DNA of 61,683 nt from Psammoneis japonica (lineage: Eukaryota): positions 62,001 to 123,683 of the forward strand of contig QPGO01000208.1 of NCBI GenBank assembly GCA_008632985.1, given 5' to 3'. How positions within the stretch are numbered: the first letter of the stretch is position 1; each line of letters opens with the position of its first letter. The position numbers and the translations under genes are program-made. Below are positions 1 to 61,683 of the stretch, in pieces. The notes beneath the pieces are model-generated. The model did not search any database. It was not told the origin of the DNA and was given only the letters and a program-made list of their open reading frames with translations.

Positions 1-731
1 CAACAATGGTGATTTCAACCATAAAGAAGCTGTTCTTCGGGCCACCCCATAAATGAGAATACAGGTGCACATGGTAAACTGCGGCAAGAGTGTACGAGTG
101 CACCAACAAGGTAACACTTGGGAGGACCCCAAGTCGCACAGTATCGATTCACCACGCAGTAGGACCAAGGATACTCCGGCTTGGGCCGTGGCCACCATGC
201 TCCGTAACAGGCCTTGGCTGTCTCCAACGAAAAGTTGGAGTTGGCGAAGGACCAAAAGAGTGATACCATAACGGAGCCAAAGGATTCAACGGAGCAATAG
301 CTGATCCATCCCAACAAGCGAGTCGGGTCGGGTTGTTGGTTGGCCAAACCAATCTCGTCATCCATGAGCAAATATGAAATAAAGAAGAAAGGGCAAAAGT
401 AGAAGGACCCAAAGACATAAAACATTTTGTGTCGCGCAATGTCCGAGTCGAGTATGTAGTCGATTGTAAATGCTAACCACAACCAACACCACTACAACAG
501 AAAACATCTTTGCCTTTGGAATCACCGTGACGGGTCCTTGAGACTTCATAGCACCCGATATCCGCCCAACATAAAGAAAAGCGTTGATGCCAGACAGAGA
601 GTTTTTAGCAATTCCGAGGGAGGCAACTTGTCTCCGTACAAACGTACATAGACCTTGTTGAGGTTGCACAGAAAGGACTTGCACGAACGCTGTGCCATAG
701 ATCCATGAAAATCACTCAGTGGCCGATTCAT
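1..731 (-). CDS. Nucleotide transporter (NTT / TLC ATP:ADP antiporter family), 5' part, runs off the window; apparent frameshifts
   Basis: Three consecutive frames give 'LCLASTLFFMLGGY', 'IPKAKMFSVVVVLVVVSIYN' and 'GWISYCSVESFGSVMVSLFWSFANSNFSLETAKACYG', which match TLC/NTT motifs. Start codon not resolved. Confidence 0.75.
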
Positions 732-1649
732 AAATGAGTCCTTACCGATTCATTCCCATCATCATCCAAGTCAGCCTAGTCCTGAACATTCAAGTTCTTC
801 TTATTGGTCTCGTGACGATGGCATTGTCTTTTTGTAATGCTATGAATACTCAAAATTTCTGATGCAAGATGACTATCGTGCGTTTTGATTCACTGTTTTT
901 CGTTCGTAAGTCGAGAAAAACGTAGCAATTACAACAACAAGAACGTCAAAGGTACTGTACTCTCGTCCTCGGTCTTGTTGTACTGCAACAAAAAATGGTT
1001 CCTCCATGCCGTCCTCGACACTCTTCAGAATGTTCTTCATAAAGCGGTCCACGACTCCTCGAGTATGTAATACAAAAGTGCAGTAGTTAGAAATGATAAC
1101 ATTGAGTGCAAATCAAACCACACACAACAACGACACCAACAACGCAACCGCATGAAAACTCACTTTATTGACAAGATGCTCGGTGTGTCATTCGTCAATA
1201 ATAAGCAAAGGTATACATACTTCAAAACACACCTGCACTCCACCAATCGTTCATTGGCCAGGATTCGAATAAAGAATTGTTACGAAGAGAGAAATAACAT
1301 GGATTTTGGTTGTCAACGTGTTGCTGAGCTCAGTGGCTTTTCTAATTCCATTGGCAGCTGAACTTCTCGGTTTGTCATACAGTCGTACACCCATAACTTT
1401 CTGGTCGGTCGCATCCACTCCCTTTTATCCTGAAATCGTCCTCAGGGCCAAGTACCATCCGAGATCGGAGGGTTCAACTTCTTTACCACAGTTGTCGTCT
1501 TTCGTCATGGTGATGCCATTTTTCCTCTTTGCTCTATTTTGCTTCTGACGACTGACGATTTTTGTGCTAATCGCGCGCTCGAAATTATCAGTCCGATAAT
1601 AGGTATAACGGTACGGTTATAACTGAATGTATTACCCCGCAGGATTTTC

Positions 1650-4600
1650 TACACGACGAGCATTTGAAGCTTTTGGGGAAAAGTCGATGAAGAGACGTTT
1701 CGAAAATTGAGAGTGCACAGCGCCACAACATCATTTTCAGTTTGCCTGCAATGATGGATGATGGCGTTGCTGAGTCGAAATGACTTTTTTGAATCCGTTG
1801 CAGCTGACAAAAGGCCAGCCAATTCCTGATGTTTTGGTTTCGTCAGCGCAAGAATGTCCCCCAACCTTGTTGTGCATTTTAGCACAACCAGCCAAGGCAT
1901 TGAAAGGGAGCGGGCATGCCCCGCTGCTCTTGTGGACACATTTGCATCCACGCATGCTGGTCTCCAAGCATTGGAGAGCCAGCCCAAATGCCTCATGTGC
2001 TGTGTGTGGTGCACACATCTCTGACTTTTCATCGTTGTCGAGTGCTTCGCAGCACAGCTCCGGTTTTCAGCTCAGAGAGCAGGGGCACTGGCCAAGTCAG
2101 CAAGGGACACAAGAGCCCTCCACAAGCTGTTGACAGTGGACAACATGTGTGCCAGTGAGAAAGAGTGTGAGAGGCAGATCTCAGAGAGATCTGCTCATCC
2201 ATGACCCTGGGTCTGACCACTGTCCACATGACCTGGGTCTGAATTTCATTTGCGCAGCTGGCGCGCTGGTGCAGACACACACTCCCCATGTCTGTGATGC
2301 CTTGTGAGATGATGGCATGGGTCCTCACAAAGGGAAAGAGGAAGTGCAGCAGCACAAACAAAAGAACAACCCAGCCAATGGAAAGGCAGCAAACTGGATG
2401 ATGCAACAGACAGCCAGGCTCAACATGTGCAAAAAAACCACACAGGGCAAGAGTGTCCCCAAAAAGCCTCCAACAGCAGAGCAGGGTGTGCATGCTGACC
2501 CACCTGAGTCTTCAACAAAATGATCAGTGGCAGGTTTCAACAAAGCTTGCAGATCAACTGAGTCATGAGCCAAGAACAACTCTGTCACTCGACAAATGAT
2601 CAAAGTTGAAGAGGTGCACTCTGGCAAGCCACAATGCCACACTGAATCTTGTCCAGCAAGTTGAGGCTGGGAGGTGCAGGCTTGCCATGGGAGATGCTGC
2701 AGTGAAAATTAAGAATTGCAGCAGTGCACCAGACAACACAATGCCTCCACCACATTTGCTTTGCCCCTGAAAAATGTCTCACTGATGTCAACATCATGTT
2801 GGAGAAGAACATGAGAGAGCAAGTTGGCCAGGCATTGAAAAATGTTCTAATCTTGGCCACCACAAATGACAAAGCACCTTGGTCAAACCTTGAATGCCCT
2901 TCTGCTTTGCGTGCCTCCTCTTTGGTGCATTGTTGACCCGGCCTCCCCTGACCAGGAGGTGACAATTGTCAGGAGAAAGGATGGCTGGGGGGTTGGGAGC
3001 ACCATGAAAAGCAAAACACACAACATGTGCCAACAGTCAGGACAGCTGAGGAATGAGACTGTGTGGTGGAAGGCAACAATGCTTGGTGACCCTCTTTCTC
3101 AGTTGCCACACTTTTGCTGACCTTGTTTGGACATTGTCTGGATGAGAGGAGCTGCGACATTGTGCGCCCAAAGTTGACAATGATTGAGCCAAAACTCTGA
3201 GTGCAAAGTGACTCCACAGTTGACATGGCAGTGGCTGCATCCACATGAATTGTGCAATGGCATTGCCAAGGCAGCAAGCAAAATGTGATCCAGACTTGTT
3301 CCAGACTTAGGTGGCGCGCACATGCCCCTTTTCGCAGAAAAAATAATTTTTTAATGCTTTATCGAACACCGTACATATTTAATAAAATTGATCATATAAA
3401 TGGCTTCTAAGTAAAATAAACAGAATAAACTCGAACAAACAAACAGCCAAACCGGCCATGGCTTTCAGTGACCATGACGGCCCACTTTTTTCAGCCTTAT
3501 GGAAAATTGAATGTCATGACCAGGATCTCCGTATTTGATATAGTCTGTGTCATCAACAACAATAGTGAAAATGCTTGTTGAAGGCTGCAGCGCGGCACAA
3601 TAATGCTAAATCTGTCAGCAACAACAATTGAGCCTCTATTCACTCACAATTTGCCTCTAAGGACCATTTCTTTTCTATTACCATGTATATTTCCTCAATA
3701 TATTCGACTGATTCAAGTGTATCAATCGTTTATGCCTTTTAAACCGTGAAAAATGGTCCGAAGTCGACGCCATTGCGTGGGCTGAGCTACACTTCTTCTC
3801 ACGTCGTCCTAAACTTATTAATCAACGTATGCTTTATTCGATCCGTTGAGTGTAACTCGTATTTGCGTATACAAACAAAATATTAATTATGCTATGTTAA
3901 AGACTTAATTTATATATTTTAATAATATTTTATATGTTTCCTGTTACATTAAGGCATATATAAATAGCTCATCGGAAAATTCGAGCTCTCAACTTACGGT
4001 ACAATTTAGCGACTAACAACTGAGTCCATCAACAGTTTCGAATACATGGGTACACGCACAAGACAATTCTGTATGTACCCATAACAACACATTTGTAAAT
4101 TGTTATGTTTTTACTATCGAAAATGGTACCGCAAGTGTGGACCGCGCGTTTCATGCAAAAAGGGTCTTTTTTCGCGCGTGAGTGCACCTAAGTCTGGAAC
4201 AAGTCTCCATCCAATTGGCGAACACAGCCATCTTTGCATGGAACAACAGAACCACCAGAAACAAAACATTGGGAACTGGAGCAAGCTGGCATGTGGGCAT
4301 CAGCAGGAAGTGCCGCCAAATCTGGTGGACAACACCAGGAAGCAACCACCAATCTCTGCAGATGGCTCACCTTGCAGGTGCCACACCAGACACATCAGAC
4401 TCAAAATCCAGTGAATTGGCGCTTGCAAGATCCATCTGAACACCCACTTGAAGAAGACACCACAGGTGAGAGATGAGACAGAAAGCAAAGAAGCCAGTGC
4501 TCATCAATCACAGTTGCCAGACAGAAGGTGAAGTGCACTGACTGCATCAGCCCTTCTCATGAGGAAGGTTGTCCATGCCCTTGTCAAAGCACATGTGTGC

Positions 4601-5450
4601 TCAGCAAGCTCAACCTGAAAAGTTTCACAGTTGTGCTGTGGGGCACTCTTGGTGGCACAACCTGGATGTGCTGGTGGCCACAGCAGGCAATGCAAGCCCC
4701 GACAAGGCACCATGTGACGCCATGACAAGATCATCAACATGGGTCAATGTGGGCACAAGTGCTTGGTTGGGCACATGCAGCATGTCCTTTGATGTGCAAG
4801 ATTTCTTGGGGACACCTCCAAAACACCTGCCAGGCACCACACATGGCAATGCAGGGCTTGGTGCATCCTCACATGAGCTTGTGACAAGATTGGATGTTGT
4901 GGGTTGATGGAGGACTGTCACCCAATGATGACAGAAATGTGTTTGGGTGCATGTGGCTCAAGGGCAAACTTGCTCCAGCCCACGCAGCTCCACTGCACAT
5001 CAGGCAGAGTTGAAGTGTGTGTGCTTCATGCCAATTGCAGTGGCTCCTGTCACCTCATGAGCCTTGAGAGCAACTTCGATCTTCGGCTCTAGCATCTGCT
5101 GGCTTGGGAGGTGAGACAACATGGAGTCACCACCCACTGGAGACCTCACTTTGAGAGCAGCTTGTGCCTGAAGATTGACACAATGGCTGTTGCATCCTTG
5201 GGGTTCCTTGTTTGAGACAGGAAATGCTCATGAAGGATGTGGCCCCTGTCCTTGGCTTGGGCGTGTTTCTCGTCTTCAGAAAACTGATCCAGGTCAAGAA
5301 TTGTTTCACCATGAGTGTGGCTCAGGAACCCCGTGGATTCAGAGAGATGAGGGCATTCCTGATCTGCAACCTTGATGAAATCACGTCCGAATGATTGTCA
5401 AAGGACATGACAACTTCGAGCGCACTGCAGCTGACATTTAACAGGCGATT
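1650..5450. mobile_element. Decayed TE-like block depleted of CpG and TpA, interrupted by a younger TIR element
   Basis: Hundreds of bases without any TA (e.g. 2161-2400), TG/CA-rich, and only Cys/His/Gln-rich shadow ORFs. Family not identifiable and boundaries approximate. Confidence 0.55.
3293..4205. mobile_element. Non-autonomous TIR element (MITE-like), 913 bp, 21-bp perfect TIRs, 4-bp TSD TCCA
   Basis: GACTTGTTCCAGACTTAGGTG at 3293-3313 and its reverse complement at 4185-4205. TCCA at 3289-3292 and 4206-4209. AT-rich non-coding interior with TA and CG retained. Confidence 0.85.
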
Positions 5451-5668
5451 TTGCAACTGCCAAACGATTGAGAGGCTCCTTAGCTACAAGCATCCAACAG
5501 CAGTTACTGCCTCAAATCTTCGTTAGAGTTGAGTTACCGGCGTTGCTCTGATGGAGAAGTACCTCGTTCTACGTTCGTTCTAAACTAAAGGACTAGTCTA
5601 GCAGTAGCTACTAGAGAGAAGTATGTACAATTGTTAATTATAAATTACCAGGGTATGAGCATATACGG

Positions 5669-5785
5669 TACTTACCTTGCTTACCTTACCTATTTCTTCA
5701 CTTCCCTCACCAGTTGACAAGTTGCTCCATCGAGACAAACGTGATTCTTCCAAACATTGAGTCGACTCGCTGTTCAACCGACTTG
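5669..5785. repeat. 117-bp direct duplicate of 5962-6078 (3' end of the ART gene plus downstream sequence)
   Basis: TACTTACCTTGC...CAACCGACTTG present twice with one mismatch (TGTTC vs TCTTC). Confidence 0.9.
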
Positions 5786-5999
5786 GTGCGTGTGGCTTTT
5801 CAACCATAAGACTAACGTTCTAAAGACAATAGAGGAAAGACACCGATCGGAATTATGAACCATCATTCTCCGGAGAGACAGCGTCTAAATTTTCAACTAA
5901 TGGACTACAGTAGCTCGAAGTAGATACAAATAGAAATTATACACATTATGAATTATGAGCATACTTACCTTGCTTACCTTACCTATTTCTTCACTTCCC

Positions 6000-6671
6000 T
6001 CACCAGTTGACAAGTTGCTCCATCGAGACAAACGTGATTCTTCCAAACATTGAGTCGACTCGCTCTTCAACCGACTTGATAAGAAACTTTGTGCCGGGCC
6101 GAAACAATACTTCACATTCATGCTGATTCCTTTTGAGAGCCAGTCCTTTTACGTCCAAGCCTGTCTTGCTATCAATCTCGAAGAGAGTATTGCAGCCGCC
6201 TTCACCGGTGATAAAGCTCTTACACTTTTCCTTCTTGCGAGATGAACTCAGAAAGGCTGGGTCGCAAAAGGTGCCACCAGGCTTCAACGAATCGTAAATT
6301 TCTTGCGATAGCCCCGTACCACGATACACAATGCCATTGAAGGAGTTTAGCTTTGGACAGTATTGGAGGGCGTGATCCACGTCGCTGGCTCGTGACTTCA
6401 ACAATTCGGGATTCAACATTGTTTGCTGACCACGAAGGAACTTGTTAATCTCCGAGTACCCCGAGCCTGTGTAATCCTGGATCGCAAGCTTATCCGCTTT
6501 GTCTTGCCGACGCTTCTTCTGTGTATGCAGTTTCTTGATGTCTTTGAACACCTTCTTCATCAAGATGGCTCGTGACTCGACGCGTCTCTTCTTTTCTCGT
6601 ACGAAGTCTTGAACGGCTCGGCACAACTGGATTCTTTCAGCAATCTTCCAACGACATTCCAACAGAATCAT
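6000..6671 (-). CDS. R-S-E class mono-ADP-ribosyltransferase (VIP2/C3/phage Alt-like), intronless
   Basis: 'AIQDYTGSGYSEINKFLR', 'VYRG' (Arg motif), 'AFLSSS' (STS motif), 'LFEI' and 'HECEVLFRPGTKF' (E-x-E). ATG at 6671 is the assumed start; the ORF is open to 6953. Confidence 0.85.
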   Translation of the reverse strand: MILLECRWKIAERIQLCRAVQDFVREKKRRVESRAILMKKVFKDIKKLHTQKKRRQDKADKLAIQDYTGSGYSEINKFLRGQQTMLNPELLKSRASDVDHALQYCPKLNSFNGIVYRGTGLSQEIYDSLKPGGTFCDPAFLSSSRKKEKCKSFITGEGGCNTLFEIDSKTGLDVKGLALKRNQHECEVLFRPGTKFLIKSVEERVDSMFGRITFVSMEQLVNW

Positions 6672-8000
6672 GATCCAACTGAGAGGGAAAGTGGGACGAT
6701 ATGGTACGATCTGCGTAGAAGAGAACGAAGGAGAAACAGTATAGGTGAGTCGTAAAGTAAGAGGGAAATTGCAAGGATCAGCGACGGTCCTCTGAGCCAC
6801 TACAAGAGAAGAACTCAAGCCAGGCGAGAGACTAGCAGTCAGCGAACGTCTCATTCCGAATCCCATGGGGACCGTCATGATGGTGGGTAACTCAACAAAC
6901 GCCAAATGTTGCCCACCAGTGATCGATGCAAAAGGACGCTGCTGCCGAGTCACGAAAACCGCAGCAGCAGCACAGTTCTTTGTTGTGGGTCATGAACTGC
7001 AATACCCATCACACCAGAACGAAGCTGGGTGCAAAAGCGAGAGCGCATGTATCGAGTTGATAGCATAAAAAGCATAACTGCAATAGCAAGGGGTACAACC
7101 GTAACTCTACAAAGAGCAAGAGGATTGTGAGAGCTTCAGCAGCAGAACTGATTTGCCGATGTTGCCGTGATGGCCTTTGGTGGGATTGCTTGTGGTACTG
7201 ATTCTACGTATTTCTACGCAGTGATTTTTGAAACTGCAGGTTTGCCCTCCATTTACCCTCGCCGAAAGTCTCGCCAAAAGTGGGTTGCTCGAGGTATGGG
7301 TTCGATCAAAATTTTGTCGTGAAATGAGGTTCGTTTGAAAAAAGTTCACTGGAAATTGCTACTTGCGAATGTGCGGGTTTCGGGCGTCACCCAAACGTAG
7401 GAGCGAGGTGATGAGTTACAGTACATGGAGCCGTCCGAGATTATCCTCAAGCGAGAATCTAGGCTCATAAAGTTTTGTGTCTCTCTAGAATGCAGTCTAG
7501 CTTCTAAGAAAATGGTGGGGCTAGAGTAGAAGCAAAGTAATAACATTTATATGAACTGGAGCTACAACCCAGAACGATGACAATAGTAAATACGAGCCGT
7601 TTCCCCTATTCTCTGTTGGCAAACGGAAAGTCCGGTGCTCCAACGTCGGACCTCCACTTGTCATACTATGATTCTTTTCCCCCATACCTTTCAAGCTGTT
7701 ATTGATCCAACCGTTTTGAACACTAAGTCATACCGGGATACTGTTGGCACCAAAGCTCGAAAAACCGCTGACCGCCAAGCCTCACCATACCAAACCATCG
7801 TTCGATAGACTGACTCCTTGACCAATCGCATGAAAATAAATTCAAGAGAAGATGAAGCATTTGAAATGAATCATGATATTATAACCCCACCCCGCTAAGT
7901 ACTCGATGCAAGGCAGAGTGCGTATTCTCTAGCTAGATACCTGCATACCGGCAGTCCAAACTCGAATGCAACCCTCATAGTCCAATTCGAATCCAAGCCT

Positions 8001-9562
8001 TTACAAAGATTGAACAAAACAACCAGCAGCCGACAAAAGCAAAAGAAGCAAAGAAGGGTTGATGGTGGCACAGGATGACATTGGCTCGTGACTTTCGATT
8101 GTTTCCTTGATGTCGACCATTGGTTCAAATTCAGGGTAAACTGGAGGCTCCGTCGGTACTGTCGGCTTTGGCAAGGATTCTTCTTCCTCTTCCACCACCG
8201 TGATGTTGCCGTTTAATAAAGGCAGAATGTCAAATTGAGCCTGACACTTGTCCTCATCAAATTCCAGGCATAGAAATGTCGCTTGATTCCGGAGAGAATC
8301 TGCCAAGAGATCCCCAGAGGTCACCAAACAGGCGTTGCTGCAACTATACTGAGGTTGGGACACGGTATTGTCCTGTCCAGAATTGTTGGAAAGATGATTG
8401 GTCGAGTACTCCATCACAATCGGAGGCAGCACATTGTCATTTCCAACAAAGCATGATCGAGTGACATTGAGTGTACCGTGATACGAGTCGATACAAAAGG
8501 TAAAATCGGACTGCAACAATTACCGAGGAAAGAAACCAAGAGAAAACAGTGAGAGGCACGCTTTTTTCTAAATCAAAACGTGAAAAGGTATGGTGATTGA
8601 AGCTTACATATCTGGAAGCTTCTGGTGGTGTAAAGGTTTGATGGTTATTGCCAAAGTAGCTGTCTGTGACGATCAAATCACCAAATGTATTGGTGAGAGC
8701 GCCAAACAAGAGTACGTTTTCCTGTTGCATGAGAAGCACCAAAAAACGAGTTAGTTAGTCATCGCCAAAGAAGCAGTTTGTTTCCTTATCAGTTTGGCTT
8801 ACGGTAAACGTGCACCCATGAAATTCCACTTGAACGTTGGAGCGGAACTGTGTGTTCAAGTCACGCCTTTTCCTTACTTCGTCCTCGTCTATTGCTGAAA
8901 TCAATTCTCGTGGCCGATAGTGCGAGGCTCCATCGAGGCTATCAAGTTTCTTCTCTAGTGGGCGGTGGGATGGCTTTTGACGTTGAATACCAGTTGGCTT
9001 TACACTCGTTGCAAATATGGTCTCAGCGACGTTTCCCACCCAGTGACAGTCAACAAACCTTACAGAGGCATGGCTTTCCACGAGGACCGACACACCGCCT
9101 AGCTCGTCCTCGTTGCTATTCTCCCCAGACGACCCCATGACTTGAATGTCTGTAAACGTAACGCCCCTAACTTCAACATTCTCCACCTTGGCCTCTGTCG
9201 TCGGCGAAGTAATAAGCACTTGATATCCGTGAATGTCTAGTCGCACTCCCACTCCACTTAGCACGCACTTGTTGTTGGAAGACCCATCGCTACCACAAGA
9301 TATAGTAGTGTTGGAAGTAAAGATTTCCAGAAGAGCCCGGCCAGTGTTGGACGATGACTCAAACTGAGTATCTGGGCAAAGTACAAAGGTTCTCTGCTGT
9401 ACACCAATACTCGCCTCCTGCTCGTTTAGTGCGGCAAACTTGATCGTTGAAGATGTCCTCCAAATCATCAATACAGTCGCTCAACTCTCTCCCGTGCACC
9501 ACTGTCAGGCACAACAACAAAGAGAAAGGTACGAGGAACGATGAAGTGACAAGGTGTCTCAT
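8001..9562 (-). CDS. Secreted/GPI-like diatom-type protein, multi-exon
   Basis: Signal peptide, 'RTFVLCPDT...ISCGSDGSSNNKCVL' motif, intron donor near 8802, Pro/Thr linker and hydrophobic C-terminus. One frame break near 9440. Confidence 0.6.
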
Positions 9563-9989
9563 CCTTATCTTCCAACCTGACTTGCGGCAACCGGCATCAC
9601 CTCACAATCGTGTTGTCGGGATGCTGCGGGTGGATAATCTTTTTTGGCGGGGGATTCCGAGCGTTATCTTGGCGACATTAAAAACCTATGAGCTTGAATA
9701 ATATATACTTTATCCTCGTATTCAAACTTAAAGCATGTTTAATTCAAATCCTCAACGTCCAACCTCAATTGCGCTCACATTTTCGACGAGTGAATCGAAA
9801 TTCGCAAATCAACGTGTCTGCCGGAAATGCGTTTTGGTGCGGACTTCCCAATGACGGGAAGCCAAGAAATGGCGTTTTGAGGAAAGCCAGCTGCATTCTT
9901 TTAGATCGATGGCTCTCTCTCTCGGAAGCCCCCAATCCCAAACGCAACAAGCACAAGAGCCAGATCACCCCAGTCTAAAAAAATTCGTC

Positions 9990-11330
9990 AACGATCCCAT
10001 GGCAATTGGCGCATCACACCTTCATGCCACTAGAGAGACCACAGTGCATCAACGGGTTTGGAGGATGATGTTGCCGAGTGTGCCAGTCACTGCAAATGCA
10101 CAAGTGTTTGACATGCCCCCCCTCTGTCATTCGACGACACTTGCCCCAGTCTCTGTGACTTTCCATTTGGGGTGCTTTGTTCAAATCAGCGGCAACTTTC
10201 CGTCCATCAAATGCTGTCATCTGCTTCTCTTCAAGACTCACAAAATGGGAATGCTGTGACGAGTGTGTTCCTCCATGGAGCGAGTTGCTGTTGCCGCTCA
10301 GATGTTCTGAAGCAAAGTGGCAGGCAGTCGAGTTGCTGTGGTTGAGGATTGACAGATTTCGAAAGGACAAGAAACCAAAGCTGAGGCACATTCATTTCTG
10401 TTTTGTGACAGAGTTGTCATTGTGAAAAAAAGTGATTCCAGCTGTTGCTTGTGTTTGACAATGGAGAAGCAAATTTTTAATCATCTGAGGAGGCGCTCTT
10501 CAGAGAGCAACATTTTTGACAGGGCACGGTGTGACAGGAGGCACCAGAAGAACCATGGCAAAATTGTTGCAAGCATTTGAGAACTTTCAATGATGTCACC
10601 CATTGATTGATGGCTGGGGCGTTCTTTGGGAAAGAAATGTCATCGAGGTCGCGTTGGTCCCCCCCTTCTTGGCACAAGGGGGGACATTGCCCAGCTGGGA
10701 AAGAGCTGGCTTTGGATGCACTCCACATCCTGACCAGATGAGCACACTCTGCTTCCCTTGCAACACTTGCAATTTCTGGTCCTGACATTGCAGCCACATG
10801 AGAAAGGACCCACCAAAGCAGCCTCAAAGCACTTCGAGGGGCCCACATTGAGAGAGTGCAAGCGGGCCTCAAAAAACTCGCAAGTCGGCACCACACCATC
10901 AAAAGCTGATTCAAGCACAAGCAATTTTGCCCCTGGATTCATCATGGGTTCTCCAACACACAACTGGTGTGCAACATCTTGCATTGGGCAGCCACAGATG
11001 CCACCAATTGACTGCACCTCATTGCACTCTGTCGTGCTGCTTTCTGGGGAGCTCGCACGGGCATCCAGCAAGGAACAGTTCAACACAGAAACTGGCCAGT
11101 TGATCTGAACAACCTTCTCCTTCCATGACATCTCCCCCCATTCAAACAAAGCATGCACAATGATGAACCATCGGCACCTTGACCGGACACAACCTCTGCG
11201 ATGGAAAAACTGGGAGATTGAGGTGGCGCAGTGCATCATGACAGCCCACCAAAAGGTTCGAAAACAACATCGAACATGGTTTCTTCTGTAAACAGAACAA
11301 GAGCAAAGAGCAAGTGGCCCTCGCAGTCGC
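9990..11330 (-). pseudogene. CpG/TpA-depleted block containing a relic of a diatom-type Cys-rich repeat secreted protein
   Basis: Minus frame 'CNEVQSIGGICGCP..LCVGEPMMNPG...PTCEFFEARL...CFEAALVGPFSCGC' (~10780-11090) resembles the TC..EA...C...CGC repeat of diatom surface proteins. No Tyr in this stretch. Confidence 0.5.
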
Positions 11331-11623
11331 TTGAAGTGGAACAGTGCAGACAGCAGACAGCAGCGGCGGATCGGACTCATCAATCAGATCATCAGATCAG
11401 AACGTGGAACTTGAAGTAGCACGATCGGCTAAGCTCGATACACACATCAACGGTGTGTCGTGTGTGTGACAAACTTTCGTTGAACTTCACTGCAATGGAG
11501 AAACGGCCCACGCCACGTAGATTTCTACGTGTCTTGTACCACGGCGCCTCCATTGCAGACAGCATCTCTTCTCGTTCGAGTGCTCTCACAATTTCTGAAT
11601 TGCTTGTCAGTTCACAGTCCATC

Positions 11624-12703
11624 ATGAAAATCATGAACTTTCTCCTTGCCATCATTGCCACCATGAGTGCTGGTGCCATCATTAGCCCTCTCTCTGTCTC
11701 GTTTGTTGATACGGCAAAGCGCTGCGTTAGCGCCTTGTCGATCAAGGCAACCGCGGCGACCGACAGCATCGCCACGATCAAACAAGAGCTCCTACGCAAG
11801 TTTTTGGACAACGCCTGTTACTCAGATATCGATACTACCTCCAGCTACTACCATAACATCATCACCAACGTCGCTACCAGCACTGTTCCCTTCGAAAACG
11901 CCATCATCATTTCCAGCTTTTGCGTTTATTTTGACGTCGGCGACAAGTCTCCGAGTCGCGTCCAAGACCTCCTACGCAATACCACGCCAACGATTGTACC
12001 AGCAGAAGACGCCAACGAGTATTGTGTCTATGAATATTTTGTTCAGGACAACAATGGTAACTCCAACGGCAGCCTCCAGCAACTCTTTCACAACACTACT
12101 CCCGACAGCACGGTTGAGACCAAGTCAGTCCCGTTCCAAGATACGTTCACGATATTTTTGGAGATCCAGTCGGCCTTCTTGTCGGACACGTACAGCATCT
12201 TTTCGGATATCAAGTCGGAAGCGTTTCAGCTTTGGTGGAAACTTGTAGACGTACTTTCGAACGACGTCATCGCACAAATCCAAACTCAGGCACTCGTTCT
12301 TCAGGAACGCGATAATTTTTTGCCGTTTTTTCGGAACCCAATCTTGTCTGACCATCTCTCTGAGATCAAATCGAGTGTCGGACATTGGGGGAAGAGAGTT
12401 TTGGAGTTGTCGACACGCTTGACTACGCTAGCAAAGACTCAGACGAACCTTCTTTTCGAAAAGGTCTCGTTTCTGGACCCAATTCTGTCTGACTGTCGCT
12501 CTACGATTGAGTGGAAGGCTAAATATTGGGAAAAGAAAGTGTTTGATACGTCAATGCATTTGATGAACATTCTTCAAGATTCTCTACCATTTTTGAAACC
12601 ATGGAAAGAACCCGAGAACGCTGCTGAGGTGCCCGACCCTGCCATTGGAAGTTGGGTCACGATTTTGAAACAAATCAGGCTCACCTTTCGAATCATTGTT
12701 TAA
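11624..12703 (+). CDS. Hypothetical protein with N-terminal hydrophobic segment
   Basis: 359-aa ORF from ATG 11624 with normal dinucleotide usage. No family recognised. Confidence 0.55.
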   Translation: MKIMNFLLAIIATMSAGAIISPLSVSFVDTAKRCVSALSIKATAATDSIATIKQELLRKFLDNACYSDIDTTSSYYHNIITNVATSTVPFENAIIISSFCVYFDVGDKSPSRVQDLLRNTTPTIVPAEDANEYCVYEYFVQDNNGNSNGSLQQLFHNTTPDSTVETKSVPFQDTFTIFLEIQSAFLSDTYSIFSDIKSEAFQLWWKLVDVLSNDVIAQIQTQALVLQERDNFLPFFRNPILSDHLSEIKSSVGHWGKRVLELSTRLTTLAKTQTNLLFEKVSFLDPILSDCRSTIEWKAKYWEKKVFDTSMHLMNILQDSLPFLKPWKEPENAAEVPDPAIGSWVTILKQIRLTFRIIV

Positions 12704-13055
12704 ATACCTGGAAGCATTAGATATCAGGTGTGAGAGAATGCAATCGAGACGTTAGTGAGTCTTGAATAGCATCGAGGGGATATATGTTATTCGTTAGCTT
12801 CGATCGGAAAATATAGTACAATATATTAATCATGATCGTTCGCTATCCTAAAGCTCTCTATGTAGTTATGGTTACAGCCCTACTAGAGGGCTGCACTCTG
12901 TGTAATGATGTGGAGTCAAGATCCTGCATGTGTGCACGGATTGTGTCTTTGTCTGGATTAGCACTCGGCACTCGACTGTGTGATACGGTAGTGCCTGGTG
13001 CAGCAAGAAAATTTGTTCTTGTATTTTTGTTCAATAAGTTACACAATAAATTACT

Positions 13056-16000
13056 CTATCTAACGTGTTGGTTTTCAGTGAACCGATACGAGTAGACGGA
13101 TCCAGATTTGAACGCGTTGACATCGCGTCCAATCGCAGCAACTCCAACCACACTTCCGTCTCCCGATAAGGCTACGATGCGTCCAAGTTGATCAAACTGA
13201 GCCTCGCCGTTGATGCGCTCACCCATTGGAATCCACTTCATTGCGTTAGCGTTGAACTGAAACATTCCAACTTGACCTGCCCGAGTAATTCCATTGACAT
13301 CGTGGAAGCGACTTCCAACAGCCACGACGGTCCCATTTCCACTTAATGAAACCGAATTCCCAAATTCATCGCCTGGCTGTTGTGTACGCAGAGTTTGACC
13401 TTGCTCTGTCCAAGTAGCGTTTGCGCGGTTGTAGACAAATACGGAAACCCTCGCTCTCCTTCGCGGAGCACCTATGGCCATGACTAGACCACTGTCATCC
13501 AACGAAAGCGAAGTTCCAAACTCGTCACCTTCAACCTCCCCGTTGAGTGGATCACCCATGGGAGCCCACGATTTCAATGTAGCGTTGTACTCATACACTG
13601 TGACCTGACCAGCATTATCTCCACCGGCGTCGTTTCTGTAGGCTCCAACCCCAACAATGGCGCCGGAGCCACCCAAAGAAACCGTGTTACCAAATTGATC
13701 ACCAGCAGTTTGACCAACAAGGGTCTGTCCAAGTTGCTCCCAAGATTTTGCTGTTTGGTTGTACTGAAACATTCTAACTTTTCCCGAGTTCCTGCCATTG
13801 TCCGTGTCACCTTCGGACGCTCCCACTGCTAAAATGTCACCCTCGCGACAAAGGGATACAGAATAACCGAAATTTCCGAACGCTGTGTCTCCATCAATGT
13901 CACTGCCGAGTTGAACCCAACGCTCTGTGCTATTGTTAAACTCAAACACTCGAACATGGCCGGCATTTGCTCCACCATCGTCATTGTTGTCCGCTCCTAC
14001 AGCTAGGATAGTACCGTCGCCATTCAGCGAAACCGACTCACCAAAGTCATCACTTTCGGCCTCTCCGACCAACTTCTGGCCCATAGGCATCCACTGCTTA
14101 GTGTCCTGGTTGATTCGAAAGACGGAAACAAAGCCGGGGTCACCATCCTGCTCTGCTCCAACAGCCATGACGGATCCGTCGTGTGACATGGAAACAGATG
14201 TGCCGAAGAAATCATCTTCGGCGTCGCCATGCAAGACTTGTTCGATTAGTTTCCAAGGATTCGGAGGGGCTTGAGTTGGAGGCGATGACGGGGTCATCTC
14301 CACCTCGCCAACTTCAATAAGATTAGCAAAAATGTCACTTCCCGCAACCACATCAGCCATAAGAAGGCTCTTAGCATAGGCTAGTCTTCTACTGGGAGTT
14401 TGGAATGGTTCTGTCACCAAATTCTCAATGGCGACGTCGTTGTTTTCGGATGTGTAGGCGACTGCTTGGTTATAGGTAACTTGCAGTATAGCAACGCTTT
14501 CATTTTCACCTTGTACGACATTGGTGTCTGTTACCTCCAACGTGGTTTCCAACTCTTGCACGTAAGAGACCTGCAAACTTCGCAACAATCGGCGACGGTT
14601 GGTGTAAAACTCTTCCACGTACGTCTTGGTGGCGTTCGTCCACAATTCAATTGCCGAATTGTTAAACGTGGCGTTCAAGCCGACCAGGTTCATGACCAAT
14701 CCAGTGGCTTGTTCCAACGTCGGATTCTCGTCTGGGTCGCTGCCGCCTCTACTACCGGACGTGACGGCCATTGTGGTTGCAACAACAGTACCGATTACGG
14801 ACAGCACAAATCCCAGCATAATGAGTCGTTTGCTACGGCGTCTCCTCCGCTCGTCCTTGGCAGTACCAACTCTGCTCTCAGGGTCATTCGGAATTTCCCC
14901 AACAACTTGAGCAACTTCCACTGGGCGATATAGAATGTCCTCTTCTTGAAATGTCACGTTTTCCGCTTCAATTTCTTCTGACGGTGCCAGTTGAGCTTCG
15001 ACAAGAGGATACAAGCCTTCGTCACGAGACCTTGATTGTAGGACTGGCCGGACGTCGCCTTCATCGTTAACTGCAAACGCCCCAACACTGAGGCCAGATA
15101 TTATGTCCCGTGCTGCGACTTCTTCGTTCGGTTCTTGTTCTCGACCAACGTCTCTTTGCTTATCGTCTCCTACGTAATCTTCTCCGATTATAGCGAGTCC
15201 TTCTTGTACCCTATCTTCTCTACTTCTTACCCTCGTTCTGAACTGGTCACGACGAGAATGGCGTTTTTCTTTCCTCTTGATTGCGACCTCATCATTTGCT
15301 GTAGGCATCGACGACAAACTGGGTCCTTCTCCAATTTCTGCCATCTTCCGTAAGGCAGTGCGATGAGCAAGACGCGTTTCTCTCCTTTTAGTGGCCGCAT
15401 CGTCAGAATCTGACCCCTTTGACTCTTTTTCTATTTCTTTCGCTGACTTTTCTGCTGTTTCGGACTTTTTCTTAGTTTGAGGTCGAGGACTGTGGCTTCC
15501 CTCATCCATCTTGGCGCTGGGTGTAGTATAGTATGTTCCAGCTGAAACACCGTTTTCCATAGAGTCTTCTCCAGTTATGTCTTTTTCCGTTCGTTTTACT
15601 CGAGGATACTGGCCTTTTTCACCTCTTGTATTGATCGCATCGTATGTTGCAAATGAAGAATGCCTCTCTCTCGTCGTCTGCGAAACTTCTCCTGTTTCCA
15701 CTTTCTTTTTTCGTTTTCTGTGAGGACGGGGGAGTTCATCTTTCCTAATGCTGCTTGCGACAGCATGTTTATCCGTTGCAGAGACATATTCCTTTCGCCT
15801 CGATTTCGATTCTTTCTCCCCTCTCCTCTTTCTGTGGCGCCGGTTGCTTCTCTTTTCACCGTGGTTGTCTGGGGCTCTCCGTGGTTTCTCGGATTGATCC
15901 ACCATGGTGACACGAGCTGTTGACACTCTTTTGATTTGAGAGGATTGAGCAACCCTGTTCAATTGTCGCGCTTCTTCTGCAAAGTCTTTCCGAGGCTTCG

Positions 16001-16073
16001 ACAAGTTTGCGAAATTGCATTTTACCGCAAAAAGAAATGGCAAATTCGGGGGGCGGTGACTGAATGAAGGCAT
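13056..16073 (-). CDS. Type II membrane protein with C-terminal FG-GAP-like beta-propeller
   Basis: Disordered N-terminus, 'VGAFAV' motif, basic patch plus TM helix, RRLL-containing luminal domain, and seven 'D.FG.SVSL...G..AVGA' repeats. The true start may be the downstream 'MVDQS'. Confidence 0.85.
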   Translation of the reverse strand: MPSFSHRPPNLPFLFAVKCNFANLSKPRKDFAEEARQLNRVAQSSQIKRVSTARVTMVDQSEKPRRAPDNHGEKRSNRRHRKRRGEKESKSRRKEYVSATDKHAVASSIRKDELPRPHRKRKKKVETGEVSQTTRERHSSFATYDAINTRGEKGQYPRVKRTEKDITGEDSMENGVSAGTYYTTPSAKMDEGSHSPRPQTKKKSETAEKSAKEIEKESKGSDSDDAATKRRETRLAHRTALRKMAEIGEGPSLSSMPTANDEVAIKRKEKRHSRRDQFRTRVRSREDRVQEGLAIIGEDYVGDDKQRDVGREQEPNEEVAARDIISGLSVGAFAVNDEGDVRPVLQSRSRDEGLYPLVEAQLAPSEEIEAENVTFQEEDILYRPVEVAQVVGEIPNDPESRVGTAKDERRRRRSKRLIMLGFVLSVIGTVVATTMAVTSGSRGGSDPDENPTLEQATGLVMNLVGLNATFNNSAIELWTNATKTYVEEFYTNRRRLLRSLQVSYVQELETTLEVTDTNVVQGENESVAILQVTYNQAVAYTSENNDVAIENLVTEPFQTPSRRLAYAKSLLMADVVAGSDIFANLIEVGEVEMTPSSPPTQAPPNPWKLIEQVLHGDAEDDFFGTSVSMSHDGSVMAVGAEQDGDPGFVSVFRINQDTKQWMPMGQKLVGEAESDDFGESVSLNGDGTILAVGADNNDDGGANAGHVRVFEFNNSTERWVQLGSDIDGDTAFGNFGYSVSLCREGDILAVGASEGDTDNGRNSGKVRMFQYNQTAKSWEQLGQTLVGQTAGDQFGNTVSLGGSGAIVGVGAYRNDAGGDNAGQVTVYEYNATLKSWAPMGDPLNGEVEGDEFGTSLSLDDSGLVMAIGAPRRRARVSVFVYNRANATWTEQGQTLRTQQPGDEFGNSVSLSGNGTVVAVGSRFHDVNGITRAGQVGMFQFNANAMKWIPMGERINGEAQFDQLGRIVALSGDGSVVGVAAIGRDVNAFKSGSVYSYRFTENQHVR

Positions 16074-16713
16074 CTTGTGCTAAGTACCAAGATGTCGAAT
16101 TCAAGTTGTAAATAAAGATGATTAAAAAATCGATATGCGAATGTCTTCGAATGGGACAGTTTTGGTCTGTCAGGGCCATAGGGAGGACTTCGTGTTTTTT
16201 ATGTCGTGCTGTAGTCGTACGAAAAGCTACCGTCAACGCTTTGCGGGAAAGCATGAAGACGTTACCGGTACCTATATGCAGTGCTTTTCTTCATTGTTGC
16301 ATTGCTCCCCTGCAATCCTGCTTCTTTAACAACCCCAGAAGTAATCGGCACAGCGTTCCGTCGAGAATCGTTTCAATTTCGGATGCGGATTACTTGTGAA
16401 CTGGCTTTCCACAGTGCTGCCATGGGACTCTGATTAGAAGGGTCAGCATTCCTCAGCAATCATATATTTGTTGCTGTTTAGACCGCTTGGGGAAGTGTAC
16501 CTGCAACTGACGAGTTCGCGATGTAGTGAAAGTAAGGGGGTTCTGTGTCGACTATTTGGTGGCGAGTTTAAACGCTTTGGAATTGTTATCGTTCGTCGAG
16601 ATCGATTCTCCACTTTCTTTTGCCCAGCCCGTGTCCGCATTGCGTCTCCCTTGGTTACTACACCCATTTCTTTTTATAATGCTAACCACCGCCAATCTTC
16701 TTGATGGTAGTCT

Positions 16714-18582
16714 TCATAAAGCAAGTGGCTTTTGCCCGTTGTCCCCCAATCGATCTCGTAGTTTTGCAATTTGCTTCATGGTTTCCGTCTCAACGAAATC
16801 AAGCTTGCTAGCTACCGCCTCGTTTCTACTCGTACCATCCTCTTCCACCATTTTTCTCAGCATGTCAATTCGTTCCTTCGTAGCCGCTTCAACTCCATCA
16901 ATACGATTGGAGGAACTCAGTGTTGTTGCAGTTCCCTGCGACCCATCCCTTTCCTTACTATCTCGAGACGACCGAGAATTGCTCTTGCTACGTCCTTCTT
17001 TACGTGATGACGAAGATCGTCGTCGAACAGAAGGCTTCTTTTCCGGAGAAGACCTGCGCCGTGGTGGGAAAAAGTCGTCAAAGCCGGCTTTCTGCGGTTG
17101 TGCTTTTTCGCCCGTCTGAAACGGATCTTCTCCATTGTCTCGAATGATGAATCCATCTTCGTCAATAATGAGTGGATCCGATTTCTGCGTCACAGAACTT
17201 GATCTGGAAGAATTTGCTGGTGATCGAGCCCGTTGGCGACTACTGATGCTCTTCTTGAACGGCCCTTCATCCTCTTGTTCTTCTTGAATCGCCTGATGCT
17301 CCTGTTCTCGCAAAGACCGAGCCACACTTCCGAGTGTGTACTTCAGTTTCGCAGTCTTCCCCAAGTTACTCTCAGACACAACACTTTCTTCATCTAAAGG
17401 GGGCGCATCATCATCTTCAAGTACTGATAGTTCTCGAAACAAGTAATCAATATCTTGCCCAATCACATTCAACACGCCATCGACGTCCACTTTCCTCCTG
17501 GACTCCCCGCGTCGTTTTGATATTATCCTCGATTGACTGCTCGTTTTCTTGGGTTTGGATGACATCATGAGCTTCTGCTGCTTCTGCTCTTCCTTTGAGA
17601 CTTTCTTGGATTCTTTCGAACCTTTCTTCAATGATTTGGTCTTTTTCAGCAATCTCTTGGTATCAAACTGTCTTGGAGAGTGAGGAAGAGAGGCAGACAA
17701 GTCGTCGGAAGGAAATACAGAAGGAAACGCATTCGGAGTTTTCTGAAGGGATGGATATGCCGAGGCTCGAATAGGTCTCGATTCTGGAATCTTGCCAATC
17801 GTATCCGAGTTCTCACCCAGTCGTCCCAGCGTGGCTTGATGATGCATTCGCCTAGATGCAGCGGCACCGCCTCGTAATGAATTCGTCATTGATCGTCTCG
17901 GTGGGTTCATGTTTAGTTCAGTACGAGACAGCGTTGGGGCATTTGATGGCCTCTTGTTATAATAGCCATGATAATCCATTTCTTCATCGGGTACAGCCAA
18001 GCCCGTCATGACAGTAGGCGTCGTCAAATCACTAACTACTGAAATCGTTTCAGAATATCCCGGACCAATCTTTGGATAGGCTGTAGAATTGTACTCCTTA
18101 TCAAACTGATCTTGCAGTGCCATTTCTTGTTCTTTTTGTTGAGACGAGGACTTTGTGGTGGCGGTCGTTCTGGAATTGGTCCGGTCTTCTCGTGATTCAC
18201 CGGGGTCATCACTTCGTTTTCTGGAAGAGCTCCTCCTTCGTCGGGTGCTCGATTTCATTCTTTTCGATAATTCTGGATCCTCATCGTCATCCAGTGATCG
18301 ACACGTTTCTAGAACCGCAATAAGTCGTTCTACCGGTCGATCAAACGACTGCGGTTCGTCCGGCAAATCATCCACGCTGTGACTCGATAGTAGTCGACAC
18401 AACTCGCTCAATTCTTCCCCATTGTCGGTCGCAACTTCTCCTGCTGCCAACAACAAATCAAAAATTGCCTCGACACGCTCGTCTAACAGCTCATCATCAT
18501 CATCTTTTTCCTCTGTATCATGGTTCTTGTCTCTCATGGTGATATAATGCTGCCCACAGCCAGAAGCGTTTTTGTGTTGCAC
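16714..18582 (-). CDS. Hypothetical, largely disordered Ser/Lys/Arg-rich protein
   Basis: 622-aa uninterrupted ORF containing a 'SVVSDLTTPT' motif. No domain recognised. Confidence 0.7.
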   Translation of the reverse strand: MQHKNASGCGQHYITMRDKNHDTEEKDDDDELLDERVEAIFDLLLAAGEVATDNGEELSELCRLLSSHSVDDLPDEPQSFDRPVERLIAVLETCRSLDDDEDPELSKRMKSSTRRRRSSSRKRSDDPGESREDRTNSRTTATTKSSSQQKEQEMALQDQFDKEYNSTAYPKIGPGYSETISVVSDLTTPTVMTGLAVPDEEMDYHGYYNKRPSNAPTLSRTELNMNPPRRSMTNSLRGGAAASRRMHHQATLGRLGENSDTIGKIPESRPIRASAYPSLQKTPNAFPSVFPSDDLSASLPHSPRQFDTKRLLKKTKSLKKGSKESKKVSKEEQKQQKLMMSSKPKKTSSQSRIISKRRGESRRKVDVDGVLNVIGQDIDYLFRELSVLEDDDAPPLDEESVVSESNLGKTAKLKYTLGSVARSLREQEHQAIQEEQEDEGPFKKSISSRQRARSPANSSRSSSVTQKSDPLIIDEDGFIIRDNGEDPFQTGEKAQPQKAGFDDFFPPRRRSSPEKKPSVRRRSSSSRKEGRSKSNSRSSRDSKERDGSQGTATTLSSSNRIDGVEAATKERIDMLRKMVEEDGTSRNEAVASKLDFVETETMKQIAKLRDRLGDNGQKPLAL

Positions 18583-20056
18583 TGCGTTGTGGTTGCGTGT
18601 GTTTGTGCGGGGGAGCGAGATTTGAGCCGTCTTCTCTCGTGTGCGCGCGACGCGGTTCGATCATTCGAACGCGGGCAAGCATATCATAAAACGTCCGTGC
18701 GTTGAGAAGACATCATAACATGAGAATATTTTACATATATAAATAACTTTATTAACGAAGAATATGATGTGATTTGATTTTTAATCAACAGACATACACA
18801 AACATTAGAATTGCCCTATACAGTAAGTGACACCATGCGTTGGATATTTAGTTATGTCAAATAATGTCGCCGAACACTCATTCAAACCTACATCTCCGAA
18901 GGACAAAAAATTATTTTTATTTGTTGGTTCGACAACCCTCACAAATTCACTCTCTACAACGCAGAAGAGACAAAAGCTCACAAAGCTGAGCAGGACTGTG
19001 CACCCCACTCAGACTGCACACCGCTTGCATTTATGCACTCATGTTTCAATCTACGGCATACTCATTCAATGCAAAAGACACAAGGAGATGTTCAATTCCT
19101 CAACCTTGACACCACTCGTCCGACAGCCTTAGTAGAGGGCAGAAGACTGTGCAACAGCCGGCGTTTGACAAATTTTGTGAGTTTTACCTGAAGGATACGA
19201 AAAGACGCCGCGAAAAATTCCGGAACGATCGTTCAAAGCCTTTCTGCGAACGTGTCAAAGGAACATTCACTACACTCGAAAAATCCTTTCAGAGTTACTG
19301 CCAGCACTGTCACCTCAGTTTGCAAAGAGCTTGCCTCTACTAGGTGAAAGAAAGCAGACGAACGAATAATATGGTTCAGTGAAAATAGACAACACTCTCT
19401 CAAGCCTATATGAGCTGTGACGTAATCTACAAGTGGATGCTGTTTTCATTTCCTACTGTCATTGCACTACCATACACCGTGACATGCTGCTGCAGTCTGG
19501 TCCAACCCGGGTTCAAGAAATTAGGTTGGACACAAAGATCAAGGTGCCCTGGCAGTCAACAAGGAAGCACGACCAGGACATTTATTGTGTGGTTCATTAT
19601 TTCTTCAGCACTCCACTGGTTGGAAAGAGAGACTCGTATCCGAAACAAAAGAGAGAGAAATGGCCAAACTACACAAAAAAAAATATCCCCGAAACCAGCG
19701 ATCCAGTTTTGGTTATTGGAGACTTTGAGCAACGTCAAGAGGACTATATATACCTCCAAATCGCGGGGGGTCTCATGATCGACTTGTTTTGTCTGCAACT
19801 TGGATCTATCGGGGAAGAGAGATGCAAGTGCTTCCTCCCAAAAGTAGAGGGAGTAGTGGATCGGAGAGTGTCTTCTTGGGGGGACACTGTGGGATGCGAC
19901 TTGGATTTTCGTCTCCATGTTGTACGTTAGTTTGGTAGGCCATTGTGTACGGCTTTACAATAGTGTTGGTTTTCACTGTACAGTAGATGATTTATTAGAA
20001 TTACGCCGGCGCTCTCACTTGCCATGCTGGAATATCGAGGCAGTAAGCAATTGTAA

Positions 20057-22392
20057 TTACCTTTTCACCAAGCCAGTAGCACCACGAGATCCATCTTCTT
20101 GCTGCTGCGCCTTTTCTAGACTCGCGGTACTGCTGCCGGGCGACGTTGGCGACGCCACGGATGCCGTGGCAGTTGTAGGACTTGAAGAAGAACGACTATC
20201 ACGAGCCAACAATTTATCGAATTTGCCTTGGTTCGACAAGAGCTTGACCGCTTCGTTGACTTGTGTATCGGTTCTCAAGCCGCGTTCAATCAACATGCTC
20301 TCCGGCAAGTATCGGGCCAAAATGGATTGAGAAATATCCTCTTTGAGTTCCTTGCGATAACGCTCAAAGTCATTCCGTACTTCCTTGACGATACTTGCTT
20401 GCAACGCTTGAAGTTCCTTGGTCGATCCCTTGTACCCGCTCTTTTTGAGAGCCTTTTTCAATTCCTTGAGTGGTCCATTGTAGAGCGATTCCAATTGCAA
20501 ATCACCGTCTTTTTGTTGTTGGTCGACAAAGGCTTGGAATTCACGATACGTATCATCCGTCACCTCAAAGCCATGTTGTAACTCATGATTTCGACTCCAT
20601 TGTGCAGCAAAGTCGGCAAAGACACCCGATCGCAACAGCGTCACCTCCAACGCCGACGCCTTGGGCGATGGCACTTTCAAGTCGGCTTCAATACCACCAC
20701 CGTCACGTACCATTCGTCCCGATTTGGTATAAAAGGTTCCCTTGTCCTTTTCAGCCACTTTTTGTGCTGAAAAAGAAGTTTCCTTTCCACCACCCTCCTT
20801 GTAATTGACACCCTGAATACACCGTCCACTGGGTGTATAGTATTTGGCAACTGTAAATTTCAAAGCCGTATCAAAGGGCAAATCTTCCACATTTTGCACC
20901 AGTCCCTTTCCAAAGGTCCGATCGTCACCCACAATGACACCGACATCCAAATCTTGTACGGCTCCCGATACAATTTCCGCTGCCGATGCGGTTCCACCAT
21001 TGACCAAGACGGCCAATTTCGTATCCCGTGGATTCAACAACGGATCGACACGTGACTTGTACAAGACTCCTGGAAAACCACGACCACGTGCCGAAACAAT
21101 TTCGGATCCCTTTGGAACAAACAAGGATGAAACATCCACGGCACTTGTCAAGAGTCCTCCGGATTGCCACGTAAATCCAATACAAGTCCCCGGAGTGTCG
21201 ATTTGCCATTTGTGGAGGCTTGTTGTGCAGCACGTTGCAAGGCTACAATGGCTTGACGTACTTCTTGTCCTGAATTGGCGGAAAAACTCGAGAGTTGGAT
21301 ATATCCCATTCCATCCGCAGGATTGCCTAGTAGAGTAGCAAGTTTGACACTGGCAATTTGTACAATGGTTCGTGGAATGGCAAGCGTCTGCACTCCATTG
21401 ACACCATCACGTTCAAAAGAAATTTCGACCAATGTATTGGGTTCACCACGAAGCATTTGACGAACACGATCGACAGACGTGGTGGGTGTAATGGCTTGTC
21501 CATCGATAGCCACGAGTTTATCACCGACGCGCATACCATAATCAAAGGCATACCCCTCAAAGGCAGACACGACACGAACACCACGGTCCTTGGCTTTTTG
21601 TACCACACGTCGTTGTTCTTGTAATGTCAAACCATTTGTATTCAAATCATCATCATCATCTTCGTAGTCTTGATCCAGTATGGATGAGGATATCGTGTTG
21701 GCTGGAATTTGCTTTTCATTTTGTTCCATTTGATTTAATAAATCCACTTGTGATTGTCCTGCACCGGAAATGACCAATCCTACACCACCATACATTCCAC
21801 CAATACTTTCTGTCAAGGCAACGGCTTCTTGTTTGGGTTCAAATTCCGTATAGGGATCCAATGTTTGAAGCATGGCATTGACACCCGTTTCAAATAATTT
21901 TTGGGTATCCACTTGTTCGACATAGGATTTATCTAAATCATCCAATATAGTTTCAAACAATGTAACGGGTTCGGCAAGCGTTTCAACGTCATTGTAAATG
22001 GGTACGAGAATCAAACCAATTGTCAAAACGGCTCCGGCGAAAAAGGACACAAGACCAACCGTGACGGACGGTAGTAATTTGGAAAGTCGACTTTCCCAAA
22101 ATGCAACAAGTTGGGGTGGAAGTTTGGAGGCAAGGGTCGACTTGAACTTGTCAAGGGCATTCTTGTTGTTGTTATTATTCGTCGTATCATTGTCTTGAGT
22201 CATTTTCAGAGGCGTCAAGAATTTGTTTCGGTCGTCATTGGAGGATGTCACGGAGCTACTACATGTCGTCTTGGGCAGAGCCAAAACACGAATGTGTCGA
22301 CTTGTTGGAGTGGTAAAGGCCCGTGCCGAATGATGCAACGACAACAACAACAGGACGACCGCAACTGCGGTTCTTCTTTTGCTGGATCTCAT
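20057..22392 (-). CDS. ctpA: Carboxyl-terminal processing protease (S41A, PDZ), plastid-type presequence; one apparent 1-nt deletion near 21160
   Basis: 'LDPYTEF', 'GGVGL', PDZ, 'GYIQLSSF', 'LDLRGNP[G]GLL', 'TASAAEIVSGAVQD' (catalytic Ser), 'TFGKGLVQ' (Lys), 'YYTPSGRCIQ'. Signal peptide ends 'ARA-F'. Confidence 0.9.
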
Positions 22393-22668
22393 GGTGATTG
22401 TGTTTGTGTGACAACAGAACAACAAGCCAATGAGAAGAAGTTTTTGATCACGACGTCAGAAAAGTTCTGCCAGGGCAGATGGTTGGAGGGAACTTTGGTG
22501 TTGGGAATTCTGATGCAAAAAATGAGTTGACGTGTCTGCCTGTCTGCATGACGTCATTGTTAGTCTGTTCTTCGTACGTCAGATACGAAGCACGCGCAAC
22601 CACACAAAATAGACGCTTAGCTTACTTTTCGGCATCTCACTTTTTTCATCACAGCATGTTTTGAGACC

Positions 22669-24108
22669 ATGACATGCAGCAGCAGCAACGTTCACTGTCG
22701 GTACATGACATTGTCGTTTCAATACATAATGTCATTGACGTGTTGTTGGTTTGTTGTTGTGTCTTCCCACTGTAAGAATGTTGGTGCATTTGTAGTCAAA
22801 CAACCACAACGGACAAAAAGAGCATTTTCTTCTTTGTTTTCTTCTTCCTCTCTCATTCTAAACGACGATGTTCCCATTCGACACGTCATGGCACCCATGG
22901 TGAGTCAATCAGATGCACCCTTTCGTTGGTTGGTACGAAAGCATGGTTGTGATTTATGCTTTACACAAATGATGCATGCCAAGAATTTAGTACAAGATGC
23001 GAGTTTTCGTAAAGCTCATGTCGATATTTATCAAAAAGGAGAAGTTGTCCAAAATCTATCACAATCGCAACGAAATTGTTTGGGTTCTATAAAATGGAAA
23101 CCCTTTTGTTGGAATGAAGGCGGACCACTCATTGTACAATTGGCAGGACATAATCAACCGACATTGGTCGAGGCGGCTCGTATTTTGTTAGAGGAGCATC
23201 CAGAAAATTGCATTGCGGGTTTTGATTTGAATCTCGGATGTCCACAGGGGATTGCACGAAAGGGCAATTATGGAGCCTTTTTAATGCAAGACAATCCAAA
23301 TTTAGTCCATGACTTGCTAAGAGCATTACGACGCAGTGTTCCATCCCACTTGACGGTTTCCGCCAAGATTCGAATCCCCACAGACACGACACAATTTCAA
23401 GAACGCATTCTGCAATTACAAGACACGGGAATTGATTTTCTCACAATTCACGGACGGACCCTTGAGGAAAACAAAACGAAAACGGGTCCATGTCGTACCC
23501 AATTTATAAAAGAAGCAGTCGAATTGCTGCAATGTCCCGTGATTGCCAATGGTGGAATCGAAACTTACCAAGATGTGGTGAATTTACAACAAACGACACG
23601 AGCCGCGGCCGTCATGAGTTCCGAAGCACTACTGGAGAATCCAGCACTCTTTGCCAATTTACCACAAAATCACTACATACAATTGGCACACGACTATTTG
23701 GATTTGTGTGAAATATATCCACCCGTTTCGGGATCGTTGGGTGCAACCGGTGGATCCTTTAATGTCGTGAGGGCACACTTGTTCAAGATACTACACCGAT
23801 ACCTTGTGCGTTTCCCCAAATTGCGAAATCAATTGGCAAATACCAAAACGGTTTGCATTCCACAAGCACGAGACATTTTGCGTGCAATTGAAAACGAGCA
23901 ATTCGACAAACACGTCTTTACTCCAAACGACAGTTGGTATCGACGACATTGGAATGTGTCCAACAAGAAGAGTGTCAAGGTCAGGGGAGATGATTACTTT
24001 CGACAGCAAAAACCACAATTGTCCATGGACGAACGAAAACGTCTCGCCAAGGAACGTATTGCCAAGCTTCGTCAAGAACGAATGGCTAATAGCAAGACTG
24101 TGCCGTGA
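22669..24108 (+). CDS. tRNA-dihydrouridine synthase (DUS1-like)
   Basis: 'MAPMV', 'PLIVQLAG', 'DLNLGCPQGIARKGNYGAFL', 'SAKIR', 'TIHGRT', 'PVIANGGI', 'SEALLENPALF'. N-terminal presequence 'VGA-F'. Confidence 0.92.
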   Translation: MTCSSSNVHCRYMTLSFQYIMSLTCCWFVVVSSHCKNVGAFVVKQPQRTKRAFSSLFSSSSLILNDDVPIRHVMAPMVSQSDAPFRWLVRKHGCDLCFTQMMHAKNLVQDASFRKAHVDIYQKGEVVQNLSQSQRNCLGSIKWKPFCWNEGGPLIVQLAGHNQPTLVEAARILLEEHPENCIAGFDLNLGCPQGIARKGNYGAFLMQDNPNLVHDLLRALRRSVPSHLTVSAKIRIPTDTTQFQERILQLQDTGIDFLTIHGRTLEENKTKTGPCRTQFIKEAVELLQCPVIANGGIETYQDVVNLQQTTRAAAVMSSEALLENPALFANLPQNHYIQLAHDYLDLCEIYPPVSGSLGATGGSFNVVRAHLFKILHRYLVRFPKLRNQLANTKTVCIPQARDILRAIENEQFDKHVFTPNDSWYRRHWNVSNKKSVKVRGDDYFRQQKPQLSMDERKRLAKERIAKLRQERMANSKTVP

Positions 24109-24862
24109 GAGACTGTAGTGAAGTGACTTGTCTCGTGGACGCAGTTTATTTCCAGCCCTGTGCTGTATGCAATGGAAGTCTCGCTCGCTCTCTCTGCAGG
24201 TTTTGTTGGTCAATATTATTTGCTGGACAGTAGCATATGTGTTGCGATTTGGAGACGTCCGTTTGCACGCAAAAATGCAAATTCTCAGGGGAAGTTGCTT
24301 GGACCTTTTGTTGGCGTGACAATGATGATGCCCTACTTTTATGAATCACTCTCTAGAGGGACTCGTACTAGTTTGAGTGGCGTCTTGCTAACGTCTTGAC
24401 CTTTGCTCTGATATTCCCGCCTTTTACAATCATCGTCGGCATTTCCAACGGCGACTGGGTATGGGCAACGAATTTGGGATGGGTTATACCCTCCATGCAA
24501 TTGACAAGTTTATCGGGGCTTTATTCGGTTTTGCGAATAGGCTGGGCGTAAGCCAATTGTTATGATTTTCGTGGGACTGATTTTCACTCTTTACAAAACC
24601 CGGTGAATGCGGAGTATAGGGCCCTAGGTTTTTTGAAATTTATACTTTACGGGAGTCGACGTCGGATTGAATATTTGTGTGTGATGTTTTGAAATTTTGT
24701 GAGCCTCTACTACTTGTACTGCGTGCAGTCAAATGTCGGAGACGACAAAATGGGAGTTGATGTCTTTAGAGGTTCTGCGCGCGCTGGCATTATTGTTGGT
24801 GCCATTCTTGAAAGTCAAAGCGCGATCTGTGAGATTCATTCTACTTTTTGTGAATTTTCACC

Positions 24863-25399
24863 ATGACTAGTAGTAGTATGCGAAGGACAATGGCTCTTGA
24901 CAACAACAACACCCTAAGCACTACTAGGTACTGTGGCAGCAAAGTGTGCCATGTGAACGCTTTTTTCGTCGTTGTAGTTTTAGTGACGGCTCTCATCACT
25001 TTGAAAGCGATTCGAATCATGAAACGACAAAAAACTACAACGCATCCATCATTGTCCAGTGGATTTTTCTTTGAAACGTGGCGCAAGAAACGCCAATTTG
25101 TGCCCTTGCAAGACTACTACGAAAACGTGATGGAACAAACAACACAACTCCAAGAGGTGTGTAGTAGTAGTGATGGACACCTCGACGACTCGATCGAGTC
25201 CAAGGATTCATTGGCGAATGACGATCATCCATGTTACAGTACAGAGAGTGTGACGGATGACGACGAGACTGTGCAAATGTCCAATGGTACGGCTCTGCAC
25301 CGTTTTCAAGAACACTTGTGCTTCTTGTCCAAGAAAAAGCAAGACACTACCGAAAATACCTTCCCATCAAGCGGTCTTATTGGGATTTCAGCCATTTAG
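24863..25399 (+). CDS. Hypothetical single-pass membrane protein
   Basis: 178-aa ORF with one hydrophobic helix followed by basic residues and an acidic tail. Confidence 0.45.
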   Translation: MTSSSMRRTMALDNNNTLSTTRYCGSKVCHVNAFFVVVVLVTALITLKAIRIMKRQKTTTHPSLSSGFFFETWRKKRQFVPLQDYYENVMEQTTQLQEVCSSSDGHLDDSIESKDSLANDDHPCYSTESVTDDDETVQMSNGTALHRFQEHLCFLSKKKQDTTENTFPSSGLIGISAI

Positions 25400-25459
25400 A
25401 GATAAAGCTCTCGCTATAAAATGACATGCAAAAGGATGACTCGCTCTTCAGAGACGCTA

Positions 25460-26386
25460 TTACGAACAAAAGAGGTTGTACCACGGCTTGGAGGGAACCC
25501 CCAAGGCGAGCAACTTTCCAAAGGCGGCAGCAAAGTCTTTGAAAAACAATTTTTCGTCTTGAGCATACATTTCCACCAACTTTCTCATTTCTCCATCCTT
25601 AATCATGGCAATACAACTCGGAAGCATCATGAGCTCCCCCGTGTCATTTTCGTATTGCAATGGTCCCGTCCAGGGTTTGCCGTTGTGCGTCTTTTTGACG
25701 GTCCATTCCTTGTCCAACAAAAACTTGTAGAGAGCATTATTGAATTTATTCTCCGCCTTATTCCATGGTCCCCAATATCCACTACGATCGACATGACATC
25801 GTCCCAGTGTATGAGCTCCAATGAGTGCCACCATTTCACGATCGGAAAAGGACATTCGATGAAACACGTCACGCATGTGCTTGCTCGTATCCTCAAAGCT
25901 TCCTTTATCCGCATCCGGTAATCTACCATCGGGTGGACTCGTATCACCGTCCTCCAAGTCTTGTCTTCCCAACTTATACGGAATTTTAGGCCCACCCGCT
26001 TCTTCCACCGCCACCACGCCCGCCAGTGTGTACAAGTCTGCGTAGGATAGGGTTGGATGCAATTGCTTTACGGGTTCCAGTGCCTCCATGGCGACATGCA
26101 AACCCGCATTGGCATCCCATGCCTTTTCCGGATTGAATCGAATACGTCCACCATTGGATCCGCCCGTATTATCCGCAGCAGAATACGTTCCAGAACAATG
26201 CCATGCAAGCCGGACAAAGGTTCCAATCAACGACGTGCCGTCGTTGCGTTCCTTCATGTCCTTGTGAATCACATGGACAATGTCTACCTTTACTTTTGAA
26301 AGAGTAGCAGCATTGCCCATAATGTTGTTGGAAACGAGGATTGCAACAAAGGCGACAGCAACAGTGAGCAGCGTTTGACGGAGCAT
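25460..26386 (-). CDS. Class I heme peroxidase (cytochrome c/ascorbate peroxidase family)
   Basis: Distal 'RLAWH', '[10 protein letters not shown]', proximal 'GAHTLGRCH', 'GPW', 'LMMLP'. N-terminal hydrophobic leader from ATG 26386. Confidence 0.93.
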
Positions 26387-26509
26387 GGTGATGACTGTGC
26401 AATTCAAGATCCTTTGGTCAGTTGCCTCCTTTTTTGAACCGGAAGATTCGATCAAGATTCGGATCATTTATGATTATTCAGTTTCTAATATAAATTTATT
26501 GATCATCCC

Positions 26510-29500
26510 AACATGCCTGCCTGCAAAGCATCACTGCTTCTAGCTAGAACAATTTTGACATGTGACGCAAAGACAGCTGCTGCTGCTGTCATGCCATGGT
26601 GTCATGGAACTCAGTCTGTGACTCTCCATCCTCTTTTGTGGTGGCCACATCGAACAGAGTTAGGCGCGCCCTGGCCAGCACAAGCTGAGGACACCAGAGA
26701 GCACCCCCCCCACACACACACACAGTGCAGGAATCAAGTTTGTGCATCCCACGGAGCCCAATTTTCCCCACACCCTTGCTTGATTTTTACAATCCACAAT
26801 TTGCACAGAAGTTCTCTGAGTGTCTTTCTCCTGTGCAGAGATTGTGCCAGTTGCCTCAAGGTGCCTCACGTGGTGTGTGTGTGTGTGCTGTGGTGTTCTT
26901 CTTTTGTTTGATGGCCCCTGTGCAACACAGAGAGCCAGTTCTCAGACACAAAACAACCTTCATGACTTTCCTGACAAACTCTTTCTTGGACCCAAAACAT
27001 TTTTCATAATTGCCAGTTCAGCAGACAAAATTCTTCAAAGTTTTGTGGGGGTGCAAAATGTGCACCCCACAGATTTGTGTGCTGGGCGCATGGGAAGAAA
27101 ATGCACAGCAAAGTTGTCTCCCCTGCCCCTGCAATGTGCAAGCACTAGAGCTCTGCATGCAAAATGTCTTTGGTGAGCAAAGTGTGCACACACAGCTTTC
27201 TCATGGGGTGCACAGACCCTGCACACAGCAGGCCTGTGCAAGTTGGGATGCACGTGCCCACAACACTCAACATCACAGGTTTGTGCACAGGCAAGCAGAG
27301 GCATGGGGACAATCTGTTTGCTGATGGAGCCAGTGCGCCACAGCAGCACAGCAGCTCTGCATGCACCCATGAAAATTTTGGCACCTTGTTGTGGCTTTGT
27401 CAGCACCCCAGCAGTGTTCCAAGCACATTTGTGAACAGAAAGAATCTGGAAGAACAAACTCTTTTGTCCACTTCCACACAAGCCACTGGGTTGAAGGAGA
27501 GTGCGCTTTGCACTCCCGCTGCTCTGTGCTTGCTGGACCCTTTTGACCCCATCATTTTAGATTGCCCTCAACTCCAAGCCATGTTTGTCCAGCAGCCGCT
27601 TTGCCAGCCACCCCGTTTCATGCTGAATGTGACCAATGACTGCACCATTTGCTTGAACAGCATGGTGCAAAGTGCCATTTTTTTGTGCTGCACGAGTGAT
27701 GAGCCTGAGCCAATTTCTTCTGTTGTTGACAAAAACAGACATGAGTCATCTTGTGTTTGCCCATTGAGGCCACCAGCAGAGACAAACACATTCCAAAAAG
27801 TGAAAAAATTGATTGCTCAATTTCCTTGACAATCAAGGATTGACGCATCTTGGCAATTGAGCAACGAATGAGACATTTGTGATGCTGCATCATTGAACTT
27901 CCCTGCACGCGATTTTGAAGCTGGAATTTTGAGAATTGACAAATTCTTGCAAAGTTCATCCCTGTCACAAAACCAAGAGCTTTGAGTTTGAAAGCACAGT
28001 TCAAAGAATCAGTTTGGGTTTCTGGAAACAAGCCAAGGAGGGAATGATGATCTCATTGCTTGCTTCAAAGAGCACTCTTGTGACTGGTGGAGCTGAATTC
28101 ATTGGACTGTGCAGCCACAATTTCAGAGTTTGAGAAAATTGTCAGCAAACATTCATGCCTCAGAGTTGGTTGCCATTTTGACCATGTTGAGATTGGAGGT
28201 TGCAATGGAGCAGAAATTCCAACACATCCCACTGACTGTGCTCTTTAAAATTTGGGAGCTGACACATCATGGACCAAAGATTTTGATGACATGACAGCGG
28301 CTGGCCATGAGCTGCTCTGCCACTTGACACATCATTGCTCTAACCTTCCTGAGCATGTTCTTCATTGTTTGGCTGCTCATGCTGCTCCACATGAGCACAT
28401 TGACCCTTCAACCACCACAGAGCAAATCTCCACAGGTGGAGATTTGCTTGACTTCATGAGCTGTGATGTGTCACATGCCGCCACTTGTCATGAGCTGTGA
28501 TGTGTCACATGCACTCGTGTGACAATGTGATGAACACAGCACAAAAATGTCACATCATGTGCAATCTGCATAAAATGTGCCACACTCATTTCCTTGTTGC
28601 AAGCAAATCTCTGCCGGCAGAGACATGCTCCAAGGGTGCAGTGTTCACAACTCATCAAAAATTTTGCTGTTGTGGGTTGAGATTTCAATGTGCACTCCAA
28701 AACAAGTCATCCACATCTGAGAACATTTCATTTGACAAATTGGTCTGGTGGTCAAAGGGTCAACCATGACTTCATCATGGAAGAACAAACATTTCCTCAA
28801 GGCAATGCATTTTTCACTCCTTGTGCAGAATCAAAACATTGTGCCAAAAGATTGGTTGAGTCCAACTGGGACAAGACAAAGGTTTGCCATTGTGCGGCTG
28901 AGTGCAACAGTGCAGGAGCTGACTTGGGAAATTGTCTTCAAGTTCCACTTGAGTTTGCAACTGACATGAAGTCAATCAATGGACTGCATTGCATGACACA
29001 CCCACTGTCTCCATTTTCTGTCATCAAAGACAAGTCACTGGTGGCCTCTGTTTGCAACACAGTCCTCAATTGCCTCAACAAGATCAGATTTCTCACCACT
29101 TCCATCGCCATCCAGTGTCTTGGCCATGCACAGATTGATTGTTTGAGCATTGTCGTGGCACATCACTCTGGCCACACCCAAAATCAACAAAGAAACTGTC
29201 AGCATCAAGCAAATTTCCTTCCACAGATGATGCTGGTCACAACTTGCAACTTGCTCATGTTGTTGTTGCCGATGGCCCTGAGATCACTCCAGCGGTGTGG
29301 GCTCTGTGGCCGCAACCATCAAAATCCCAGTTTCCAGTGATGGTGCTGCAACCTGCAATGTTGTTGCTTCTTTTTGGCAAGTCCAGGTGACCAAGTCCAC
29401 AGCCGCTGTCAATTGCCCAAACCATCATCTTTGCTTTTGGCTCCTCTTCCAAGAACCAGAACTCATTTGCCTGTGTCACATTCACACCATGACCGATTGA

Positions 29501-30000
29501 CTCTTGTTCAAGACATCTGTCACCTCTGGTTCCCTCCAAATGCAGGTCATTGTCAACCTTCATGGGTGGGGCTTTGATCTTGTGCACCAGCTCCACAAAT
29601 GTCCAATGCTTCTGCTTTTTGATAGAACATTCAGCGTGGTTGCATTGATCACCTGAACAGAGACTGTTTTCAACTTTGGTGCACAACTCTCAAATCTGCC
29701 ATTCTTTGCCCACTTCTTTGCCAGCCTGATGATGCCCTTCTTGTTCTTGCATCTCACAAACAGCTGAAGGTCTTTGTCAGTCTTTGCTGACTTTGTGTTG
29801 CTGTCCATCAATGGTGCAATTGTGTCCATGCCTGCTTGATCCATCTTGCTTGGAAATCCTGCAGAGACCAATGTTGTGCACCAAGAATTAGATGCTGCAT
29901 TACTAAAAAGAGTGAGAAAAGAACTAGTCTCATGGTGAGGACGACTTTCGGGGCAACTGTACAGCCAAAGTGTTTTGCGGACAGACAGCAGACCACAGAT
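26510..30000. mobile_element. Decayed repeat element, copy A (CpG/TpA-depleted)
   Basis: Colinear similarity with 33.7-34.75 kb, e.g. TTTGAAAGCACAGTTCAAAG..CAGTTTGGGTTTCTGGAAACAAGCCAAGGAGGGAATGATGATCTCATTGCTTGCTTCAAAGAGCACTCTTGTGACTGGTGG at ~27990-28090 and ~34035-34140. Confidence 0.7.
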
Positions 30001-30478
30001 GCAACCTGTTCCTGTTCTCTGCTCCACTCTCTAGAGAGCAGCTGGAGCAGAAGTACGTTACGTCTTTTCTGCCATTTTCGTTGTGAAGCGAGGTCCAGTG
30101 GCACAGGTATGTGGGAGCAGATTCCACCGTGCTTCACCATCAAAATCGGTAATTGACGCACTGTTAGCTATTAGCAGGAAATAATGTGTAACAGCACTGG
30201 TGTACAGAGGACAAAAAAAATCACCGGTGGCGTGGCGTGGTGACGTCTTTGCTGCGATGAGTGAGTTCGTGACACGGGCAGGGCTTTCCAATACTTTCAC
30301 GTCAATCGCAAAGCAATGGCATTGGGCAGGTACTCCTACCTAACAGCTGCAATTGAGGTAGTATGTTTGTAGTTTTTAGCACGATTATCGATTTGCAGAG
30401 CCAACACAACCATAAGCAACAGCAGAAGCTCTAGAAACTGTTTCTGTGATCGAACACACGAACTGAGAGCAAACTAAA

Positions 30479-32401
30479 TTAAAAAATGACACGAAACACG
30501 TAGGCGGATCCCGACAGCCCCCCACTTCCATCATTTTCCGGCGCACCAATTCCGACTACGGCTCCATTTGCCGAAAGCGAGATGGAGGACCCAAACAAAT
30601 CACCTTCGGCCTCACCATTCAAACTATTACTGCCCATCCGAATCCATTCCTTTGTGGTTGTGTCGTATTGAAAGATTCCTACGTTGCCTCGCTCTCCTTG
30701 ATTTTCCGGACTTCCCACAGCCAAAACATTTCCATTTCCACTCAAAGACAACGAATAACCAAAATCATCCCTTGACTGTTGACCAAGTAGAATGTCACCT
30801 CGCTGTGTCCAAGTGGAAGTTGTACGATCATGAGCAAACACGTAAACCCTGTCAGAACCATACGCCCCCACAGCCATGACCAAGCCACTATCATCCAGAG
30901 AAATGGAATTTCCAAAAGAAAATGCAAAATCACCATACTCAATGTGTCCAATGATGGGATTACCTAATGGATCCCACAAGGATGATGTAGAATTGTATTC
31001 ATACACGTGCACCTGATCTTCAGAGACCTGATTCTCAGAGAATCCCCAGGCTCCAATGCCAACAATGGTTCCCGAGCGACTCAAGGAGACCGCCGAAATA
31101 CCAAAATTACGATACTCCGCCCGAACAATCAGTGTTTGTCCAAGTTGCTGCCACAACGACGTACCAGCATTGTAATCAAACAACCAAACCGATCCAGAAT
31201 CATCACCGACAGCTACAATGTCGCCCGTGTCCGAGAGGGACACAGAGACTTGTTGACCACCACCAGTGTCAAGTCCAATGTCCCTGCCAAGCTGGACCCA
31301 TCGATCTGTGGTGCTGCTGTATTCGTACACTCGAAATATGACTGGCGTCAATCCATCACTATCGTTATCAAAACCAACACATAGGATTGTGCCGTCACCA
31401 TTCAAAGACAAGGACAAACCAAAGGAACTTTCCCTTTCTGATCCAACCAAGAACTGACCCATGGCTGTCCACTCTTCAAGGCCTCGATTCAACTGATACA
31501 CGGAAACGTATCCACGACCGCCATGCGCTCCGACAGCCATGATATTACCCTCTCGAGACAAGGAGATAGAGCTACCGAAATACTCAAGAGAGGCCTTCCC
31601 GTGCAAAGTTTGTCCGATAGCATCAGTAAGTGGCGTGGGATTGGCTGTGGCGGGAGGCTGAGTTTGATTCTGTGTCGACGGAGAGGAGGTGGGAGTCTGT
31701 GTCGACGGAGAGGAGACGGGAGTCTGTGTCGATGGCGCGGGAGTCGACAGACCATCGCCACCGCGGTTGGAAAGTGAGACTGCAGTTGCTGTAACAATTG
31801 CGATTATCACCACAAGGATCACTCCAGTAGCAATGAAACAAAAACGGCGTTTCTTGCCTTTATTCTGATCAACTTGTGCTGTCTCTGCGTGGGCGAGAGG
31901 AACTTGGCGAAGACCCTCCAACTCTTCTCGGAGACGCTCATTTTCTTCCTCTACCGGTTGTGCAAGGTGAGCTTCCACAAGAACGGCTCCATCATCATTA
32001 GGGGTTGGCGGTGGTGGCGTCGGATCTGAATGAACCGTCTCCAACTCTGACACCGCCGTCGTGGTATCATCTTCTCCACCACGTCGTCGGACTGTCCCTT
32101 GGTGGCTGACGGCAAAAGCACCAACGTTCGTTGTCTCAGAATTTCGACCAGTTTCTCCACACTCCCCGGGTTCTTCTGAATGAAGAAGAGAATCTAGTCC
32201 TTCATGCTCAATTTGTTCTTCTTCACAACTAAGATGAGAAGGATGGAAGTTTTGCGCCGCAGTTGGTTGCTCTTCATCTTTTTCTTCCTCTCCAGATTTA
32301 AACCCACTGCTTTGAGCAAAGCGTTTCTTAACTTCTCGTTTCGTCATGACTGGTGGCTCTTTTGGTGAGAACGATTCGGTCACGAAGAGTTGTAGCTTCA
32401 C
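30479..32401 (-). CDS. Type II membrane protein with FG-GAP-like beta-propeller (paralog of 13056-16073)
   Basis: Same 'VGAFAV' motif, basic patch plus TM helix, PST linker and seven 'FG.S.SLS..G..AVG' repeats. Confidence 0.85.
   Translation of the reverse strand: MKLQLFVTESFSPKEPPVMTKREVKKRFAQSSGFKSGEEEKDEEQPTAAQNFHPSHLSCEEEQIEHEGLDSLLHSEEPGECGETGRNSETTNVGAFAVSHQGTVRRRGGEDDTTTAVSELETVHSDPTPPPPTPNDDGAVLVEAHLAQPVEEENERLREELEGLRQVPLAHAETAQVDQNKGKKRRFCFIATGVILVVIIAIVTATAVSLSNRGGDGLSTPAPSTQTPVSSPSTQTPTSSPSTQNQTQPPATANPTPLTDAIGQTLHGKASLEYFGSSISLSREGNIMAVGAHGGRGYVSVYQLNRGLEEWTAMGQFLVGSERESSFGLSLSLNGDGTILCVGFDNDSDGLTPVIFRVYEYSSTTDRWVQLGRDIGLDTGGGQQVSVSLSDTGDIVAVGDDSGSVWLFDYNAGTSLWQQLGQTLIVRAEYRNFGISAVSLSRSGTIVGIGAWGFSENQVSEDQVHVYEYNSTSSLWDPLGNPIIGHIEYGDFAFSFGNSISLDDSGLVMAVGAYGSDRVYVFAHDRTTSTWTQRGDILLGQQSRDDFGYSLSLSGNGNVLAVGSPENQGERGNVGIFQYDTTTKEWIRMGSNSLNGEAEGDLFGSSISLSANGAVVGIGAPENDGSGGLSGSAYVFRVIF
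31669..31748. repeat. Coding 27-bp tandem repeat (~3 copies; 'PSTQTP' linker)
   Basis: Imperfect repeats of TCTGTGTCGACGGAGAGGAG.. inside the beta-propeller gene. Confidence 0.75.
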
Positions 32402-32689
32402 ACAATCCGTGTCACCTTATAGCAAATCGGTCGTACAACACAAAGGGAGATTGGCACCGGACTGATGTCATGGTGAGAACACGATCTTCGTATCCACGAT
32501 TAACTAAAACTGTCAGCCTCGCTCAGTTCGCTTCGCATGTCATTACGGACGACTGACGGACGCTGTCGTTATTCATTGTCCGTGCGTCCGTCCCTCTTTT
32601 CAAAGAATGGGCTCTAACGGCGCAAAAAGTCAGAGGATAGATTGCGTCCTCCCATGCTCTTGACAAGAATTTTTTTTAAGGCTCTCCTG

Positions 32690-35600
32690 TTGCATGATCT
32701 TCACCTCTGTCATCACTGGTAGAGCCACATCAGATGCCTCAGGGTTCCACAACGCATGGAGCCTGAAGCTTCTTGCTTCGCGCGGGGGGTTGACGTTTGC
32801 CCCAGTTCAGCCAGGGGGAGGTGCTGCATGTGTTGGACAATTGCAGGACCAACAAGAAACCTGATGGCACAAGTTTTCTACAGAGTGAGAAGAAGAAGAT
32901 CAGATGCTGGAAATGCAATGAGGTTGGGCATGTCAGAAAAAGGGCGGTCCTGACACAGCAGTCATTCGTTGGCAGAGTCGAGCGGTGCAAACCACGGGAG
33001 TCAATGGAGTGGTTGATGTGGTGCTGGGTGGCATGGATTCCAAGTGTCATCCTCCTGTGCATGATGTGCACAAGGCCAGTCAATTGACAGCTTGTGCAAA
33101 GGAGTGTGTTGGAACATCAGGGTCAACGGGAGTCATTCGAAAATGTTGCAAGAGTCACAGCTGGCATTTCACTTGAGGAAAAATACAAAATGGTGTGGAA
33201 ATGCACACAAAGTCATGCAAGAGGGCGACCAGAGCCAGCAACTTTTTAAGAACTCAATTGAAATGTCATCTGACCGAAGGCATTTTGATTTGCATGGTGA
33301 GGAGCAACACCTCTTTGGTCAGATGACATTTCAAAATTGAGTTCCCGAGAAGTTGACATTTGAGTGCAGAAGGGTGGACAGACTGAAAACAATTGTTTCT
33401 GGTGCTCTTCTGCACAATTCCTGCGTGATGACTCTGAGAGCCATGATGATTCCCATTGTGGAGGCAGTTTTTGCAGAACAGGCAGACACAAAACTGCGGT
33501 GGAAAGATGACACACTCTGATGATTGTGGATGATGCTGAGTTCTCACGGGTCTTGTGCTCATGTTTCAGCTTCTGCAGCCAATTGACATGGCAACAAGAG
33601 CAGTCAGCAGCATTGACAACAGCGTTTGCAATCCATGTGGTGAGTCAGAAGCCAGTGAGACAAAACATGTGCCAGCCCACAAGCCGCAAAACTCCAACGG
33701 GGGTGCACAGACCCCACACACAGTGGGCCTGTGCAAGCCAGAATTCACAGGTCTGCTCTGCACCACAGGTTTGTGCAGTGTGCACAAGCAGGAGCAGAGG
33801 CACAGGGACAATCACTTTTTGCTGCTGCAGTCAGCGCCACACAGTGGCTCTGCACATGTGCACAAAAATTCTGGCAACACTTCTTGAGGCCTTGTTGCAG
33901 CTTTGTCAGCACCCAGTGTCCTCAAAACATTTATGTTGCAAGCTGCAATCCAAAAGAACAAACTCTTTGTCCCCACTTCCACAAGCCATTGTTGGGCTGC
34001 AGGAGAGTGTCCTTCACAAAAGCAAGAGCTCTGAGTTTGAAAGCACAGTTCAAAGCATCAGTTTGGGTTTCTGGAAACAAGCCAAGGAGGGAATGATGAT
34101 CTCATTGCTTGCTTCAAAGAGCACTCTTGTGACTGGTGGAACTGGACTCATTCTTGCACTGTGCAGCTGCAATTTCTGGGTTCAAGGAACTTGTCAGCAG
34201 CAAACATTGGTGCCTCAGAATTGGTCACCATTTTGACCATGTTGAGATCAGAGAATGCAGGGGAGTTGACATTCTGACAGATCCCACTGATGATGCTCTT
34301 TTGAATTTGGGAGCTGACACATCATGGACCAAAGATCTTGATGACATGATGGCAGCCAACCATTAGCTGCTCTGCCATTTGATGCATGTGGCTCCAACCT
34401 TCCTGAGCACGTTCTTCATTGTTCAACTGCTCACACCACTCCACTTGAGCATGCCAACAATGACTTCATTGCAGAAGAACAAACAATGTTTCCACCAGGA
34501 GACACATTCTCTTCATTCCTTGCACAGAATTGAAGCATTGCACTGAAAGACTGATTGAGTCCAACCGGAACAAGGCAAGGTTTGCCATTGTGTGGAGCCG
34601 ACTCAGGAAGTGATCTCCAAGCTCCACTTGGGTGGGCAACCGACATGAAGTCGTTCAATCAATGGATTGCACTGCATGACGCATCCGTTGTCTCCTTTTT
34701 CTGTCATCAAAGACAAGGAGTCACCAGTGGCCTCAATTTGCAACAGCAACGCCGCTCCAGTTGACCACGTGGTGAACATTGCTGTCACTTCACTCTGTCG
34801 TTCATTCACTGACATGAGCAAAGATGTCTTTTGTGTTCATGCAACTCCACACCACAAGGATGACATCATGTGGGGAGAACTCATCAGGACCCACAACTCC
34901 AACATTTTCCTTGAAGAAACAGGTCCGAAAGATTTTGATGACACCGACTCGAACAAGTGCTTGGCTGGCATGGAGCTGCTGCTCAAATGTGGTGGCAGGC
35001 CCTTTGCCTTCAAGCCAAAGAAGAAGCATGAAGTTCTGCAAAGTCACCTCACCAAACAAGAGTCACAAGACTTCCCCATGACCTGGACTTCGAGCGAAAA
35101 GAAAGCCGAGGCCAAAATGTGCGTGAAGAAATGCTGCGCCATCATCGGCAGCGTGCTTGAAAAGAAACTCCTTCAGCAAAACAGCAAAGCGACAAAGCAG
35201 AGCATTGCTTCCACATTGGTTGCTGAGGGCGCAAAAGCTGCTGAGCAACAATTTTGGGAAATCCCCCATGAAGCGGACATCTGATGACAAGTGTTTCATG
35301 TGGGGGTGTCTTGTTGTGCAGCACGCGCATTGTTGAATTCTTTTTGTGTGCAAAACACAAAATGAGACTCTGTCTTCTGTTTCACATTCGGTTCATTGCA
35401 CTCAACTCCACAACCATGACCAAAGTCTTGAATGTGCAAGGCCATTTTCTGATGACTGGTGGATTGCAGACTGAGCTGGCCACATGAGCAGCATGCAAGA
35501 GTCTTGCGGTGCCGAGGTTTTGTTCATGGGGGAGACAGCAGCGCTTTTGCAGTGCGCAACATCAGATGTCACAACCTGAAATGCATTGCATGAACAACGT

Positions 35601-36100
35601 GAATCATGTGGCTGTGCTCAATGAAAACAGATCCCATGGTGGAGCCTCTGGGATTTTGATGCATGCTTCTTTGTTCTCAACTCCGAAGGGAGAGCACGTT
35701 TGCCTGATTGTGAAGTCAGCAGAGCTGCTCTCTCACCTTGGCGAAAGGGTCTGCAATGTGGCTTGGTTGGAGACAGATCATCCAGTGGGACCATCAGTTC
35801 AAGCACCACTCCTGCCGAGGCCTCTCATTCCTTTTCTTCCACTGCCGAGCACAAGCAATCCCCAGCCATCATCTCGAAGCTTTGGTGCATTGCACAACCC
35901 CATGGTGTGACACGTGACGCGCACAGCCAACTGCAAAACCACATTTTCAACAAAATGCACACAACATCAACCAACTTGTTACAGGCCCTGCAAATGCCAA
36001 GTGCCATGCAGCAGGGATAAGTTTTGGGGTCGCAAGCAGAGGGGTCGCGCATCGCACACTCACAGCATGGTGATGCCATCCACCACGTTTGCTTCTGCCT
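32690..36100. mobile_element. Decayed repeat block: probable Ty1/copia gag fragment followed by repeat element copy B
   Basis: 'DGTSFLQ...IRCWKCNEVGH' (truncated zinc knuckle, ~32865-32935), then sequence homologous to 27.2-29.05 kb. CpG/TpA-depleted. Confidence 0.65.
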
Positions 36101-36432
36101 GGCCTGTTCTGCCGATCTTCGCGAACGCGCATCCGCTTGCGCAACGCAAAAAGCGCGCAAAGACGCAGGCGAGCTTTTTCGTCGAGCGTTGAGCGTGATC
36201 TCCTCGAGATCGCCGACAGAGCGAGACGAGACGCGGGTTGCGGTGTTACCTTTTATGCTATAGTCATTCTTGTTGCTTTCGATTCATTCTTATAATACCA
36301 CTCATTGATTCGTTCACCCTTCAAGGCCATCCTACTCACCTACGACAATTGATTTGTAGATCGCTGCTGCTGGTAGTGAAAAATCTGTAGGAAAGGCTAG
36401 AGAGAAAACGGTATTCGAAAGAAAAAAAAATA

Positions 36433-37755
36433 ATGTCGCAAGCGTGTTCTCCAATGAGTACTACTCCTCCTCCTCCTCCTCGTTCTTTGCATGACTCTTG
36501 CTTGCACGTGATTGTCAAGAATCTGGAGCGGTATCCACCGGAAGCCATGGGTGTGTTATCACAAGACGAATGGGAATCGGTCGTTCAGCTCCGACATGTC
36601 AAGTCGACGCCTCAACAAAAAACGTCACCGGGACTGGACGGTACGGGGCGATTGGTACCGGCCATTTCGGCTCGTTTCATGACGGAAATGGAACAAATCA
36701 ATAGTCATTTTCGTGAATCGATGGTTGCGGATGGATTGGTTTGGAAGGATTGTGTGGAACATCGATTTAAACGAGGCGGTATGCTACGACCTACGGCTTT
36801 GCTCTTGCCGTGGCCACGACTTGTGGAATCCATACGCGTGGCGCAGAGTGCGTTGGAACAATTTATTGTCAAGAGGGAAATAATAACGGAACCGGATGGA
36901 TCTGGTCAGAGTGAGTTTTTGAGCTCACTCGAGGTGATTGTTACGTCGCCTATGAATGTGGCGTTGTTGCAAGCGACTGGAGTCGGAAAGTCTGTAAAGA
37001 AGTTGATCAAGGCGTGCAACCAGAACTTGGTACGGGTGGATGTTTTGACGGAACGTCGAATTGGGCGAAACGTAGTGTCACCAAAGGTTATACTGGTACA
37101 GACCTTTGAACGGTGGAAAAGATTGCCAGGCATTACAAACAACAACGTAGCAGCTTCGACAACAGTAGTCGACAAGAATTTGCAACAAGAGCTGGATGAT
37201 TTGCGTATAGCCGAGACGTGTACGTCTTGGAGAGACTTGTACCAAGCCTTGAGTCGGCGACAAGAGACTGTCCGTTCCAGCCAGGGAGCTCGTATGCGGC
37301 AAATACGGCAGAACTTGTCAAAAGACCGACCCAAGATTGTCAAGGTTCGCCCTACCAATCCAAAACACACGGCCATGCTGCAGAATAAGCAGAGGGCCAT
37401 GCAACAGCAAGCACGTCAAAAGGCGGCTCTCCCCAAGAACAAGATGCAAAAGTTACGTGAGGAGAGTGCGGTAGCTGCGTCGTGGCAAAAGTCGTCTACG
37501 ATGAAAAAGACAAGTACGGTCCAACCCGCCCGAGGCAACAAGGTTTCTTCCTCCTCCTCCTCCTCGTCTTCGTTTGGTGCTGCAGTGGCCTTTTGCTCGG
37601 GTGGTGACCCCAGGAAGAAGAAACGAAAACATGCCGCGGTGATTACAATGGGTGCCGGAAAGCAAATGTCTTTACCAAAAAAGGCGTTAATACAAGGGCG
37701 TGGTGGTGTTGCTGTAGCTCTTTCCAAAAAGGCGCGTCGAACCCTGAAACGGTGA
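36433..37755 (+). CDS. Elongin-A-like protein with TFIIS N-terminal (LW)-like domain
   Basis: BC-box-like 'SLHDSCLHVI', TFIIS-N-like 'MNVALLQATGVGKSVKKL', EloA-like 'SWRDLY', basic NLS-like tail. Confidence 0.65.
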   Translation: MSQACSPMSTTPPPPPRSLHDSCLHVIVKNLERYPPEAMGVLSQDEWESVVQLRHVKSTPQQKTSPGLDGTGRLVPAISARFMTEMEQINSHFRESMVADGLVWKDCVEHRFKRGGMLRPTALLLPWPRLVESIRVAQSALEQFIVKREIITEPDGSGQSEFLSSLEVIVTSPMNVALLQATGVGKSVKKLIKACNQNLVRVDVLTERRIGRNVVSPKVILVQTFERWKRLPGITNNNVAASTTVVDKNLQQELDDLRIAETCTSWRDLYQALSRRQETVRSSQGARMRQIRQNLSKDRPKIVKVRPTNPKHTAMLQNKQRAMQQQARQKAALPKNKMQKLREESAVAASWQKSSTMKKTSTVQPARGNKVSSSSSSSSSFGAAVAFCSGGDPRKKKRKHAAVITMGAGKQMSLPKKALIQGRGGVAVALSKKARRTLKR

Positions 37756-38181
37756 GAAATCAAGGATGGTCATTATTGTGTCAAACCATTCCGTTCTTCC
37801 GTGTGGTGCCTGAAACCTTCTGTTGGAAAAAGTCTGGACTACTCGTAGTTAATCATAGGTTCTTTAGTTGTAGTTAGTCTTCACAAGCTCGCAATGGCTA
37901 GCGATGATGCGACTTGTAAATGCTACTACTGCCTACTAACTTTTTCGACAATCTGGAATCTTTTTCACGTTTATTTGATGATGGTGAACTTTTACACGTC
38001 TGTACGTCCCCAGCCACGAGAAACCCGGAACTTGAACTTGCGTCAGCGGACCGCCGCACGAAATCTTGCTGTTAGTTGCGGGTTGCGGTGCTTTTCTTCG
38101 AAAAGATTGGCTTCGCGTTGTTGCACTTTATTGCTTTTTGTCGACTCTATGTTTTGGACAATTGTTTGACGAGTGTAAACC

Positions 38182-39687
38182 ATGGTTAAGTTTAGCGTTT
38201 CAGCATTGGCACTTGTGGCTGCTGCCAGCAGTACCGCCAACGCCTTTGTGGCTCCGTCAGCATTTCAGGGACCAAAGACAACGTCGTTGAAAATGTCGGC
38301 TGTTCCTGTCAATGATTCTCCTCCTTTGGCTCCTCTAACGTGCTGGGGAGATCAGATCAGTGATATCCGTGCACTTCAAGCTGGATACCGTTCCAAGCCA
38401 CTTCCGGAATTCGCGCCCACCGTGTCTGCAAAAGAGCTGGGTCTCAAGGAAGGAGACGTGGAGGGACAACTCCAGTATGTAAAGGACAATGCTCGAGAGC
38501 TCAAGGAGAAAATGCAAGAAGGCACCGCCGTGATCTTTCGAGACTTTGATTTGATGAAGACACAGGAAGGATTCCAGAAATTTTACAATGCCCTCGGAAT
38601 GAAGGTGTGTTTGGACCCACTTCATTCCGTATCTGCTCGGCCCACTGTGGACGGACAGAAGAATAGTCCGGTCTACGAGGCTGTCAACAAGGAAAGCAGG
38701 AAGAACTTTTTCATTGGTAGGTGCCACTTGTCTTTCTGTTTGTTTTATATTGGATCTATTGATACAGGCAAACTGACTTCAACTCTCGCTCTCTTCTATG
38801 TTTAAAATATTCAAGGCATGCACAATGAATTTGTCGGAACCCGTGCTCCCCGAGCCGCCGCCTTTGTTTGCTTCAAGGCTGCGGAGGAGGGAGGTGAATT
38901 CCTCATTGCCGACGGGCGCCGAATGTTTCGCGACTTGGATAGCGACTTGGTAGAGAAACTTTACAACCGTCAAATCCGTTACTCTGTCATGGAGCTGCCC
39001 TTTTTTGGATGGATTGACAAGCTCCCAGGGCCAATCCAGGAGCCCGTCATGGGGGGAATCAAAGGTCTAGCGAGCGCTGCCATTAACGCCAAGGTGGACT
39101 TTTCGGTCGATCTTCGTTGGGGAGAGGGTGGATATGACAATACGAAAATGCTCCAGGCCAGAGCGCCACCTCAACCACCATTGTAGTCCATCCAGTGACG
39201 GGTGATCCCACGTGGTTTTGCAATGTTCATTCACACTCATCCAAACTCCGCAAAGACAGGGAGGCAATGTAAGTTTTACTGGAGAACGTCCGAAACAAAA
39301 AGGCTTTCTTCTTTCGTGTTGGGTATCACTCACGTCAACGTGTATCTCCTTTTTGACTATTCTAAAAGCTACGGCGCTGAACGATTCGAGGACGGTGCAT
39401 CACAAATCAATAAGTCCGACATGTTCTTTGGGGACGACGGCGACATTAGCGACGAGAATCTGAAGCACATGGACGAAATCACTTTGAAGAACGTCAAATA
39501 CGTGAAAATGAGGGAGGGTGATGTCGTCTTGCTAGATAATTACAAATGCATGCACGGGAGAAATGTCTTTGACGGTACCCGAAAGCACGGCGTTGCCTGG
39601 TTTGAGGGATGGGAAGGCGAAGAAGAAATGAAAGCAAAGCAATCCGAAACGTCTAACGCAGCTCCCTACTTTGTCACTGAAAAGTAA
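38182..39687 (+). CDS. TauD/TfdA-family Fe(II)/2-oxoglutarate dioxygenase, plastid-type presequence, three exons
   Basis: 'ANA-FVAP' motif. Intron ~38717-38816 joins 'FFIG-MHNE' (H-x-E). Second intron ~39269-39369. 'GDVVLLDNYKCMHGR' C-terminal His/Arg. Probable indel near 39180. Confidence 0.8.
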
Positions 39688-40559
39688 ACGCAGACGAAAG
39701 CTCGCAAGTCGGGGTTTGATGCATTGAATGTTGGCTTTTGCTTTGCTTAGGATGTACGGAAGCGATTTCATCGATGCATGGTATCTTCTCACTAGCTATA
39801 AACAGACAGCTTAGACGCTTCTAAAGATGTATTATATAGCATTGCGATTACAATAGGTGCATAGGCATGCTCTTACACCAGGCTTCACATATAATTGTCC
39901 TGGTTCGTCCTTTACGTCTAGCTGCTCTGCACAGTCGATTCGTCCTCAGAAACAGGGCGGAAGAAATAGCGTTGCTGAAGATCTTTTCGACGCTCCTCTA
40001 CCAAACGCTTTGAATTCAATCTTGCGGGCTCAAAGCATGACGGAGGAATTATGGTTTGGATTGGATAAACGACACGGTGCTTGGTGTGTTGTGCAATCTT
40101 GGATGCCTTCTGCACTGTGTCAGCGCCAGCGGTATTTTCTCCCACACATAGCGTGGTAATGGAGTCTAAGATTTTACCGAGACCACGATCACTGAGACTT
40201 CTAGGATAACCATGTTGATGGATGTTTTCAACGTCGTCTGTATCATCTCGATAGTGAACGACGAAACCTCTTGCTAGGCGACTCGTTTCCTTTCCTGACT
40301 CAGACATACCGACGGCACGTGGCACGGCCCTACTCTTTTTCAACCTTTTGAGGAGTTTCCTTTGCTGCTAACAAAGTGCGGCGGGGTAGACTAATGAGCA
40401 CAACTCTTGATTTTGGGGTCAAATTGCCATCATCCGAAAGCGAAAGAAATGTGATCTGAAAATTTCGATGCGGATGGAGATTTTTCGAAAATTTGGTACC
40501 AATATGCTCACCTCCACTCATGAAGGCCTATAATGAAATAGATTTCGAGAGTGATGATG

Positions 40560-41600
40560 CATACACTTCTTCAGATTCGAATAAACTATTTTGAAACAGT
40601 CGTGCATCATCAGCGCAAAAACCACATAACTGCAGATGCACACATGCCAGCCCATGCATGTTTTCTCCCACAGGAACCTCAGCATCTTTTGTGGTCTCTT
40701 TTGTTGTCTGTTGGATGATTGAGAAAGACAATTGGAGGAAAACAAAAGAAGTTTGTTGTGAAAAATTGGAGCAGCTTGAGCACAGTGGATTTGTCACAAC
40801 ACACAAAATGGAGAGAGAATGACCATGGTGCAAGAACACCAGTGCTGCAGGCACCCCTTGGTGTTGAATTGCCATGACAACTGTGCAAAAAAATGTTTTT
40901 TTGTGCACACTCACCTTTCAATTTTTGAAAAGATCAAATTTGAAGGAGTTGTTCAGTGTGCCAAACTGCACAGAAAATCTCGGCCTCTCGCTGATGGATT
41001 TCTCATCACCCGGGGATGGAACAGGCCATGTGGTGTGACAAGCATCTCAAACATCAGCAAAAAAGAAAAAGAAGCACAGCAATGCAAGTGAGCAGCTCTT
41101 TCTCTGGATTGCAAAGAAATCTTCCAAAACAGCCATCTGCCACAGTGTTTGCAGCAGGCAAGTGCCCCCCTTGCAGCAGCGGCTGGCATCAGCACAATGC
41201 AAGGCAGTTTTTTTGTGAAGAGAGAGGTTTCTGTTCAAGAATGTGGCACCTGAAGATCCCTGAATGGGGCTGGATCAGTGCTGTGCATGTTTTCCATGCA
41301 CAAGGTGACAGCCCAGGTGTGCTCATTTTTAAAAAGCAATGCCGCCAGAGGTGCCAGCAGGGGGAAGCAGGAGATGGTCGTGATCATTTTGCACGCGGGG
41401 GTGAGTTTTTGCATGGTGTGCACAACAAAACGGAAAGCACACCACAGTGCCTCAAGGGAACTCCAGAGAGCAGCATGGAAACAGGTTGGTTCCATTGTGA
41501 TGTGCTGTCATCTCTCATGGGCTTCTTTTTGGCCGAGCAGGTGGTGGAGCAGGCCCCAGCGAGCCAGCTGATGGGGTGGTGGTGCCATCTTGTCCACGAC
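40560..41600. mobile_element. Decayed CpG/TpA-depleted block of unknown origin
   Basis: Same dinucleotide signature as the other blocks; no family recognised. Confidence 0.45.
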
Positions 41601-41699
41601 TCGTGAATGAAACTCGCAGTCCCGAACTGCTGTCATCGATGAGAAGCACGAAGCACGTGCTACATGCTGCATATTTTTTTTTCTGATGCGAATCCAACC

Positions 41700-43700
41700 A
41701 TGGCAATGAATAGACGGAAGGCAAGAGCAATTGCTTTGGTGTATTATATGTTACGGGGTACAGAGGCTAATTTTGATCCGTATGGTTTCCAATCGGGGCC
41801 TGATGTGGGGAGCTCTTTTGCAGGAGGCATGTTCTATGACGCTCAAGAGCACTTGCTGTATGTCACGGGTGAGTGTGAAAAGAAGTGACGGCATGTTTTG
41901 CGCTTTCTCTGTAAATTCTAATATAGAATCCTAACGTATGTACGACTCAATACGATAGGAGCCACTTATGGGCGTTTCTTTACGAGCTATCAACAATCCG
42001 GCGCTTTGCTACCTCAAGAACAAGTCGACGACTCGGACTGCTTCATGGCGATTTATAAACTTAGTGGACAAGATGCTGCTCCGGCATTACAGAGTACACA
42101 GCGATGGGGAACAGTTCCGGTACCCGAGGCATGTAGTGCTATTGCAGTGACAAGAGCAAATGAGAAAAACAGCAGACACGTTTATGCTGTGGGAAATTCC
42201 GAAGCATCTGGGTTCTTGACACAACTCGCAGACAATGGCGAGGAAGCCGCAGTCTTTGGGACCTTGACGGACTTTGAAGTGAATTCCTTTAATGGTGGTG
42301 GCACGATAACCACAATACTCCAGGGTGGAAGCTTGCTACGCCCCAGAAACGGACTTCAGTATCCTGTAGCAATCACCATGGATCCCGATGAGAATGTTTA
42401 CGTTGCAAGCATGCTGAGTTTCGATAAGCAGTTGCGAGAACGTTCCCCAACCAATAACGACAATGTTGATGTGAAAAGTGGTGGACACTTGAAAGATGGG
42501 AAGAACTTTTTGGTGGCTGTTGAACGGCTCTCCCGGGCGGCAGACGTGGAAGATGTTGCAACTGGCTTTCGAGAAACACTAAAGACAAACTGGACGTTTG
42601 AAGAAGGTGCTTCGGATGGTGTCATTTTGAGTTCCTTGCTGTACGTCAATAATGAGACATTGCTAATGGCGGGCTCAACCAAAGGCTATGGGCTCGCATT
42701 TGGAGCGAATTTGAAGTCCGTGGACGATTACGACGGTTTTGTGACAAAGATACACCCGCACACTGGCGTTGTGCTCGTTCCCGACAACACGACTGACGCG
42801 GAGCACAAGTTTGCTTCTTCTTACTCCGCGCGCATTGAATCGTTGCCCCATCAAGATGACTTTGTAAATGGTCTTTGCTTCTGGGAAGAGGACGTGTACG
42901 TGGTGGGGACGACTGTAGGACCTCCATTGGACGATAACTCGCCCCAAGGTTCAAGCGCCTTTATCCGGAAATTGCGTTTGGACACTCTCGAGGTGGAGTG
43001 GAAAGTCGACCTGGGTGGTATGCGTGAGTTGATGGAATCGGAACGCTACGATCCTGGTTATGTTCAAGGAGTTGGCTGTGCTGTGACGGAGGACGGCCAA
43101 CATGTTTATGTCGCCGGCAACGTTCTCGATGGTGCAATGTTGGATTTGCCCAGTCAAATTGTGTCCAAAGGTGGAGATGATATTTACGTTGTACAACTCA
43201 ATGCCGACCATGGAGACATTAATTTCGCCACACAAATCGGGACCGAAAACAATGAAAGGCTGGCTACGGGTGGCGGTATCGCTGTGGACAAGGAGGGTCA
43301 TGCTATCTTGTTGGGCAACACCGAAGGATCCATGCTGAGAGAAAAGGACGACGCCTTCACTGATGTTTTCTTTGTTTCTGTGTCTCGTACCACTGGACAA
43401 CATACAGATCTGGCGAGCCCTAAAAGTGGCAGCTCTAATGGTGTTAGTGCAACAGCAGCAATCATTGCAGTGGTTTGTGTATTGAGTTTCATAGCCCTTG
43501 TTGTGGCTGCATTCCTTTTCAGAACGTCGAAAAGAAGCCATACGGGCCGCCAGCTCGTACGTCAGCAGTCTTCCTTTGCCGATTGGGTGCAACGGCGGCG
43601 GTCAAGTGCCAGTTCCAAACCTGAATCCGATTTCGAGGAGCCCAGTAATAAACAGGAAAGCGAGACTGACACGGGGAAGAGCGTGCCTGCAATTGTCTAG
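41700..43700 (+). CDS. Secreted single-pass membrane protein with SBBP-like beta-propeller repeats, two exons
   Basis: Signal peptide, intron ~41869-41958, 'GGDDIYVVQLNAD.G.I.F..QIGT..NE....GIAVD.EG.A...GNT.GS' repeats and a C-terminal TM helix. Confidence 0.75.
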
Positions 43701-43925
43701 AGAGAGCGACTCGATTTCGGCTTGTAGATGTGCAAGGTCCCATCCATCCCAGCCAGAGCTTTTACATTAAGATTTTATCTGCAGCGTTAAGCTACTTTCT
43801 TTTTTAGTGTGCGAAAGAATGATGTACGGCATGTAGAGTCTTGTGAGATTGAGCAATTGAGTCCAAGTTAGATTCGCTAGAGCCAGAGTTAGCACATAGA
43901 GAGAGGGAAAGGACCATCGATAGTG

Positions 43926-43927
<2 letters not shown>

Positions 43928-43963
<36 letters not shown>
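43928..43963. repeat. (CT)n microsatellite, followed by a CTAG/TAG-rich low-complexity tract to ~44031
   Basis: Directly visible. Confidence 0.95.
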
Positions 43964-43966
<3 letters not shown>

Positions 43967-44196
43967 CTAGAGTAGCTACTAGCTCTAGAGCTAGTAGCTA
44001 GTAGAATAGAGTTAGTAGAGCCTTAGAGTAGATCGATTATGCGGTAGCAATCACGACGCGGACAAGCAGACAATCATCCCAGTGCGACAACACGTACGAA
44101 AAGATAAGAGCGCAGCGGCAGCAAAAATGCATCATCAACAACTCCTTTTACTGTACAAGAAAACGAAAAAGCCGAACCAAACTGCGTCGTCGCAAG

Positions 44197-45744
44197 ATGA
44201 TCAATCACAACTTTCGCTCACCATCGTTCACGAGACTGGTCAATGGTCTCAAGAAGTTAAAGAAGACTGTGACTACTGTGGAATCTTCCGCGGGTGGAGT
44301 CCTTTCTTCCTCCATCATGTCCGAGGAGGGATCTTCCGCTGTATTTTATGGAGGCTCTGTCGCCTACAATACCCGGAAGGCCTTGCCGCTGCTTTTAAGT
44401 GATAAAGATCTTCATTCGAAGCTCGTCAATTTCAAGAACGAAGCCATGCCTGGTGAAACTGAAGCGGACGTGTACATTCGATCCAAACTTCACTGGACAG
44501 CAGAAGCAGCCCTTGCGTTTTGTAAACAAATGAATGTCGATTATGCCATTGCAGAAGGAGGTGCCGCCGGTCCCACCTTTCGACCAAAAGGACTCGACAA
44601 GGGTTTTGCGGCTATTGCCATTGCTGGGCGAGACGACGACGACGACTCGTCAGTCCGCTTGTTGGCGCAGACGGTGGTCCACTCGACGCATGCCAATCGT
44701 CAGGGGAATATGCGACTGTTTGCGGATGCTGCTGCCGATTTGGCGTCCGATGCAATTGGAATTCCAAGTGATGCTGTGGACGAAAGCAATAATGAAATGA
44801 ATGCGTCATGTATGCCTCTGGATCGGGCAACGCATCTTCGACGAGATGAAGAAGCTATTCGAAACCTCGAGAAGCAGGAAGACTCCAAATATGTTATTGT
44901 CCGTGGTAGAGAATGCTTGTTTGCATCGCCTACTGAACTAGCTCTTGTTGGTCTTCAAGATGTACCGGACAATAGCGAAAAGACATTTCTTGGACTCGCT
45001 TCCGATGGCTCTGCGATCTTTAGTGTTGACCTGGATGATGATCAAGATGATTCTTTGTTTGATGTAGCAGGAAGCTTTGCGGACACTCGGACACAAGCGC
45101 CGCTCCTGAACGAGAAACACAACGAGCTTGCGTTGTATGCAACCGCCTTGTCACAATGGAAAAAGACACACAGGCGCTGTTCCAGTTGTGGTTCACCGCT
45201 CATCACAATTCAAGGTGGATCATGCCAAAGGTGTACAGGCTGCGGTGTCATGAGTTGGCCTCGTCAGGATCCCAGCATTATTGTTCTAGTCACCAATCGA
45301 CTCAAGAAAAACCGTGCTCTACTAGCGAGATCACCGCGCCATCCACCCAAAATGCACACGGCTCTGGCTGGCTTTGTCGAAGCCGGAGAAACATTTGAAC
45401 AAGCGGTTCATCGTGAAGTGTTTGAGGAAACCGGCGTGCACATTGATATGGACTCTGTGTCGTACATTGGATCTCAACCGTGGCCTTTTCCACGTTCTTG
45501 CATGATTGGTTTTCACGCCACGGCGGATGAGAATCAAGAGACTAACATGGACGAGGAAGAATTGGTAGAACTTGCTTGGTTTGACATTGACGACGTGGTC
45601 AAGGCATCGACCGTTCCTGGAGCGGTTATGCAACACGAAGTGGCAAAGAAAGCAATGGAAAATGATCCAACATTGCCGTTGTTGATTCCTCCGAATGGGG
45701 TAATAGCACGAAAGTTGATTGATAGTTGGCTCCATCAATCCTAG
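44197..45744 (+). CDS. Fusion of CinA/PncC (NMN deamidase-like) and NudC (NADH pyrophosphatase)
   Basis: N-terminal 'TVESSAGG...GSSAVFYGGSVAY...AEGGAAGP'. C-terminal 'CSSCG...CTGCG' zinc site, 'PRQDP', Nudix box 'GFVEAGETFEQAVHREVFEETG' and the NudC signature 'SQPWPFP'. Confidence 0.88.
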   Translation: MINHNFRSPSFTRLVNGLKKLKKTVTTVESSAGGVLSSSIMSEEGSSAVFYGGSVAYNTRKALPLLLSDKDLHSKLVNFKNEAMPGETEADVYIRSKLHWTAEAALAFCKQMNVDYAIAEGGAAGPTFRPKGLDKGFAAIAIAGRDDDDDSSVRLLAQTVVHSTHANRQGNMRLFADAAADLASDAIGIPSDAVDESNNEMNASCMPLDRATHLRRDEEAIRNLEKQEDSKYVIVRGRECLFASPTELALVGLQDVPDNSEKTFLGLASDGSAIFSVDLDDDQDDSLFDVAGSFADTRTQAPLLNEKHNELALYATALSQWKKTHRRCSSCGSPLITIQGGSCQRCTGCGVMSWPRQDPSIIVLVTNRLKKNRALLARSPRHPPKMHTALAGFVEAGETFEQAVHREVFEETGVHIDMDSVSYIGSQPWPFPRSCMIGFHATADENQETNMDEEELVELAWFDIDDVVKASTVPGAVMQHEVAKKAMENDPTLPLLIPPNGVIARKLIDSWLHQS

Positions 45745-45889
45745 ACAATATCATTTATTTTGGTAAGGATGAGAGATGAATAAGAACTTGACAGTTTCTT
45801 TACTAACACGTGCTCACCTTTATTTCTACTCCTACAGCACAAGCGACGCAATCACTTAGATCCTCCGAAGTTACCCCTCTTCTTCTGTT

Positions 45890-46998
45890 ACTGACGTTCA
45901 ACGCTCCCAACCTCAGCCAAAGTACAAATTAGCAGTGTCTGCCAGGTTGAGGCCAACGGGTGCCAAGTCTGCAGGTAAATCCAATTCATCGCCTTGCACA
46001 GTATGCGCCCCTGATAAAGGCAGAGAAGAAGGAAGCAATGCCACCCCTGCTCCGTATTGTCCCGATCGTCTTCAACGAGGGCGCGCGGAAGAGCCAAGGG
46101 CGTCTATGCGTTTGCCCGCTCGGTTCCGGTCAACTCATCGGGCCCAAAATCAATCATGCTTGTCACACGGGCAATGCGGTCGTGGAACCCCCACTGCGGA
46201 TGCCACCCATTCAATCATGACAAGTGTGGCTAATTTCGTTCCGTCCTCAATTTGAGGCCGACCACCCATTGAGATGGGGAAAGTTCACACCATACACATA
46301 CCCAAATGGCGAATCAGCGCCGACAACGTGCGGTTGCCAGTCTCGATCTCCCCGATAAAAAGAGGGGCATCTTGTGTATCCTTCGCTCGCCCACTACCTC
46401 CAGGTACACCCCACGTAGACAACACAATGTCTACTAGAGCAAACTCGCTGGAACGCAAGGATCCAAATGTACCATGGGACGTGCATACGGCATATCGTCG
46501 GGGACGAAAAAGCAGGGACGGGCTGCATTTGTCATGCAAGTAACAAGAGCAACAACGACAGCGGATTGTTGAAAACCCGATGACTCGCATAGACGCACCA
46601 AATTTTTTTGGTTTCGGGAAATGCATCCAGCTTGACGCCTTTTCCAGTAGCCATGCACAGTTCACCAAGCGAAGCGGCTTTGCCGTGAGCCACACGCCTT
46701 TCGGGAACACTTCTTCAATGCCAAGAAGTTCTGCAGGACCGCCAAAGGTATTATTGTTTCGAATACCTTCTTCATCCAGCTATTTGTAGGTCTCAACAGC
46801 GGCGACTGCCTTCTATTAGAGTTTTGGCAGAATCGCATGCATCCAGGAATTTGGAGTGCAACACCGTGTCTTCGATTTCTCCTCGACCTCAGTGTTGGAC
46901 GCCTGTGAACCTTCCAAACAGCTCGTCGTTTTCTTCGTACCGGAGGACGAGTTACTGGTAGTATCGGACATTGCCAGACTCGGACCCTTTGCATCCAA
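45890..46998 (-). pseudogene. Disrupted ORF, possibly of the PD-(D/E)xK/Uma2-like fold
   Basis: Broken frames with 'APLFIGEIETGNRT'. Weak motif-level resemblance only. Confidence 0.25.
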
Positions 46999-47189
46999 AC
47001 CACTCGTATCCTACATACTACAGCAGGACGTGTCGGATTTCGTCGGGCTCGCCATCGTGGCGTGCAAGTAGTCTTTGCAAGCAAATCAACGCAAAAGGGT
47101 TGCCTTGAAGAGATCACAATGCTTAAATTCGAAGCTGAAGTGCAGAAGAGAAGGAGAAGAAGTGTGAGTGTCTCAAGCTGGGGCCTAGA

Positions 47190-47385
47190 GCAGCGTCACC
47201 ACTTCGCCCCCTTGGCAGTGTCGTGCGGTGGATTGTTGGGCAAGGAAGCAAAAGCAACCCTCCGACGCGTTGCATCAAACTTTCAAGACAAATGGCAGAA
47301 GCTGAAACATGCAGATATGTGTCAATGCCAGAACGAGCATTACAATGGCGAGGGCTGCTCACCTCTGCCTGAGAGGCTCGAGAGA
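47190..47385 (+). mobile_element. 3' fragment of an RLE-type (CRE-like) non-LTR retrotransposon ORF
   Basis: 'HFAPLAVSCGGLLGKEAKATLRRVAS...KW' and, in another frame, 'VNARTSITMARAAHLCLRGSR' resemble the C-terminus of restriction-like-endonuclease LINEs. Confidence 0.7.
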
Positions 47386-47541
47386 ATCCCCTCGTCACAA
47401 ACCAGCGCTAGGCGCCCTCTCTGAGAGGAGGACAATGCTGCCCTGTGCAGGCACTAGACTACGTCATACAGTTGTCATCATTGCATTGAGGCTCAGCATT
47501 AATACCCAAGATCAAGGACGCACCCGATCCACCAAGACCCC

Positions 47542-47804
47542 CAACACCACAGTCTAAATGGTTGGCGGTGCCAGTGATCATTCAAAAATTCGTGCGCAGC
47601 ACTTGAAAAATCATGCGCGCGAAACCCAATTTCTATTCGAACGATTGCATTAACAATGTAAATCCCCTTTTTCAACACCACAGTCTAAATGGTTGGCGGT
47701 GCCAGTGATCATTCAAAAATTCGTGCGCAGCACTTGAAAAATCATGCGCGCGAAACCCAATTTCTATTCGAACGATATTGCATTAACAATGTAAATCCCC
47801 TTTT
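47542..47804. repeat. Tandem duplication of a 131-bp unit (47542-47672, 47673-47804), with a decayed third copy within ~47885-48080
   Basis: CAACACCACAGTCTAAATGG...GTAAATCCCCTTTT repeated; copy 2 carries a 2-nt insertion. Confidence 0.92.
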
Positions 47805-50800
47805 CTCCTGGAATTCAAGACGACCCTACCATTCTTCATACCTGGGTTCGTCACGAAGAAGGAGCGATCTTTCGAAAAAATGAAAGACTGCATCATGCAC
47901 TTGACATCACGGCATTGGGGCTCAGCATCAACACTGAAGAATGCCAAGGACACACCCTGACATCATCCCCCCAAGACCCCCAACACCACATTCTAAAGGG
48001 TTGGTGGTGGTGCCAGCTGATCATTCAAAAATTCACAAGCAGCACTTGAAAAATCATGCACACAACACCCAATTCTGCTCTTCCTGAGCTGCACTGTTGT
48101 GGACTCCTGTCCTCCTTTTCTCCAGTTCCTCATTTCTGGGAGGATCGTTTCTGGCCATCTCATGGTGGATGCCGCTTCCTGCATGGTCAGCACAACTCTC
48201 CAAACAATGTGGTGGTTTACGCTTGGACCTTGCACCCGACAACGTCACCATGGCTGTTGGCCTCTCAACTGCTGCCAAAGGTCTGGCCATTGCTGCCTTG
48301 GAGCTCCCCATGCAGGCTGTTGTTGTGGACAACAGCACTCAACTTTGCGATCCTTCAGAGTGCTGCTGCTCCGTTCAGGCCCACCATGGTCTCGGGCAGT
48401 GCCTTGGTCCTTGCCCGGGTGTGTGTTGTGCCAGCTTTGACTGCAGCAACAGCTGCATGGTCAGACCTGGTGATCACAGTGGCTGCCAGTCTGAGTGTCA
48501 CTGCCGCCAGCAATGCCGTGCCCACACAGAAATCTTCTTGGGATGTGGTGCCCACCTTGGCTCCAAGACACGTTTCTCATCCCTCCTTGGCTCTTTTTGC
48601 CCAGTTTCCATGTCATTCATGCGTGGCTCTCATGATCTGTTGGGTGCTCTCAAGCCCTCTGACCACTTTGCCAACACGGCACTTGCCCGGTCCTTTGATG
48701 GCCCCAGGGCCCCATCCTGGCTTGTGGTCCCTTGCAGAAGGCCCGCACCAGCAGCAATTTTTTCTTGCCGGCGGGTGCATCACCAGGCAGCCCTGCATTC
48801 CTTGTGCAGCACTGCACCAGGGATCTGCCAGTTCTGTCAAATTTGGCTGATGCCCAGGCAAGTGCTCTAATCTGGTGTTCTCTCCCAGGCATTTTTCTGT
48901 TGCCTCCATGCTTTGACCTCCCGGTTGGGCAGATCTGGTCCTCCTTGATTTCCTTCACAAGTCTCAAGGGGCCAGTCTCACTGCTGTGAGTCAAAACACA
49001 AGTGCTTTGCATTCCACCTGGGCAGAGGACCACCCCCTTCTCACCAAATGGTTCACAGCTGTGTTGGCCTTTCCTGATGAGTTTTGTGTTGAGCTCATGT
49101 TCCTTGCGCCCAGCCTGCTGCTTCTTTGTCCTGCCCGCCCTCACCGCGGGATCTGTCTGTCACAATCCCCACGTCCTCTGACTTGGCTGTGGTTGACCAA
49201 GACATGGCCTTCCAGCCACATGGGGATTGCATCCTCAACAAAGTGGACTCAGACAAACCACCATCCCAGCACCTGGACTGTGAAAGCAAGGCCTGGGATG
49301 GTGTTCACCCCAGCCAACAGCTGCCTCAGTGCATGACCAGAAGAGTGGTTGCTTTGGCCTGTGGCATCATCAATCCCTGGCAGCAAAAAAGCTTTGCACT
49401 TTGAAATGCTTTGCCCTGGGTCACTTCACTGTGTGCTCTCCGTTGACCCTTTCCTGCAGAAGCACTCACCAAAAGTCATCAGTTTGGAGTGTCCAGAGCC
49501 TCCCACCCCTCTCATGACCAACAAAGTGATGCAGCAGCAGATGGCCAGTGGCTTCTCCAGCAGCACTGGCTGCATCACTGTTGCAAGCAAAAGGGAGGAC
49601 AGTGGTGGTGATGGCCTTGCAAGTCAGTTTGCCACATGTCGTACAGCCCATTCTCACCAAGCATCATTTGCCACAGGTGCAGCCCAGCCCAATCCTGCAG
49701 CCTTCACATCAGTGGTGGCACTGGCATCAGAGTGCCCATTTCAGCTGCCCCCCCCCNCCCCCAACTGTTTGCCTCCACCCGGAGTCCTCAAGCCCCCGGC
49801 ATTTGATCTCATGGTGGAGTCTCTGCCACAGTGTCAGGCAGCTGCACCTGGCCAATGGCAATTGCCATGCCAGTTAACCTCGTGTGCACAACGAGGATCC
49901 TGGGTGTGGCTTCCAGGGACACCTCACCCAGGAGACTGGTGTCCCAGCCCATCATCATTGGTCAGCAGGGTGCCACCCACCAATGCTCACACACCCATTG
50001 CTCTGCTGCAGTTGGGTGCTGCCCCCATGTCCCCTTGGTCACCAGCACCACCAGCGCCACTCCAGCAGCCTCCTTCGAGGTGACACCTGCTGTGGTGGCA
50101 GCAACTGCATCAAAGGATTGGCCCTTCTCACTGCTGGCCAGCAACCAGTGAATCCAGGGACCAAAGGCCACAGTGCTGTTTTGTGCCTTCTTGCCTTTTC
50201 TGGAGTCCCACTTTCAAGGTTGCTTTGCAAGTTTGACAGCACAGATTCTTCCAGACAAGTGCAACTGTTTCCTGCTGCATCCATCCCACATTTTGAGATG
50301 CTGTTTTAGGGCAAACACCAGAGAAATTGCAACCACCCACCTGTCCCTGCATCTTGTCACAGGAGCACCTTGTGCAGTCAGGCTCTTTTGGTGCCCCACT
50401 TAACTTTGCCTTCTTTCATGCTGATGCCTTCCAAGCCTGGCGGCAGGCCACTGGACCTTTGATGCTGAACAGTCTTCCACAGCCCTTGGCATGACATTCA
50501 CAGTGTTTGCCCTTGTCCCAACCCTCCCGGATGGCTCTGGGCCGGCATGCCTTCCCAGGGCAGGTGTTGCTGTTACATCCATGGAACTGCTCATGTTGCA
50601 CTTCCAGTGGCTTCTTCAGCTCTCTGTCACAGGGGAGGATGGCTTGACACAATTCAATCAGAGCTGTCTCCAGTTTGACCCCTTCCAACAGCTGTTCTTC
50701 CTGCTTTGCTTGCACGCAGTTCAGCTCCAATGGGAGTCCAGTAACTTCTCTTGCTCCACACACTCACATCAGTTTCTCTGTTGTTTGGCAGAGCTGCTCA

Positions 50801-52724
50801 GCCTTTCATTTGCCTGGAGCATGCAAGACAGCCTTGTGCATCTTGCATCAGAAGCTTCTGGGCAATGCTCAGCCCTTCCTGCATTGAAGCCCACCATCTC
50901 TCACATGCTGGGGCATTGGACTCAGTGCACTGTGGTGCTGTTCAACATGAATCTGCATTTGGACACACACGGCTTCAAGCTGCACCATCAGAGGCTCTGC
51001 TGGTGGCAGCAGGAGTGGCCACAAAAGCCACCAACTGCTGTCTTCTCAGGCCACCCCCATGGACTCCACTGCCAGCAAGTGTCTCAAGTCAGCTGAGGAC
51101 CCTCTGCCAACATGACAGAGTTCACTTGCCGGCAAGTGCCTTTTCAACTGGAAATCTGATGCAAACACCTGCCATTTTTGCAATCTTTTTGCTCTCTTGA
51201 AGTGCAAACCACCCACTGTCTTGACCGCAGGCACCAACAAGCCGGCAAACGTCTGCCTCTGGGTGCTTTGCATCCATTGAAGTGGTGCAAGAACTCAGAA
51301 TTTCTCTGCAAATGACAAAGAGGTGTGTCTGTTTGGAAACTCGGACTTTGAGCCAAGACCATCCCTCCTGAAGGTTGTTGTGGAAAGCTTTGAAGTCAAA
51401 TCACTCTGGTCTTTTCAGCTTGCCAAAGAGGCTCTCTCACACATTCTAGTGCCATCTGTCAAGATGTTTTTGTCTCATCAACATCTTGAGCAGGTTGGCA
51501 ATGCTGTTTTGTGTTTGGTCATGCATGAGTGGGTGTGCTTTCAGCATCCTGAAAAGGAAGTGGGAGAGTTGGTCAGCCTTGAACCAGCCTTGGTGCCAAA
51601 CAAGAAGACTCTTGCGCATTTGTCATTCCAGATCAGTTTGCACACATTTGCCAACCATTGTGGTCGAGGATTGCCCTCATGCCTTGAACACTCAGTGAGT
51701 GGTGTGTCAGGGAACAAGGACAAGGGCTGTAGAGTGCTGGCAAGTGAAGTGGACACTTGCCTCATGACTTGGCTGCTGCACAACATCATCTGGCACCAAT
51801 CTCTCATGAACTGGAAACACTCTTGTGTCTGCACTGCACATTGCCAGATCCACCAAAGGTGATTTCTGATGTTGTCGAAGCCTTGTTTGGGCACTGCTCA
51901 TGTCAACACCAGAGGCTTGGCAAGATGGTCAAAAAGCAGTGTTGAATGTTTTGAAGTCAGCTGCACATTTGTTGCAAATGTTGGACTGCTCCAATTGCAC
52001 TGAGTGCACAAGCAATCCAAAAAATGGTCATGCATGCCTTGGTGGGCAAATTTCTTTGCACTTCCATTGCAAAAGAAGAAGACTTTGCACAATCCAATCT
52101 AACAACACTTGTGTGGCAGGGTGATTGGTGGCACAATGCCAATGAGAAAGCCATTGACTGTGTTGCCACCATTGGTTGTCTTGGCAAAGATGTGCTTTCC
52201 ATTGTCAAAATGACAAGGAAGAGTGCGTGCAATTGCACCTGTGCCATGGTGGTTGCCTTGATGGAGGATGATCCCAAGCTGTTGCAAGAGTCAACAAGAA
52301 CAAAATGATGAACAAAGAGGACAGCAATGATTGGCAAATTTTGCAGCTTTTGCCATCCAGACCTGTTGCTTTCTAGCAAACTCTCTGCATTGCTCTTGAC
52401 TCCACAACAAAGTTGGCCCTGTTCTTGGAGTGCATGAGACTGTTGTGGCATTGACTCAATCAATGTTCTCACATCAGGCTTCAATCTCCTGTGCCACGTG
52501 GCCAGGTGCCCCCCCCCCCCCCTTGTTGCAAACCTTGGGATGGTCTGCACACTCACTCACATTGGTGCCAACAAAATGGAGCAGCCAAAGGCAGCAGCCT
52601 TTGCTTCTTCCCACTCCTGTTGATTGCACAACAAAGCAAGTGCAGCCCCCTTTGCAAATCACTGCGCAATGAACTGAGCAATCAAAAATGTGCTTGCTGG
52701 GTTCTGGGCTGTCTTTGGAATGTT

Positions 52725-52935
52725 CAAAGCCTGGTGCATCAAAGGTGTCTGGTGCACCTCTTCTGCAAATTGCATCTTTGGGATCAGGAAACTGCTTGAG
52801 CCAGGCAATGGAACAGCAACATCCATCAAAGGGCATTGCAGAGGCAGAAGTGTTGTGACACTGCTGCAATGAATCTTTCAGTGTCAAAGCCAATGTGCAC
52901 TTTCCACCACTGGGGGCGCCAATGAGGGCCACCAT
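52725..52935 (-). pseudogene. Relic of a YggC/Yfh7-like P-loop (pantothenate/uridine kinase-like) gene
   Basis: 'MVALIGAPSGGKCTLA...MPFDGCCCS...FPDPKDAICRRGAPDTFDA': P-loop and RRGAP.TFD signature, with Cys at positions that are usually Tyr/His. Confidence 0.75.
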
Positions 52936-53541
52936 TTGGGGACACCAGATGATGTTGTTGCCATTGTTGTTGTTGTTGGCTGTTGCTTTTCCCGGGCTGA
53001 CAGCACTTGTTGAACATCATGAGTGACTGGTTTTCCCATGTGAGTTTCGTGAGCCATTTTTCAGTCACCCTTCTCTTCTTTTTTTTTAGTGGAGTGGCTG
53101 AAATGATTGCGCAGTGACGATGGAAATGCAAAGGAAGGAGAGAAAAGGGAGATGGAGTGTCATGGTGGTTTTTGTTTGTTGGCGGCAGGTTCCTCGTTTT
53201 CGGTGCACGAACATCACTCGAACAGAAATGTTCTTCGGAAGCCATCCACGACTCGGGGCGACGGCGTCGAAACCACAGCAGTTCGCATTTTGCATGTGTT
53301 TTGCTCCCATTCAATGCATGTTGTGTGGGCAGGGCACCACAGAAACGGAAGGAGCGATGATGCGAAGGCTTCGAATTGTTCAGACGTGAACATGAGCACG
53401 CTTGATGGAAACATGTGGTTCGCATCATGGCCATGGCCTTTGCTCTTTGTGCTCACACCCTTCCTTTCATAAAATCAACTTTCAACCAACAACACCTTCC
53501 GTCATCCAGGTCTAAAAAAAAATCAACGAATCATCTCAACG

Positions 53542-54883
53542 ATGCATTTCCCCCACTTCAATTCAGTCTTCGTAGTTCTCTTTGCATCCAGCATCATCAA
53601 CCAATCCTCCTTTCTTGTCAGAGGCGAGACAGTTCACATCGTGAGCAGCAAGGATGCGGGAATGAGCGAACAATGCCCCTTTGCAAACTGGGGAGATTCT
53701 TCTTCATGTGTGGTGGGAAGGACAAATGCCAGTTGGGGTCCTCTCCTTGCCTGGTGCCTGTTCCATTTCGATGTTGCCGGGTCGGCACCACAAACAGCAG
53801 TGGTGGACTCAGCCACCTTACATCTCATGTTCCGTTGGCAAGATGTGTTTGTTTTTGACGAGTTTGAAGATCAACACACGTTTCACCTGGTCACGAAAGA
53901 TTGGGAGGAAGGTGACAAGAACGGGTTTGACCACGAGCATTCTGATTCTGGTGCGACATGGTGGTGGAGTGACAGCTCAACTGAGCCACGAACGAGCTGG
54001 GCAATTGATGGCAGTGACTTTGAACCGGTCCCTTTTGCAACATTTTCTGCACCACTAAGAAGGGAGGCAGTGGGTGATCAACACACGGGTTCGGATGATG
54101 TAGACGTCGTGGTTGACAAGAACTTCATCCAATCCCCACTTGCCAGTCCAGACAAGAACAAGGGCTTTAGATGGGTTCCAGTCCTGGGTGGGACTCCGTG
54201 TGACATTGGGCCCGTAGAATTCTACGTGCGAGCTCCGTAGTACGAGAATTTAATTAATGGATATATTTATCTTCAACATCAAATAAACTGCCAAGTTTGT
54301 GGTGCAATTATGCCTCTTGCCACTCGACGTTTTTGCAAATGCGCCTGCCCTACGCGATTCTTAAGACATTATAGAATCGCGCTTTAACAAAAAATGTCAA
54401 AAGTTGTTGGACGGATCGCTCAATAAGTGTACCGTAAAATGACACAAAATATCGAAAAAATCACGTAGAAATCTACGTGCGCGACATACGACGTGATTCA
54501 AAAAACTATCGATGTCACAGTTCAGTAGTACGAGGTCCCACCTAGACCTGGAACGCGTCTTTATCTTGCTCGGAAATGAGACGACCAAGGAGCTGAATTG
54601 GCGCCACTTCAAAACTCGAGAAGCATGTGAGAGTGTCACCCATCCCACATCATGCAATCCAGTCTTGCAGATCGATCATTCCACAGGAGATTCGTCAGGC
54701 ACTGTTTCTGAAAACGGCGGGCATGGCACAGATTCGTCGAACGCTGTCGCTGAAAATGGACAAGGTGGTGCAGATGGCGCATCCAGTGATGACAAAGGTT
54801 CGAGTGCAGATGGACTTGTTTTGCAATGTCATTTCATGATTGCTTCCTCTGTGATTGTGCCAGCCATCATTTCTTTGATTTAA
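53542..54883 (+). pseudogene. Secreted DNRLRE/CBM96-like protein with GPI-like tail, interrupted by a TIR element
   Basis: 'SKDAGMSE..PFANWG...FDV...VDSATLHL...HLVTKDWEEG...GATW...W..DGSDF'. Removing 54170-54563 restores the frame 'NKG-FILLGNE...FKTREA...PVLQI'. Confidence 0.75.
54170..54559. mobile_element. Non-autonomous TIR element, 390 bp, imperfect ~30-bp TIRs, 4-bp TSD TTTA
   Basis: Left end GATGGGTTCCAGTCCTGGGTGGGAC; right end (reverse complement) GACGCGTTCCAGGTCTAGGTGGGAC. TTTA at 54166-54169 and 54560-54563. Precise excision restores the host ORF. Confidence 0.85.
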
Positions 54884-55319
54884 GGACTGAGCGCCTGTTC
54901 TTTCAGCGTGAATCGAATCTCAGCATTTTGTTAGAAGGACCTGCATGTGAACCATGATTAGCCCTGCTGCAGGTAGAATGCAAGAATTTAGGTGCAGACA
55001 ATGCGTGGAAAATTCTTCGCATCAAACAATGCAAGACTCCTTGAGACTGCCCCCAACAGGCCCAATGCAGAGCGAAGGTGGGCCGCTGCACCCTGCCTCC
55101 CCAAAGTGGTTCAGTTCGCATGTTGCAATGGCAGCATGCTTCCAGGCTACAACTCGTTTGTCAAAGCAGAGGCTCTGCCCTGCCAAGGCTGTGATGCGAA
55201 ATGTGGCTATGACAGCAAGGATCATTGTGCACCATTGCTGCATGAAATGGGTGGACAAGGTTGACACCAGTTGACATGTCGTGCCAATCATTCTGTGTTT
55301 TTCGTGTCTGCGCACAGAC

Positions 55320-56430
55320 ATGGAAACAATTTTGTTTTCAAGCACTGCAATGATGACAACCATTGTTGCTCAAAGAGCCATTGCTGTTGCTGCTTTGACT
55401 GCCACTTGCCACTCCACACAAGCCTTTTCTCCCTTTTCAACAAGAGGACTCCAAAATTCAGCAATTCGAGGGATGCAGAGCTGGCTTTCCTGACATCGAC
55501 AAGCACTGGTCCTTTTGTTTCCATTTCAGATGCATTTGATGGTGGCAACATTGAGCTTTTAGAAACTGCTGCAGCCAAAAACAAGGATGGAGTTGACGTC
55601 ATTTCAAGAATGAAGCCAGATCCATGTGCAGAGCTGGAGCAAGTGGCACACATTTTCAACCCTTTTTTCTGTGATCAATCGCACACATGGACAATGAACA
55701 AAAATTTGCACCATCGTGCACTGCAACACCACATTTGATGGCAAACATTGACACAATGATGAACAGGGCAATGCATCATCCCCCACTGCAATGCATGTCA
55801 TTGACAATGCAGACAAGGCTTCTTGCTGATGTCAGTGCCTGGAATGGAAACACTGTCTTTTTCTCCAAAACTCCATCAGATCCATGTTCTTGGACTCATC
55901 TGGTCAATGCCACATCGCACTGCACACAAACGGCAAATTGAAGTGAACATTCATTTGCACTTAAAATGAGTTGGTGGTCTGTGTTTTTGTCATTTTCTGC
56001 CTTGTTTGTACAAACAACATTTGCAGCCACTTGCGAAACAATGTCGTTTCCCTGGGCTGACCTCGGAGGGCTGCAAACTTGAGTGCGTTGTTGTGGGAAA
56101 TGGCGACCACAAATGTTGGGTCATTCATTGGCAACAACCCAGAGAAAACATGGCCAAATTCTGTGCAGAAGGACTGCTGGAGCATCTGCTTGGTTTGAAT
56201 GGTTCTGCAGATGGAACGGCAACCAAGGATTTGTTGAGGGGACATGCACCCCACATTTTTGCACAAAGTCTGAACCCAATGGCTCCATCCATGGCCACTT
56301 GTGGACCAATGCTGTTGGCAGTGATTTGAGTGGAGAATGGTGTTTTGGCAGGAGATTGCAAAGCTCCCACACTGGAATGATCACCAGAGTGCAATGGACG
56401 AAACGGGTGTGGGTGCCTTTTTGGACTGGG
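55320..56430 (+). pseudogene. Relic of an M14 cytosolic-carboxypeptidase-like gene
   Basis: 'VSISDAFDGGNIE', 'KPDPCAELE', 'WVIHWQQPRENMAKFCAEGLL' (cf. HRQHPGE), 'GSIHGHLWTNAVGSDLSGEW' (cf. GHLRTNA.G.NLNREW) and 'MDETGV', spread over several frames. Confidence 0.78.
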
Positions 56431-57067
56431 GGGTCCTTGCTTGCAGGGGCTCCAAGGTGCCTTTCTCACAGCCTGCTCTCATGCCAACTCCAACGTGCAA
56501 CAACGAACAATTGGCTGCGAACCGGAAGCACCAGGAGATGGGCGCCTCAGCACTTGCTCAAAACAGATTGTCACTGCTTGATTTGATTGTCTTCGTGTGT
56601 TGCTGGAAAATGCCACTCAAAGACTGTCCATCCACCACTCATGAAACAATGCAGTTCTTGGTGTCGCGACGGAAAAGCAGGAGGCAAGAAAGAAGAGTGG
56701 TGCATGCCTGCTCTCCCTCCCTGGGTCCGTCGTGGCGATTCCCGCGATGACGATGTGTTGACTTTTCGTCACGCATTTTGACAGCGCAGGATCTTTCGAA
56801 AAAATGAAAGATCGCGTTTTGGAGTCTATCGTTCCCGCCGCGCCGCTCGTCAACACTGCTAATTTTCTTTTTTCTGTGAAAGGTTACGGATTGATTAGAT
56901 TGCCCACCCTCCCCATACTGTAGATGCACACCCTCCACAGTTGTTGGGCACAGCAAATACCGAGATTGATTCGTAAAATCCATTTGCCGATAAAGGAATC
57001 GAAATCCATCACAAGAACGGTTTCCTCATTAGCAACTGCTTTTCGACTAACTACCGACACGCGGAAA

Positions 57068-58939
57068 ATGAATAGCAATCAAATCTACACGGTCGTACCG
57101 GTTGCGACAGCAGGTGTTGCTATTCTGGGAGGGACAATTTACAAGCGCTTTATTCATATGCCAAATGTGGATACCACTTCACAACGTAACGGCGGTGAAT
57201 TGGTTGCAAGAGTGCTGCAGGCACACGGTGTTGAGTTTGTATTTACACTTGTGGGCGGCCACATATCTCCGATTCTGGTCGAATCGGAACGCTCAGGTAT
57301 TCGAATTATCGATGTTCGTCACGAGGCCAACGCTGTCTTTGCTGCCGATGCCGTGTCACGACTCACGGGAATTCCTGGTGTTGCGGTAGTCACTGCCGGT
57401 CCCGGTGTAACCAACACAATCACGGCTTGCAAGAATGCTCAAATGGCCGAATCACCGGTCGTTCTGTTGGGTGGAGCTGCTGCCACTTTGCTCAAGGGTC
57501 GCGGAGCATTGCAAGATATCGAGCAACTCAAGCTTTTGAGTTCAATCTGTAAATGGACCGCGACGGTTCGTCGTGTGCGGGATATCCCAATCACTCTAAG
57601 GAGAGCCTTTCAAAAAGCCAAGGAAGGAACTCCCGGACCCGTGTTTGTCGAGCTACCAATCGACACGCTCTATCCAATTGACGTGGTGCTATCCGAGGCC
57701 GGGGCCAAACCAAAACCCAGCGATGGTATTGTGAAAAAGATGATCAATTGGTACGTTGAGAGATCCATCAAGACCAGTTTCGATGGTGCCTTTGAGGACG
57801 GTATTGATTTTTCCCCGTTACCATTTTCGTTTCCGAAACACACGGCTACCCATGTGTCCAAGGCAGTGCAAATCATTTCCGATTCTAAGCGTCCCGTCGT
57901 AGTTCTTGGTAGCCAGGCAACGTTACCGCCAACAAAACCAAACGAGCTGCAAGCAGCCTTGGAAAACATGGGCATTCCTTGTTTTCTTGGCGGCATGTGT
58001 CGTGGGTTGTTGGGAGTCAAGAGCGAGATTCAGATTACACAAAAGCGCTCGGCCGCTCTGAAAGAGGCTGACGTTATTCTTTTGATTGGTTCGGTAGCCG
58101 ATTTTCGACTCGGATATGGACGATCCTTTGGAAGACAAGCTCAAGTTATTGCCGTCAATCGGGATTCTTTGCAGCTTTACAAGAATCAACACGTGTTTTG
58201 GAAAGCCAAAATGTCGGTGCAAGCCGATCCAGCTTCCTTTGTCGTGTCGTTATCAAAAGCATTGAACGATGCTAACTATTCTGTTGATAAGTCATGGTTG
58301 TCAACCCTACGCAGCCGAGCCGCAGAGCGTGAAAAAGAAATCAATGCCAAAGCCGAGACTGATGCTGGTTCCGGACATGTGAATCCCTTGCGGCTGTTGA
58401 AAATGCTTGACGAGGAGTTGGAGGATTCATGCATCATGATCGCGGATGGAGGCGACTTTATTGGATCTGCAGCGTACATTCTCAAGCCACGTGGACCACT
58501 CATGTGGCTGGATCCGGGTGCATTTGGTACGCTTGGTGTGGGTGCAGGCTTTGCTATTGGAGCCAAGCTTGTTCATCCTGACAAACAAGTGGTTGTACTG
58601 TACGGGGATGGGTCAGTTGGATTCTCGATTGTGGAGTATGACACATTCAAACGACACAACTTGCCAATCATGTCAATTGTTGGGAACGATGCTTGCTGGA
58701 CGCAAATAGCAAGAGACCAGGTGCCTCGATTCAACACCGCTGTGGCGTGCAATTTAAAGTACACAGACTACCACAAAGTGGTGGAAGCGTTCGGAGGCGA
58801 AGGACATATAATCAAGGATATCGGCAATGCGCAGAAGTTGTTGAAAGCCGCCGCTCACAGTGCAGCACAAGGGAAACCTACTCTTGTCAATGTGATTATT
58901 GGGAAAAGCGACTTTCGAGAAGGCAGCATATCAGTGTAG
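57068..58939 (+). CDS. ILVBL: ThDP-dependent acetolactate-synthase-like protein / 2-hydroxyacyl-CoA lyase 2
   Basis: N-terminal membrane anchor, 'GGHISPIL', 'DVRHE', 'VTAGPG.TN', '[13 protein letters not shown]', ThDP motif 'GDGS...GNDACW', C-terminal 'FREGSISV'. Confidence 0.92.
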
Positions 58940-59086
58940 CCATCGTGACGGCTGTTGTGTGATGTGTGTTGAGAATGACGCGACTTGCAGAAAAACGATT
59001 GATAAGGATGATTAGTTGCCGACAAATGAGTAGAATTGAATCTTATTTGTGGTAGATAGACTACGCAGCATTGTTGCCTTGATTGT

Positions 59087-59494
59087 TCACTGCAATTGTG
59101 TGTATTCAGGTTCTTGCGCCAAGCGAAAGCACAAGATGAACAGGATTCCTGTCACTGCCGCGAACGATTTTTCGATCACAGTTTTTGCAAGCACATTGCC
59201 AATGGTATTCAACAAAAATAGTATCGCTAGAATGACCATGAAAATGCGAGAGACTCCACGTAATTGACTGACTTTGATCCGTTCTATTCTAACCGCAGTA
59301 AAAAAGGCAGCCACTAGCAAGGTGCCGAGCGAGAAAGCTTCGTAAGGAATGAGGTCTTGGCGGCTCTCGATTCGGCCACCCCACACGATCCTCATGGGAA
59401 TCAGTCCGGAGAGAACGCAAATGTGAAAACAAATCAAGATGATATAAATAGATATGGCCAGGTGACCAGCAAGTTGAAACGACACTCTTATCAT
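59087..59494 (-). CDS. Small four-helix membrane protein
   Basis: 135-aa intronless ORF with four hydrophobic helices and an 'IVWGGRI' motif. Confidence 0.65.
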   Translation of the reverse strand: MIRVSFQLAGHLAISIYIILICFHICVLSGLIPMRIVWGGRIESRQDLIPYEAFSLGTLLVAAFFTAVRIERIKVSQLRGVSRIFMVILAILFLLNTIGNVLAKTVIEKSFAAVTGILFILCFRLAQEPEYTQLQ

Positions 59495-59747
59495 AGTTCC
59501 TGCTCAAAAGGTGTGAAAGATCAAAGATCCATGCTCGTTGTGTTTTTTGTGTCATGGCGACATCTATGTACCTATGTATCACCTACAGTACTGAACATGT
59601 AGCATCTTAGATGTCGTTGAGGATAAATAAATTTTGTTCATGATCTAATGTGAAAATAAAAACAGAACGGAAATATATGGTCGATGATGAAGCTCCACAA
59701 TGATACGAGAGAGATAAAGCGGCGCTGAAGATTTACTGCTACAGACG

Positions 59748-60082
59748 ATGAACGACAACGCCGCAACTGATGCCAATACAGCACCAGAAGCGAGTCATGG
59801 ATCAGCTACTCCCGAGGCGCCAAGTGACTTTGAAGCAGAGCGTCGCATTTTACTCGACGGGTAAGGAGAGTGCAATGCCGTTTATTTCTCTGAAACACAT
59901 CAAAACTCACTTCTTGTTCTGTATCTCTGATCCGTAGAGTTTCGGAGCGATTATCAAGAATAATCAAGCAAATGTCCAAGGCAAACGATAATATGAATGT
60001 TCTAGCTTCTGATAGTAAGGAAGTGACACAAGTGTCGGACCTTTGGCGTGAAGCCTTTCGTAAGAAAGACCCGGAACGATAG
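59748..60082 (+). CDS. 85-aa two-exon protein resembling DASH/Dam1 complex subunit Dad1
   Basis: Exon 1 59748-59860, GT..AG intron 59861-59937, exon 2 59938-60082. Product 'DFEAERRILLDGVSERLSRIIKQMSKANDNMNVLASDSKEVTQVSDLWREAF'. Not in the supplied ORF track. Confidence 0.55.
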
Positions 60083-60565
60083 CTGTACGTAGTACAGTAG
60101 GTCAGAGACCCAAGGGCGAGACGTACATTACAATGAATACACTGTGTTCCTATGGATCCGTCATTTTGTCAGTGTGAAAAAGAAGCGGTAGAGAGTATTG
60201 CTGGCCTTGGTCGCATAAAATAGGGCTTCTATCTGCCGGCATACGCACCGAAAGTTGGCACCAACAACAGTTCAGAAATGTATCAGAACACGCTTGCCCG
60301 ATGGGAGACGTACAAAAGGGGGCTACCATGGACAACTGATGCTTTGGGCTTCTGGTTCTCCTACCGAAGGACGTATGTGGATCCATGTATTACGTTTCAT
60401 AGCTACCACACAGAAAGGCACGAGAAACTTTTTCAAAACCAACTCGGTGCCTCTGGCACTCGCCTCGGGTGATCAGACGAATCGTCCTACCGCTCTCCCC
60501 ACTACTTACTTTACTCCTCCTTTGTCAACAAAAAGAAAGTTACGATAGACTAACACTCGTTCGAT

Positions 60566-61315
60566 ATGGAAGACTTTCTTGACAGGTACCCCGAGTTCGA
60601 CGACATCAAGAAGCATGTTCTCGTGGAAGCGCACACCAAAGCTCTGGACAAGTTTCTCTCTCACAAGCTCGTCTTGTGTGGGCTGTGGTTCTTACTGCTA
60701 TCTACACTTGTCATCCCGAATTGGATGTGGGACCTTGTTGGATATGCAATCTTTTTCTTGTGTTACGCGGTTTTTCTTGTCGTCAAGTGGGTCGTCTTGG
60801 TCCCTCTGCTATGGCTTGCCCGACGGTGTTTGCCGACGGAGGCAATTCACTCAAAATGGGTGACGTTTTACACAATGGTTGGGGCAACGTTTCGACGGTT
60901 TGTCTATGGGAAAGACGCAGCAAAGGCTACGGATCGCCCCAGCTTTCCCTCCAGCAGAGTGCGTTCCGCTAAAGATCAACAACATGTTAGTGATGGCGAG
61001 CAGAGAGTTGGACGGCGGCGCAGGGTTTCCTTCCAGTCCGGGCAAATGTTGCATCAGCGCAGAGTCACTCCGCCCCAACCACCTTCTGTTCTGCCATCTG
61101 CTTTAGCACCTGGATCTAGACTTTCAAGACGATCTTCTGGCCCTCGTAGTGCAGACTCCAAAAGTCATGGCGTACCTCCTCCCTTGCTGAAGGCACCACT
61201 TCCGCGTCCGACTACCATTCGTAGCGTGACTCCACGACCCCCTCCTCCTCCTCCTCGATTGTCCTCCTCAATTGATCCACACAAGGGGCATGAGGAAAAT
61301 CCAACAAATTATTAG
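60566..61315 (+). CDS. Hypothetical membrane protein with Pro/Ser/Arg-rich tail
   Basis: 249-aa ORF with two hydrophobic helices followed by a low-complexity tail. Confidence 0.5.
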   Translation: MEDFLDRYPEFDDIKKHVLVEAHTKALDKFLSHKLVLCGLWFLLLSTLVIPNWMWDLVGYAIFFLCYAVFLVVKWVVLVPLLWLARRCLPTEAIHSKWVTFYTMVGATFRRFVYGKDAAKATDRPSFPSSRVRSAKDQQHVSDGEQRVGRRRRVSFQSGQMLHQRRVTPPQPPSVLPSALAPGSRLSRRSSGPRSADSKSHGVPPPLLKAPLPRPTTIRSVTPRPPPPPPRLSSSIDPHKGHEENPTNY

Positions 61316-61683
61316 AGAGTCTCGAGTATCAGTTACTTCTATGAAGGCTTGTATTAAGTTTCAGCTTATCTAGTCAAACCATCTTTTCTTTGATATATCT
61401 GCTCTTGACTCCTTGTCGTCGGGAGCACCTGCAAGTGCTTTGTACGATCGAACCATGCTTTCAAACTCAGCTTCTTCCTTGTCAATTTTTCGCTTCTTTG
61501 TAGGTTTCAATGCCTTTGGCTTGGGAGTACTGTGATCGACTTCTTTCTCTTCTTCTCGCTTTGCTGCTTCTTTGGAGGAGCCTTGGGAGTCGCTTTGGCA
61601 TCCGCGCCAGACTCTCTTGCTTTTCGCTTACGTTCGCGTTGAGCCTTGCCGCGACTCTTTCTACTAGATTTGCTCGCCCCACT

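Follow-up and report, generated by a model that had tools for sequence, protein, structure and literature searches.

The DNA analysed here, called the window below, is a stretch of 61,683 bases from Psammoneis japonica, and all counts refer to it. A two-state HMM on TA density, applied to the whole window, called eight TA-erased blocks (1651..3307, 4190..5438, 9741..11416, 26546..29888, 32721..36246, 40628..41660, 47840..54055 and 54990..56826) with a total of 20,537 of the 61,683 bases. The TA O/E is 0.04 inside the blocks, where 49 TAs remain, and 0.57 outside, where 1666 TAs formed the comparison set for the flank counts. The CA/TG O/E inside the blocks is 1.76-1.77, and the CG O/E is 0.30 against 0.98 outside. 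The erasure is confined to regions that sit between intact genes of normal dinucleotide composition, and its edges are sharp, the TA O/E going from 0.79 to 0.00 across a block edge. The protein encoded at 56924-58939 appeared in a protein atlas as a 2-hydroxyacyl-CoA lyase 2-like TPP enzyme. Both strands of the blocks are affected (TG 2200, CA 2334), and in 400-base bins the skew between strands stays within chance, while runs of one strand are no more frequent than expected.

No recognisable living gene was found in the blocks, since none of their 91 ORFs of at least 90 aa was above the Pfam cut-off; no viral hallmark was seen in them, and tblastn of 160 outside ORFs against them returned no gene copies except a repeat at 47.4 kb. 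The largest block, 47840..54055, contains on the plus strand, at 51281..51859, a dead copy of a Dicer-like RNase III domain, for which a word-free search found 70 relatives (an earlier homologue search at longer lengths found 0); PDB sequence searches with three other ORFs of this block gave no match. In the RNase III copy, residues conserved in the family are replaced: three Tyr sites now read His and a fourth Cys (Tyr being found there in 8, 4, 3 and 6 of 8 relatives), two Arg have changed to His and two to Cys, and Asn stands where all 8 of 8 relatives have Asp. Each of these residue changes corresponds to one transition at TA or CG (TA>CA/TG, CG>CA/TG). The original prediction had explained the dense Cys/His/Gln-rich shadow ORFs of such DNA by the loss of Tyr codons and of TAA and TAG stops, and the counts bear this out: when the blocks are translated in six frames, Cys, His and Gln stand at 1.65, 1.55 and 1.48 times the outside values and Tyr at 0.03 times, TAA and TAG are about 10-fold rarer than outside, and stop-to-stop frames of at least 90 aa number 4.43 per kb in the blocks vs 2.77 outside.

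Two unmutated elements interrupt the erased DNA. By reading, a TA-rich element with terminal inverted repeats of the GACTTGTTCCAGACTTAGGTG type lies at 3285..4215 and cuts one erased block in two (1651-3307 and 4190-5438), and a 394-base, MITE-like inverted-repeat element at 54165..54560, with TTTA on either side, cuts the erased region 47840-56826. Their end motifs are related, with 3 mismatches. A search for the end motif in metagenomes gave 26 loci, whose similarity stops at the pattern's own 20-28 bases and which were set aside as chance. At 54563..54989, a further erased stretch that the HMM left uncalled was recognised by eye; it retains five TAs, four YTAR and one GTAG. In the contigs of the one public run, the unmutated repeat-like element within a block reached a summed depth, which is not a copy number, of 135,163, against about 35-190 in other bins; since this element stays unmutated, being repeated does not seem enough to set off the process. 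Block 40628..41660 also drew a pile-up of many contigs from that run and is thus repeat-like.

The block 32721..36246 is an old duplicate of part of 26546..29888, with about 1.08 kb shared according to blastn, and it retains CG at its right-hand end. We compared the two by blastn and in ungapped segments of 574 bases in all; a transition-tolerant local alignment broke into 167 gapped pieces at about 0.8 R/Y identity and was judged unreliable. At 16 sites the copies differ as TG against CA, with independent outcomes. Transitions were also found at 26 of 290 non-YR sites, and among 19 isolated ones the 5' base is a pyrimidine in 7. At this divergence the 4534 CA/TG steps of the blocks should have given rise to many new TAs, yet only 49 TAs are present.

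We sorted the surviving TAs by their flanks into YTAR, which has TAY on neither strand, one-TAY, with TAY on one strand, and RTAY, with TAY on both. In the interval 1650..5450 the residual TAs had been noted as mostly YTAR, and all four are: block 1651..3307 retains three (1880 TTAG, 2710 TTAA, 2848 CTAA) and block 4190..5438 a single one (5090 CTAG). The other named sites are likewise YTAR (10031 CTAG, 10478 TTAA, 26661 TTAG, 27558 TTAG, 48868 CTAA, 49875 TTAA and 51447 CTAG), which makes 11 of 11. Five TAs remain in 9741..11416 (four YTAR, one one-TAY) and a single one in 40628..41660 (41330 TTAA); in the order YTAR/one-TAY/RTAY, the numbers are nine in 26546..29888 (5/4/0), seven in 32721..36246 (2/4/1), 18 in 47840..54055 (10/7/1) and five in 54990..56826 (2/2/1). 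Over all blocks, the 49 survivors comprise 28 YTAR, 18 one-TAY and 3 RTAY, and the YTAR share is far above that outside (277 of 1666, 16.6%; Fisher p 3.6e-10). Trimming 150 bases off each block edge barely shifted the class counts (27/17/3).

Normalised to the outside sequence, which is mostly coding and whose composition the blocks are assumed once to have shared, the expected numbers are 138, 446 and 247, so that 0.20 of the TAY-free sites survive; a single TAY lowers this to 0.040 and a second to 0.012, a near multiplicative series. By tetramer, density relative to outside is 0.27 for TTAA, 0.20 for CTAA/TTAG, 0.15 for CTAG, 0.008 for ATAC/GTAT and 0 for ATAT. Equal depletion of all NTAN contexts was rejected in the inside-versus-outside count (LRT chi2 50.2, 3 df, p 7e-11), and an additive half-site model fits the data (deviance 6.2). 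The half-site doses, classed by the base 3' of A, are 0.63 (0.36-0.92) for A, 1.02 (0.74-1.40) for G, 2.09 (1.72-2.67) for C and 2.71 (2.15-3.66) for T, and grading by flank is present in 7 of the 8 blocks individually, although the sample of survivors is only 49 sites. The flank effect reaches past the tetramer: A stands at +2 in about 52 of 98 half-sites (p 1.6e-7) and is raised at +3 too, and 20 of the 24 surviving TAY are TAYR. The original prediction of a TAY to TGY process agrees with this grading, which is what a per-strand TAY rule predicts, but it does not hold as a strict target, because YTAR itself is about 80% lost (28 found, about 138 expected), so that TAR must also be attacked. 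TAY is a preference, 3-fold under a survival model and 7-fold under a steady-state model, rather than the target.

The orientation of the products provides data independent of the surviving TAs. The ratio of YTGY/RCAR to YCAY/RTGR is 1367:1016 inside the blocks and 1761:1498 outside (chi2 6.0, p 0.014; z 2.36), where the baseline is the mostly coding outside sequence taken as ancestral and products derived from CG dilute the signal. The excess is present in 7 of the 8 blocks (Mann-Whitney p 0.0035), and its size is that predicted by a 3-fold preference. The product orientation thus modestly favours erasure with a preference. Strand fractions by single context are noisy, and T..T, at 0.40, runs contrary to the model. 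We used this orientation difference rather than the TGY fraction (p 3.6e-6), which was set aside because TGY increases without any preference too; a bookkeeping of tetramer gains and losses was also set aside as too noisy.

The direction of change can be read directly at a few sites. An unmutated copy with a 131-base tandem duplication (100% identical) lies on the plus strand at 47395..47800, and a mutated form adjoins it at 47850-48100, across the block edge. Four of the five ancestral TAs became TG or CA (CTAC>CTGC, ATAC>ATGC, TTAA>TCAA and ATAC>ACAC), and one CTAA was kept. Only two directly polarised sites are informative, that is Y-TA-Y, and they split 1:1: CTAC>CTGC in this pair gives the predicted TG, whereas the sole informative Tyr-codon site, Tyr66 to His (TCT-TAT>TCT-CAT), goes against the prediction. 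A search of the whole window with purines and pyrimidines collapsed detected, besides the 26546/32721 pair, no more than two small duplications, and with so few repeats there are few before-and-after pairs in the window. A TAY>TGY change reads as RTA>RCA on the opposite strand, so the attacked base, A or T, is not evident from the sequence.

The loss of CG follows other rules. Its edge is softer, the O/E going from 0.78 to 0.23 over 600 bases inward from the TA edge, and its survival depends on flanks in another way, with 0.57 for SCGS, 0.28 for WCGW and no R/Y effect. A 5' T rule is also absent (TCGN 0.25-0.43, ACGN 0.23-0.36), and TpC shows no visible depletion beyond the by-products of CG loss. 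Because of its different flank rule and softer edge, CG loss is probably a process separate from TA erasure, and most likely it is the deamination of methylated CpG. Diatom transposons are reported to be methylated by DNMT5a (PMC9998398, as far as its relevant part describes). Such deamination explains CG>TG/CA in silent DNA and leaves TpA untouched.

We consider it probable, at roughly 0.6, that the blocks record a DNA-level, flank-preferring conversion of TpA to TpG/CpA in silent, gene-free stretches. The process would act on either strand and would run near saturation, keeping down even TAs that are re-created. Expressed as A>G, it would be fastest with a pyrimidine 3' of A, T ahead of C, and 3 to 7 times slower with a purine there (G, then A). 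Purines at +2 and +3, above all A, would slow it more, so that YTAR, typically TYTARA with purines downstream on both strands, would persist longest. The flank grading would then be a property of the eraser itself, which may be an enzyme aimed at silent chromatin.

A different origin of the YTAR excess is that all TpA are erased alike and that TAs are re-created at CA/TG by context-biased C>T changes, such as the UV-type YCA>YTA. The survivors alone do not separate slower erasure from biased re-creation, as the log-likelihoods of three models for their origin are -6.6, -6.8 and -8.2, a spread of at most 1.6 units, and the regeneration-only model, at -8.2, fits 28/18/3 nearly as well as the best. 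Background transitions, as seen between the duplicates, are frequent enough to re-create many TAs; survivors tend to follow pyrimidine runs (TTTA, TCTA) in a UV-like manner, with T at -2 in 20 of 28 YTAR, and all 12 surviving top-strand TAY precede CA, TG or CG, possibly as remnants of CACA/TGCA precursors. Re-creation would, however, need a bias of about 10-fold for YC over RC, and the 5' pyrimidine in 7 of 19 isolated transitions differs from 10:1 with p 8e-9. It also predicts 24.5 one-TAY survivors where 18 were observed, it does not predict the excess in product orientation, and at least one YTAR survivor, CTAA at 47994, is ancestral, being present in both unmutated copies. On balance we regard re-creation as an unlikely source of the pattern.

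Far less probable is an effect of composition, in which the DNA had much YTAR and little RTAY even before the blocks formed and the survivors mirror that ancestry. The normaliser is indeed mostly coding, and YTAR is under-represented there, yet the excess persists when survivors are compared with all YR steps within the blocks, of which 23.5% have Y..R flanks (binomial p 4.3e-7). Moreover, the unmutated elements that interrupt the erased DNA showed, by reading, no abundance of YTAR, and the grading recurs in single blocks. That selection or protection kept the YTAR sites, as binding sites or as TTAA/TWA-type transposon targets renewed by insertion and excision, is suggested by the TTTA on both sides of the element at 54165-54560, but this is very improbable, as the survivors are single and scattered over 20 kb, share no longer motif than Y-run/TA/R-run, and lie in DNA that yielded no recognisable gene in the Pfam search. 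Base modifications cause systematic errors on some sequencing platforms, but base-calling artefacts at modified bases in heterochromatin are scarcely credible, as public-run contigs, built from exact 31-letter words, match 47747-49302, 49748-52522 and 52509-54114 with 0 differences (the run may be the window's own assembly sample), insertions within the blocks are unmutated, and TG/CA outcomes are independent at the 16 duplicate sites. In addition, a preprint reports this signature among de novo mutations of another alga (Mettrop et al. 2026).

That alga is Bigelowiella natans, whose integrated giant viruses and virophages undergo a TpA-restricted hypermutation described in the main text of the preprint (Mettrop et al. 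2026, bioRxiv 10.64898/2026.01.13.699255), with an elevated de novo rate in mutation-accumulation lines (231 de novo mutations, Table S2) and with transposon-type Pfam domains enriched in TpA-poor genes. As far as we found, TpA-specific hypermutation is in print solely in this 2026 preprint, and literature searches returned no description from diatoms. The erasure in the window resembles the one reported there in being A:T>G:C at TpA, giving TpG or CpA by strand, in being region-confined, and in its long-term outcome of low TpA with high CpA and TpG. The lineage is different, however, and the window is near saturation, with an O/E of 0.04 against the Rho of 0.45 given for the NCLDV region of Bigelowiella. 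CpG loss accompanies the erasure here, and a dead Dicer-like gene copy is covered by it. TA loss agrees with the almost exclusive A:T>G:C changes of Bigelowiella in the account given there; the blocks also show massive G:C>A:T change at CG (CG O/E 0.30), which looks like a separate process, and other transitions (26 of 290 non-YR sites between the old duplicates). The flanking context of the TpA mutations was not found in the main text of the preprint.

Other known systems match in part. As in RIP of Neurospora and other ascomycetes, local dense transitions ruin repeated or non-genic DNA and spare adjoining genes, in the manner of a defence. RIP is a C>T change, mainly at CpA, that creates TpA, whereas here TpA is destroyed (0.04) and CpA/TpG is made (1.76). 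ADAR prefers G 3' of the edited A, and here G and A 3' of A protect instead (doses 1.02 and 0.63 vs 2.09 and 2.71 for C and T). ADAR hyper-editing of dsRNA is otherwise similar as A>G with a preferred 5' U (Discussion of Mettrop et al. 2026). Both strands are finely interleaved without strand runs, and thus the editing of a one-strand RNA followed by reverse transcription does not account for the blocks. The fold of ADAT2/ADAT3 and of TadA-derived deaminases, in the accounts available from the sources cited below, is able to turn A to I and C to U in DNA. For BjADAT2, a DNA-editing ADAT2 of amphioxus, the contexts reported are GAA for adenine and TCG for cytosine (PMC10354150, in the part that treats them), unlike the T-A-Y adenine context and the CG survival independent of 5' T found here. 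The TadA-8e variant A48E is said in a review to edit A preferentially in YAC (PMC13109818, the passage on this variant), which resembles T-A-C here. On the thymine side, TET/JBP of dinoflagellates make 5-hydroxymethyluracil, preferentially at TA and TC, and transposable elements, where this mark is concentrated, are silenced with its help (PMC11572971, in the sections concerned). It is a possible route to T>C at TpA; those sections report no mutational consequence, and, unlike the TA and TC preference described there, TpC is not visibly depleted here beyond the CG by-products.

Two chemistries would fit the erasure equally well, an adenine deaminase of TadA/ADAT fold that attacks T-A-Y, or an enzyme that modifies thymine in R-T-A. 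The flank rule turns the search for the enzyme into a testable question. It can be checked against the 231 Bigelowiella mutations, it argues against ADAR-like and BjADAT2-like preferences, and candidate enzymes of either kind, deaminating or thymine-modifying, can be assayed by it. The rule also explains the dense Cys/His/Gln-rich open frames that gene finders see in such DNA, and the erasure offers a means of dating and delimiting silent DNA in these genomes. More tentatively, the flank rule might reflect the substrate choice of a single enzyme dedicated to DNA editing, TadA-like with a YAC-type pocket or of the TET/JBP type at R-T-A, that is recruited by silent chromatin and belongs to a system common to diatom-like algae and the chlorarachniophyte Bigelowiella. 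If so, TpA erasure would be a genome defence of long standing, shared among SAR algae and opposite in direction to fungal RIP.

A two-state HMM on TA density called eight TA-erased blocks (1651-3307, 4190-5438, 9741-11416, 26546-29888, 32721-36246, 40628-41660, 47840-54055 and 54990-56826), summing to 20,537 bases. These TA-poor stretches lie between the genes of the window, which is eukaryotic as judged by its gene content: the long ORFs encode FG-GAP proteins, a dihydrouridine synthase, an S41 peptidase, a haem peroxidase, a NUDIX/CinA protein and a TPP enzyme (2-hydroxyacyl-CoA lyase 2-like). There were no tRNA or Rfam matches in the window, and the 91 ORFs of at least 90 amino acids in the blocks gave no hit above the Pfam cut-off. 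The S41 (C-terminal processing) peptidase also carries a PDZ domain; its coding sequence (20057-22425, minus strand) is divided between two ORFs that abut but lie in different frames, suggesting an intron or a frameshift. A 317-amino-acid ORF (6000-6953, minus strand) has a match to PF03496, the ADP-ribosyltransferase exoenzyme family (E 8e-12), an unusual find in an alga-like genome.

Inside the blocks, the ratio of observed to expected is 0.04 for TA (49 sites), 0.30 for CG and 1.76-1.77 for CA and TG; the outside values are 0.57 for TA and 0.98 for CG. The CA and TG gained match the TA and CG lost, and by-products of GTA>GCA and TAC>TGC could account for the smaller shifts of GC, GT and AC. 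Both strands were struck in fine interleaving, with neither skew nor runs at saturation. Homologous parts of blocks 26546-29888 and 32721-36246 (the old duplicates) share about 1.08 kb, and the 16 sites that are TG in one copy and CA in the other are separate events that struck opposite strands. Two paralogous FG-GAP repeat genes lie at 13056-16073 and 30479-32401 (both minus strand); since the latter sits between the two blocks, a segmental duplication may include it.

The original prediction was that surviving TAs are mostly YTAR, the context with TAY on neither strand, and that a mainly TAY>TGY process with an enzyme-like preference is at work. The observation was confirmed: YTAR accounted for all 11 of the surviving TAs named individually, for 4 of 4 in 1650-5450, and for 28 of the 49 in the eight blocks taken together; outside, the figure was 277 of 1666 (Fisher p 3.6e-10). 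The excess holds against all YR steps within the blocks (23.5% Y..R-flanked; p 4.3e-7) and when the outermost 150 bases at both ends of every block are dropped (27/17/3 survivors with 0/1/2 TAY), and erased stretches left out by the HMM, read by eye, hold 7 further TAs, namely 5 YTAR and 2 GTAG. Equal depletion of all NTAN contexts was rejected (chi2 50.2, 3 df), the TA density kept relative to outside being 0.27 for TTAA, 0.20 for CTAA/TTAG, 0.15 for CTAG, 0.07 for GTAA/TTAC, 0.04 for ATAA/TTAT, 0.03 for both CTAC/GTAG and GTAC, 0.02 for ATAG/CTAT, 0.008 for ATAC/GTAT and 0 for ATAT. The interpretation is partly supported: a graded preference for TAY is present, but about 80% of YTAR is also gone (28 versus about 138 expected), so TAY is a preference and not the definition of the target.

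A dose model, in which each strand contributes additively with a dose set only by the base 3' of its A, fits all 16 tetramers (deviance 6.2), with doses of 0.63 (0.36-0.92) for A, 1.02 (0.74-1.40) for G, 2.09 (1.72-2.67) for C and 2.71 (2.15-3.66) for T; a purine/pyrimidine-only version was not significantly worse (p 0.11). Among the 98 survivor half-sites, A stands at +2 in about 52 (0.28 outside; p 1.6e-7) and at +3 in about 43 (p 0.001), and a purine comes next after TAY in 20 of the 24 surviving TAY half-sites (p 3e-4). The typical survivor is thus a TA where a pyrimidine run meets a purine run, as in TTTAAA, TCTAGA or TTTAGA.

A surviving TA may be an old site that escaped erasure or a later one regenerated from one of the 4534 CA/TG steps. 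When models of their origin were fitted to the 28/18/3 counts, the log-likelihood was -29.5 with no flank effect, -6.6 with pure survival (rate ratio 2.9), -6.8 at a steady state with uniform re-creation (ratio 6.8) and -8.2 with re-creation only, taking C>T to be ten times as frequent 3' of a pyrimidine. These fits leave no doubt about a flank effect, but the survivors do not reveal its cause. Re-creation may yield the YTAR excess if C>T is biased to a 5' pyrimidine, but a strong bias is required, and only 7 of 19 isolated non-YR transitions between the old duplicates have a 5' pyrimidine. If the strand with Y after A is edited first, Y-TA-Y should yield YTGY over YCAY; YTGY/RCAR versus YCAY/RTGR was 1367:1016 inside and 1761:1498 outside (chi2 6.0, p 0.014; z 2.36), with the excess in 7 of 8 blocks (Mann-Whitney p 0.0035). 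Over about 1500 gained sites, the fraction with Y after TG is 0.64 when read as the edited strand and 0.49 in the alternative reading, about what a 3-fold preference would predict with nearly half of the gained sites CG-derived. A version using the TGY fraction (p 3.6e-6) exaggerated the effect, since TGY would increase with no preference at all. The graded flank preference probably belongs to the eraser, the process proposed to turn TpA into TpG/CpA. At 290 non-YR positions outside TA and CG sites, the old duplicates show 26 transitions (many at ATT/ACT and TTT/TCT) and only 2 transversions, a pattern that could come from the usual excess of transitions or from the eraser acting, more weakly, off target. 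With so many transitions, re-creation must be frequent and the eraser must have remained active to hold TA at 49; a steady state with a rate ratio nearer 7 is plausible.

Directly polarised evidence in the window is thin and neutral. Between unmutated 47395-47800 and mutated 47850-48100, CTAC>CTGC agrees with the orientation prediction, two ATAC sites, which went to TG and CA respectively, are uninformative on orientation, TTAA became TCAA, and CTAA was retained; context-by-context strand fractions were noisy. A tandem duplication of 131 bases (47529-47776; 100% identical, unmutated) stands directly before the block edge, and the block opens with a mutated copy (47968-48074), so that the edge parts two copies. 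In the largest block, an ORF (51281-51859, plus strand) holds a dead Dicer-like RNase III domain, matching Arabidopsis DCL1 in the PDB (E 6e-5) and, in a word-free search, 70 of 1.84 billion proteins, the best a 214-amino-acid metagenome protein (59% identity, E 3e-33); no further Dicer domains were recognisable in adjacent frames. Against eight relatives, three Tyr have changed to His and one to Cys, two Arg to His and two to Cys, and an Asp present in all eight to Asn; every one of these lies a single TA or CG transition away. The domain fixes the direction of change and shows that transposons are not the sole targets. The one informative Tyr (TCT-TAT>TCT-CAT) runs contrary to the orientation prediction, and the other three are uninformative.

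Edge shape and flank rule set CG loss apart from TA loss. Inside the TA edge, CG falls from 0.78 to 0.23 of expectation across 600 bases, and its survival is twice as high with G/C flanks as with A/T flanks (0.57 versus 0.28; p 1e-6), with no purine/pyrimidine effect (0.33, 0.32, 0.43; p 0.07). We therefore take CG loss to be a separate process, probably methyl-CpG deamination; transposons in diatoms carry methylation (PMC9998398).

The sequence fits either the A of T-A-Y or the T of R-T-A as the attacked base, since both describe the same event. ADAR favours G 3' of the edited A, the opposite of the pattern in the blocks. An adenine deaminase acting on T-A-Y would match the proposal for the closest known case, TpA-restricted hypermutation of integrated viral DNA in Bigelowiella natans, which shares dinucleotide, products, two-strandedness and regional restriction, and whose preprint gives no flank context in its main text (bioRxiv 10.64898/2026.01.13.699255). 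A TadA variant with YAC preference is on record (PMC13109818), whereas the sole DNA-editing ADAT2 with a measured context, as described in PMC10354150, prefers GAA and TCG. Alternatively, thymine might be modified in R-T-A; dinoflagellates convert T to 5-hydroxymethyluracil, preferentially in TA and TC, by TET/JBP enzymes and with transposon enrichment (PMC11572971). We infer that an A before a pyrimidine would stack more weakly and flip more easily. Our literature search found no description of TpA erasure in diatoms.

Two unmutated inverted-repeat elements split the erased regions (3285-4215, and 54165-54560 of 394 bases, with TTTA on both flanks); their terminal inverted repeats (GTTCCAG..CT.GGTG) are related. 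In one public run the summed contig depth at the 394-base element, which is not copy number, is 135,163, compared with about 35-190 for the remaining bins, and one contig links 54164 to 54559 across the element, possibly with other letters in between. Given this pile-up on an unmutated element, repetition alone does not seem to trigger erasure. What the analysis of the window newly provides is the dose model, the effect at +2 and +3, the distinction between TA and CpG loss, and a test of the rival in which TAs are regenerated.

Follow-up and report, generated by a model that had tools for sequence, protein, structure and literature searches.

Hypermutation directed at A:T pairs of nuclear DNA was apparently first described in 2026, for a single alga of the Rhizaria, the chlorarachniophyte Bigelowiella natans, in which integrated viral DNA is hypermutated from TpA to TpG or CpA (preprint of 2026-04-14, 10.64898/2026.01.13.699255). 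According to the available text of that preprint, 230 of the 231 mutations found in two integrated viral regions of mutation-accumulation lines were A->G or T->C, all on TpA, and the genome contains 124 TpA-poor, CpA+TpG-rich clusters (10.64898/2026.01.13.699255). A homologue of ADAT2 was proposed there as the putative enzyme (10.64898/2026.01.13.699255). In fungal RIP, as described in the accessible text of PMC2621366, C is converted to T mainly at CpA, which creates TpA. CG methylation of diatom transposons has been documented in Phaeodactylum in the accessible text of two papers (PMC2806351, PMC6604790). Full-text literature searches found no report of TpA loss in diatoms; in the portions of text available, the Phaeodactylum mutation-accumulation paper (PMC6604790) mentions neither TpA nor the word transposable, and the diatom retrotransposon paper (PMC2806351) does not mention TpA, deamination, hypermutation or RIP. 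The preliminary description of the DNA analysed here knew of no account of such a process, a statement superseded by the available text of the B. natans preprint (10.64898/2026.01.13.699255), which reports exactly TpA->TpG/CpA hypermutation.

The present analysis concerns a 61,683-bp stretch of DNA (the window, meaning the whole stretch analysed) from a host that protein matches indicate to be a pennate diatom. Blocks nearly free of TA were found that are probably inserted or silenced nuclear DNA of this host in which two domain-restricted transition processes have acted in place, both ending in TG/CA.

Composition and boundaries of the blocks

Blocks were called over the 61,683-bp window with sliding 500-bp windows and TA-gap mapping, which resolved the following sub-blocks (o/e, observed/expected).

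1651..3307, no strand: hypermutated block B1a; 3 TA (o/e 0.03), CG o/e 0.25, TG 1.94, CA 1.70
4190..5438, no strand: hypermutated block B1b; 1 TA (o/e 0.014), CG o/e 0.18
9903..11288, no strand: hypermutated block B2; 3 TA (o/e 0.035), CG o/e 0.42
26510..29888, no strand: hypermutated block B3, a relative of B4; 11 TA (o/e 0.046), CG o/e 0.17
32721..36246, no strand: hypermutated block B4, a relative of B3; 7 TA (o/e 0.031), CG o/e 0.43
40628..41660, no strand: hypermutated block B5, in a multi-contig repeat family; 1 TA (o/e 0.015), CG o/e 0.30
47885..54055, no strand: hypermutated block B6a, with a decayed unit copy (47885-48080) at its start; 18 TA (o/e 0.05), CG o/e 0.23
54563..56826, no strand: hypermutated block B6b; 10 TA (o/e 0.066), CG o/e 0.48

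The eight sub-blocks occupy 20,664 of 61,683 bp (33.5% of the window) and hold 54 TA where ~830 are expected (0.26% of dinucleotides, o/e 0.04), 376 CG (1.82%, o/e 0.29), 2228 TG and 2347 CA (o/e 1.77 each). The 41,018 bp outside hold 1,661 TA (4.03%, o/e 0.57), with CG at 5.42% (o/e 0.99), TG at 7.21% and CA at 7.37%. TA density is ~94% lower in the blocks than outside and CG density ~66% lower. TA is absent from runs of up to 1,616 bp, a length with a probability of ~5e-29 at the outside TA density, and at most edges TA falls from 3-17 per 100 bp to 0 in one 100-bp step. These results bear out the preliminary description of TA-poor, TG/CA-rich, sharply bounded blocks over about one third of the window. 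The six blocks it listed exist, but they are not all continuous, blocks 1 and 6 each being split by an unmutated island (3308-4189; 54056-54562). Its statement that the blocks are poor in CG holds overall, although the loss is weaker and patchier than that of TA (per-block o/e 0.17-0.48; 0.6-0.8 in 52750-54000). TA-free stretches without CG loss occur in 52750-54000 and at the right-hand ends of B4, B5 and B6b.

The four YpR dinucleotides TA, CG, TG and CA sum to 24.22% in the blocks and 24.03% outside, as expected with transitions within this set, and the other dinucleotides change little; the baseline for this mass balance and for the context tests is the mostly coding sequence outside the blocks, the original block composition being assumed to be alike. 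The balance bears on the alternative that the blocks are foreign (e.g. viral) DNA that already lacked TA and CG on arrival, or that selection removed TA and CG. For most of the block sequence no homologue was recognised, which would suit a foreign origin, yet the YpR sum is the same as that of host sequence.

Each of the eight sub-blocks contains TG and CA in nearly the same number. Such strand-symmetric products speak against a single-stranded intermediate as the substrate of editing. Hypermutation by way of an RNA or single-stranded form (ADAR/APOBEC-type, as for retroelements) was considered and rejected on the basis of this symmetry (8/8 sub-blocks) and the finding that a non-transposon duplicated unit is also mutated.

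The direction of change, as had been proposed, and also its chemistry are opposite to those of fungal RIP: TpA is destroyed (TA o/e 0.04) and CpA and TpG are created (o/e 1.77). The blocks are nevertheless like the products of RIP in that the transitions are defence-like, sharply bounded and saturating, coding capacity is destroyed, and copies are mutated independently.

Sequence context of TA loss

The surviving TA of the blocks (n=54) comprise 33 in YTAR, 18 in mixed and 3 in RTAY contexts, corresponding to a depletion of 4.2-fold for YTAR, 25-fold for mixed and 83-fold for RTAY (chi-square p 1e-16). Depletion of CG by flank ranged from 2.4- to 3.3-fold without a comparable effect (p 0.057). 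The gain of products per kb was 24.1 for RTGY and 24.2 for YTGY versus 13.8 for RTGR and 13.4 for YTGR. TA is thus lost preferentially where the next base is a pyrimidine (5'-TAY-3', or 5'-RTA-3' read on the other strand).

Ends of block 6 and the duplicated unit

The left end of block 6 lies close to a unit that is present in two states.

47445..47645, plus strand: intact ~200-bp unit copy lying outside the block, found by alignment; normal TA and CG
47866..47887, plus strand: left exact 22-bp direct repeat of block 6; identical 22-mer at the right end
56790..56811, plus strand: right exact 22-bp direct repeat of block 6; identical to the left 22-mer

An exact direct repeat of 22 bp on either side makes block 6 (8.9 kb) insertion-like, a property that would also fit DNA foreign in composition from the outset. 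Mutation begins a few bases from the left repeat, and the final ~65 bp of B6b before the right 22-mer are CG-rich yet TA-free. Homology between the two ends past the 22-mer was not found by purine/pyrimidine-collapsed self-alignment, and none of the other blocks has a flanking repeat of at least 12 bp. The direct repeat of block 6 and the repeats of B3/B4 and B5 are candidate signs of foreign origin; no viral or transposase domain reached the cutoff among 91 open reading frames.

The intact unit is followed by a perfect 131-bp tandem duplication (47542-47672, 47673-47804), also unmutated, and the second, decayed copy opens block 6 ~440 bp downstream (47885-48080). In the 215-column alignment of the two copies, 147 columns match, 31 show transitions, 19 transversions and 18 gaps, and the four intact-to-decayed examples given in the preliminary description are all present as written. 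Nine of the 11 CG of the intact unit are CA or TG in the decayed copy, whereas 8 of 16 TG and 21 of 28 CA are kept. The nine TA are represented by four TG/CA, one kept TA and four other or gapped positions. The pair that had been offered as evidence for loss of TpA is real, but with four TpA events in a small diverged pair it is thin by itself; these four events are the polarised support at the DNA level, the remainder being compositional or at the protein level against a 59%-identical relative. The presence of the ~200-bp unit in both states 440 bp apart argues against a native composition of the blocks.

Related copies in the blocks

Positions 27965-28404 of B3 and 34014-34458 of B4 are 84.7% identical and 94.8% identical in a purine/pyrimidine alphabet, with 49 transitions and 16 transversions in 439 ungapped columns. 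At 13 dinucleotides one copy reads TG where its relative reads CA, against 0.70 expected, and at least 13 were obtained in 0 of 5000 column shuffles. These double transitions indicate that the two copies were each mutated in place and on both strands, a result that also argues against DNA lacking TA and CG on arrival. B4 has a weak zf-CCHC match (E 0.011) under the cutoff. Further block-to-block homology in the purine/pyrimidine-collapsed self-alignment did not exceed the shuffled-control score. The summed contig depth of B5 is 778 versus ~52 in the flanks, a summed depth not being a copy number, and a single indel variant of B5 is found in up to 14 contigs.

Unmutated inserts and the unit of targeting

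Two MITE-like elements of normal composition lie within the blocks.

3282..4216, no strand: unmutated MITE-like element in block 1 with 32-bp terminal inverted repeats (TIR; 3282-3313 vs 4216-4185, 87.5% identity); normal TA and CG
54176..54557, no strand: unmutated MITE-like element in block 6 with ~20-bp terminal inverted repeats, read from the sequence; normal TA and CG

The element in block 6 is present in thousands of contigs: depths in its bin add up to 136,066, a sum that should not be read as copy number, and loose contig ends are numerous at 54169-54237. Over most of block 6 every contig matches the window exactly, and depth there resembles that of the flanks (again a summed depth and not a copy number). 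Since the MITE-like inserts are untouched inside the blocks, targeting is not obviously induced by repeats. The process had been called RIP-like and repeat- or heterochromatin-targeted; its RIP-like, repeat-targeted side finds no support in the flank-like depth of most of block 6, read as summed depth and not copy number, or in the unmutated state of its abundant insert.

A homology-dependent defence that recognises and mutates duplicates as in fungi, with a different chemistry, would account for the relationship of B3 to B4, the many-contig family of block 5, the opening of block 6 with a copy of a unit also found 440 bp upstream, and a second, rearranged contig overlapping 48885-49439. Such a defence is improbable given that most of block 6 is represented by window-identical contigs alone at flank-like depth, that both TIR inserts are unmutated, one of them at a summed depth of 136,066, and that the intact unit copy and the perfect 131-bp tandem duplication are untouched. 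In the available text of the preprint, the main target in B. natans is likewise single-copy (10.64898/2026.01.13.699255). The dependence on duplication that characterises fungal RIP is not apparent in the blocks, as judged from contig depths, which are not copy numbers. The TpA step appears to be aimed at silenced foreign DNA and not at repeats as such.

A decayed Dicer-like gene in block 6

51302..52290, plus strand: decayed Dicer-like gene fragment, its two segments of RNase III type lying in different frames; located with Pfam, PDB phmmer, a protein library and tblastn

The fragment matched Pfam Ribonuclease_3 with E 3.2e-4 and 21.9 bits (the cutoff of 27 was not reached), Dicer/RNase III in a PDB phmmer search with E 6e-5, and 70 library proteins at E<=1e-3, the best at 2.9e-33 with 59% identity. 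It was the sole region matched in tblastn with 79 retrieved proteins. The decayed RNase III reading frame contains no Tyr in 193 residues, and the four Tyr aligned in the 59%-identical relative are all replaced (His 3, Cys 1). Among 46 differences in 123 aligned residues, 5 revert via TG/CA->TA and 11 via TG/CA->CG, and the signature Asp of RNase III has become Asn through CG->CA. The gene is a derived, decayed form. A DNA locus for the relative was not found in metagenome or viral contig scans.

The only clear gene remnant in the blocks is host-like (Dicer-like) and not viral. None of 91 block reading frames of at least 90 aa reached the curated Pfam cutoff, with no viral or transposase domain; 12 long block reading frames gave one match, sub-threshold, and a six-frame translation of 47890-56790 with stops as X matched 0 families. 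Protein-atlas look-ups with the reading frames at 33511-34233 and 48050-48847 were uninformative (recognition scores 1387 and 822; best matches at most 0.84). Selection on coding or expression is unlikely since the block reading frames are broken. The relative of the RNase III retains Tyr and Arg codons that were lost in the block, which together with the two states of the ~200-bp unit, the TG|CA pairs of B3 and B4 and the YpR sum makes a native or selected lack of TA and CG highly improbable.

Read support

Contigs of a public run (X1) cover 47747-49302, 49748-52522 and 52509-54114, amounting to 5.9 kb of block 6, with 0 differing letters; X1 is possibly the sample behind the assembly, no library type is recorded for it and its platform was inferred from contig statistics. 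The contigs over block 6 are 1.5-2.8 kb with a k-mer depth of 32-35, and the stretch 49303-49747 is without its own X1 contig. Contigs of X2, not on record as RNA, cover genic stretches only and 0 blocks.

The results are relevant to the concern, raised in the preliminary description, that modified bases (5mC, 6mA, hmU) in heterochromatin were miscalled during sequencing or assembly, turning TA and CG into TG/CA. The library type of X1 and the possibility that it is the assembly's own data leave some room for such an artefact. However, contigs with zero differences point to accurate reads, inferred to copy a modified base as the parent base, and the exact match over 5.9 kb makes a base-calling artefact unlikely. 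Miscalls would also not give TG in one copy and CA at the same site in the other, would not yield coherent replacements of Tyr by His or Cys and of Arg by His or Cys in the decayed gene, and would not spare a MITE of normal composition within a block. Taken with the contig match, these findings leave the artefact with hardly any probability.

Proposed mechanism

The explanation favoured here is two transition processes acting in place in silenced DNA. In the first, TpA-specific A:T->G:C hypermutation would act on either strand of the duplex to convert TpA to TpG or CpA, with a preference for 5'-TAY-3' and near saturation in the blocks. The second would be the ordinary decay of CpG to TpG/CpA via 5mC deamination in CG-methylated silent DNA, less complete and patchy. 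A process beyond CpG decay that converts TpA to TpG/CpA had been postulated in the preliminary description, and is supported by the YpR balance, the TG|CA discordances, the replacement of Tyr by His or Cys and the exact contig match. Decay of 5mC would account for the CG half only and cannot remove TA. The loss of CpG resembles this decay in that CpG->TpG/CpA is without flanking preference and found in blocks only; the CpG step presumably reflects methylation, and the TpA step is presumably enzymatic.

As a first guess, a deaminase, TadA/ADAT-like or other, may convert adenine to inosine, an assignment put forward tentatively. A-to-I editing by ADAR and ADAT2-3 (TadA family) is similar in its A->G outcome and its preference for 5' U/T, and TadA/ADAT naturally act on U33-A34 in the anticodon loop of tRNA. 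The UAC loop of bacterial TadA matches TAY, whereas on the 3' side neither ADAR, which prefers G, nor fungal mRNA editing fits it. The ADAR/ADAT enzymes act on RNA and would be strand-asymmetric if an RNA intermediate were edited, in contrast to the equality of TG and CA in the blocks.

Since TA is self-complementary, the sequence is compatible with either A or T as the damaged base. A TET/JBP-like dioxygenase could oxidise or hypermodify thymine in 5'-(R)TA-3' of silenced DNA (5hmU/5fU-type), the altered base then mispairing with G to give T->C, and the composition, context and TG|CA data fit this chemistry equally. T before A is favoured by the thymine hydroxylases of trypanosomes and in the hmU of dinoflagellates, and an X1 depth of 32-38 in block 6a versus 41-53 in the flank may reflect modified DNA that is hard to copy, depth being a poor measure. 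J sites, however, are preceded by a pyrimidine, as opposed to the R-T-A preference in the blocks. The sole experimental precedent, B. natans, proposes adenine deamination in the available preprint text, and damage to thymine is considered the unlikely alternative.

Comparison with B. natans and wider occurrence

The favoured TpA step and the process in B. natans, as far as the latter is described in the available preprint text, both proceed exclusively from TpA to TpG/CpA on both strands, with a GC-ward bias against the usual mutational spectrum. In both, the affected DNA forms discrete non-host-like or silent regions that are TpA-poor and CpA+TpG-rich, with single-copy DNA (apparently so in the diatom) among the targets. 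The host is a diatom (Stramenopiles) here and a chlorarachniophyte (Rhizaria) there, and the evidence is compositional and comparative here whereas de novo mutations were measured in B. natans. Depletion is near saturation in the blocks (TA o/e 0.04) compared with a Rho of 0.45 reported in the accessible text for the NCLDV region of B. natans. Integrated viral DNA is the target in B. natans, while the diatom blocks have no viral domain at cutoff (91 reading frames). CpG is strongly lost here and is not mentioned in the available preprint text; nor does the main text, supplementary tables aside, mention trinucleotide, flanking or context to set beside the 3'-pyrimidine preference. The 3' TAY context and the co-decay of CpG are additions to the description of B. 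natans.

That a diatom shows this signature, and at saturation, suggests that the process extends beyond one species, and TpA hypermutation may be widespread in the SAR supergroup, including ecologically dominant phytoplankton. Diatoms and chlorarachniophytes may share an enzyme-driven DNA-editing defence acting on duplex, chromatin-marked foreign DNA, in which deamination of adenine (or modification of thymine) specifically at 5'-TA(Y)-3' would continue until no TpA is left; in diatoms, where it would act alongside CG methylation, both self-complementary YpR would then become TG/CA. If this reading is true, A:T-directed genome editing would be a long-established and widely distributed equivalent of RIP and APOBEC among eukaryotes, and the trinucleotide preference could be used to single out the responsible deaminase, TAY being a property that candidate enzymes must reproduce. 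Silenced insertions elsewhere could be sought by the footprint of TA o/e ~0, TG/CA excess, a constant YpR sum and YTAR survivors.

The blocks lack TAA and TAG stops in any frame and Tyr codons, which results in long spurious reading frames, and TA-free blocks mask the identity of transposons and viral inserts in homology searches. No match was obtained when the window was scanned with Rfam and for tRNAs. Among the best 120 matches of the NUDIX/CinA protein of the window, the named organisms were all raphid pennate diatoms (8/8).

Composition and boundaries of the TA-depleted blocks

In a 500-bp sliding analysis, the depleted stretches showed TA observed/expected (o/e) ratios of 0-0.1, CG o/e of 0.05-0.5 and mean TG/CA o/e of 1.7-2.1, compared with a TA o/e of about 0.4-0.9 and a CG o/e of about 1 for the rest of the window. 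Mapping of TA-free gaps across the window revealed 49 gaps of at least 150 bp, nearly all grouped in eight sub-blocks.

1651-3307, block 1a
4190-5438, block 1b
9903-11288, block 2
26510-29888, block 3
32721-36246, block 4
40628-41660, block 5
47885-54055, block 6a
54563-56826, block 6b

The sub-blocks total 20,664 bp (33.5% of the window) as against 41,018 bp of outside sequence. The longest TA-free run was 1,616 bp (p about 5e-29 at the outside TA density), and edges were sharp at most borders, with TA falling from 3-17 per 100 bp to 0 in one 100-bp step. The block coordinates and four aligned examples of the preliminary description were correct on re-examination, although its list had missed one unmutated island inside block 1 and another inside block 6.

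Table. Dinucleotides inside and outside the blocks.
TA: inside 54 (0.26%, o/e 0.04); outside 1,661 (4.03%, o/e 0.57)
CG: inside 376 (1.82%, o/e 0.29); outside 2,225 (5.42%, o/e 0.99)
TG: inside 2,228 (10.78%, o/e 1.77); outside 7.21%
CA: inside 2,347 (11.36%, o/e 1.77); outside 7.37%

Mutational origin

The sum of the YpR dinucleotides (TA, CG, TG and CA) was 24.22% inside the blocks versus 24.03% outside. Losses of 3.77 points for TA and 3.60 points for CG were balanced by a gain of 7.56 points for TG plus CA with little change in other dinucleotides, the result predicted for transitions within the YpR class. A core common to blocks 3 and 4 (27965-28404 and 34014-34458) had an identity of 84.7% in nucleotides and 94.8% in the purine/pyrimidine alphabet, its 439 ungapped columns containing 49 transitions and 16 transversions. 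At 13 sites one copy had TG and the other CA, while column shuffles averaged 0.70 such sites and 0 of 5000 reached 13. Independent resolution in each copy, on either strand, of an ancestral self-complementary TA or CG explains these discordances, and therefore the mutation postdates separation of the copies and acted on duplex DNA. The counts of TG and CA were nearly equal in each of the eight sub-blocks, which argues against a single-stranded intermediate, RNA or cDNA, as the substrate of editing.

The polarity of change was also evaluated with the repeat pair in which a decayed copy (47885-48080) opens block 6 and an intact unit (47445-47645) lies outside. TA was replaced by TG or CA at 4 of 9 sites, kept at 1 and otherwise changed or gapped at 4; CG was replaced by CA or TG at 9 of 11 sites, and TG and CA were kept at 8 of 16 and 21 of 28 sites, respectively. 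The pair has diverged by 31 transitions, 19 transversions and 18 gap columns and by itself is weak evidence of polarity. A perfect 131-bp tandem duplication (47542-47672 and 47673-47804) just outside block 6 overlaps the intact unit.

Flanking context of TA loss

Table. TA by flanking context.
YTAR: surviving inside blocks 33; outside 272; depletion 4.2-fold
Mixed (RTAR/YTAY): surviving inside blocks 18; outside 894; depletion 25-fold
RTAY: surviving inside blocks 3; outside 495; depletion 83-fold

TA survival differed among the context classes (chi-square p 1e-16, n = 54 surviving TA), the raw survivors being 61% YTAR and 6% RTAY, far from the 25%/25% expected of unbiased sequence. Depletion of CG was without such context dependence (2.4-3.3-fold, p 0.057). 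The gain of TG product per kb was 24.1 for RTGY and 24.2 for YTGY versus 13.8 for RTGR and 13.4 for YTGR. Partitioned by hand from these gains, and assuming that CG resolves 50:50, the mixed sites favored the strand with TA followed by a pyrimidine by about 3.6:1. Thus, from both the depletion and the product gain, the preferred target is the A in 5'-TAY-3', equivalently the T in 5'-RTA-3', relative to a baseline of outside sequence that is largely coding.

Relation of CpG decay to TpA loss

Loss of CG was confined to the TA-free domains, and was weaker than that of TA and uneven. The CG o/e was 0.6-0.8 within 52750-54000, and blocks 4, 5 and 6b each ended on the right in 100-200 bp of CG-rich sequence just upstream of a plus-strand gene. 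The intervals 36046-36246, 41560-41660 and 56726-56826 are TA-free but contain 8-16 CG per 100 bp. One possibility is that these right ends are promoter-proximal and free of methylation, lying inside the mutated domain or directly next to it. Since CG loss is uneven and its context behavior differs, CpG decay and TpA loss are read as two separate processes. The former is what CG methylation would predict for silent DNA; such methylation is documented for Phaeodactylum transposons in the available text of two reports (PMC2806351; PMC6604790).

Support for the bases in sequencing data

Run X1 is a public sequencing run kept as Logan contigs in which 0.94 of sampled words from the region were present; no library type is recorded for it, and it may be the assembly's own sample. 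Contigs over 47747-49302, 49748-52522 and 52509-54114 showed 0 other letters at a k-mer depth of 32-35. Their length and accuracy imply accurate reads, which would be expected to copy modified bases as the parent base. The base-calling artefact considered in the preliminary description is therefore countered by 5.9 kb of block 6a reproduced with 0 differences, albeit in what is perhaps the same sample. Base miscalling is also incompatible with the evolutionary signals, namely the copy discordances, the polarity and a decayed gene described below.

In the flanks, X1 contigs differed from the window at many positions; over 40951-42712, for instance, 14 of 1,764 bases were different. Block 6a was mostly covered by window-identical contigs alone, at a depth of 32-38 versus 41-53 in the adjacent flank, summed contig depth being a measure distinct from copy number. 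The lack of differences and the lower depth could reflect a hemizygous insertion of block 6 on one haplotype. Block 6a contains a single N at 49757, and 49303-49747 was without a window-identical contig among those listed. Some X1 contigs skip 141, 168 and 134 bases in the interval 48885-49439, and these three deletions point to a second copy of this region, in rearranged form, elsewhere. Run X2, from the same sample, covered only genic stretches (41958-47113 and 56891-58826), leaving the blocks uncovered; it resembles a transcriptome, although no record lists it as RNA.

A decayed Dicer-like gene in block 6

The ORF at 51281-51859 (+) in block 6 matched Pfam Ribonuclease_3 (E 3.2e-4, 21.9 bits, below the cutoff of 27), Dicer/RNase III chains of the PDB (E 6e-5) and 70 library relatives at E<=1e-3. 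The closest relative was the metagenome protein P0242 (E 2.9e-33, 59% identity), nearer to the fragment than the diatom proteins fetched; the cluster of one relative contains a protein from the diatom Attheya. A tblastn search of the window with 79 fetched proteins gave matches only at 51302-52290 (+), in two frames. Judged by these alignments, this region is a decayed Dicer-like fragment with a pair of RNase III-type segments, as Dicer-like proteins have, lying in separate reading frames.

The decayed gene provides a second line of evidence on polarity. All 4 Tyr of P0242 in the alignment were replaced in the window ORF by His (3) or Cys (1), and no Tyr was present in its 193 residues. Among 46 differences in 123 aligned positions, reversion was obtained by TG/CA to TA in 5 and by TG/CA to CG in 11, the remainder comprising 14 other single transitions, 7 single transversions and 9 needing more than one change. 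The Asp of the RNase III motif signature was replaced by Asn via CG to CA.

Targets of the mutation

Identical 22-bp direct repeats (47866-47887 and 56790-56811) bound block 6, with conversions starting within a few bases of the left one. Comparison of the flanks of all blocks revealed no flanking direct repeat of at least 12 bp at any other block. This arrangement suggests an 8.9-kb insertion, with the repeat representing either a long target-site duplication or a microhomology junction. Pfam searches of ORFs and of six-frame block 6, and protein look-ups with two ORFs, detected no transposase, reverse transcriptase or viral domain in the blocks.

Each unmutated island (3282-4216 and ~54176-54557) is a short MITE-like element with TIRs, and the termini of the two are similar. 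Both lie inside hypermutated blocks yet have normal TA and CG, which shows that MITE-like inserts postdate the mutation or escape it. The X1 bin of the ~54176-54557 element had a summed contig depth of 136,066, and the borders of the element carried dozens of loose ends; therefore this family is very abundant, yet unmutated. Repeats among the blocks were block 5 (summed depth 778) and the block 3/block 4 pair. Taken together, the mostly flank-like depth of block 6a, the abundant unmutated element and the 22-bp repeat argue against a purely repeat-induced trigger and favor particular inserted or silenced domains as the targets. The interpretation offered in the preliminary description largely holds, with the exception of its framing as RIP-like and repeat-targeted, which is at odds with the abundant unmutated insert and the mostly flank-like depth of block 6a, and of its claim that nothing similar had been described.

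Precedent and proposed mechanism

Hypermutation of TpA to TpG/CpA in the chlorarachniophyte Bigelowiella natans is the subject of a preprint dated 2026-04-14 (bioRxiv 10.64898/2026.01.13.699255). According to its available text, 231 of 302 nuclear mutations in mutation-accumulation lines fell in an integrated NCLDV region and a virophage region, 230 of the 231 being A to G or T to C and every one of the 230 on TpA, at rates of about 6e-7 per site per generation. The principal target there is a silent sequence present in one copy; in addition, the genome contains 124 clusters, poor in TpA and rich in CpA+TpG, in which reverse transcriptase and DDE domains are enriched. A candidate ADAT2-like DNA adenine deaminase is put forward as a proposal only. 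The terms CpG, trinucleotide, flanking and context have 0 mentions in that available text, and Table S2 may hold context data. Full-text literature searches and term look-ups in the available text of PMC2806351 and PMC6604790 yielded nothing describing TpA loss in diatoms. The diatom case is of the same kind as the B. natans hypermutation, a kind described only months earlier, in a new phylum. Added here are saturation, CpG co-decay, the TAY preference and confinement to an insertion-like unit.

The proposed mechanism is an enzyme that would act on duplex DNA in marked domains and convert one base of TpA per hit. Once converted, a site is no longer TA, which would make TG:CA an absorbing state, and CG would never be created from TA because opposite-strand hits segregate to different daughters. 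The converted base may be a deaminated A or a modified T, the sequence being compatible with both; adenine deamination is placed first because it is the activity proposed for B. natans and because TadA/ADAT enzymes naturally act on A in a U-A context. TAY fits the UAC loop of bacterial TadA better than the 3' preferences of ADAR or fungal mRNA editing.

Genes and other features of the window

The inter-block genes are long, intron-poor ORFs. All 8 named organisms in the best 120 matches of the NUDIX/CinA protein are raphid pennate diatoms (Cylindrotheca, two species; Nitzschia, two; Pseudo-nitzschia; Mayamaea; Amphora; Fistulifera) with 49-59% identity. The ILVBL-like protein had its best match, at 75%, in an unnamed protein and was without a close named relative. 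These matches identify the host as a diatom absent from the protein collection and distinct from Bigelowiella natans. The ORF at 6000-6989 (-) encodes an ADP-ribosyltransferase exoenzyme domain (PF03496, E 9e-12) and is adjoined by a 117-bp direct repeat of 99% identity (5669-5785 and 5962-6078). The FG-GAP repeat genes at 13056-16079 (-) and 30479-32416 (-) are paralogous, with ~68% DNA similarity over several hundred bases, and both are located outside the blocks with normal composition.
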